Of a DNA stretch of 31,376 nt, positions 1 through 31,376 are shown one piece after another. Location of the stretch: the NCBI GenBank assembly GCA_009927565.1, contig RFMT01000382.1:1-31376 (forward strand), in the 5' to 3' direction. The stretch is from Acidimicrobiia bacterium. Its GTDB lineage: Bacteria; Actinomycetota; Acidimicrobiia; Acidimicrobiales; Ilumatobacteraceae. Within the stretch, counting starts at the first letter, position 1. Each line of letters opens with the position of its first letter. Made by a program: the position numbers and the translations under genes. The notes beneath the pieces are model-generated. The model did not search any database, was not told the origin of the DNA, and saw only the letters and a list, made by a program, of their open reading frames with translations.

Positions 1-2
1 TT

Positions 3-83
3 GAAATCATCGGCAAGATGCAAAAGGCATCTTTGCAACTCGAACCCGTTCTCGACCCATCGGGTTCGCGCATGCGCGCCTAG
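3..83 (+). CDS. C-terminal fragment of a GcvT-family FAD-dependent (dimethylglycine/sarcosine dehydrogenase-like) oxidoreductase, truncated by the window edge
   Basis: Frame 3 reads EIIGKMQKASLQLEPVLDPSGSRMRA* (TAG 81-83). This matches the C-termini of the two paralogues in this window (EIFGERKKATVGQEPLFDPRNERLRS*, EVAGERISATASLDPFYDPKSLRVKS*). Its stop shares the CTAG at 80-83 with the convergent ATPase stop. Confidence 0.75.
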   Translation, partial: EIIGKMQKASLQLEPVLDPSGSRMRA

Positions 84-2107
84 TTTTGTAGTTGCTTTAG
101 TTTTGCCACCGGCACGTGGCAACGCATGAAGTGACCGGGTTCGACCTCGGTCAAATTTGGCTCTTCAGTTTCGCAGAGCGTCTCGTAACCCGAACCAGCT
201 TTTCGCGGGCACCTTGGGTTCAACACGCATCCACTTGGTGGATTACTCGGGCTTGGCACGACGCCAGTCAGCGGTATTCGCTTGCGCGTCGACCCATCGA
301 TATTCGGCACCGATGACAACAGCGCCTCGGTATACGGGTGGAATGGTCCACTGAACACACGCTGCGAAGTACCAAACTCGACAACACGACCCAAATAGAG
401 CACGGCGATCTTGTCAGAGATATACCGCACCACGCCTAAGTCGTGTGAAATGAAGATGAAACTTGTCTGATCTTTTTTCTGCAAGTCGACCAGCAAATTC
501 AGAATTGCAGCCTGAACCGAAACGTCGAGTGCTGACGTCGGCTCATCACACACAACAATTTGAGGCGCGCCAGCAAACGCGCGAGCAATTGCAACGCGCT
601 GCTTCAAGCCACCAGATAATTGCACTGGTCGCACGCTATGAAGCGAAGCATCGACACGCATGCCTGACAAAAGTTCTTGAGCGCGCGCAATCGCCGCGGT
701 CAAACTGAATTTACGCAATCTCTCTACTGCTCGGCTCACAATTCGTGTCACACTATGGCGCCGGTTTAGAGCCTGATCAGGATTCTGAAAGACGATCTGC
801 ATTGCTCCGACGTCCGCTACATCGCGATGACTCAATGTTTTTGCCAGACCTTTGCCGTCAAGTGTGACAACTCCACCTTCTTCAGGTGGTGTTAAACCAA
901 GCACGAGTTTGGCGATTGTTGTTTTACCAGAGCCTGACTCGCCCACCAAGCCAAGTGTTTCGCCAAAACCTAGCGTCAGCGAAACATCATTGATGACACG
1001 AACCTTGCTGCCGTCTTGATTGAAAACTTTCGACAGATGACTGATATTCAACAACGTGTCGCCGACTTGAGCCTTGTGGCCTGTCGACTGAGGTGCATAT
1101 TCAATTTGTTCAATCGAGCGTGGCATCGAGCCTGCTTTATCACTGTGAAAACAACGCGCTACATGCGAACCAATAATCGTCACCATCTCGGGCAATGCTG
1201 TTCGACATTTGTCATCGGCTAATGAGCATCGCGCGGCAAAAACACAGCCGTCGAAGTTTGTGCCGAGTGCCGGCGGCGTACCAGGAATTGTGTCTAAGCG
1301 ATCGGTACTCTTATGCAAACCACCACGCGGGATACATCGCAACAAGCCGACCGTATACGGGTGACTTGGACTGGAGAATAGTTCTGATGTGGCGCCTTGC
1401 TCGACAAGCGCGCCTGCATAAAGCACACCTACTCGGTCGCACATATTGCGAATAACCCCGAGGTTATGGCTAATGAACAAAACTGCGGTGCCGGTGTCGC
1501 GTCGCAATTCACGAACCAGATCGAGAACTTCGGCTTCAACAGTTGCGTCAAGGCCTGTTGTTGGTTCATCCATGACCAACAACCGTGGATTCGACGCCAA
1601 TGCCATCGCGATAACCACGCGCTGAGCCATGCCACCCGACAATTGATGTGCATAGCGTCGCAGAACTCGCGCAGGGTCGGCGATCTGAACTTTGGTCAGT
1701 GCTTGCTCAGCCATCATCATTGCATCAGAACTTGAAACGCCGTTTAGTTCGAATACTTCGGCGATCTGCTTGCCGACGCGGATAGTCGGATTCAGCGCCG
1801 TTGCCGGGTTTTGATAGACCATCGAAATCGCCGATCGACGAAGTTTGGCGACCTCATCATCGTTGATATCAACAATGTCTTTGCCTTCAAAGAGAATCGA
1901 ACCCTTGGTTATTTTGCCATTGCGCGGCAGATAACGCATTGCCGCAAACGCCGCAGTCGACTTGCCACAACCCGATTCGCCCACCAACCCATATGCCTCG
2001 CCAGGGGCGATAGAAAACGAAACACCACGCAAAACCTGTCGGTCGATGCCGCGCACGGTGTAGGCAACTTCAAGGTTGCGTAGTTCAAGTGTTGGCGTTG
2101 TGGTCAT
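80..2107 (-). CDS. Dipeptide/oligopeptide ABC transporter ATP-binding protein, fused double ATPase (DppD-DppF type)
   Basis: Two Walker A motifs (GESGCGKS, GESGSGKT), two signatures (LSGGMAQR, LSGGLKQR), two Walker B motifs (MDEPT, CDEPT), and Cys-rich C-terminal oligopeptide-ATPase tails (HPYT...GC.F..RC). Confidence 0.95.
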   Translation of the reverse strand: MTTTPTLELRNLEVAYTVRGIDRQVLRGVSFSIAPGEAYGLVGESGCGKSTAAFAAMRYLPRNGKITKGSILFEGKDIVDINDDEVAKLRRSAISMVYQNPATALNPTIRVGKQIAEVFELNGVSSSDAMMMAEQALTKVQIADPARVLRRYAHQLSGGMAQRVVIAMALASNPRLLVMDEPTTGLDATVEAEVLDLVRELRRDTGTAVLFISHNLGVIRNMCDRVGVLYAGALVEQGATSELFSSPSHPYTVGLLRCIPRGGLHKSTDRLDTIPGTPPALGTNFDGCVFAARCSLADDKCRTALPEMVTIIGSHVARCFHSDKAGSMPRSIEQIEYAPQSTGHKAQVGDTLLNISHLSKVFNQDGSKVRVINDVSLTLGFGETLGLVGESGSGKTTIAKLVLGLTPPEEGGVVTLDGKGLAKTLSHRDVADVGAMQIVFQNPDQALNRRHSVTRIVSRAVERLRKFSLTAAIARAQELLSGMRVDASLHSVRPVQLSGGLKQRVAIARAFAGAPQIVVCDEPTSALDVSVQAAILNLLVDLQKKDQTSFIFISHDLGVVRYISDKIAVLYLGRVVEFGTSQRVFSGPFHPYTEALLSSVPNIDGSTRKRIPLTGVVPSPSNPPSGCVLNPRCPRKAGSGYETLCETEEPNLTEVEPGHFMRCHVPVAKLKQLQN

Positions 2108-2966
2108 AATTCAAAGACCTCGAGCAAGGCGTCAGAGATCAAGTTAATGCTCACAGCAACCGAGGCAATCGCCAGTGACGGAAACAGCGTCGGCCACCAA
2201 ACGTTTGTAAAAATCAACGACCAAGTGTCAGCCACTTGGGTTCCCCAGTCTGGCGAACCGGCTTCAAGACCGGCACCCAAAAACGAAAGCGTCGCCACGG
2301 CGAAAATCGCGTAGCCAAGTCGCACAGTGAATTCGACGATCAAAGTCGGCAATACGTTTGGCAGAACTTCTCGAAACAGGATGTGCGCAGTCTTTTCAGT
2401 GCGCAACTTTGCCGCTGCAACATATTCAAGTTCTGACTCGCCCAACACCGCAGCACGAACAGTGCGCGCCACATTTGGTGTAAAAATAAAACCAATTATC
2501 AGAATCGTGATAATTGATGAAGATCTACCGATTGCGGCAACGGCCAACAACGCAATGATGATCACCGGAATGGCCGAGATCGCTTCAAGTATCCGCATCA
2601 AGACCATGTCGAACTTGCCTTTTAGATAACCGGCAGCCAAACCAAGAGACGCACCAAGAAAGGCGCCCAAAAGTGTCGCAAGAAATGAGATCACGATGAT
2701 GATTCGCGAGCCGACAATTACGCGCGAGTAAACATCTCGCCCGTTGCTGTCGGTACCGAACCAATATTTAGCAGACGGCGCAGAGTTGATGTACTCATAA
2801 TCCATGAAGTCTTGGTCATAACGAGCAATCAGCTTTCCGAAAATTGCACTGAACACCCAGAAAGCCAGAATTGAGGCGCCGACGATAAATGCCTTGTTCT
2901 TTTTGAGAACTGCAATTCGCTCACTGAGAACCGTTTGTTGGCTTGCTTCGAAGTTTCGTCGGTCAT
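2104..2966 (-). CDS. ABC transporter permease (DppC/OppC type) with an apparent 1-nt frameshift near 2934-2936
   Basis: FGTDSNGRDVYSR and EAA-loop (EYVAAAKLR..) motifs. The natural ATG at 2966 overlaps the upstream stop (ATGA) and reads MTDETSKQANK. Adding one base in the A3 run joins it to TVLSERIAVLKKNKAFIVGASILAFWVF and the 2104-2856 ORF. Confidence 0.88.
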
Positions 2967-3919
2967 TCTGTCACCTTTTGTCGAATTCGCGGATTAAGAA
3001 CCGCAAACAAAATGTCGGCAATCAATTGAAAGACGATAATTACCACACCCGTAAGAAACACTGCAGTCTGCAACAACGGAAAGTCTCGTGCAATAACAGC
3101 GTCAAGCAGAATGTTGCCAAAACCGGGGTAATTGAAAACTCGTTCAATTGCGATCAAGCCACCCGCCAGGTAAGGCACTTGGGTTGCGATTACTGCGATC
3201 GTCGGCAAGAGTGCATTTCGCAAGACGTGTTTGAACACCGCCGTCTTTCTCGACAAGCCCTTTAACACGGCTGTTCGCATGTAGTCAGAATCAAGGGCCT
3301 CAATAACGCCTGCACGGGTGATTCTCGAGATGTAGCCGAACAACACGAACAGCAATGCAATCGACGGCAAAATTAAGTGATAAACACTGCTGACCAGATT
3401 TGGGTTCTCTTCATCGGGAAACGCCGAAACCGGAAATGCCCGAATTGCAACACCAAACACAAGAATCAAAACAACTGCCCAAACAAACTCTGGAATCACA
3501 GCAGCAGACAGACCACCGACAGTCAGGGCACGATCAACTTTTTTGCCTCGATTCATCGCCGCGGCGATGCCACCCAGAATGCTGATTGGGGCAATCAAAA
3601 GCAGCGCGACAATCGCCAATTGGGCAGACTTGCTGGCTGCCGGGGCCAGAATCTCTGAAACTGGCATTTCATACTGCAACGAAGTACCGAGATCACCAGT
3701 CAATACTCCGCCCATCCAGCGGCCGTATTGAACCACAAGCGGTTTATCAAAGCCTTTTTCTTTGTTCCAAATCTCGAAAGCCTCTGGAGTCGCATCTCGA
3801 CCAAGAATTTGCTTGGCAATGTCACCTGGCATGATCGACGTCATCAAAAACACGATCAACGAGACAATGACGAGCGTCAAGACCGAAAGCCCGATTCGCT
3901 TGACGATAAATCTCAACAT
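2963..3919 (-). CDS. ABC transporter permease (DppB/OppB type)
   Basis: Likely start MLRFIVKRIG at ATG 3919. Contains the GDLGTS and DYMRTAVLKGL (EAA loop), HVLRNA and RDFPLLQ motifs and several TM segments. Confidence 0.93.
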   Translation of the reverse strand: MLRFIVKRIGLSVLTLVIVSLIVFLMTSIMPGDIAKQILGRDATPEAFEIWNKEKGFDKPLVVQYGRWMGGVLTGDLGTSLQYEMPVSEILAPAASKSAQLAIVALLLIAPISILGGIAAAMNRGKKVDRALTVGGLSAAVIPEFVWAVVLILVFGVAIRAFPVSAFPDEENPNLVSSVYHLILPSIALLFVLFGYISRITRAGVIEALDSDYMRTAVLKGLSRKTAVFKHVLRNALLPTIAVIATQVPYLAGGLIAIERVFNYPGFGNILLDAVIARDFPLLQTAVFLTGVVIIVFQLIADILFAVLNPRIRQKVTE

Positions 3920-3962
3920 AGAAATTTTAAGTTTAGCAAAATCATTTAGATCGTCTTTTCCC

Positions 3963-3997
3963 AAAAAGAAAGACCGGCCTGGTTACCCAGGCCGGTC
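3963..3997 (-). terminator. Intrinsic terminator or stabilising hairpin between the binding-protein gene and the permeases
   Basis: Perfect 11-bp stem GACCGGCCTGG/CCAGGCCGGTC (3972-3997). The loop reads GTAA (GNRA) on the minus strand and is followed by TTTCTTTTT. Confidence 0.85.
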
Positions 3998-4029
3998 GTT
4001 CTATTAATTTTATTTGATCAATTTCGCAA

Positions 4030-5646
4030 TTAAGCGTTTGTACCTGAACTCCAGTTTGCACCTTGCTGGTTGAACTCGACACCCTTCACCTTGTTCGAAG
4101 TTACCGAAACGCGAGTTTCGTTGTAAACAATGATGATCGGTGTGTACTTGAGCGATGCCTTCTGAATTAATGAACTCGCAGCCTTTTTCTTGGCTGGAGT
4201 CAAAGCCGATGTCCATGCATCAACTGCTGCGTCAAGCTCTGGCGCATCGAGGTAGTGCGGGTTCCAGTCACCGGTTGACTTCCACTCACGAACGAGGTAC
4301 TCGTCTGGAGTTGGACGACCAGCCCATTCGGCAATACCGAATTCGCTAGCAAGCCATTCACCTTTGTTGGCGACCTTCGAACCCTTGACCGATGGGTAAA
4401 CCGAGTAGGCGTACCATCGTGCGCCACCTCCGTCTGAGCCGTCAAGGTCAACTGTTACGTCAATGCCGATTTCTTTGCATGACGACTTGACAAATTGTGT
4501 GAACTTGTCGATGTCATCGCGCTTCCAACTCTGAAGAGTTACTTTGAAGCCGTTCGGCACGCCTGCTTCTGCAAGAAGTGCTTTTGCACGAGCGAGATCT
4601 TTTTTACGCTGTGGCACTGACTTGTCTGCAGTTGGGAACGAGTCCATTACCGAGTCGTTGGCAAGCAATGCGTAACCACCAAGAACGCCCTTGATGTAAG
4701 CGACGCGGTCGAGTGACAGTGCGATCGCTTCGCGAACGCGCTTGTCAGTCAACTGACCAATGTCGGCACGCATGTGCATGTGGAGACCACCGCACGTTGG
4801 CACCAACGTCTTGTAGAACTTCGACTTTGGAAGCGTGTCTGCCTCATTGCCGTAAAGCAAGTGAATCGAGTCGAGCTTGCCAGTCTTCAACGCTGGAATC
4901 GCGGCGCTCTGTGAAACGTATTGGATCTGCTCCATTGTTTCGAACGACGGAATCTGAGCCTTGTCGAAATAGTCTGTGTTGCGCTTGAAAACGGTCTTTT
5001 CATTGACCTTGTGCGAAACCATAATCCACTTGCCGGTGCCATTCATTTTGGCGATCCATGACTCGTCACCCTTCGCGCCATTCTTCAACATAAGCAAGCC
5101 GTAGTTCGAGCTTGAAACTGCGAATGGGAAGTTGGCGTTTGCCTTCTTCAAGTCAAAGCGAACTGTCGTCGCGTTTACTTTGACACAGTCAGAAACGTCA
5201 CCAATACGGGCCGCTGATTGCGACTTGTTTGCAGGGTTGAGGTGCGACTTGATTGTGTAAACAACATCGTCTGCTGTAAGCGCCGAACCATCATGGAACT
5301 TCACATCTGTGCGAATTGTGAATGTCCAGGTCTGACCGCCGTTCGAACCTTTCCAACTCGTGGCGACGCTTGGCTTGAGTTCACCAGAAGGTGCAACATC
5401 GCAAAGCCATGAACCTACTGCGTTGAGAATGCCGAGCGAACCACCTTTGGTCATCCACGGGCAAGCCGGGCCTTCTTGAGCCTGTGCTGCGTATCTGAAA
5501 ACTTTGCCAGCCGCACCGACCGATGATCCACCGATCATTTGAGCAAACGGTACTGCGACGCCCGTTGCTGCTGCTGCCTGAATGAAATGACGTCGCGACA
5601 AACCATTTGTCGAAACTTCATTCGTTGTTTGCTCAATTGTTGACAT
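4030..5646 (-). CDS. ABC transporter substrate-binding protein, family 5, Tat-exported
   Basis: Twin-arginine motif SRRHFIQ; family-5 motifs TWTFTIRTDVKFHDGSALTADDVVYT, GTGKW and DKRVREAIALSLDR. Confidence 0.93.
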   Translation of the reverse strand: MSTIEQTTNEVSTNGLSRRHFIQAAAATGVAVPFAQMIGGSSVGAAGKVFRYAAQAQEGPACPWMTKGGSLGILNAVGSWLCDVAPSGELKPSVATSWKGSNGGQTWTFTIRTDVKFHDGSALTADDVVYTIKSHLNPANKSQSAARIGDVSDCVKVNATTVRFDLKKANANFPFAVSSSNYGLLMLKNGAKGDESWIAKMNGTGKWIMVSHKVNEKTVFKRNTDYFDKAQIPSFETMEQIQYVSQSAAIPALKTGKLDSIHLLYGNEADTLPKSKFYKTLVPTCGGLHMHMRADIGQLTDKRVREAIALSLDRVAYIKGVLGGYALLANDSVMDSFPTADKSVPQRKKDLARAKALLAEAGVPNGFKVTLQSWKRDDIDKFTQFVKSSCKEIGIDVTVDLDGSDGGGARWYAYSVYPSVKGSKVANKGEWLASEFGIAEWAGRPTPDEYLVREWKSTGDWNPHYLDAPELDAAVDAWTSALTPAKKKAASSLIQKASLKYTPIIIVYNETRVSVTSNKVKGVEFNQQGANWSSGTNA

Positions 5647-5722
5647 TTGTTCCCCTTGTTTTTTGGATAATTGAATTCGGTGCTTTGTTACTCAACGCCC
5701 GGTCCCACCAAACCGTCTCATT

Positions 5723-5752
5723 ACTATATGTCAAACGACACAGTCCCGCAAA
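5723..5752 (-). promoter_or_regulatory. Putative sigma70-type promoter of the ABC operon, with an inverted repeat in the spacer
   Basis: The minus strand reads TTGCGG-N18-TATAGT. TGTC-AAAC-GACA (5729-5740) lies between the two boxes. Confidence 0.4.
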
Positions 5753-5837
5753 CCACGACTTTGCAATTCGCCAAGTCAACGACCTGTCCAGGTAGGCGTT
5801 AAATCTCAGGTTTTCGTGCGCTTGTGAATGCCCGAAC

Positions 5838-6752
5838 TTAGGCGCTGACCTGGTCTGAGGCCATCTTGGCGCCAACCTTACCGATTCGCTCAATTCGCTT
5901 GAATAACGCTTCCCGTGCCTTCTCGGCCTCGTCAGTCAAGCCCGTAAGTTGCTCAAGTTTCCAATGACGCATAATGACTGGCTGCAAGATCTGGTCGTGG
6001 TGAATTAACAAATCATAAATTCCGACCCGAGCAATTTCGCGCGAAAGCCGCTCAAAGTCAGGAATGCCCGTGCCTGGCATTGCAAAGGTTCGAACGGCAC
6101 GCTCGATGCCTATCACCATGTTCGATGGATCGACTGCGATCGCTGCGGTTGTTAGATCACGATAAAACAAATAGTGCAAGTTTTCGTCGTTGCCGACTCG
6201 CGACATGATCGCTTCGCCAACTTCGTCTTGCATCATTTTGCCCGTGTTGCGATGTGCGATGCGAGTAGCGAGTTCTTGCATACTTAAGTAAGCGATCGCC
6301 TCGTACAAGTCGAGTGGCGCTGGCACTTCACCGCCACGGACTTGTTGCATGCGTCCGCGTTCAAGTGCTACCGGATCAATAGCCCGTGTAACAGTCAGAT
6401 AGTCGCGAATGACAATTGAGTGGCGACCTTCTTCAGCCGTCCAGTTGCGTCCCCATTCTCCATATACGCCGTCGTTGCCGAATAGCGAGTTAATGTCGCG
6501 AAAGTAATAAGGAAGATTGTCTTCGGTCAAAAGATTTACGAACAATGATCCACGAACTGCATCTGACATCTTGATTTCGTTATCACCGAAGTCTGAATCG
6601 TTTTCCGACCACTGCTTACCTGGTTCAAAATCTTTGCCACGACTGTACGGCACCAATTCGTGTGGAAACCATTCTTTTGCGACACCCAAATGACGATTGA
6701 GCAAATCAGCCGCAACAGGTTCGATCTCTTTTAAAAGTATTCTTTCGTCCAC
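5838..6752 (-). CDS. desA: Acyl-ACP desaturase (soluble di-iron, ferritin-like; mycobacterial DesA1 type)
   Basis: Di-iron ligand motifs LLTEDNLP, WTAEEGRH, QELAT and DENLH; N-terminal EWFPHELVP motif. Confidence 0.92.
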   Translation of the reverse strand: MDERILLKEIEPVAADLLNRHLGVAKEWFPHELVPYSRGKDFEPGKQWSENDSDFGDNEIKMSDAVRGSLFVNLLTEDNLPYYFRDINSLFGNDGVYGEWGRNWTAEEGRHSIVIRDYLTVTRAIDPVALERGRMQQVRGGEVPAPLDLYEAIAYLSMQELATRIAHRNTGKMMQDEVGEAIMSRVGNDENLHYLFYRDLTTAAIAVDPSNMVIGIERAVRTFAMPGTGIPDFERLSREIARVGIYDLLIHHDQILQPVIMRHWKLEQLTGLTDEAEKAREALFKRIERIGKVGAKMASDQVSA

Positions 6753-6761
6753 GACTCAACC

Positions 6762-7610
6762 TTAACTTGCCAAACGATCAACAAGTCTCTTCAACGGAAT
6801 GTGATAGTCGTCAAGCAGTGTCAAGTTCGCCTTACACATTCTGGCGTTCTCGAGCACCGAATTAGCCGGGCGCTTCGCGGGGCGTTGCGGACGTAACTCT
6901 GAAGTCGCAATTGGCTGAACACGATTCGGGTCAAGTTCCGCTGCACGCAAAACATCTTGAGCAAAACCAAACCAACTAGTCGTACCTTGATTGGTGACAT
7001 GCCAAATACCCGGGCGCGACTGAGTGGCGAAATCGATTAAGATGGGTGCGACGTCGCTCGTAAAGGTTGGTGAGCCAATTTGATCATTTACGAATGTCAG
7101 CGTCGGACTTGTGGCTGCAAGTCGCAGAATTGTTTTGACCATGTTGTTGCCGTGCTCGCCGCAAACCCACGAAATACGAACCACCGAATCTTGACTCATA
7201 TCAAGTTGCTGCTCGCCCGCGAGTTTGCTCGCACCGTATACAGATTGAGGATTCGGCAAATCGCTCTCTATATAAGGTGTCGGCTTCGTGCCGTCAAAGA
7301 CGTAGTCGGTAGATACATATATGACTCGGGCGCCGACCTGACGAGCCGCACTAACTACGTTTGCAGTGCCGTCACAATTGATTGCCATCGCTTTTTTGAC
7401 ATCTGACTCACACGCATCTACCGCAGTCCATGCGGCCGCGTGAATTATTGCTTCGGGTTCCGCACCAACAATCTTTTGCGAAACCAGATCTCTATCAGTG
7501 ATGTCAAAATCAGCGTGGGATGTCGCAATTACGTCGAGCCCCGAATGTTTAGCACTTGCGACTAGATCGGTTCCAAGTTGTCCAGCACTACCGGTGATTA
7601 AGACTCTCAC
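6762..7610 (-). CDS. rmlD: dTDP-4-dehydrorhamnose reductase
   Basis: GSAGQLG, HAAAWTAVDACE, STDYVFDG, YGASK and DQIGSPT. The likely GTG start at 7610 overlaps the rmlB stop. Confidence 0.95.
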   Translation of the reverse strand: MRVLITGSAGQLGTDLVASAKHSGLDVIATSHADFDITDRDLVSQKIVGAEPEAIIHAAAWTAVDACESDVKKAMAINCDGTANVVSAARQVGARVIYVSTDYVFDGTKPTPYIESDLPNPQSVYGASKLAGEQQLDMSQDSVVRISWVCGEHGNNMVKTILRLAATSPTLTFVNDQIGSPTFTSDVAPILIDFATQSRPGIWHVTNQGTTSWFGFAQDVLRAAELDPNRVQPIATSELRPQRPAKRPANSVLENARMCKANLTLLDDYHIPLKRLVDRLAS

Positions 7611-8569
7611 TACTTTTTCGCTTTCAGCGGCTCCCACCACCAGCGATTGTCGCGATACCAATTCACCGTCGCCTCGAGAGCTTCGTCTAGTGAGCGAGTT
7701 CGTTTCCAGCCAAGTTGCGTGATCTTGGTGATGTCTACCGAGTAACGCCGATCGTGACCCAACCGGTCGGCTACATATTGCACACTTGATTCATCCTTGC
7801 CCAATAACGCCAAAAGTTTGTCGACCAGAACACGATTTGCGGTTTCGTTGCCTGCCCCGATGTTGTAAATCTCACCTGGCTTGCCGTGCTCAAGTGCGAG
7901 ATGAACACCCGCACAGTGGTCGTCGACATAGATCCAATCGCGTTCGTTGAGTCCGTCACCGTATAACGGTATTTTCTTGCCGTCGAGCAGGTTCGTGGTG
8001 AACAACGGAATTGCTTTTTCGGGATACTGAAAAGGCCCGAAATTATTTGTGCATCGAGTGACAACTACTGGCGTTCCGTGAGTTGAAAAATAAGACAGAG
8101 CGATTAAGTCGCTGCCGGCCTTTGATGCCGAATATGGACTTCTGGGTTCGAGTGGGTCGCCCTCGCGCGACGAGCCAGTTTCGACTGAACCGTAGACCTC
8201 GTCTGTGCCAATGTGCAGCACTCGAGCGATTTTCAATCTTCGAGCCGCATCAACAACGACGTTAGTGCCAAAACAATTTGTCAAAATAAAGTCTTCGCTG
8301 CCTGCGATTGACCTATCGACATGACTCTCAGCAGCAAAGTGCACGACAGCATCGTGACCAGCCATCGCTGATTCGACATCGCCCGGTTGACAAATATTGC
8401 CCTTTACAAATTTGAATCTCGGGCTGTCGTCGACATCTTTTAGTGTCGACAAGTTGCCGGCATAAGTTAGCGAGTCATATACGGTGACTTCGTGGTCGGT
8501 GTTCGCAAAAACCCAACGCACATAATTTGAGCCGATAAAACCGGCACCACCGGTTACAAAAATTTTCAT
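7610..8569 (-). CDS. rmlB: dTDP-glucose 4,6-dehydratase
   Basis: MKIFVTGGAGFIGS (ATG 8569), HFAAESHVDRSI, TDEVYG, YSASKA and DRLGHDRRY. Confidence 0.96.
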   Translation of the reverse strand: MKIFVTGGAGFIGSNYVRWVFANTDHEVTVYDSLTYAGNLSTLKDVDDSPRFKFVKGNICQPGDVESAMAGHDAVVHFAAESHVDRSIAGSEDFILTNCFGTNVVVDAARRLKIARVLHIGTDEVYGSVETGSSREGDPLEPRSPYSASKAGSDLIALSYFSTHGTPVVVTRCTNNFGPFQYPEKAIPLFTTNLLDGKKIPLYGDGLNERDWIYVDDHCAGVHLALEHGKPGEIYNIGAGNETANRVLVDKLLALLGKDESSVQYVADRLGHDRRYSVDITKITQLGWKRTRSLDEALEATVNWYRDNRWWWEPLKAKK

Positions 8570-8573
8570 CGAC

Positions 8574-9140
8574 TTATGTGCGCATCGGCCAGAACGGGCG
8601 AACCTGATCTTTGATCGCATCACGAGTCGGGTTAGCCGCATCGCGCTCTGACAAAATTGGTTTTGTAATACCCCAGTCGGCTTCTACGGCTTTGTCGTTA
8701 TAGGCCAAACCCAGTTCGTCTTTCGGGTTGTAGTAACTGTCGACCAAATAAGTAATTGTCATGTCGGTTAGCGATGCAAAACCGTGCGCGACGCCTGGCG
8801 GAATAAATATGCCTCGATGATCGTGCGTGCCGTCGGCCCGCGCACCAATATCGATTACCTGAGTCGCGCCATCCGTAGGCGAGCCGACTCGAAGATCGTG
8901 CAAGACGACGCGACACATACCGATCGGCACATACCAATAGTCGGCTTGATGCAGGTGATAGTGCAAACCAACGATGCAACCCGCCTGACGATCACCACGG
9001 TTACCCTGCAACATTTCGCGACCAAGTGGAAACCATTCGCGACGATATGTTTCGATAAAAATACCGCGCGAGTCGCCATGCATCTGCGGCTCAACGATTT
9101 GCACACCTTTAATCACGCTCGACTCGGTTATTTTGGCCAT
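8574..9140 (-). CDS. rmlC: dTDP-4-dehydrorhamnose 3,5-epimerase
   Basis: HGDSRGIFIETY, GLHYH, IPPGVAHGF and YLVDSYY motifs; position within the rml operon. Confidence 0.94.
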   Translation of the reverse strand: MAKITESSVIKGVQIVEPQMHGDSRGIFIETYRREWFPLGREMLQGNRGDRQAGCIVGLHYHLHQADYWYVPIGMCRVVLHDLRVGSPTDGATQVIDIGARADGTHDHRGIFIPPGVAHGFASLTDMTITYLVDSYYNPKDELGLAYNDKAVEADWGITKPILSERDAANPTRDAIKDQVRPFWPMRT

Positions 9141-10225
9141 TATTCAAGCTCAACTTTCGAATCGTCGCCAAGCATCAAACGCAACGCTCGCGGTTGCTGC
9201 ACGCTGCGCATCACTTCAACATCTCGCCCAATCAGCGAATCTGTAAGTTTCGATACGCCGATTATCGAACTGCCGTCAAGAACAACCGAGTGCTCCATTT
9301 CTGATTTGATAACACGGCAGTTTTTACCGAGCGATGTATACGGCCCGATGTAACTGTCTTCGACAATTGCATCTGGCCCAATTACCACCGGCCCACGAAT
9401 TCGAGAATTCGAAATCTTCGCACCTTTTTCAACGGTCACTCGACCTTGAATCTGCGATGCGCCGTCGACCGCTCCATCAATACGATGAGTCATCGCATCG
9501 AGAACCAGACGATTGCACTCTAAAAGCGGGTCTTTCTTGCCGGTGTCAATCCACCAGCCTTGAAGAACTTTGTGCCGCACCGATAGTTTGTTGTCAACTA
9601 GCCACTGAATAGCGTCGGTGATTTCAAGTTCACCTCGCGCCGATGGCTTAATCGATCGCACTGCCTTGTTGATTGATTTGTCAAACAAATAAACGCCCAC
9701 CAAAGCCAGATCTGACGGCGGGTCTTTTGGTTTTTCGACTAAACGAACCACGTGTCCATCTTTGTCAACTTCGGCCACACCAAACTGTCGTGGGTCTTCA
9801 ACATGACACAACAAGATCTGTGCCGAAGGCTTATCTTTCGCATTGCTCGCGCGCGCGCTTTCGAAGTCGTTGACGAATTCTTCAAGACCTTGCTCGAGCA
9901 TATTGTCGCCCAAATACATAATGAAGTCGTCATCACCCAAAAATTTGTCGGCGATCAGAACGCAGTGCGCCAAGCCGAGAGGCTCATCTTGCGGAATATA
10001 AGTGACCTTGACTCCAAACTGGCTGCCGTCGCCAACCGCAGATTTGATTTCTTCGCGCGTCGAGCCAACGATTATGCCTATCTCACGAATGCCCGCTCGC
10101 GCCATCGCCTCTATTCCATAAAACAAGATTGGTTTATTGGCGATCGGTACTAGTTGTTTGGCGCTCGTATGCGTAATAGGCCTTAACCGAGTTCCGGCGC
10201 CACCAGAGAGAATCAGGCCTTTCAT
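9140..10225 (-). CDS. rmlA: Glucose-1-phosphate thymidylyltransferase, long form with a C-terminal left-handed beta-helix
   Basis: LSGGAGTRLRPITHTSAKQL, EKPK, SARGELEITD and WWIDTG motifs. Confidence 0.95.
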   Translation of the reverse strand: MKGLILSGGAGTRLRPITHTSAKQLVPIANKPILFYGIEAMARAGIREIGIIVGSTREEIKSAVGDGSQFGVKVTYIPQDEPLGLAHCVLIADKFLGDDDFIMYLGDNMLEQGLEEFVNDFESARASNAKDKPSAQILLCHVEDPRQFGVAEVDKDGHVVRLVEKPKDPPSDLALVGVYLFDKSINKAVRSIKPSARGELEITDAIQWLVDNKLSVRHKVLQGWWIDTGKKDPLLECNRLVLDAMTHRIDGAVDGASQIQGRVTVEKGAKISNSRIRGPVVIGPDAIVEDSYIGPYTSLGKNCRVIKSEMEHSVVLDGSSIIGVSKLTDSLIGRDVEVMRSVQQPRALRLMLGDDSKVELE

Positions 10226-10269
10226 CAGCCCATAAGCCTAGAGCGATACTGCGAACTAGCGTGAACTGC

Positions 10270-11497
10270 ATGAATCAAGCCCGCAATGCGTTTTTGCACC
10301 CGTTCGCCAAACCTACAAAAGACAACTTCATCAAACTTGTGCGTGGAAAAGGCGCTCTCGTTTGGGACGACAAAGGGAACGAACTCGTCGACGGTATGGC
10401 CAGTCTTTGGTATTGCGCGGTCGGCCATGGACGCAAAGAAATTGCCGATGCAGTAGCCAAACAAATCGAAACTCTCGAGGCTTATTCAACATTCGATCCG
10501 TTTACGAGCGATCCAGTCGAGCAACTTGCAACAAGACTTGTTTCGCTTTGCCCGATGTCGAACGCGCGAGTTTTTTTCTGCGGCAGTGGTTCAGAAGCGG
10601 TCGATTCGGCAATGAAACTGGCGCGACTCGCCCATGTGCAGGCGGGCCAACCAGAGCGCACAGTGATTATTTCGCGAATGCGTGGCTATCACGGCACCAA
10701 CTACGGCGGCACCAGCGCGCAAGGTTTGCCGCTAAACAAAGTCGGTTACGGCCCTCTCGTTGCCGATGTTGAGCAGGTCGCCAGCGACGATCTCGAAGCA
10801 TTGTCTGTGATCATGACGCAACGCGGCAAACAAAGTGGCTGCGATTCTCGCCGAGCCTCTGCAGGGAGCGGGCGGTGTTTATCCTCCATCGGCTGAATAT
10901 CTCAAAGGTCTGCGCAAACTTTGCGATCAACACGGCGCGTTTTTGATTTTCGATGAAGTGATTACTGGTTTTGCGCGCCTCGGTACTTGGTTCGGTGCAA
11001 ACTTTTACGGCGTTAATCCGGACTTGCTGTGCTTCGCGAAAGCGGTGACGTCGGGCTATCAGCCCCTCGGTGGTGTGTTTGTCGGCGAAGCCGTTCGCAA
11101 ACCACTTGAGGCCGACCCTGATTTCTTTTTGCGTCACGGCTACACATATTCAGGCCATGCATCTGCTTGCGTCGCCGCGCTCGTCAACCTCGAGATAATC
11201 GAGCGAGAAGGTTTGCGTGATCGCGCAACCGTAATCGGCAAACGAATCGGTGATGCACTCAAGGCACTCGCCCAAGATGGCGTCATTGATCACGCCCGTG
11301 GTGATGGCGCTGTTTGGGCCGCCGGGCTACATGCGTCTCAGAACAACGTCAAGATCCGCGATCGAATGCTCGAACTTGGCGCAATCACTCGAGCGATCAA
11401 TGCAGACACGAATACTTTTTGTCCGCCGCTTGTCATCACTGACTCGCAGCTCGACAAATTACTCGACGCTTTCGCCAAAGCCGCCTCCGGCAAATAG
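10270..11497 (+). CDS. Class III PLP aminotransferase (omega-amino acid/putrescine:pyruvate type) with an apparent +1 frameshift at 10832-10834
   Basis: DGMASLWYCAVGHG, SGSEAVD and GYHG in ORF 10261-10896; AEPLQGAGG, FDEVITGFAR and FAKAVTSGY (PLP Lys) in ORF 10835-11497. Removing one A from CAAAGTG gives ..QRGKQVAAILAEP... Confidence 0.9.
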
Positions 11498-11511
11498 CAG
11501 ACGCGCTCGAC

Positions 11512-12387
11512 CTAAGTCTTGGGGTGGGTTAGCAGTTTCATCAGGCTGCTGGTGTCCCAGCGCGAGCCACCCATTTCAATCACTCGGGCGTAAAGCGCGT
11601 CTACGAGTTTTGTCATAGTCAAATCGGCGCCGTTGTTGCTTGCCTCGTCAAAGCAGATGCCAAGATCTTTGCGCATCCATTCGACGGCAAAGCCGAAGTC
11701 ATATTGATCGCGAACCATCGTTTTAGAACGGTTTTCCATTTGCCATGACTGCGCCGCGCCTTTTGAAATAACTTCTACGACCTGATCGGCATCAAGACCC
11801 GCACGCATCGCAAAATTAAGTGCCTCTGAGAGCCCTGAGACAACACCTGCAATACAAATTTGATTCACCATCTTTGTTAACTGCCCTGCACCAGCATCGC
11901 CCATACGTTGACATGCTTTGGCATAAGCATCAAATACTGGTCGCACACGATCGAAAACGTCTTGATCATCGCAACCACACATCACCGTTAATGCACCATT
12001 TTCGGCGCCGGCCTGACCACCTGATACTGGTGCATCGATGAAGCCGACACTTTTTTCTTTGCATGCGGCCGAAAGTTCACGTGCAAGAGTTGCCGATGCG
12101 GTCGTGTGATCAACCAAAACCGAACCCGCTTTTAGACCAGCCAGCGCCCCATCGTCACCAAACACAACGCTGCGAACATCGTTGTCGTTGCCAACACAAA
12201 CCATCACAACGTCGCTCTGCTCGCCAACTTCGCGAGGCGTAAGTGCAAAACTGCCGCCATTTTTCGCGACCCACTGCTCGGCTTTTTCTGTATTGCGGTT
12301 GTAGACGACTACGTCATGACCTTTGCTGGCTAGATGGCGCGCCATTGGCGAGCCCATTACGCCGAGTCCGCAAAAACCAACTTTCAT
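11512..12387 (-). CDS. NAD(P)-dependent 3-hydroxyisobutyrate dehydrogenase / tartronate-semialdehyde reductase family oxidoreductase
   Basis: GLGVMGSPMA, DAPVSGG, GAGQLTKMVNQ and MRKDL motifs. Confidence 0.9.
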   Translation of the reverse strand: MKVGFCGLGVMGSPMARHLASKGHDVVVYNRNTEKAEQWVAKNGGSFALTPREVGEQSDVVMVCVGNDNDVRSVVFGDDGALAGLKAGSVLVDHTTASATLARELSAACKEKSVGFIDAPVSGGQAGAENGALTVMCGCDDQDVFDRVRPVFDAYAKACQRMGDAGAGQLTKMVNQICIAGVVSGLSEALNFAMRAGLDADQVVEVISKGAAQSWQMENRSKTMVRDQYDFGFAVEWMRKDLGICFDEASNNGADLTMTKLVDALYARVIEMGGSRWDTSSLMKLLTHPKT

Positions 12388-12409
12388 TTCGCGTCAGTCC
12401 GCCGATTTG

Positions 12410-13003
12410 CTATTTCTTTTTTGATGCAGCTTTGGCGGCCGCAGGCTTTGCTGCCGATTTTGTCGCCGTCGACTTGGCTGCAGACTTTGTTGCAGTCTTT
12501 GCGGGCTTAAGAACGCCCTTCTCTAGAGCCTTGTCCAAATAAATTTCTGCTTCTTCAGTAGTGCACTTGAGGGCAGGTTGGATTTCAGAAATCAAGTTGA
12601 CTCGGGCGCGGTCATACATTGTTTTTTCAGCCGCTGACAAAGCCGAGTCACGATCGCGTGCTGCCAAGTTGCGAACAACTTCGGCGACTTGATAAACATC
12701 TCCGCTCTTGAGTTTTTCTTGGTGATTCTTAAATCGACGTGACCAGTTCGCAGGCACACGCGGGTCTGCTTTCGAAAGCACAGAAACCAAGTCTTGCAAT
12801 TCACTCGAAGAAACTGGCGGCCGTACACCGACAGCCGAGATTTGTTCAACCGGAATCGACAATGTCATTTCGTTGATCACAGTGCGCAAAATTAGATAGT
12901 CAGAAGTCTTGCCGAATGCCTTCATTCGCTTGATGTTCAAGACGATGCAGGCGCCATGTTGTGGATAGATGACTGTGTCACCCTTTTTCCATTTAAGTTT
13001 CAC
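12410..13003 (-). CDS. carD: CarD-family RNA polymerase-binding transcription factor with a Lys/Ala-rich C-terminal tail
   Basis: GDTVIYPQHG N-terminus, NWSRRFK (the conserved wedge Trp), EKLKSGD...AEVVRNL and EKTMYDRA. Confidence 0.9.
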   Translation of the reverse strand: MKLKWKKGDTVIYPQHGACIVLNIKRMKAFGKTSDYLILRTVINEMTLSIPVEQISAVGVRPPVSSSELQDLVSVLSKADPRVPANWSRRFKNHQEKLKSGDVYQVAEVVRNLAARDRDSALSAAEKTMYDRARVNLISEIQPALKCTTEEAEIYLDKALEKGVLKPAKTATKSAAKSTATKSAAKPAAAKAASKKK

Positions 13004-13065
13004 TAAATACCCTTCTCAATCAGACCCCAAAGGATACGTCACGAACGACCCAATAGCCGAATAAT

Positions 13066-15501
13066 TTACGACCGAAGCCGTTCATTGCGCGGGTCGAACA
13101 GCGGCTCTTGCCCAACGGTGGCTTTCTTGCGTTCGCCGAAAATTTCAATTTCAAGTTTGGTGCCAGCAGCCTCAAACTCTGGTCGCACATAGGCAAGGGC
13201 CACGCTCTTATTCAGCGTGAAACTCCAACCACCAGAAGTTGCGATGCCGATTCGCTTTTCGCCGCTGAATACCGAGGCACAAAACGGCGCATCTGCATCG
13301 CCGTCTTCATCAAGTGTCATCGGCACAAATCGCCACTTTGAGCCAGCAGCTTTTTCGGCAACTAGCGCGTCACGGCCCACAAATGAAGGCTTGGTCAAGT
13401 CAACGAAACGATCAAGCGATGCGTCAAACGGCGAGAATCCAATTTCGAGATCGCCCTTCCATCCGCGATAGCACTTGTCAAGACGCAAACTGTCGACCGC
13501 ATAAATACCCATATCGGCAATTTGATGATTCTCGCCCGCTTTCCAGATTGCATCGTAAAGAGCGACCATCTGCTCATTAGATGCGTGCAACTCCCAACCA
13601 AGTTCGCCAACATAGTTAACTCGCAAAGCACGCACAGGGCCGACTGCCGTATCGATCATGCGCATCGACAACCACGGAAACGCTGCATTATCGAGTGCGG
13701 ATGTCGTGACTTGCGACAACACCTCTCGCGAACGCGGCCCAACCAAAATCAGCGAACCGTAATCTTTAGTGACATTCTTCAGTGTCACCGAACCGTCTGT
13801 AGGCAACGCCATCTCGAGCACGTCAAGGTCGTGCCATTCTGAACTTGCAGCACCGACCAGGTAAAAACTGTCTTCTGCAACGCGAACAACGGTGAACTCG
13901 CTCAGAACTTTGCCATCTGGCAACAGCGCGTAAACCAAACTTATGCGTCCTACTTTCGGCAACTTTGTGCAAAGCAAATTGTCGAGATACGCGAACGCAC
14001 CTGGGCCACTTACCTCAATCTTTGTGAAGCCCGGCAAATCAAGAATCGCAACTCCGTTTCGCGCTGCATGCACTTCTTTGGCGACAACTTTGCGCCATCC
14101 ATTGCGTCTGAAAAACGAAAGTGTGTGGTCGGTTACTTCGTTTTTCGGATCAAAATAAGTTGGTCGCTCCCAACCGCCGCGCGCGCCGTATGATGCGCCT
14201 TTCTTCTTAAGTTTCTCGTAGAGCGGCGAAACGTATGCAGGTCTGCCGGCGGGACGCTCTTCAAATGGGAAACCCATTGCATATTCGTTTTGATAGACCT
14301 CGACTGCTTTGTCGATCGTGTATTTCGTAGTTGCGTATTCTTTGTATCGACGGCGGTCAATTGACCACAGATCAAACTCAGGACGACCGGTGAGAATCCA
14401 TTCGGCAATTGCTTTGCCAGCACCGCCACCTTGCGCAATGCCAAAACTGAATGTGTTGCAGTGAAAGAAATTGCGCATGCCACGCTCAGGTCCGAGATAT
14501 GGGTTGCCATCTGGCGCATATGGAATTGGCCCGTTGACAACTTTGGCAATGCCTGCTTCGCCAAGAACTGGCACACGCTCACCAGCATCAAGAATTTGTT
14601 TTTCGAGACGCTCAAGATCTTCTGACCACAACATATTGGCGAACTGATCTGGAATACCGTCGAGCCACATCGGTGTCGCCTGCCACTCGTACGGCCCAAG
14701 AATGAAACCGCTGCGCTCTTGACGCAAATAATAAGAAGTGTCGGGGTCACGAAGTAGCGGCAATGGTTCGGTGCGTGCCGCAAGTTCGTCGATCTCTTCT
14801 GTAATCAAATATTGGTGGGCCATTGTCATGATCGGCAGATGTCGACCGATTAGATCCATCACTTCGCCTGCTCGATAGCCAGCGGCATTGATCACGATTT
14901 CGCACTCGATTTCGGTTTCAACACCAGCAGCACTAGTTGTCACTGTCCACTCGAAGTTTTTGTGTTGACGCAAACCGATAACTCGTTCGTTGCGACGCAC
15001 GCGTGCGCCAAGTGATCGCGCGGCACGCGCCATCGCTTGTGTTACTTGCGAGGGGTCAATATCGCCGTCTAGAGGATCCCACAATGCGCCAAGCAAATCA
15101 TGAGTTTTTAACAATGGATATCGATCAACAAGTTCTGCTGGAGTGAGCATGTCGTACTCCATGTCGTTGGCGCGGGCCATGCTTTTTACATGACGAAACT
15201 CAGCCATGCGCTCTTCGCTATGCGCCAAACGCACCGAACCAGTTACGTGATAGCTGATCGGAAAATCTTTGTCTTTTGCCAACTCGCGATATAAAGATGC
15301 AGAATATTTCTGAACCTGCATAATGCTGTAACTGGTCGAATATGTGGGCACATTGCCTGCTGCATGCCAAGTCGAACCTGAAGTAAGTTCATCGCGTTCG
15401 AGCAACAGCACATCAGTGCAACCCATTTTTGCAAGGTGATAAAGCGCACTACAACCCGCAATACCGCCACCAATAATTACAACTTTTGCTCTCTCGCCCA
15501 T
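13066..15501 (-). CDS. GcvT-family FAD-dependent oxidoreductase (dimethylglycine dehydrogenase-like), 811 aa
   Basis: IGGGIAG Rossmann motif, TWHAAG covalent-FAD His, and a C-terminal GcvT/THF-binding domain (SLRLDKCY, SGGWSFTL). Confidence 0.93.
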   Translation of the reverse strand: MGERAKVVIIGGGIAGCSALYHLAKMGCTDVLLLERDELTSGSTWHAAGNVPTYSTSYSIMQVQKYSASLYRELAKDKDFPISYHVTGSVRLAHSEERMAEFRHVKSMARANDMEYDMLTPAELVDRYPLLKTHDLLGALWDPLDGDIDPSQVTQAMARAARSLGARVRRNERVIGLRQHKNFEWTVTTSAAGVETEIECEIVINAAGYRAGEVMDLIGRHLPIMTMAHQYLITEEIDELAARTEPLPLLRDPDTSYYLRQERSGFILGPYEWQATPMWLDGIPDQFANMLWSEDLERLEKQILDAGERVPVLGEAGIAKVVNGPIPYAPDGNPYLGPERGMRNFFHCNTFSFGIAQGGGAGKAIAEWILTGRPEFDLWSIDRRRYKEYATTKYTIDKAVEVYQNEYAMGFPFEERPAGRPAYVSPLYEKLKKKGASYGARGGWERPTYFDPKNEVTDHTLSFFRRNGWRKVVAKEVHAARNGVAILDLPGFTKIEVSGPGAFAYLDNLLCTKLPKVGRISLVYALLPDGKVLSEFTVVRVAEDSFYLVGAASSEWHDLDVLEMALPTDGSVTLKNVTKDYGSLILVGPRSREVLSQVTTSALDNAAFPWLSMRMIDTAVGPVRALRVNYVGELGWELHASNEQMVALYDAIWKAGENHQIADMGIYAVDSLRLDKCYRGWKGDLEIGFSPFDASLDRFVDLTKPSFVGRDALVAEKAAGSKWRFVPMTLDEDGDADAPFCASVFSGEKRIGIATSGGWSFTLNKSVALAYVRPEFEAAGTKLEIEIFGERKKATVGQEPLFDPRNERLRS

Positions 15502-15639
15502 CGCCTTGACCGCACCCTCTCTAAAACCGCACTCTTATTGGCGTCAAATTCTAAAAACTCAGTGCCAAACTGTAGCGTTGTCAAGGCTAAAGAATGAAGA
15601 AGCGCATAAACAAATTGTGAACTAAGCAAGAGGTATTCA

Positions 15640-18107
15640 ATGGCAGATCTCCCGACAAATGCTCGTGTCGTAATTGTCGGTGGAGGCATCGTTGGATGCA
15701 GCGTTGCCTATCACCTCGCCTTGCGTGGATGCACTGACGTCGTACTGCTCGAACGCAAGCAACTTACTTGTGGCACCACCTGGCACGCTGCAGGTCTTGT
15801 CGGCCAATTGCGTGCGACTCATAACCTGACACGACTTGCTCAATACACAACGAACCTTTTCAAATCGCTCGAAGACGTAACCGGCCAGGCGACAGGTTTT
15901 CAGCAGCGCGGCTCGGTTGCAGTAGCCCCAAATCACGAGCGATTCGAAGAACTAAAACGTGGTGCTTCGATGGCCCGCGTGTTCGGACTCGACGTCAACA
16001 TTATTTCACCTAAAGAAATCGCCGACCTCGTACCTTTGGCACGCGTCGATGATTTGGTTGGCGGTGTGCATCTTCCAAACGACGGAGTTGTCAACCCAAT
16101 TGACACGACGCAAGCACTGGCAAAAGGCGCCCGTTCTCATGGCGTAAAAATTTTTGAAAATGTCAAAGTTGACTCAATAATCGTCGAAGACGGCCGAGCA
16201 GTCGGTGTGAAAACAACGCTGGGCGATGGCAGCAATGCCAAAAGTGAAATTAGAAGCGAATTTGTCGTCAATTGTGCGGGCATGTGGGCGCGCGAACTTG
16301 GCGATGCCGCTGGCGCAGTCGTTCCGCTTCACGCTGCCGAACACTTCTACATCGTTACCGAGGCCGTGCCCGATATTCGCCGAACATGCCGGTGCTTCGC
16401 GACCCTGATGGCTGCGGATACTTCAAGGAAGACGCCGGCAAACTTTTGGTCGGTTGGTTCGAGCCAGTTGCAAAACCTTGGGGCATGAAGGGCATTTCAG
16501 AAGACTTCTCGTTCACCTCACTGCCAGAAGATTTTGAGCACATCGAGCCGTTGGTCGCGGCTGCTACTCATCGAATGCCGTTGCTTGCAAAAACCGGCAT
16601 CAGATTGTTTTTCAATGGTCCTGAGTCGTTCACTCCCGATGATCGATATTTGCTCGGCGAGTCACCGGATGTTGAAAATCTCTTTGTCGCCGCGGGCTTC
16701 AACTCAATTGGCATTCAGTCATCAGGTGGCGCGGGCAAAGTTCTCGCAGACTGGATTCTCGATGGCAAGCCCCCAATGGATCTTTGGGACGTCGATGTTC
16801 GTCGCTCGATGCCATATCAGCGAAACAAGAAATATCTTCACGATCGCACTGTCGAAACGCTCGGCTTGCTTTATGCGATGCACTGGCCATTTCGTCAGCC
16901 AGAAACAGCTCGCGGCGTTCGCAAATCGGTGCTGCACGATCGCCTCGCCGACCGAGGCGCCTGCTTCGGCGAAGTCGCTGGTTGGGAGCGCACCAATTGG
17001 TTTGCCCCTGCAGGCGTGAAACCCGAATACATATATACGTATGGCAAACAGAACTGGTTCAAATATTCTGCCGAAGAGCACCACGCTGTTCGCAATCAAG
17101 TTGGTCTGTTTGATCAGTCATCGTTCGGCAAATTCATTTTGCAAGGACCAGATGCGATGTCGGTGCTCAATCAAATTTGCGCCAACGAAGTTGATGTGCC
17201 TGTCGGCAAAATCGTCTACACACAGTGGCTGAACGAAACTGGCGGCATCGAAGCCGACCTCACGGTCACACGCCAGGCAATCGACTCGTATTTGATTGTC
17301 ACAGCAGCCGCGACCCAGGTGCGTGACTTTGCATGGCTTCGCGACCACATCCCACCTTCGGCGCGGGCGATGGCGATAGACGTTTCATCAGGTCAAGCAG
17401 TTTTAAGTGTGATGGGGCCAAACTCTCGAGCGTTGCTTTCGTCGCTCACACCCGACGATCTTTCAAACGAGGCATTTGGGTTCGGCACGTCAAAAATTAT
17501 CGACCTGGCATATGCCCGCGTTCGAGCAAATCGCATCACTTATGTCGGCGAACTCGGTTGGGAAATTTACATTCCGACTGAATTTGCAATGGGTGTTTTC
17601 GACGCCATCACGAACACAGGCAAAGACTTTGGCTTGCGACATGCCGGTTACCACGCGCTCAACTCATTGCGCACCGAAAAGGGCTACCGCCACTGGGGAC
17701 ACGACGTCTCGCCCGACGACACACCACTCGAAGCCGGCCTTGGTTTCGTTGTTGCAATGAATAAACGCGACGGCTTTATAGGTCGAGATGCACTTGCGAA
17801 ACAAAAAGAAACAGGCCTCAACAAGCGAATGGTCCAATTCTCGCTTGCCGACCCTGAGCGCTTGCTCTATCACAACGAACCGATCTGGCGCGACGGCGAA
17901 ATAGTCGGCAGCATCACATCTGGCATGTTCGGCCACACGGTTAACGCTTCGCTTGGCATGGGTTACGTAACGAACAAAAACGGTCTTGTCGACAAATCTT
18001 TTGTCACAGATGCAAAATACGAAATCGAAGTTGCCGGCGAGCGCATTAGCGCCACCGCTTCGCTCGATCCGTTCTATGATCCCAAGAGTTTGCGCGTCAA
18101 GTCGTAA
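15640..18107 (+). CDS. GcvT-family FAD-dependent oxidoreductase (sarcosine/dimethylglycine dehydrogenase-like) with an apparent -1 frameshift near 16375-16377
   Basis: VGGGIVG and TTWHAAG in ORF 15640-16488; NGPESFTPD, FNSIGI and SLRTEKGY in ORF 16272-18107. Adding one base at GATATT^CGCCG restores ..VPDI(S/P)PNMPVLRDPD... RBS AGAGG upstream. Confidence 0.9.
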
Positions 18108-18119
18108 TATGATGGCGAC

Positions 18120-19706
18120 ATGACAAGTTCGCAAAAAGAAGGGCGTCGTGGCGGCCCAGGTGCGCGACGAGCACTTCGAGCCGCGCCGCTTGCATTAGAT
18201 ATTCGCCCAGTGAACCCCGGCATGGAGAGCGGCCGCTACAAGCCGCTTACCGATGCTGAAGTTTTAAAAGTCCACAATGCGGCACTTGACGTGCTCGAAA
18301 ACATCGGCCTCGCCGATGCAATTCCAACTTGCATCGAGGCGCTCACGCCGCTTGGTTGCAAACTTTCGCCAGAGGGCCGTTTGTTGTTTCCTCGCAGTCT
18401 GATTGAACACACACTTTCAATCGCCGCACGTAAGTTCACTCTTTATGGTCAAGATCCTAAATATGACATGGAGCCGTGGGGCAAAAAGGTTTATTTCGGC
18501 ACAGCAGGCGCCGCCGTTTACATCGTTGACCCAAAAACTGGCGAATACCGCGAATCACTCTCGCAAGATGCTTACGACATTGCTCGACTCGTCGACCAAA
18601 TGGAGCACATCCACTTTTATCAGCGCACTGTCGTGCCGCGCGATCTGCCCGACCCCGCCGAAATGGATATCAACACTTGTTATCTGAGTGTCAGCGGCAC
18701 AACTAAACATGTCGGCACTTCATGGGTTCACCCTGACCATCTCGATGCATCGCTCAAAATGTTGCACGACATTGCGGGTGGCGAAGACAAATGGCGTGCT
18801 CGTCCATTTGTTAGTCAGTCAAATTGTTTTGTTGTTCCGCCACTTAAGTTCGCAACCGATGCATGTCGTTGTCTCGAGACTGCCGTCTATGGCGGCATGC
18901 CAGTGCTGTTGCTTTCGGCTGGTCAAGCTGGCGCAACTGCACCAGCAGCTCTTGCAGGCGCGCTCGTTCAAGAAGTCGCCGAAGTGCTCGCCGGTTTGGC
19001 TTACGTCAATGCTCTTGTGCCAGGTCACCCAGCAATTTTTGGCACTTGGTCGTTTGTCTCTGACTTGCGCTCAGGTGCGATGTCAGGTGGCAGCCCAGAG
19101 CAAGCAATTCTGTCGGCGGCAAGTGCGCAAATGGCACACTTTTACGATCTCACTGGTGGCACTTCGTCGGGCATTAGCGATTCGAAAATTCCTGATGCAC
19201 AAGCAGGCGCTGAAAAGGGTTACAACCACGCGCTAGTTGGCAACGCAGGCATGAATTTAATCTACGAATCGGCTGGCATGCACGGCAGTCTTCTTGGTTT
19301 CTCACTTGAAGGCGTGGTGCTTGATAACGACATTGTCGGCGCCGTGCAACGCACGATCAAGGGCATTGACGTCACCGACGAGTCGCTGTCAGTCGACACA
19401 ATTCGCGCTGCAGTTATCGACGGTCCTGGTCACTACTTGGGTGCAAAACAAACTCTCGACATCATGCAAACCGAGTACATCTACCCCGCAGTTGGCGATC
19501 GTTTGAGCCCGAAAGAGTGGAATGAAGTCGGTCGACCACAGATTATTGATGTAGCGATCGCCAAAGTTAAAAACATTTTGGACAATCACTACCCGAGCCA
19601 TATTCCAGAAGACATAGATGCGCGAATTCGCGAATATCTACCAATCAGATTGCCTCGCGAAAAAATGATTCACCCTGCTTTGCGTGGTGAAACCGCCGGC
19701 GTTTGA
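18120..19706 (+). CDS. Trimethylamine methyltransferase (MttB) superfamily protein, non-pyrrolysine (MtgB-like quaternary-amine demethylase)
   Basis: 528 aa with typical family segments (GQAGATAPAALAGALVQ, DLRSGAMSGGSPE, DSKIPDAQAGAEK, GPGHYLGAKQT). No in-frame TAG. Confidence 0.9.
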   Translation: MTSSQKEGRRGGPGARRALRAAPLALDIRPVNPGMESGRYKPLTDAEVLKVHNAALDVLENIGLADAIPTCIEALTPLGCKLSPEGRLLFPRSLIEHTLSIAARKFTLYGQDPKYDMEPWGKKVYFGTAGAAVYIVDPKTGEYRESLSQDAYDIARLVDQMEHIHFYQRTVVPRDLPDPAEMDINTCYLSVSGTTKHVGTSWVHPDHLDASLKMLHDIAGGEDKWRARPFVSQSNCFVVPPLKFATDACRCLETAVYGGMPVLLLSAGQAGATAPAALAGALVQEVAEVLAGLAYVNALVPGHPAIFGTWSFVSDLRSGAMSGGSPEQAILSAASAQMAHFYDLTGGTSSGISDSKIPDAQAGAEKGYNHALVGNAGMNLIYESAGMHGSLLGFSLEGVVLDNDIVGAVQRTIKGIDVTDESLSVDTIRAAVIDGPGHYLGAKQTLDIMQTEYIYPAVGDRLSPKEWNEVGRPQIIDVAIAKVKNILDNHYPSHIPEDIDARIREYLPIRLPREKMIHPALRGETAGV

Positions 19707-19730
19707 CCAAAACTTTTGTTGAAACCTTTT

Positions 19731-19806
19731 TGGCGCCCTTGGTAGGAGTCGAACCTACGACCAACGGATTAGAAGTCCGGTGCTCTATCCACTGAGCTAC
19801 AAGGGC
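19731..19806 (-). tRNA. tRNA-Arg (anticodon TCT), CCA encoded
   Basis: GCCCTTG acceptor stem, GCTC/GAGC D stem, loop CTTCTAA, T arm GTAGG-TTCGACT-CCTAC, ending CAAGGGCGCCA; 76 nt. Confidence 0.96.
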
Positions 19807-19824
19807 TAGTCAACTTCAGGCTAT

Positions 19825-20679
19825 CTAATTTGTGATTCTGTGTTTGTGCGTATAGATGTTTGCAGTGCCATCGCGCACGAAACCGACAAGTGTGATACCG
19901 AGATCGTCAGAGGTTTCAACTGCCAAATTTGAGGGCGCACCAACGGCGGCGATAAATGCGATGCCTGCCATCGCCGCTTTCTGAATAATTTCAAATGACA
20001 GCCGACCACTGACGACCAATGCATGCTCTGAAATCGGAACTTTGCCGTCGAGCACTGCTTTGCCGATGACTTTGTCTACCGCATTGTGTCGACCAATATC
20101 TTCGCGCACACAATATGCCTCGCCAGATGCGTCGACTAAGCCGGCTGCATGCAAACCGCCTGTGCGATCAAAAGTTGGTTGCGCTTTGCGAATTATGTCT
20201 GGCAATGATGTCAGCACCGTTGAAGTCATCACTGGCCCGGACGCCGAATCGATACGACTTGTGATCTGTGCGAGTTGTTCGATCGAAGTCGTGCCGCAAA
20301 TACCACAACTTGCCGAAGTCACCATTCCGCGACGAGACAACGCCTCGTCGAACGGCATAGCAAGACCCACCGTGACGACATTGAATTGCTGCTCGGCCGA
20401 ATCTGGCAACTGGCAATATCGCACGTTGCGAACATCATCAGCGCGTTTGATCATTCCTTCGGTAAACAAAAACCCAACCGCCAATTCAAAATCATGACCA
20501 GGCGTGCGCATCGTTACCGCAACGGGTTGCGCCTCTTGCTGCGGAGACTCGGCACGAATCTCGAGAGGCTCTTCAGTGACCAATACGTCGGGCTTGCTGG
20601 CTTGCGAACCGTCTTTTCGCACGGTCGTGACAGTCCAGTTGGCGACCTTGCGTCGAACGCCAGCCGCGATGTTTGCCAC
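19825..20679 (-). CDS. fdhD: Formate dehydrogenase accessory sulfurtransferase
   Basis: EEPLEI, MRTPGHDFELAVGFL, SCGICG, TGGLHAA and EDIGRHNAVDK motifs. Confidence 0.95.
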   Translation of the reverse strand: MANIAAGVRRKVANWTVTTVRKDGSQASKPDVLVTEEPLEIRAESPQQEAQPVAVTMRTPGHDFELAVGFLFTEGMIKRADDVRNVRYCQLPDSAEQQFNVVTVGLAMPFDEALSRRGMVTSASCGICGTTSIEQLAQITSRIDSASGPVMTSTVLTSLPDIIRKAQPTFDRTGGLHAAGLVDASGEAYCVREDIGRHNAVDKVIGKAVLDGKVPISEHALVVSGRLSFEIIQKAAMAGIAFIAAVGAPSNLAVETSDDLGITLVGFVRDGTANIYTHKHRITN

Positions 20680-20830
20680 ACAAATATGCTAGCGGTGGCT
20701 GAAAATATGGGTTTTACGGCTTGCCACAAATCACACTGGCCCAATGTGTGTGCTTATATTACTAGTGGAAATTGTTTAAGGTCGCAACAATGTGGTCACA
20801 GTTTCTGAAATACCTACCGGAGGTCATTTA

Positions 20831-21580
20831 ATGGAAAAGCTTGTTACAGGCAATGACCAATTGGTTTACAACGCGTTTTCTTTCGCCGTAGCGGCGATGG
20901 CAATCTCGTTTGTCTACTATTTGGTCTCTCGAAGCCGCGTTTCTCCTGCGTATCGCAGTGCAGTAACGATGTCGGCAATGATTTGCGGTATCGCCGCTTA
21001 TCACTACTGGAGAATGTTCAGCAATTTTGCTGATGGTGCTCCATGGAACGAAGGTTACCGCTACGCAGACTGGTTGCTCACTGTGCCACTACTTGTTGCA
21101 GAACTCGTGGTCGTCTCGGGCGTCGCCAAAGAAAAAGCAAGCGGTTTGACAACAAAACTTGCTCTTGCTGCAGTTTTGATGATCGCAACCGGCTATCCAG
21201 GCGAAACAGCCGCCGCAGGCAGCGATGCCAGCATGATCTGGTTCGTCGTTTCGATGATTTTCTTTGTCTACATTCTCTGGAACTTGTTCGCAGGTGAAGT
21301 TGGCAAAGCCCTCAAAGGTCAGTCTGGCGAAATCGGCAAGAAGCTCAACAACCTTCGCTATGTGTTGTTGGTGACTTGGTCGGTTTATCCAATCGCTTAC
21401 CTCTTGGGTGACAGCGAGAGTTTCTTGGCCAAAGCACTTGATCTCACACCAGGTGACTCATCGACTCTTATCCAAGTCGGTTACACAGTTGCCGACGTTT
21501 TGGCTAAGCCAGGTTACGGTCTTTTGATCTTGGGCATTGCAATCGCTCGCTCAAAGGCCGAAGGTTACCGCGAAGCGTAA
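20831..21580 (+). CDS. Microbial (type 1) rhodopsin, DTE-motif outward proton pump, xanthorhodopsin/MACR-like
   Basis: Seven hydrophobic segments; helix C RYADWLLTVPLLVAE (D85/T89/E96 in BR numbering); helix B His (AYHY); helix G DVLAKPGYG (retinal Lys). RBS GGAGG before ATG 20831. Confidence 0.96.
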   Translation: MEKLVTGNDQLVYNAFSFAVAAMAISFVYYLVSRSRVSPAYRSAVTMSAMICGIAAYHYWRMFSNFADGAPWNEGYRYADWLLTVPLLVAELVVVSGVAKEKASGLTTKLALAAVLMIATGYPGETAAAGSDASMIWFVVSMIFFVYILWNLFAGEVGKALKGQSGEIGKKLNNLRYVLLVTWSVYPIAYLLGDSESFLAKALDLTPGDSSTLIQVGYTVADVLAKPGYGLLILGIAIARSKAEGYREA

Positions 21581-21598
21581 ATCGCATCAATAATTCAC

Positions 21599-21636
21599 AA
21601 AGAGCCCTGGCTTCGGCCAGGGCTCTTTTATTTTGA
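21599..21636 (+). terminator. Intrinsic terminator of the rhodopsin gene
   Basis: 13-bp perfect stem AAAGAGCCCTGGC/GCCAGGGCTCTTT closed by a C(UUCG)G tetraloop and followed by a T-rich tract. Confidence 0.92.
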
Positions 21637-21655
21637 GCACTAATCTCGTTGTGCG

Positions 21656-22678
21656 ATGTTGAAGATAAAACACCTGCCGGGTCTTGCAATTGCTGCACTG
21701 ATCGCTTCCGTCGCATTCGTTGTCGAATTCATTGTCAAAAACAACACTGCTGGCGTCGTCTCACCTTTAGTCATTTCTGTGGTGCTCGGCGCTCTGATTT
21801 CGAATCTTGGTTTGCTGCCTGAAATATGCCGAGTGGGCCTTGGCTTTGCGGCACGCAACTTGCTTCGACTGGGCATTGTGTTGCTTGGTCTACAACTTTC
21901 ATTTTCTCAAGTGCGCGAGATCGGCGCACCCGGATTGGCGCTAGTCATTGTCGTAGTTGCAGTCACGTTCACTGGCACTCAATGGCTTGGCAAGAGGATG
22001 GGTTTGTCGCCTGGTTTAAGCCTTCTCGTCGCCACAGGTTTTTCAATCTGTGGCGCTTCAGCGATTGCTGCAATGCGACCCGTCAGCGACGCCGACGATG
22101 ATGACATGGCATACGCAATCGCGCTCGTAACAATTTGTGGCACACTTGCGATTTTTCTGCTTCCTACAATTGGTGAAGCAATTGGCTTTAGTGGTGCACA
22201 GTTCGGTTCATGGGTTGGTGCAAGTGTTCACGATGTTGCCCAAACAGTTGCAACTGCCGCATCGGGCAACGATGAGGCCCAAAACGCTGCGATAGTCGTC
22301 AAGCTGACTCGAGTCATGCTGCTTGCGCCCCTAGTTGCCGCAGTAAGTTTCAGTCGTCGGCAACAACTGAACCGCGAATCTGTTGCTGGCTCAAAAACCG
22401 TGAAAACAAAACTTCCACCGATTGTCCCTCTATTTATAGTTGGCTTCATCGCTTCGATTTGCGTCAACTCATCTTTTAATCTGCCCAGTGAATTTCTCTC
22501 GAATGTCAAGTGGGTCGAAAAGTCACTGCTCGCTTGCGCGCTTGTTGGCTTAGGCGCGGGTGTCGATGCAAAAAAACTTCGCCGTGTTGGCACCCGCCCA
22601 CTAACGCTTGGCTTAATCTCGTGGGTACTCGTCGCTACGCTTTCAGCTATCGGCGTGGCGCTTCTAAATATTTCTTAG
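21656..22678 (+). CDS. YeiH / UPF0324 membrane protein (putative sulfate exporter family)
   Basis: LLRLGIVLLG, GFSICGASAIAA, GASVHDVAQ and KLTRV motifs; about 10 TM segments. Confidence 0.92.
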   Translation: MLKIKHLPGLAIAALIASVAFVVEFIVKNNTAGVVSPLVISVVLGALISNLGLLPEICRVGLGFAARNLLRLGIVLLGLQLSFSQVREIGAPGLALVIVVVAVTFTGTQWLGKRMGLSPGLSLLVATGFSICGASAIAAMRPVSDADDDDMAYAIALVTICGTLAIFLLPTIGEAIGFSGAQFGSWVGASVHDVAQTVATAASGNDEAQNAAIVVKLTRVMLLAPLVAAVSFSRRQQLNRESVAGSKTVKTKLPPIVPLFIVGFIASICVNSSFNLPSEFLSNVKWVEKSLLACALVGLGAGVDAKKLRRVGTRPLTLGLISWVLVATLSAIGVALLNIS

Positions 22679-23187
22679 CAATCAACAAATTCGAGCCGAC
22701 CTGATTTAACGTCGTAAATTGCGCCTGCAACTTTCAAAGTTTTCGGCAAAATCTCATAGTTGCGAATGCTGACGACATCAGATGCAAGCGCGGCACGTTG
22801 ATCTGTAACCATTTTGAATTGAACACCCCGGGTGTCAATACCGTGCTTGGTTTCAATGCTGCGATGAATTGATTCTTCGTCTCCGCTAGCCATTCGGCAG
22901 TCAGTGTGCGGCATTACTAAGACCCTCTCAACGCCAAGTAGATAGGTCGCCAAGACCAGAGTTCGAAGCATGTCGTCGGTGACTCGAGCGCCGGCATTTC
23001 GCAAAATCTTGGCATCACCTGATTTCATACCAACTACTGCCAGTGGGTTTATCCGCGAGTCCATGCAGGTCACGATCGCCAAACCCCGACGCGCTGTGCC
23101 CGTTAAGTGCTCGTCTTGAAAATTCGCGACGAACTGCGAATTTGAAGTAATAATGTCGGCAAAAGCTTCACTCGGAAACCTATTCAT
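22675..23187 (-). CDS. Beta-class carbonic anhydrase (small Cab/Rv1284-like type)
   Basis: Zn ligands TCMDSR and HTDC, plus RNAGARV; probable ATG at 23187. Confidence 0.9.
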   Translation of the reverse strand: MNRFPSEAFADIITSNSQFVANFQDEHLTGTARRGLAIVTCMDSRINPLAVVGMKSGDAKILRNAGARVTDDMLRTLVLATYLLGVERVLVMPHTDCRMASGDEESIHRSIETKHGIDTRGVQFKMVTDQRAALASDVVSIRNYEILPKTLKVAGAIYDVKSGRLEFVDC

Positions 23188-23237
23188 AATCCACGAGACT
23201 ACTCGTCCAAACAAACTGTGCGCACTAGATTTTGAAG

Positions 23238-24146
23238 GTGCTAAAAAACCAAAGAGTTATCGGTACGGCACTCGTGATGATGTCAAGTCTTGGTTTTTCA
23301 ATCGGACCAACCCTGGCGAAATATGCATATGACGCGGGCACGAACCCACTCGGCGTGATGACAATTCGTTTTACGATCGCAAGTTTGTTCATGTTGATCA
23401 TTCGACAGATTTTGATGCGCGGTGAACCAATGCCGTCTTTACGGGTGCTCCTAGAAATGTTTACAGTCGGCACACTTGGCATTACCACCGTCTCGTTCAC
23501 TTACTTTCTGGCGATTGAAGATATTGATACCGGTCTGGCAATCGTTATTTGGTATTGCAATCCGCTTGTAGTGGTTTTCATCTCATGGATAATTTACAAA
23601 AAGCGACCATCGCGCAATATCGTCATCTCGCTCTTTTTTTCGATTACTGGCATTGCAATCACTACGGGTCAGGTCAAGAGTGGCTCGAGCGGTGCGATCA
23701 TATTAATTTTTGTTTCTGCGTTTCTCTTTGCTTTTTATCTTCTCGGTCTGTCAAACACACTGAAAAAAACTGACCTGCTAACTGGCGTCACGTTTATCAA
23801 CATCGGCGCAATGCTCGGCTATTGGTTGATTTGTGCGATTCTGCCATTTGATTTGACGGTTGAATTTCCGTCGAACGCCAAAAGTTGGCTGTACATCGGG
23901 GCCTTTGGTTTGTTTGGCACCGTAGTGCCGTTCATGTTTTCGTTTGCCGGCATGAAGCGGGTTGGTCCCAGCATGCTTTCGGTGATTACAACTATTGAAC
24001 CAATACTGGCAATCATGATGGGCATAATTTTTCTCGGCGAGCCACTCACTACGCCACGCGTAATTGGTGCGATTTTCGTAATTGGCGCACTGATTGCGCT
24101 GACTTTGCTCGAAAGCCGCGATGAAGCAGCCCTCGAGCGAAGCTAG
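23238..24146 (+). CDS. EamA/DMT-family transporter
   Basis: Two EamA-like halves with about 10 TM segments; motif SVITTIEPILA. The GTG start lies 6 nt after TAGATT. Confidence 0.88.
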   Translation: MLKNQRVIGTALVMMSSLGFSIGPTLAKYAYDAGTNPLGVMTIRFTIASLFMLIIRQILMRGEPMPSLRVLLEMFTVGTLGITTVSFTYFLAIEDIDTGLAIVIWYCNPLVVVFISWIIYKKRPSRNIVISLFFSITGIAITTGQVKSGSSGAIILIFVSAFLFAFYLLGLSNTLKKTDLLTGVTFINIGAMLGYWLICAILPFDLTVEFPSNAKSWLYIGAFGLFGTVVPFMFSFAGMKRVGPSMLSVITTIEPILAIMMGIIFLGEPLTTPRVIGAIFVIGALIALTLLESRDEAALERS

Positions 24147-24152
24147 CTAATT

Positions 24153-27100
24153 TCAACTGTTCAGCGCTGCCTTTTGCTCAGGCGTTAGTGCCTTTACGAA
24201 CGCTGGTTTCAACGCTTTTTCTTGGGCGGGTGTCATTGCTGCCAACTTCTCGTTGCTAAAACCTGCCGCCGATTTGGCAGTGAGTGCGGCAACCGCGGCG
24301 GGTTTCATAGCAACTATGGATTCAGCCGGCAAGGCCTCGACTTGATTTGCTTTCAAACCGGCCATCGCCGTCGGTGGCAACGCACCAACTTGTTGCGGAG
24401 TCATCGACGCCATCGCCGCAGGCGGCAACGCACCAACCTGAGTCGGCTTCATCGCCCCGAACGCAGCAGCAGGCAACGCACCCACCTGCTCAGGGTTGAA
24501 CGAACCGAAAGCATTCGCCGGTATCGCCCCCAACTGTGTCGGTTTGATCGACGCCATGACCTCGGGTGCGAGAGCACCAACTTGAGCGGGTTTGAATCCC
24601 GTGAAAGCCGTGGGTGGCATCGCTTTGAATTGACCTGGGTTCATCGCCGAAAAAGTTTCGGGCGAAAGTTTTGCGGCGTCGGTCGGTTTGAAATTACTGA
24701 ACGCATTTGCCGGAACCTTGTCGACGTTCCATCCGGTCAACGCACCAGCCAATGCCGTCGCATTGCCGACGTTGGTCGGCGCAGCATTTGCCGCGGGGTT
24801 AAACGCCTGCTGTGGCAAAGCTTGACGTTGCTCGGGGCTCATTGACGCAATTACTTCAGGAGATAATGACTTGAACTGCAAGGGCGAAATCACCGCCAGT
24901 GCGGTCGGCGGCATTGAGTCCATTTGGTTTGGCGTGAACACTTTCATCGCCGAGGCCGGAATCACCTTGAATTGATTTTGCTGCATTCCCGCCATTGCGT
25001 CTGGAGGAAGCGCAGCAAATTGTGCGGGCTTGAAGCCGATCATGGCTTGTGGCGGTAGCGCGGCGAACTGATCTTGCTGAATGCCAGTCATCGCTGCGGG
25101 CGGCAGCACTTTGAATTGACTCAACTGCATACCCGCCATCGCCGCAGGTGGAAGTTCGGCCATCTGATCGGGCTTCAAACCAGTCATTGCACTCGGCGGA
25201 AGAACAGAAAGCTGTTGAGGTTTGAAACCGGCCATCGCCTCGGGTGGCAATGCCGCCATCTGATCTGGTTTAAAACCAACCATTGCCGTCGGTGGTAACT
25301 GCGCAAACTGATCGGGTCTAAAACCTGCCATCGCATTCGGGGGCAGCTGAGCAAACTGATCAGGTTTGAAGCCGGCCATCGCCGCAGGTGGCAACTGGGC
25401 AAACTGATCGGGTTTGAAACCTGTCATTGCACTCGGCGGAAGAACAGAAAACTGATCAGGTTTGAAACCTGCCATCGCTTCGGGTGGCAACGCCGCCATC
25501 TGGTCGGGCTTGAAACCAACCATTGCCGTCGGCGGCAACTGAGCCATCTGATCAGGTCTGAAACCCGCCATAGCCGTCGGCGGCAACTGAGCCATCTGAT
25601 CAGGTCTAAAGCCCGCCATCGCCTCTGGTGGCAACTGAGCCATTTGATTTTGGTTGAAACCTGCCATCGCCGCGGGGTTCAGATTATTGATCTGATTGCG
25701 ATCGAATCCCGCCATGGCTGTCGGTGGCAGAGCTGCAAATTGGTTCGGCTGAAAATTTTGCAAAGCACCCGCGCCAAGAGAGCGTGCGTCATCAGGTCGA
25801 AAACCCATAAAATTGTCAGGGCGCAAGTTGACCATGTCCGAACCGTTCAACGCGTTCGGGTTTTGAATCATTCCACCTGGGCCAAAATTGATTCCTGGGC
25901 CAACATTGCATGGCGGCAGTGGCGGTGGTCCGCAATTTGTCGGCGCGGGGCCGATAGGCGCGGGGCCGACCGGTCCACCTGGGCCAGCGGGTGCTCCTCC
26001 GCCACCACTCGGTGCCGAAACTGGTGGCGCTACTGCTGTGAACTGATATTGACCAGCGGTCACGGCACTTGCCGTCGCGTTGCCCGCACCATCGACAAAT
26101 GCCCCGGAGTCAATGAGCAAGAAATATGTGGTCGATGCCGTCAAGTTTGCCGCAGGGTTGAGCACAACACCCATTCCAGCCTTTGATGAAGTGACGCTTG
26201 CGGACGGAAACGTAAACGTCTCGACAGGAGTCGCGCAATCTGCGTCACCCGTGCAAAGTCGAATCGTCTTGGTCGCCACCGTCGAAACGGCTTCGCTGAA
26301 CGCCAGTTCAATGTTGCGATCCAACACGAAATTAGGCATGTTGTGTGGTGGATCTGATTGATTCACGTTCAATACCGGCGCGACCGTGTCAGGGCTCGCC
26401 TCAAATCGCCACGCGGTCGTGCTTGTTAGCGCGGCGTTCGGGTTGCCCGCTAAGTCGGTGAACGCACCTGCTTCGAACGTGACGTAGTAACTAGTCGCAG
26501 GGTCTATCACCAAATTTTGGGTTGATGTTTTGCCAGTTCGCGTGATCGTGATTAGGGCACCCGAATTGTTTGGAAATTGCGTTATTGCAGTTTCACTTTG
26601 AGCGCCAATTGTGATCGTCTCGTGCAGAATATTGCCCGTGGCTCTGTAGATAAACAGTTTCTTGCCGTTAACCACTGCCATGTTTTCAGGAAATATCAAA
26701 CTCAGCGCTTGAGTCGCCTGCACGCCGACCGCACCAGGAAACGGCATGAATCCTTGCGGCGCGGGCGCGGTGTTGTCGATCACGATGTTCTTGTTGGCAT
26801 TAAGCGAACCGCTGGCCATAGATGCGGGCACAGCGGTGCTCGCGGTCACGCCACTCATCGTGACGCCAGCAGGCAGATTGAAACCTGTGACGTTTAGTCT
26901 TTGACCCGACTGGGCCAGCGTCGAATCGATAGCGCCAATTGTGTAGGTAAATGTCAAGGTGTTCGTGCCCGAGCCACTGGCATAAGTTGCCACAGCGCTT
27001 GCGCCTGAATTAAGCGTCAGTTCGGGGTTACCACCGGCAACGGTTACCGATTGATTGAATCGCACCTGAATCGAAGTGGCGCCACCAGAGCGGTAACAAC

Positions 27101-28511
27101 CATCGGAGGTTGACGATGTAATGTTTGTGACAACTGCGGGCGATGTCGCAGTCGTAAAGTTCCAAGTTGTGGCGTTTGAAATGCCCGCAAAGGCGTTCGC
27201 GCGACCGTCACGAATCGCACCTGCACCAACCTTGACGTGCACGGCAGTGCTGCCTGGCAATGTGGCGCTTGGGTTGACCGTCATCGTGAACGGCGAAACG
27301 CTCGTGAACGCAACGCGAGTGCTGTCAAGAGTCGGTATCGCTTCGACTACTCGCAGGGCTGTCGAGCCACCTGCGGCCGCAGTCGAGCCGAGGTCTGAAA
27401 CATTGGCCACGTTTGCCGAACTAGCCGCGGTGCCCGCTGCCGCTTTTGTCAGATTGACAGCGAAGGTGTTTGCATCTGCCGCCGTTACTACAAACGCACC
27501 GTTGCTCTCTTTTTGCGACAGACCCGCAATCAACACGACGTCACCCACCACAAAACCATGACTAGTTGAGGTCAATGTCGCGACATTGCTAGCAATCGCA
27601 ATGTTCGTGATCGTCTTTGCAGTGTCGGCGTCGGCGGCGACTGTGACATAACGCAACGGGGCAATCACGCCTCCCGTCATAGTCGACGATTCGTTGGTGC
27701 AACCGATCGCATACGAAATATTTCGGCCAGTTACGGCCGTGACTCTGAAATAAGTTTTGCTACCAGTGCCAGCATCATAATTTGGGCCGACTTGATAAGG
27801 ATAAATCAGGTCACCGACAACAACATCGTGGTCACGTTGAGCGACGACTGTCGCCGTGTTGCCCCCAGCACACGAACGAGATGTCACTGATATGTAAGGT
27901 GTCGCCGCTTCAGTTGTTGTGAGCACCAAATTTGAGGTGCTGGCAACATCACTTGCCGAATCTGCAGGCGAGTATGTCGAAGCCGTCGGTGCAGTGACAT
28001 CAACCGACAAAAATACTGACGCACCACCGCATGCAAGATTGCTACACAGACCACCAGAGAGTGCAGTCGTAGTCGCAGAGATGGTGTCAAAACCAGTGAC
28101 TGTCAATGTTGCGCTGTTGGCCAGCGTCAACGAAGTCGGTCCAAAAGACACTTGTGAGGTATCGGTGCTCAAGACCGTGTAAGGAAACACCAGACAATTG
28201 TTGGTGCCACCCGCGTTGCTCTCACGCGCCCCTGCCCATGAGATGCCGGTTGCAGCACGAGTATTGAGAAATAGTTTTACGTCGGCATTTGCACCACCGA
28301 CCCGACCGACAGAACCTTGGAAACAGACATAAACACTGATCGTGTCGCCGGTGCTCAGCGTCGTGCCACTTGAGGCGATCGGCGTGGCGTTAATCACCGA
28401 AATTGTTGACGGTGCGGCACGCACGGGCGAAACTAGCCCGCCGAGCAAAGTCAAAGTCGACATCAACAACGCAACCAAACCTTTTTGCCAAGGTCGCATA
28501 GTCAGGATCAT
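24153..28511 (-). CDS. Large secreted/surface protein (1452 aa): signal peptide, about five Ig-like domains (three SbsA/Big_5-like), Pro/Gly linker, C-terminal octapeptide-repeat region
   Basis: N-terminal K/R, hydrophobic stretch and VRA-A cleavage site. Repeated D(V/N/T)xAP...AGAFxDxAGN motifs and SGSGTNTLTFTYT. Residues 888-1452 consist of 8-aa repeats. Confidence 0.85.
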   Translation of the reverse strand: MILTMRPWQKGLVALLMSTLTLLGGLVSPVRAAPSTISVINATPIASSGTTLSTGDTISVYVCFQGSVGRVGGANADVKLFLNTRAATGISWAGARESNAGGTNNCLVFPYTVLSTDTSQVSFGPTSLTLANSATLTVTGFDTISATTTALSGGLCSNLACGGASVFLSVDVTAPTASTYSPADSASDVASTSNLVLTTTEAATPYISVTSRSCAGGNTATVVAQRDHDVVVGDLIYPYQVGPNYDAGTGSKTYFRVTAVTGRNISYAIGCTNESSTMTGGVIAPLRYVTVAADADTAKTITNIAIASNVATLTSTSHGFVVGDVVLIAGLSQKESNGAFVVTAADANTFAVNLTKAAAGTAASSANVANVSDLGSTAAAGGSTALRVVEAIPTLDSTRVAFTSVSPFTMTVNPSATLPGSTAVHVKVGAGAIRDGRANAFAGISNATTWNFTTATSPAVVTNITSSTSDGCYRSGGATSIQVRFNQSVTVAGGNPELTLNSGASAVATYASGSGTNTLTFTYTIGAIDSTLAQSGQRLNVTGFNLPAGVTMSGVTASTAVPASMASGSLNANKNIVIDNTAPAPQGFMPFPGAVGVQATQALSLIFPENMAVVNGKKLFIYRATGNILHETITIGAQSETAITQFPNNSGALITITRTGKTSTQNLVIDPATSYYVTFEAGAFTDLAGNPNAALTSTTAWRFEASPDTVAPVLNVNQSDPPHNMPNFVLDRNIELAFSEAVSTVATKTIRLCTGDADCATPVETFTFPSASVTSSKAGMGVVLNPAANLTASTTYFLLIDSGAFVDGAGNATASAVTAGQYQFTAVAPPVSAPSGGGGAPAGPGGPVGPAPIGPAPTNCGPPPLPPCNVGPGINFGPGGMIQNPNALNGSDMVNLRPDNFMGFRPDDARSLGAGALQNFQPNQFAALPPTAMAGFDRNQINNLNPAAMAGFNQNQMAQLPPEAMAGFRPDQMAQLPPTAMAGFRPDQMAQLPPTAMVGFKPDQMAALPPEAMAGFKPDQFSVLPPSAMTGFKPDQFAQLPPAAMAGFKPDQFAQLPPNAMAGFRPDQFAQLPPTAMVGFKPDQMAALPPEAMAGFKPQQLSVLPPSAMTGLKPDQMAELPPAAMAGMQLSQFKVLPPAAMTGIQQDQFAALPPQAMIGFKPAQFAALPPDAMAGMQQNQFKVIPASAMKVFTPNQMDSMPPTALAVISPLQFKSLSPEVIASMSPEQRQALPQQAFNPAANAAPTNVGNATALAGALTGWNVDKVPANAFSNFKPTDAAKLSPETFSAMNPGQFKAMPPTAFTGFKPAQVGALAPEVMASIKPTQLGAIPANAFGSFNPEQVGALPAAAFGAMKPTQVGALPPAAMASMTPQQVGALPPTAMAGLKANQVEALPAESIVAMKPAAVAALTAKSAAGFSNEKLAAMTPAQEKALKPAFVKALTPEQKAALNS
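24156..25850 (-). repeat. Coding tandem repeat: about 68 x 24-nt (8-aa) units with a 48-nt (16-aa) period; core FKPDQMAQ-LPPTAMAG
   Basis: By hand count, 44 units, an 18-aa interruption, then 24 units. A 35-nt exact repeat occurs at 25525 and 25573 (offset 48) and a 28-nt exact repeat at 25183 and 25423 (offset 240). Confidence 0.95.
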
Positions 28512-28540
28512 CTCATCCCCCTAATAAATATAAATGCTAC

Positions 28541-28571
28541 TCTTATTAAGAATATAATCTACTATTAGATT
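28541..28571. promoter_or_regulatory. Divergent promoter region with two adjacent inverted repeats (candidate TetR operators)
   Basis: TCTTA-T-TAAGA (28541-28551) and AATCTA-CTAT-TAGATT (28556-28571) flank or overlap a perfect TATAAT (28553-28558) in an AT-rich 104-bp intergenic gap. Confidence 0.5.
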
Positions 28572-28615
28572 TTGTCATCGGCAAGTCGCAATTCACCTAG
28601 AATTCGGGGCAACAA

Positions 28616-29869
28616 ATGCTTTTTAATTCGACGCCTTCGCCAGCAATTGCCAAACGTGCCCCGTCGACTCGGGCCCAGGCGAACAAAGCCAAGATGATCA
28701 AGGCAATAGTTCGCAATGCCGCCGACCACGGGCTTGATCAACTCAGCATTGGCCAAGTGGCAAAACGCGCTGGTCTAACCACCGGGGCAATTTACGGTCG
28801 GTATGAAGACCGTGACGAATTGGCCATCGAACTTTGGCACTCAGTCATTAAAGAGCCACTCAGAGCACGCCTTGAACGAGGGGTCGAGTTCATGGCCGCC
28901 AACGTGCGCATCTCGCGAACGCGTGATATGACGCCACTGACAAACGACGAATTGCTGGCACTGATCATTAGCGACTTCGAGTCACCAGATGAAATTGCCA
29001 AAATCGGCGCCGAATTCTTGGTCGTCGCGCGTCGCGACCTCGCAATTGGCGAAGTTGTTATCCCTGAAGTTTCAGGTTGGCTCACAGATCTTGGCCTAGT
29101 CAATTCGCAATCGGCGATCGACAAGGCGGCAATTGTCATCGCACTTTCGGCGTCTATCGGCACGGCCCTGCGTGCGTTTGTGTTCAAATCAAATCCGAGT
29201 TGGTATTTAATCGCTGACGGCTTGCGCTCTGCAGCGGCGGCAGCCCAACCAACACAACAACAAGCCGATATTGAAGCACCTCACTGGACAGATCCGCAGA
29301 CCGAAAACCCGGTGCGCACGGCGTTGATCTACGCCGTGGCAGAAGTCGTTGCCAAGTCGGGATATGCCAACGCCACAATTTCTAGAATTGTTCGTCGTGC
29401 GGGGTTGACAAACGGCTCGCTATACAACTTGTATGCCGACAAAGAAGCCCTTACCGACGACGCGATGCAAATTTTTCTGAACCTTGCGTCAGATGTTAAC
29501 CGCGAAAGCAATGCCCGTGCCGAGACACAGTTGCGAATTGATCGCGGTCTCACCGATAGTTTCATGCTTGCGTTTATGCCGCATCGTCGTCAATGGCTTG
29601 ATTTTCGCCTTGAGTGCTTAATTGCCTCGCGCGATCACCTGCCAACGCGAAGAAAATTCAGGCAAAGCCTCGAGCGATCAAGAGACAACCTCGCCGCGAC
29701 GATGCCTGACTTGGCGCAGGAAACTATCAACTTGCTTTCGAGTGGCGAACAGGCGATCGGTATCGGGTTGACGACTCTTGGGCCATATACGACTCTCGTG
29801 CAAGACGGCGACTATTTCTCGATTATGGCCAAACTCTCAGAACAGAACAGACTTCTGAATTCAAAATAA
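28616..29869 (+). CDS. Tandem (double) TetR-family transcriptional regulator
   Basis: Two TetR HTH domains, SIGQVAKRAGLTTGAIYGRY (aa ~44-63) and TISRIVRRAGLTNGSLYNLY (aa ~254-273), each followed by a helical domain. The start codon is uncertain. Confidence 0.85.
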   Translation: MLFNSTPSPAIAKRAPSTRAQANKAKMIKAIVRNAADHGLDQLSIGQVAKRAGLTTGAIYGRYEDRDELAIELWHSVIKEPLRARLERGVEFMAANVRISRTRDMTPLTNDELLALIISDFESPDEIAKIGAEFLVVARRDLAIGEVVIPEVSGWLTDLGLVNSQSAIDKAAIVIALSASIGTALRAFVFKSNPSWYLIADGLRSAAAAAQPTQQQADIEAPHWTDPQTENPVRTALIYAVAEVVAKSGYANATISRIVRRAGLTNGSLYNLYADKEALTDDAMQIFLNLASDVNRESNARAETQLRIDRGLTDSFMLAFMPHRRQWLDFRLECLIASRDHLPTRRKFRQSLERSRDNLAATMPDLAQETINLLSSGEQAIGIGLTTLGPYTTLVQDGDYFSIMAKLSEQNRLLNSK

Positions 29870-29872
29870 CTA

Positions 29873-30637
29873 TCAAGAAAACGGTGGCGCAGGAATATAT
29901 TGACAGATCGGTTGACCTGCCATCACCGTCCACTGCGAACCAGGTATGCGTTCGGTCAGTGCACGCATCGCCAAATCGCCCGCGATCGAGATTTCCATCA
30001 CGCCCATGCTGAACGACTTGGCATATTCGCGTGCGAGTTCACTAACCAACGGCGTGTCTAAAAAGCCCGGACATAACGCGCTGATGCAAACGCCGTGTGG
30101 CTCGAGTGCCGGACCAAGAGATTTCACGAGGCCCACCATCGCATGCTTGGTTAGTCCGTAAATTGGGTCGGGCGCGATGGCGATAATGCCCGCCAGCGAC
30201 GCAGTTACCAAAATATGGCCGCTCTTGCGAGCAACCATTCCCGGAATAACCGCACGCGCGCCATAGACGACACCGTCAACATTGATGCTCATGATGCGCT
30301 CGTAAGCGTCGTTGTCGAGTTTTTCGAGCGGAAAATTCGAGATGTTGCCAATTACGTTTTGATGCGTCGAGACACCTGCGTTGAGACACACAATGTCAAA
30401 CGGCTCAAATGTCGGTATCAATTTTTGCCAGGCTTGCGAATCAGTCACGTCAAGGTGCACATATTCACCGCCTACTTCAACTGCTACTTGCTTGCCGAGC
30501 GTGTCGTTGACATCAGCAACGACAACTGTTGCTCCTTCGCGCGTAAATCGGCGTGCCATCTCTGCGCCAATACCACTTGCACCGCCAGTAATAAATGCTC
30601 GATGCCCCGCCAATTGCCCCGTCGTGTCGTTGCCCAT
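29873..30637 (-). CDS. SDR-family oxidoreductase
   Basis: TGGASGIG, NAG, ASLAG and YGLTK catalytic motif. Confidence 0.93.
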   Translation of the reverse strand: MGNDTTGQLAGHRAFITGGASGIGAEMARRFTREGATVVVADVNDTLGKQVAVEVGGEYVHLDVTDSQAWQKLIPTFEPFDIVCLNAGVSTHQNVIGNISNFPLEKLDNDAYERIMSINVDGVVYGARAVIPGMVARKSGHILVTASLAGIIAIAPDPIYGLTKHAMVGLVKSLGPALEPHGVCISALCPGFLDTPLVSELAREYAKSFSMGVMEISIAGDLAMRALTERIPGSQWTVMAGQPICQYIPAPPFS

Positions 30638-30769
30638 GAGTCAACCGAGTTTAACCCAGCCACCCACTAGACCGCACATAAACTTGCCGGCTCTGCGGTA
30701 GCAGGCGAAAATCGAAGTTGGTCGACCGCCAGAGTTATGCTTGGCCACAATTCACCAAGGAGGTTGGCG

Positions 30770-31313
30770 TTGAAACGACAACAATCAACCGCGCAGGCCA
30801 TTTATCGGCGTTCTCCAGAACCACAACGCACGACAATGCTGGTCATGCGCGAGCGAATCTTGAAAATAATTCCCGACGCCGTCGAGGTCGTGAGTTACGG
30901 CATGCCAGCATTCAAACTTGATGGAACAGTCGTGGCGGGCATGCTTGCCGCAAAGCATCATGTGAGTTTCTGCCCATTCAGTGGCGCAACTCTAGGCGTA
31001 TTGCATAGTGACCTGAAAGGTTTCACCTATACCAAGAGCGTGCTTCATGTGCCAGCCGACAAGCCACTTTCGGTTGCGTTGTTGAGAAAACTAATTGCCG
31101 CCGGCGCGCTGAAATCATTGCCGATGATTGGGTCTCGCTCGGGCTCGCCGCACCTGCCCGCCGCGCGCTCAACGGTGCAGGTCTGCGTAGTCTGCGAGAT
31201 TGACCAAGTGGCGCGAAGCCGACATCGCATCATTGCACGGTATGGGGCCAACTGCGATCGCTGCTCTGCGCGTCGCTCTGAAAAAAAGGCGACTCTCTTT
31301 TGCCAAAAAGTAG
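30770..31313 (+). CDS. DUF1801 (YdhG-like) domain fused to an RNA-polymerase-alpha-CTD-like helix-hairpin-helix domain; two apparent -1 frameshifts (~31102, ~31200)
   Basis: RBS AAGGAGG (30757-30763) then TTG 30770: ..RERILKIIPDAVEVVSYGMPAFKLDG..HVSFCPFSG..KPLSVALLRKLIAA. The next frame reads RRAEIIADDWVSLGLAAPARRALNGAGLRSLRD and the next LTKWREADIASLHGMGPTAIAALRVALKKRRLSFAKK* (TAG 31311-31313). Confidence 0.75.
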
Positions 31314-31376
31314 ATCAACGAAAATCGACTAAGTGCGTACCGCCGACCGCAAACCTTTTCGGTCTCACTGACAACT

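Follow-up and report, generated by a model that had tools for sequence, protein, structure and literature searches.

In the 31,376-nucleotide stretch of DNA analyzed here (the window), which derives from a freshwater acIV bacterium (Ilumatobacteraceae), the gene for a giant secreted repeat protein (24153-28511, minus strand, 1452 aa) and the gene for a TetR-family regulator (28616-29869, plus strand, 417 aa) are divergently arranged around a 104-bp intergenic region (28512-28615), raising the question of whether the regulator controls its giant neighbor through this gap. Acidimicrobiia of the acIV group rank with the most abundant bacteria of fresh water, and to our knowledge their surface and its regulation are almost entirely uncharacterized. 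A first-pass annotation of the locus had described a 1452-aa exported protein, a 417-aa TetR with two HTHs and an AT-rich 104-bp gap, a description borne out by the open reading frames, the signal peptide and two TetR_N matches; the GC content of the gap is 35%, against ~51% for the window. As judged from sequence comparison, the best explanation for the locus is a self-contained two-gene regulatory cassette lying between conserved EamA transporter and SDR genes.

Translation of the giant gene, the proposed target of regulation, predicts a Sec-type signal peptide ending in ...VRA/AP (aa 1-33; 28413-28511, on the minus strand like all features of this gene), which is the sole strongly hydrophobic 19-aa window of the protein. 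Beyond it lie a partial Big_5 match (aa 393-454; 27150-27335), two tandem Big_5 (SbsA-type) Ig-like domains (aa 580-825; 26037-26774), a Pro/Gly-rich linker with a cysteine pair, Cys860 and Cys868 (aa ~829-880; 25872-26027), and a C-terminal ALTTAQ-repeat domain (aa ~881-1452; 24156-25871). Both family assignments exceed the Pfam gathering score, with 77.2 bits for Big_5 over the whole protein (PF13205, placed by per-segment matches; E 1.9e-21, cut-off 23.6) and 61.8 bits for ALTTAQ_rpt (PF20080; cut-off 26.4). The repeat domain is built from 16-aa units (a 48-bp tandem period), each made up of two 8-aa half-units, and its identity autocorrelation is 0.46 at 16 residues, 0.19 at 8 and 0.08 at 7 or 9. 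Its neighbors in the ESM Atlas are themselves ALTTAQ clusters, and across loci it is better conserved (58-85% identity) than the N-terminal part of the protein (33-72%). The C-terminus is polar, and the protein contains no LPXTG motif, membrane anchor or C-terminal anchor of the kind expected for sortase attachment; nor did Pfam and NCBIfam return an SLH or other anchor domain that would mark it as an S-layer protein. Big_5 domains occur in S-layer proteins too, so the protein could still form a coat, and we infer a surface role as either adhesin or coat. Literature searches for a published function of any ALTTAQ_rpt member returned nothing under "ALTTAQ" and nothing relevant under "PF20080", and we know of no described link between an ALTTAQ_rpt/Big_5 protein and a dedicated TetR; the pairing reported here gives this uncharacterized repeat family its first regulatory context.

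The divergent regulator belongs to the TetR family, matching TetR_N (PF00440; E 5.3e-17) in two stretches that correspond to HTH1 (aa 28-73; 28697-28834) and HTH2 (aa ~234-280; 29315-29455). Its two halves are alike only in these HTHs (33% over 46 aa), with each half resembling BetI-like or FadR-type regulators at the fold level only, and relatives of ~400 aa form 170 clusters at E<1e-10. In an AF2 model of high confidence (pLDDT 93.4, pTM 0.92), the chain folds as a single-chain pseudo-dimer with two non-identical HTHs; a model obtained with a shallow 18-sequence alignment (pLDDT 56) was discarded. The regulator is probably ligand-controlled. Two candidate clues to the ligand were set aside, the BetI and FadR half-domain matches as generic fold matches, and the betaine and methylamine genes elsewhere in the window as no evidence for a ligand.

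Comparison of the gap with about 30 related loci revealed a conserved 43-bp element at 28525-28567, composed of two 21-bp bipartite units following the pattern TAAGAnTA-N5-TAyAyTTA and set in inverted orientation. Unit 1 (28525-28545, minus strand; TAAGAGTA-N5-TATATTTA in minus-strand reading) scores 26.9 bits against the unit matrix, with 1.0-2.0 bits per position in its blocks, and unit 2 (28547-28567, plus strand; TAAGAATA-N5-TACTATTA) scores 20.4 bits. Together the units constitute a composite palindrome centered on position 28546, with four conserved 8-bp blocks (28525-28532, 28538-28545, 28547-28554 and 28560-28567) separated by low-information spacers. In most of the closer loci (63-70% TetR identity) these blocks keep a fixed distance of 75-81 nt to the TetR start. 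The first-pass annotation had read this gap as two different inverted repeats around TATAAT. The first of these (TCTTA-T-TAAGA, 28541-28551) turned out to center the strongly conserved element, whereas the second (28556-28571) and TATAAT itself (28553-28558) are specific to this genome; relatives carry TAGAAA, TAGTAA or TAGAGC instead, and TATAAT was rejected as a conserved -10. A third small inverted repeat in the TetR leader, AATTC-N5-GAATT (28590-28604), persists in roughly half of the orthologous gaps. When the window is considered alone, perfect inverted-repeat arms reach 5-6 bp, and the repeat statistics are barely above chance, with 4.4% of dinucleotide shuffles reaching the inverted-repeat count and 20% reaching the longest arm; a general repeat search of the window reported no inverted repeats in the gap.

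A 44-bp operator matrix, built from the relatives with the window left out, scores 41.7 bits forward and 39.9 bits reverse at 28525, and detects no second site above 8 bits in the 1.64-Mb assembly. A regulon search with the 15-mer core, allowing up to 3 mismatches, yielded 17 hits against 33 for the reversed control, and hence no excess. With the 44-bp matrix, every further clade-A locus reaches 32-67 bits, and scores are -4.6 or lower in five giant-gene loci lacking TetR (G051, G047, G005, G022 and G048), at the second giant locus of G022 and at three empty sites: the element is present in every locus with a TetR orthologue, and gone from TetR-less giant loci and from loci with neither gene. 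Its units are inverted in subclade A1 and direct in subclade A2, where the second unit scores lower in scans with the A1-built matrix, and the 22-bp period is constant throughout. This flipping of the units at constant period fits an orientation-specific single-chain reader, and the bipartite layout is consistent with one TetR monomer per asymmetric 21-bp unit. We infer that the 417-aa TetR binds this predicted operator, probably with two molecules per site.

Alternatively, the conserved blocks could consist mostly of divergent promoter elements that overlap, or could be recognized by a different DNA-binding protein. All four take the form TA....TA, similar to the TAnnnT of a -10 element, and because the half-sites are AT-rich and -10-like, part of the block conservation could be promoter sequence; the weak repeat statistics of the window also leave room for this reading. 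It is made improbable by the occurrence of the blocks only where the TetR gene is present, with which they vanish, by the strict periodicity of a bipartite layout whose unit is flipped between subclades, and by the uniqueness of the site in the genome.

A promoter scan of the gap returned two sites (0.4 expected), and the best promoter in the gap is directed at the giant gene. This predicted promoter (28549-28578, minus strand), identified from the scan and from orthologous gaps, combines a -35 ATGACA (28573-28578), which reads TTGACA in most relatives, with one of two possible -10 hexamers, TATTCT (28549-28554, 18-nt spacer) or TATATT (28551-28556, 16-nt spacer), both within operator unit 2. 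In 15 of the 23 non-redundant orthologous gaps, a perfect TTGACA is followed by a TAnnnT -10 at a spacing of 16-18 nt, and in 13 of those 15 the -10 hexamer is the TA[T/C]T[C/T]T operator half-site. The operator is thus predicted to overlap the -10 and start region of a near-consensus, sigma-A-type promoter of the giant gene. For the TetR gene there are several weak promoter candidates, none of which is consistent across loci. With a gap shorter than 200 bp and a predicted operator over the predicted -10 of the target, the locus has the layout of a divergent regulatory cassette.

Of TetRs located less than 200 bp from a divergent neighbor, five of five tested repress that neighbor, and a few TetR-family proteins, such as AtrA, activate transcription (PMC3511530). 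The regulator might activate the giant gene, or have a dual effect on it, rather than acting as a simple repressor, and in clade B (59-60% GC) the predicted -10 lies upstream of the palindrome and is not covered by it. We consider activation quite improbable here: the operator is placed over the -10 and start region of the giant-gene promoter, which is near-consensus and should therefore need no activator, and TetR-less alleles carry a separate promoter. Repression by the 417-aa TetR is the mode of action that we favor. Searches for RNA-seq runs that contain the locus listed none, a result that carries no information on its expression.

The association between the two genes was examined across relatives. 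A Big_5 giant gene lies divergently upstream of TetR in 12 of 12 species-representative genomes encoding a 57-70% identical TetR, and in all 17 metagenome contigs that combine a 50-100% identical TetR with enough upstream DNA. The pairing is also found beside 56-57% identical TetRs, and recurs beside 33-36% identical TetRs in a lineage of 59-60% GC (clade B). Giant-gene orthologues occupy this divergent position in all clade-A loci, which come from one genus-level lineage, so that these counts lack independence. At the EamA/SDR site, which is a variable hotspot, three states occur. Besides loci with both genes, G012, G004 and G018 precisely lack the pair and have EamA directly next to SDR, and the giant gene occurs without TetR, behind a different upstream region, in G051 (94% complete, 3 contigs), G047, G005 and G022. 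The pairing is seen in every examinable orthologous TetR locus, but it is not obligate: at least five congeners carry only the giant protein at the same site, without TetR or operator, which indicates that regulation is optional. SDR and EamA were rejected as the real target, since each is retained at high conservation (87-96% identity for SDR, 63-93% for EamA) with or without TetR, and no operator was found near either of them.

This variability bears on whether TetR might autoregulate only, or act on genes at other places, with its position beside the giant gene reflecting joint carriage in a hypervariable island. Such a reading would accommodate the three-state hotspot, the distinct promoter region of the TetR-less giant gene and the clade C TetR relatives (39-42% identity), which adjoin unrelated genes. 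We regard it as unlikely, given that the best promoter in the gap is directed at the giant gene and has its -10 inside the operator, that the assembly holds no second operator site, and that the pairing recurs in another lineage at only 33-36% TetR identity. A chance juxtaposition devoid of functional meaning, which has the weak single-sequence repeat statistics and nothing further in its favor, is scarcely credible in view of the comparative results on pairing, operator uniqueness and operator presence or absence with TetR. Control of the giant gene by the divergent TetR through the gap, as initially proposed, is well supported comparatively, by the pairing, the promoter overlap and an operator that comes and goes with its presumptive reader.

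The back-to-back position of a double TetR and a conserved four-block operator over the giant-gene promoter points to a dedicated switch, most likely one that turns a costly, variable surface protein on and off. In the mechanism that we propose, each TetR molecule would read one asymmetric 21-bp unit, and the two units, 22 bp apart and inverted here, would make up the 43-bp operator, covering the -10 and start region of a strong sigma-A-type promoter of the giant gene as well as the likely promoter of the TetR gene. Lying over both promoters, the bound repressor would shut off both genes, and a small ligand would free it, following the TetR/tetA paradigm. We assign a probability of roughly 0.65 to this reading, in which two TetR molecules on the operator repress both genes until ligand releases them.

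A broader proposition, tentative and rather doubtful, is that in one genus of abundant, genome-streamlined lake actinobacteria a hypervariable surface locus exists in ligand-switchable (TetR plus operator), unregulated or empty form, with a single-chain TetR reading asymmetric 21-bp units that evolution has turned around from one subclade to the other. If true, it would amount to a natural polymorphism in the deployment of a costly surface structure that is probably exposed to phages or grazers, and to the cleanest natural model of DNA recognition by fused TetR pseudo-dimers. The locus would also provide a second case, much simpler than Mce3R, of single-chain tandem TetRs reading bipartite DNA sites, with possible use in the design of orthogonal single-chain repressors. 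The regulatory hypothesis for the locus is precise and cheap to test, involving one regulator, one 43-bp site and one target, and the TetR-less and empty alleles constitute built-in natural controls.

Among known systems, Mce3R (Rv1963c) of Mycobacterium tuberculosis is the prototype of the single-chain tandem TetRs, a described actinobacterial family (PDB 9b7y; PMC3711444, PMC11667970). It is the sole full-length PDB match of our TetR model (9b7y_A; 436 columns, E 8.5e-8, TM 0.52/0.56) and the first of the top two Swiss-Prot matches, the other being YxbF. Like Mce3R, the regulator described here is an actinobacterial protein of ~400 aa whose single chain, modeled as a pseudo-dimer, contains two TetR HTHs that differ from each other and two halves resembling ligand domains; it is likewise divergent from its target and, as predicted here, autoregulated. 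Each Mce3R monomer binds a 25-bp asymmetric site (PMC11667970), and an asymmetric bipartite site of ~21-25 bp per monomer, shown for Mce3R, is probable here. For Mce3R, an 898-bp gap contains two non-palindromic sites separated by 53 bp, whereas the present units abut with a 22-bp period and form a palindrome within 104 bp of intergenic DNA. The regulon of Mce3R comprises lipid-transport and redox functions, whereas the sole genomic site found here is local, with a gene for a secreted repeat protein as the target. Orthology was rejected: identity to Mce3R is 16-17%, with a phmmer match (E 1.2e-4) over one half only, and Mce3R is absent from the 60 best PDB matches of the family profile, which together indicate that the regulator is not an Mce3R orthologue.

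In staphylococci, the IcaR/icaADBC system likewise places a TetR-family repressor divergently from surface adhesion genes. IcaR is a classical homodimer and its target a polysaccharide synthesis operon, whereas the target here is a single large protein, and sequence kinship is at the family level only. A literature search on TetR-regulated adhesins returned mostly uses of tetracycline-inducible vectors. The cassette shares with TetR/tetA-type systems its divergent layout, a gap below 200 bp and a predicted operator over both promoters, with autoregulation and ligand release likewise predicted; it differs in having a fused pseudo-dimer in place of a homodimer, and a 1452-aa exported structural protein in place of a pump or enzyme. 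To call such a target unusual, as had been done at first, is an overstatement, given that divergent TetR targets closer than 200 bp, the arrangement of the "200-bp rule" of Ahn, Cuthbertson and Nodwell, are known to vary widely, most of them being something other than pumps (PMC3511530). The label of candidate undescribed system goes too far, since tandem TetRs, ALTTAQ_rpt and Big_5 are established families and it is standard for a TetR gene to be paired with a divergent target; the locus most likely represents a familiar regulatory design in a new form, rather than a new kind of system.

The 104-bp gap at 28512-28615 (35% GC, against ~51% in the window) separates a giant gene on the reverse strand (24153-28511, encoding 1452 aa) from a TetR gene on the forward strand (28616-29869, encoding 417 aa), in agreement with the divergent arrangement around an AT-rich gap described in the first-pass annotation. 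The export proposed there for the giant protein is supported by a Sec-type signal peptide at the N-terminus, the sole hydrophobic segment of the protein. Neither an LPXTG motif nor a C-terminal anchor was found in the 1452-aa sequence, and all 11 cysteines lie within the N-terminal 870 residues. Pfam searches identified Big_5 Ig-like domains (E 1.9e-21) at aa 580-703 and 709-825, with a partial domain at aa 393-454, and ALTTAQ repeats (61.8 bits; cut-off 26.4) that are strongest at aa 1240-1452, the two parts being joined by a Pro/Gly-rich linker (aa ~829-880). ESM Atlas neighbours are ALTTAQ clusters without exception. The repeats have a period of 16 aa (48 bp in the DNA) and a sub-period of 8 aa, so that the octapeptide repeat originally reported represents the half-unit of a known Pfam repeat. 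Between loci, the N-terminal Ig part is variable (33-72% identity) and the C-terminal repeat part conserved (58-85%); together with secretion and the hypervariability of the site, this would fit a structure exposed on the surface or serving in adhesion, with the conserved repeats nearest the cell.

Two TetR_N helix-turn-helix (HTH) domains were detected by Pfam in the 417-aa regulator, as first read, and its two halves are alike in the HTH only. Tandem TetRs constitute a family already described in actinobacteria (PMC3711444), and HMMER retrieved ~400-aa relatives in 170 clusters at E<1e-10. A Foldseek search with an AlphaFold model (56-sequence alignment; pLDDT 93.4, pTM 0.92) returned Mce3R (9b7y_A; E 8.5e-8, TM 0.52/0.56, 17% identity) as the sole full-length PDB match, all remaining matches spanning one half each; Mce3R and Bacillus subtilis YxbF are also the top two Swiss-Prot hits. 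The Mce3R monomer reads a 25-bp asymmetric site via two different HTHs (PMC11667970). Orthology was nonetheless rejected, since Mce3R is not among the 60 best PDB matches of a family profile: the two proteins have a common architecture, yet are not orthologues. At the fold level each half resembles BetI, a weak lead only to a quaternary-amine ligand.

The pairing of regulator and giant gene, the conservation of which had been put forward for checking, is present wherever it could be assessed among close orthologues. Of the 36 species genomes of the genus, 15 encode a TetR orthologue (57-70% identity), and a Big_5 giant gene is positioned divergently upstream of TetR in 12/12 genome records with upstream DNA and in 17/17 metagenome contigs with sufficient upstream sequence (TetR 50-100% identical). 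The giant gene also adjoins 56-57% identical TetRs on further contigs; in many assemblies it is truncated by the contig end, presumably because its repeats break assemblies. Phylogenetic inference united these window-type TetRs (clade A, with subclades A1 and A2) and two more distant groups of tandem TetRs (clades B and C) in a single clade (support 100/100), with no branching order among the three settled. Clade B TetRs (33-36% identical, 59-60% GC) have a Big_5 protein divergently upstream at four loci (L075, L077, L079, L133) and none at L076/L132; at L078 and L081 the assembly lacks the upstream gene. Clade B gaps have a distinct palindrome, GGAATAG...CTATTCC, together with a conserved CCTTGACA. 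The neighbours of clade C TetRs (39-42% identity) are unrelated, indicating that one TetR subfamily is wired to quite different neighbours. At clade C loci L069, L072 and L074 the tandem TetR ends a co-directional gene run (biotin carboxylase, Lys/Asp-type tRNA synthetase, THDP succinyltransferase-like protein, nitroreductase) or is divergent from a BNR-repeat protein.

Judged by the window's sequence alone, the inverted repeats in the gap are weak. Their perfect arms span 5-6 bp; among dinucleotide shuffles, 4.4% reach their number and 20% their longest arm, and a repeat search of the window reported no inverted repeats in the gap. Alignment of 23 non-redundant orthologous gaps revealed four 8-bp blocks (28525-32, 28538-45, 28547-54 and 28560-67) with 1-2 bits per position, separated by low-information spacers of 5, 1 and 5 nt. 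The resulting consensus, TAAATATA-N5-TACTCTTA-n-TAAGAGTA-N5-TATATTTA, is a 43-bp composite palindrome and putative operator. Of the two different inverted repeats initially noted around TATAAT, the first is the centre of this palindrome, whereas the second and TATAAT itself are genome-specific. A promoter scan of the giant-gene strand identified ATGACA followed after 16 or 18 nt by TATATT or TATTCT (2 sites; 0.4 expected). A perfect TTGACA -35 element located 16-18 nt from a TAnnnT hexamer is present in 15/23 orthologous gaps, and in 13 of those 15 the -10 hexamer has the operator half-site sequence TA[T/C]T[C/T]T, so that the putative operator covers both the -10 element and the start region of a predicted strong giant-gene promoter. 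For the TetR gene itself, the gaps yielded no firm promoter, the most consistent candidate using the outer-block TATATT. About half of the orthologous gaps retain a third small inverted repeat, AATTC-N5-GAATT (28590-28604), located 12-26 nt before the TetR start codon; the G016/G017 genome group has another sequence in its place. This repeat may serve as a second site or belong to the leader.

The palindrome is built from a 21-bp asymmetric unit, TAAGAnTA-N5-TATATTTA, which forms its right half and, as the reverse complement, its left half. Scanning with a unit matrix located two units at 22-bp distance in all clade A gaps. In A1, the window's subclade, the upstream unit lies in inverted orientation (minus-strand score 25-30 bits, plus-strand score ~10), and in A2 (L118, L120-L123, L029, L030) both units point in the same direction, orientation calls being subject to the caveat that the matrix derives from A1 and the unit is partly symmetric; L031 has three units in tandem. 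Both recognition helices differ between A2 (GLSTGSIYSR and SGLSNGSLY) and the others (GLTTGAIYGR and AGLTNGSLY). Constant two-turn spacing combined with free unit orientation, as expected of a self-contained single-chain reader, indirectly supports a model in which each unit would bind one TetR molecule. The L031 / L064 loci (contig SXGS01121582.1; 55-56% identity subclade), with bipartite units numbering three instead of two, have half-sites altered to TAAGTATA and TACACCTA and a second HTH reading GLANG versus GLTNG in the others, changes that may represent co-variation of protein and site.

The locus is flanked by conserved genes for an EamA transporter (23232-24146, forward strand) and a short-chain dehydrogenase (SDR; 29873-30637, reverse strand), and was found in two further states. 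In genomes G012 (93% complete, 10 contigs), G004 and G018, EamA and SDR abut with a spacing of 48-63 bp, and giant gene and TetR are hence missing together. In G051 (94% complete, 3 contigs), G047, G005 and G022, a giant gene directly adjoins SDR and TetR is absent; with the window's giant protein its product shares 59-71% identity in the C-terminal repeat domain, the N-terminal part being divergent. The upstream regions of these giant-only loci, conserved among G051, G047 and G005, lack the four operator blocks. A 44-bp operator matrix scored 32-67 bits in every clade A locus, nine of them outside its building set, and no higher than -4.6 in five TetR-less loci, G022's second giant locus and three empty sites, with no match in clades B or C; by these scores, the putative operator is gained and lost along with TetR. 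When built without the window and run against the 1.64-Mb assembly (73% complete), the matrix identified a single site, at 28525 (41.7 bits forward, 39.9 reverse), with no other position above 8 bits. On present evidence, the predicted regulon is the giant/TetR locus alone.

G022 encodes two giant ALTTAQ proteins (contigs C25/C43 and C29; L044, L045, L110), one at the EamA/SDR site without TetR and one of 1550 aa located elsewhere; G008 likewise has two copies. Related records are assigned to freshwater acIV / Ilumatobacteraceae metagenome-assembled genomes, and sequencing runs containing the window's DNA are almost exclusively lake or freshwater metagenomes. Elsewhere in the window, FdhD and a PF03601 membrane protein flank a bacteriorhodopsin-family gene (20792-21580, E 2.9e-39), which is located downstream of MttB, dimethylglycine (DMG)/sarcosine dehydrogenase and other one-carbon/betaine genes. 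A second DAO/FAO_M/GCV_T flavoprotein of the dimethylglycine/sarcosine dehydrogenase type (15640-18107) is divided between two frames that overlap, 15640-16488 (DAO positions 1-236) and 16272-18107 (DAO 243-353, FAO_M and GCV_T), in what looks like a frameshift or assembly error near 16272-16488.

In the mechanism we propose, two TetR monomers would occupy the operator and block the large-gene promoter, and probably their own promoter as well, until ligand binding causes TetR to leave. The analysis establishes the anatomy of the locus, the fold of the regulator, the conservation and uniqueness of the site and the joint occurrence of operator and TetR; DNA binding, stoichiometry, the sign of regulation, the ligand and the role of the target are inferences. 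A published rule holds that a TetR encoded <200 bp from a divergent gene represses that gene regardless of its product (PMC3511530), and the window's 104-bp gap agrees with this rule. The suggestion that the divergent TetR regulates the giant gene is thus retained, and comparative evidence leaves it much better founded. The locus can no longer be called an undescribed system, all its parts coming from known families. New here are the target class and the apparently dedicated single-site regulon, as well as the compact four-block operator with its seemingly flippable unit and the three-state polymorphism; the design is that of a classical TetR cassette, differing in its fused repressor and unusual target.

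Follow-up and report, generated by a model that had tools for sequence, protein, structure and literature searches.

What is the long repetitive tail of a giant secreted protein from a freshwater planktonic bacterium, and what might the cell use it for? The protein is encoded within the window, that is, the whole stretch of DNA that was analysed (31,376 nt), which derives from an Ilumatobacteraceae-type MAG of an acIV actinobacterium whose genome is 73% complete. To our knowledge, the cell-surface biology of acIV actinobacteria is almost unknown. A preliminary description of the DNA had taken the tail for a rod of short helices, probably novel and belonging to no named Pfam family. We find that the tail is a member of an already catalogued family, PF20080 (ALTTAQ_rpt); its fold is not new and opens no new class. 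The explanation that we favour, at a probability of roughly 0.55, is that the protein displays a secreted ALTTAQ helical screw, acting as a stalk with candidate attachment sites.

Results

A secreted protein ending in an array of octads

The gene and its parts, as read from the list of open reading frames, the translation and Pfam, are as follows:

24153 to 28511, minus strand: whole gene; 1452 aa, secreted, with signal peptide, Ig-like head, Pro/Gly linker and C-terminal repeat array
28413 to 28511, minus strand: residues 1-33, Sec-type signal peptide with a basic n-region and a 17-aa hydrophobic core, presumably cleaved between VRA and AP
25992 to 28412, minus strand: residues 34-840, acidic head (pI 4.9) with Big_5 Ig-like domains in four Pfam stretches
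25851 to 25991, minus strand: residues 841-887, Pro/Gly-rich linker with two Cys and zero charged residues
24795 to 25850, minus strand: residues 888-1239, N block of 44 octads (22 A/B pairs), a divergent ALTTAQ variant
24693 to 24794, minus strand: residues 1240-1273, conserved, irregular insert with the motif GWNVDKVP and the sole Trp of the array
24156 to 24692, minus strand: residues 1274-1452, C block of canonical ALTTAQ octads, mildly basic (pI 9.6)
28616 to 29869, plus strand: divergently transcribed gene for a 417-aa protein with two TetR_N domains (two Pfam stretches)

The array (residues 888-1452) occupies exactly positions 24156-25850 of the window, and the C block finishes in a conserved tail, 3 aa short of the stop. 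Over the whole protein, Pfam gives 77 bits for Big_5 and 62 bits (61.8) for ALTTAQ_rpt.

The octad register is strict. Unit position 1 is hydrophobic in all 67 octads and position 6 in 61 of them, and in the N block Pro stands at position 3 in 16 of the 22 A units and 19 of the 22 B units, while position 5 alternates between Gln (20/22 A units) and Ala (20/22 B units). The two unit patterns are F-K/N-P-D-Q-M/F-A-x for A and L-P-P-x-A-M-x-G for B. Self-identity reaches 0.468 at a lag of 16 residues, against 0.094 +/- 0.012 in 2000 shuffles (z = 31), and 0.19 at a lag of 8 (z = 8); since the signal at lag 16 far exceeds that at lag 8, the true sequence period is 16 aa, a pair of A and B octads. 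The 565 residues include 111 Ala, 78 Pro, 39 Met and one Trp, with no Cys, His or Tyr. In all of this, namely register, alternation, residue preferences and composition, the preliminary description proves accurate. Its count of about 68 octads, 44 plus 24, holds for the 44 before the break; after the break we count 23 full units, starting at 1266, the 24th being the octad that contains GWN. The 18-aa break that it placed at 1240-1257 likewise exists, as the beginning of a more extended irregular stretch that spans approximately 1243-1267 in the secondary structure of the AlphaFold2 (AF2) model.

The tail belongs to the ALTTAQ family

Pfam PF20080 scores 77.8 bits on residues 880-1452, well above its gathering threshold of 26.4. 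The match is carried mainly by the C-terminal part: residues 1240-1452 score 58.2 bits in six stretches, whereas the N block alone reaches a total of 30.8 bits with every single stretch below threshold. Within the N block, residues 920-1079 give no match at all and residues 1080-1239 give 24.5 bits, under the cut-off. A comparison of sequence features with ESM Atlas clusters yields only ALTTAQ clusters as the nearest ones. These scores, together with the structural superpositions described below, overturn the earlier view that the tail had no named family.

The array shares with PF20080 the octad period, the hydrophobic positions 1 and 6, a capping box in which position 5 is Gln, and its location, large extracellular proteins carrying it at their C-terminal end. 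It departs from the family in its N block: there, A and B units combine into a 16-aa super-repeat, with Pro-Pro and a Met-based core, that is barely recognised by the Pfam model. The Thr-Thr of the canonical motif is replaced by Pro or by Lys/Asn, and the array is broken once by the conserved GWN insert and fused to a Big_5 Ig head. Our literature search for "ALTTAQ" and "PF20080" returned no paper mentioning either name and no experiment on any ALTTAQ protein.

A home-made HMM of the 16-aa unit, run over all six-frame open reading frames of the genome, detects the array in this gene only; PF20080 itself gave no match in the genome, its 38-position repeat model being too short for that search. 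An OGT-like glycosyltransferase was sought in the genome and in the window and was not found. Two further groups of matches were set aside as artefacts of composition or period, those to the NCBIfam NrdH glutaredoxin model (24.9 and 37.3 bits, where 85.75 is required) and those to Pfam HTH_Tnp_Mu_2.

A predicted alpha-helical screw

AF2 modelling of residues 880-1452 from a 45-sequence alignment gives a pLDDT of 92.5 and a pTM of 0.71, and the N block modelled alone gives 92.9 and 0.82. The model of the whole array holds 69 helices of 4-8 residues, nearly all of 4-6. Within both repeat blocks the helices follow one another at intervals of 8 residues and every one starts at unit position 3 (DSSP); off-register helices appear only within the break and next to it. 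ESM Atlas models (ESMFold-based) of PF20080 clusters, 87-100% of whose members carry PF20080, superpose on the N-block model with TM 0.88-0.98 and rmsd 0.5-1.6 A over all 128 residues; by this measure the predicted folds are identical. Structure predictors are reported to convert many random 8-mer repeats into helical screws (bioRxiv 10.64898/2025.12.04.691947), therefore a high pLDDT is not in itself proof.

A further comparison is offered by HeliScrew4 (PDB 9ZEM), a designed protein that has been crystallised and is helical by CD. Its units are 8-mers in which Pro occupies N1, the N-cap is polar and two positions of each octad supply the apolar core (bioRxiv 10.64898/2025.12.04.691947). The profile of the whole array aligns, through its C block, with 9zem_A at E 5.7e-24 (87.6 bits) and that of the N block at E 1.3e-17 (67.2 bits), both without gaps over 106-111 residues, although E-values of repeat against repeat are inflated. 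On the one hand, the array shows the features of an 8-mer alpha-helical screw, with one predicted short helix per octad, Pro at N1, an apolar core at two positions and a polar residue as N-cap; on the other hand, HeliScrew4 is a designed monomer of 120 aa, whereas the array is natural, 565 aa long and made of two rods and an insert. In the studied protein many A units have Lys or Arg as N-cap, where its orthologues have Asn, Ser or Asp.

According to the 2025 protein-design preprint that describes HeliScrew4, only one natural alpha-helical screw is present in the PDB, and its authors count this fold among the "dark matter" of fold space (bioRxiv 10.64898/2025.12.04.691947). Foldseek and VIA-align searches of the PDB, neither of which returned 9ZEM, found no convincing natural fold match for the array, the best being a pentapeptide-repeat protein (Z 5.3), mesothelin (Z 4.3-5.2) and 7QLR (Z 3.7-4.6). 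The last is Gp22, the receptor-binding protein of C. difficile phage CDHS-1, to which 127 of 128 N-block residues align weakly, with an rmsd of 3.8-5.0 A. In Gp22, short helices linked by loops of 1-3 residues wind into a right-handed superhelix with three helices per turn, which serves as a structural arm bearing a beta-sandwich binding domain; unlike the studied array, Gp22 has irregular helices (5-14 residues) and no sequence repeat, and it dimerises through a helical hairpin.

Taken together, it is highly likely that the array is an alpha-helical screw of the ALTTAQ family, and on the evidence of the models it very probably folds as a long rod of tiny capped helices. The solenoid rod with Pro as helix start, as originally proposed, is thus borne out by the AF2 model. 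Each of the 67 octads would form one mini-helix of 4-6 residues, with its N-cap at position 2 and mostly Pro at position 3 (N1), and the Phe, Leu and Met residues of positions 1 and 6 would point inward to build a continuous hydrophobic core. Two rods, of 44 and 23 units, would be connected through the single conserved irregular GWNVDKVP insert. Assuming the 2.5-4 units per turn given for helical screws (bioRxiv 10.64898/2025.12.04.691947) and a rise of about 9.5 A per turn, which is our own inference, the rod would measure very roughly 16-25 nm.

Conserved structural positions, variable length

Across 34 orthologues the structural positions are strongly conserved, in A units at A1 (F 78%) and A5 (Q 90%) and in B units at B1 (L 90%), B2 (P 95%), B3 (P 91%), B5 (A 98%), B6 (M 86%) and B8 (G 86%). 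Positions A3, A4, A7, B4 and B7 are free, with entropies of 1.9-2.4 bits. Each of 53 homologues has a single copy of the GWN motif, whose G, W and N, like V387 and P388, are invariant in 45 homologues; the insert also has the lowest pLDDT of the array (76-89). The N block varies between 187 and 491 aa and the C block takes lengths of 181, 261 and 341 aa, the differences being mostly multiples of 16.

Of 78 database matches with at least four units, 71 have no more than 60 aa between the end of the array and the C-terminus, and in about half of the acIV-type homologues this distance is 3 aa. The heads ahead of the array in database matches include Big_5, S8 peptidase, TpsA/FHA and fn3. Most homologues have a head of pI 4.1-5.4, and 44 of 53 have a C block of pI above 8. 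Identity to the closest relative locus is 69% in the head, compared with 89-99% in the flanking genes.

The gene is accessory: it is present in 18 of the 35 species genomes searched of one freshwater acIV (Ilumatobacteraceae) genus, and three other genomes (G012, G018 and G004) carry the same site cleanly without it. The two-domain TetR gene stands beside the giant gene in all six relative loci with a match, and is lost along with it in these three congeners. The 104-bp divergent promoter between the two, at 28512-28615, contains no inverted repeats of at least 10 nt. No RNA run is listed as containing the gene.

Positions 23900-25554 are reproduced by contigs from four freshwater metagenome runs, belonging to four studies; those of three runs show 0-3 base differences and zero indels, and the fourth (X1) is in two pieces, leaving 25118-25182 uncovered. 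None of the four assemblies continues through 25525-25602, an interval in which word depth rises to 1.7- to 3-fold the flanking level, and the unit count there is backed solely by a 99% identical database protein of 1453 aa.

Discussion

A question remains, could the regular helices of the models conceal something else? An array with 14% Pro, 20% Ala and 9% Gln might be a disordered or polyproline-like linker of low complexity, the helices then reflecting the bias of predictors that, as noted above, often yield screws from random 8-mers. Yet the hydrophobic register of positions 1 and 6, together with capping residues conserved over 34-45 orthologues, implies a packed core, a designed protein with the same pattern has been crystallised, and two different predictors agree to within the rmsd given above; we regard a disordered linker as improbable. 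Still less can be said for a degenerate leucine-rich repeat domain, a reading that we reject. Its attraction lies in profile matches to IGFALS (E 3e-14) and LGR4 (E about 1e-9) through the common pattern L-P-x-x-A-F-x-G-L, scores explained by the LRR period of 24 aa, which equals three octads (3 x 8). The array has a period of 16 aa rather than the 20-30 of LRRs, the LxxLxLxxN motif and the Asn (or Cys) ladder are absent from it, and its AF2 models contain zero beta strands. Nor does the wealth of Met point to a metal-binding site or an oxidant sink, as had been speculated in the preliminary description. The idea fails because 38 of the 39 Met sit at the two core positions, 1 or 6. Their counterparts in HeliScrew4 are Leu, Ile, Phe and Val, the kind of residue that its authors place in the apolar core (bioRxiv 10.64898/2025.12.04.691947), and orthologues exchange Met there for Phe, Leu and Ile. 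A role of the Met residues at the surface is very unlikely.

A rival of a different kind accepts the helical rod and makes it the distal working surface, a superhelix to which glycans or matrix polymers would bind, carried on the Ig part as a stalk. The models for this are mesothelin, stereocilin and otoancorin (PF06060), vertebrate extracellular right-handed solenoids of short helices (PMC10035497). Foldseek returns probabilities of 0.97-1.00 for most mesothelin chains and for the otoancorin and stereocilin models, and PF06060 is found on 26% of the members of the ALTTAQ clusters, with a faint match on the studied protein itself (11.5 bits, E 0.08). That match, however, lies far under the cut-off of 25.8, TM by the solved target is 0.19-0.46 with Z of at most 5.2, and the members of this group have ARM/HEAT-like units with 2-3 helices per turn, lack the octad period and are GPI-anchored. 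Given that the structural positions are conserved whereas the exposed positions are the least conserved and the length of the array is free to vary, a scaffold fits better than a specific binding face. A distal binding surface is therefore a doubtful reading.

A stalk that also provides the anchor is the role that we consider most likely, at somewhat less than even odds. The array would be a semi-rigid stalk or spacer, its length evolving in steps of 16 aa, that keeps the acidic and rapidly diverging Ig-like head off the cell. The C-terminal rod, mildly basic and conserved in sequence, its tail and the GWN insert would be the likeliest non-covalent contacts with the envelope; the stalk role, the stiffness of the rod and the choice of the end that faces the cell are all inferred. 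As the preliminary description held, the array runs to the C-terminus, and neither a TM helix nor LPxTG nor SLH is found in the translated protein. We likewise found neither sortase (PF04203) nor SLH (PF00395) in the genome which, being 73% complete, does not establish their absence. We count the lack of a sortase or SLH match in favour of an anchor based on the array, no alternative anchor having been found. An argument from electrostatics is weak, since the net charges are small (+5 over the 179 aa of the C block).

It is tempting to go further and suppose that the ALTTAQ screw is itself a new non-covalent envelope anchor of sortase-less, SLH-less planktonic acIV cells, in which the GWN insert and the basic C rod bind a wall polymer and the N rod, stepped by 16 aa, sets the projection of a hypervariable Ig head. 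This extension is speculative and, in our estimate, unlikely. If true, the protein would be a length-tunable surface decoy or adhesin under selection by phages or grazers.

Regardless of its precise role, this locus and the wider PF20080 family indicate that nature makes hundreds of residues of the helical-screw fold on secreted proteins, and profiles built from sequences found in nature pick out HeliScrew4, a crystallised design. In the abundant, genome-streamlined acIV actinobacteria the fold would be displayed by a giant surface protein that evolves fast and is polymorphic in its very presence or absence.

Gene layout and assembly support

The repeat array forms the C-terminal part of one giant protein (P0001), the layout of which is as follows.

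24153..28511, minus strand: giant gene, one ORF of 1452 aa, holding the repeat array
residues 1-33: Sec-type signal peptide ending VRA|AP, as read off the sequence
residues 34-840: acidic head, pI 4.9, with four Big_5 Ig-like stretches (Pfam, 77 bits)
residues 841-887 (window 25851-25991): uncharged Pro/Gly linker with two Cys
residues 888-1452: repeat array, extending to 3 residues before the stop

The C-terminal half of P0001 has just two Cys; both fall in the linker, in a C-G-P-P-P-L-P-P-C motif, and could be joined by a disulphide that closes a loop where head and rod meet.

Independent contigs were drawn from four metagenome runs of four studies. Over 23900-25554 the contigs of three runs agree with the window, showing no indel and no more than 3 base differences, and those of the run X1 come in two pieces that leave 25118-25182 without coverage. 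All four contig sets break at 25525-25602, and over 25517-25602 word depth rises to between 1.7 and 3 times the flanking value; this site is a collapsed near-identical 48-bp repeat, and the unit count there rests on a 1453-aa database protein that is 99% identical. The stretch is nearly intact in metagenomes from at least 8 studies, spanning 2011 to 2025.

Repeat register and length variation

The eight-residue register claimed in the preliminary description is borne out: position 1 is hydrophobic in 67/67 octads (8-aa units) and position 6 in 61/67, Pro predominates at position 3, and Gln and Ala alternate at position 5 of the A and B units of the N block (residues 888-1239; 20/22 each). The same is true of the composition it described, with no Cys, His or Tyr and a single Trp. 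Self-identity of the array is 0.468 at lag 16, compared with 0.094 +/- 0.012 in shuffles (z = 31), whereas lag 8 yields only 0.19 (z = 8), which makes the 16-aa A/B pair the period of the sequence. The DNA of the array has periods of 48 bp, 144 bp and 240 bp, and the 84% matches at 240 bp indicate duplication of an 80-aa block.

By secondary structure the break between the two blocks is irregular over ~1243-1267, with one 7-residue helix inside. All three residues of its GWN motif, together with the following V and P, are invariant in 45 homologues, and GWN[VI]D is found in exactly one copy per homologue (53/53). N-block lengths among homologues run from 187 to 491 aa, C-block lengths include 181, 261 and 341 aa, the differences in block length being for the most part multiples of 16.

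Family membership and predicted fold

The preliminary description could name no Pfam family for the array. We find that PF20080 (ALTTAQ repeat) matches it, with 61.8 bits for the whole protein and 77.8 bits for the tail at a cut-off of 26.4. The C block (1240-1452) is canonical for the family (58 bits, six stretches), while the N block reaches a marginal 30.8 bits without any single passing stretch, and PF20080 gives no match to its most regular part, 920-1079. Structure fills this gap left by the sequence model: residues 952-1079, as modelled by AF2, superpose along their whole length of 128 residues on ESM Atlas clusters with a PF20080 share of 87-100% (TM 0.88-0.98, rmsd 0.5-1.6 A). Likewise, the closest Atlas clusters by language-model features are all ALTTAQ. 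We conclude that the array belongs to PF20080 and, by fold class, to the helical screws. No mention of 'ALTTAQ' or 'PF20080' was found in the literature searched, so the family, though catalogued, is unstudied; the array is of a known yet uncharacterised kind. Compared with canonical PF20080, it is distinguished by a 16-aa A/B super-repeat with Pro-Pro and a Met core, by one conserved insert, by fusion to an Ig head, and by the frequent presence of a divergent two-domain TetR gene next to the giant gene. An OGT-like glycosyltransferase partner was not found in the window or in the own genome (73% complete).

With an input alignment of 45 sequences, AF2 predicts 69 helices of 4-8 residues, nearly all of them 4-6, in residues 880-1452 (mean pLDDT 92.5, pTM 0.71), and confidence dips only at the break (76-89). 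In both repeat blocks the predicted helices are spaced by exactly 8 residues and start at unit position 3. The array profile matches HeliScrew4 (9zem_A) without gaps at E 5.7e-24, as does the N-block profile alone at E 1.3e-17, both values being inflated by the alignment of repeat on repeat. HeliScrew4, built by design from 8-mer repeats, has a structure solved at 2.2 A and a helical CD signal. An alpha-helical screw, as defined by its authors, consists of short helices tightly wound about an axis at 2.5-4 units per turn; they also describe Pro at N1, Ser, Thr, Asp or Asn as N-cap and an apolar core (bioRxiv 10.64898/2025.12.04.691947). The predicted helices, together with this match and these rules, support the earlier proposal of a short-helix solenoid in which Pro starts each helix. 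The suggestion that the Met residues bind metal or act as an oxidant sink is not supported: 38/39 lie at positions 1 or 6, which line up with Leu, Ile, Phe and Val in HeliScrew4, and in orthologues Met swaps there with Phe, Leu and Ile. This assigns Met to the core.

The same authors report that predictors easily turn 8-mer repeats into screws, and that their PDB search yielded 7QLR as the sole natural example (bioRxiv 10.64898/2025.12.04.691947). Natural solved structures match the array weakly (mesothelin, Z 4.3-5.2; 7QLR, Z 3.7-4.6). A disordered linker is disfavoured by conservation: in 34 orthologues the residues at core and cap positions are kept at 78-98% and A3, A4, A7, B4 and B7 are free to vary, a pattern that argues for a real packed structure. 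A binding superhelix like that of mesothelin or otoancorin is favoured by Foldseek probabilities of 0.97-1.00 for most of these proteins' entries, but TM reaches no more than 0.46 by solved target and the Pfam score falls far under threshold. Profile matches to IGFALS and LGR4 might suggest an LRR, yet they arise from an LPxxAFxGL pattern shared with the array and a commensurate period (24 = 3 x 8), and the array, with its 16-aa period, has neither strand nor Asn ladder.

Distribution and locus

The named relatives are MAGs from freshwater lakes (Mendota, Biwa, Pavin, Lanier, Powell, Caspian and other waters) that bear the label Ilumatobacteraceae, Acidimicrobiaceae or acIV. Among the sampled genomes, the giant gene has a match in 18/35 other species of the genus, none in the family's other genus, and a single weak match in 24 other families of the order; the own genome (73% complete) holds one array copy. 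Array-bearing contigs with 39-78% identity to the query also occur at six loci (L022, L032, L034, L035, L040, L042) in MAGs labelled Phycisphaerae, Micrococcales, Nanopelagicales and Flavobacteriales, which could reflect mis-binning of short contigs or transfer among co-occurring lake bacteria.

The syntenic order is SDR, double-TetR, giant gene, EamA, beta-carbonic anhydrase, PF03601, rhodopsin, FdhD and MttB. In three congeners (G012, G018 and G004; loci L047 = G012:C3 8957-10669, L048 and L049) SDR adjoins EamA directly, hence double-TetR and the giant gene (24153-29869, ~5.7 kb) are missing as a unit. Many other congeners carry this segment at the same site. Loci L012 and L037 have the giant gene but gave no TetR match at E <= 1e-8. 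Set against window 18120-30637, the closest relative locus (L010) shows 89-99% identity in its flanking genes (MttB 99%, rhodopsin 98%, EamA 92%) and 69%, 68% and 66% in the head, array and TetR protein, respectively; the low identity of the cassette points to its accelerated divergence or allele replacement.

Within the AT-rich 104-bp divergent promoter between giant gene and TetR lies a 6-4-6 palindrome, AATCTA nnnn TAGATT (28556-28571), which is below repeat-finder length and is a possible operator. In five loci (L009, L011, L012, L016, L029) EamA and the beta-carbonic anhydrase gene, adjacent in the window, are set apart by ~2.3 kb of additional DNA, suggesting a second variable insertion point. 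A dTDP-rhamnose gene set of RmlD/RmlB/RmlA type is located at 6762-10225, 14 kb from the giant gene.

Proposed role

In 71/78 database matches with at least 4 units, no more than 60 aa separate the end of the array from the C-terminus; the heads that precede it include Big_5, S8 peptidase, TpsA/FHA and fn3. This placement and the varied heads mark a portable module, sited where stalk or anchor modules usually sit, and the combination of kept structural positions, free surface and length in 16-aa quanta fits an adjustable-length scaffold. Heads are acidic in most homologues (pI 4.1-5.4) and the C block is basic in 44/53; here its pI is 9.6 vs 5.0 for the N block. No LPXTG was found in the protein, nor sortase or SLH in the own genome (73% complete). 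Our best reading, an inference helped by the analogy with 7QLR, whose arm carries a binding domain, is that the array would serve as a semi-rigid stalk projecting the variable Ig head. More tentatively still, the conserved C-terminal rod, the rod tail and the GWN insert would anchor it, probably through non-covalent envelope contacts. The giant gene is an accessory gene for a surface protein, evolving fast and located at a fixed site.
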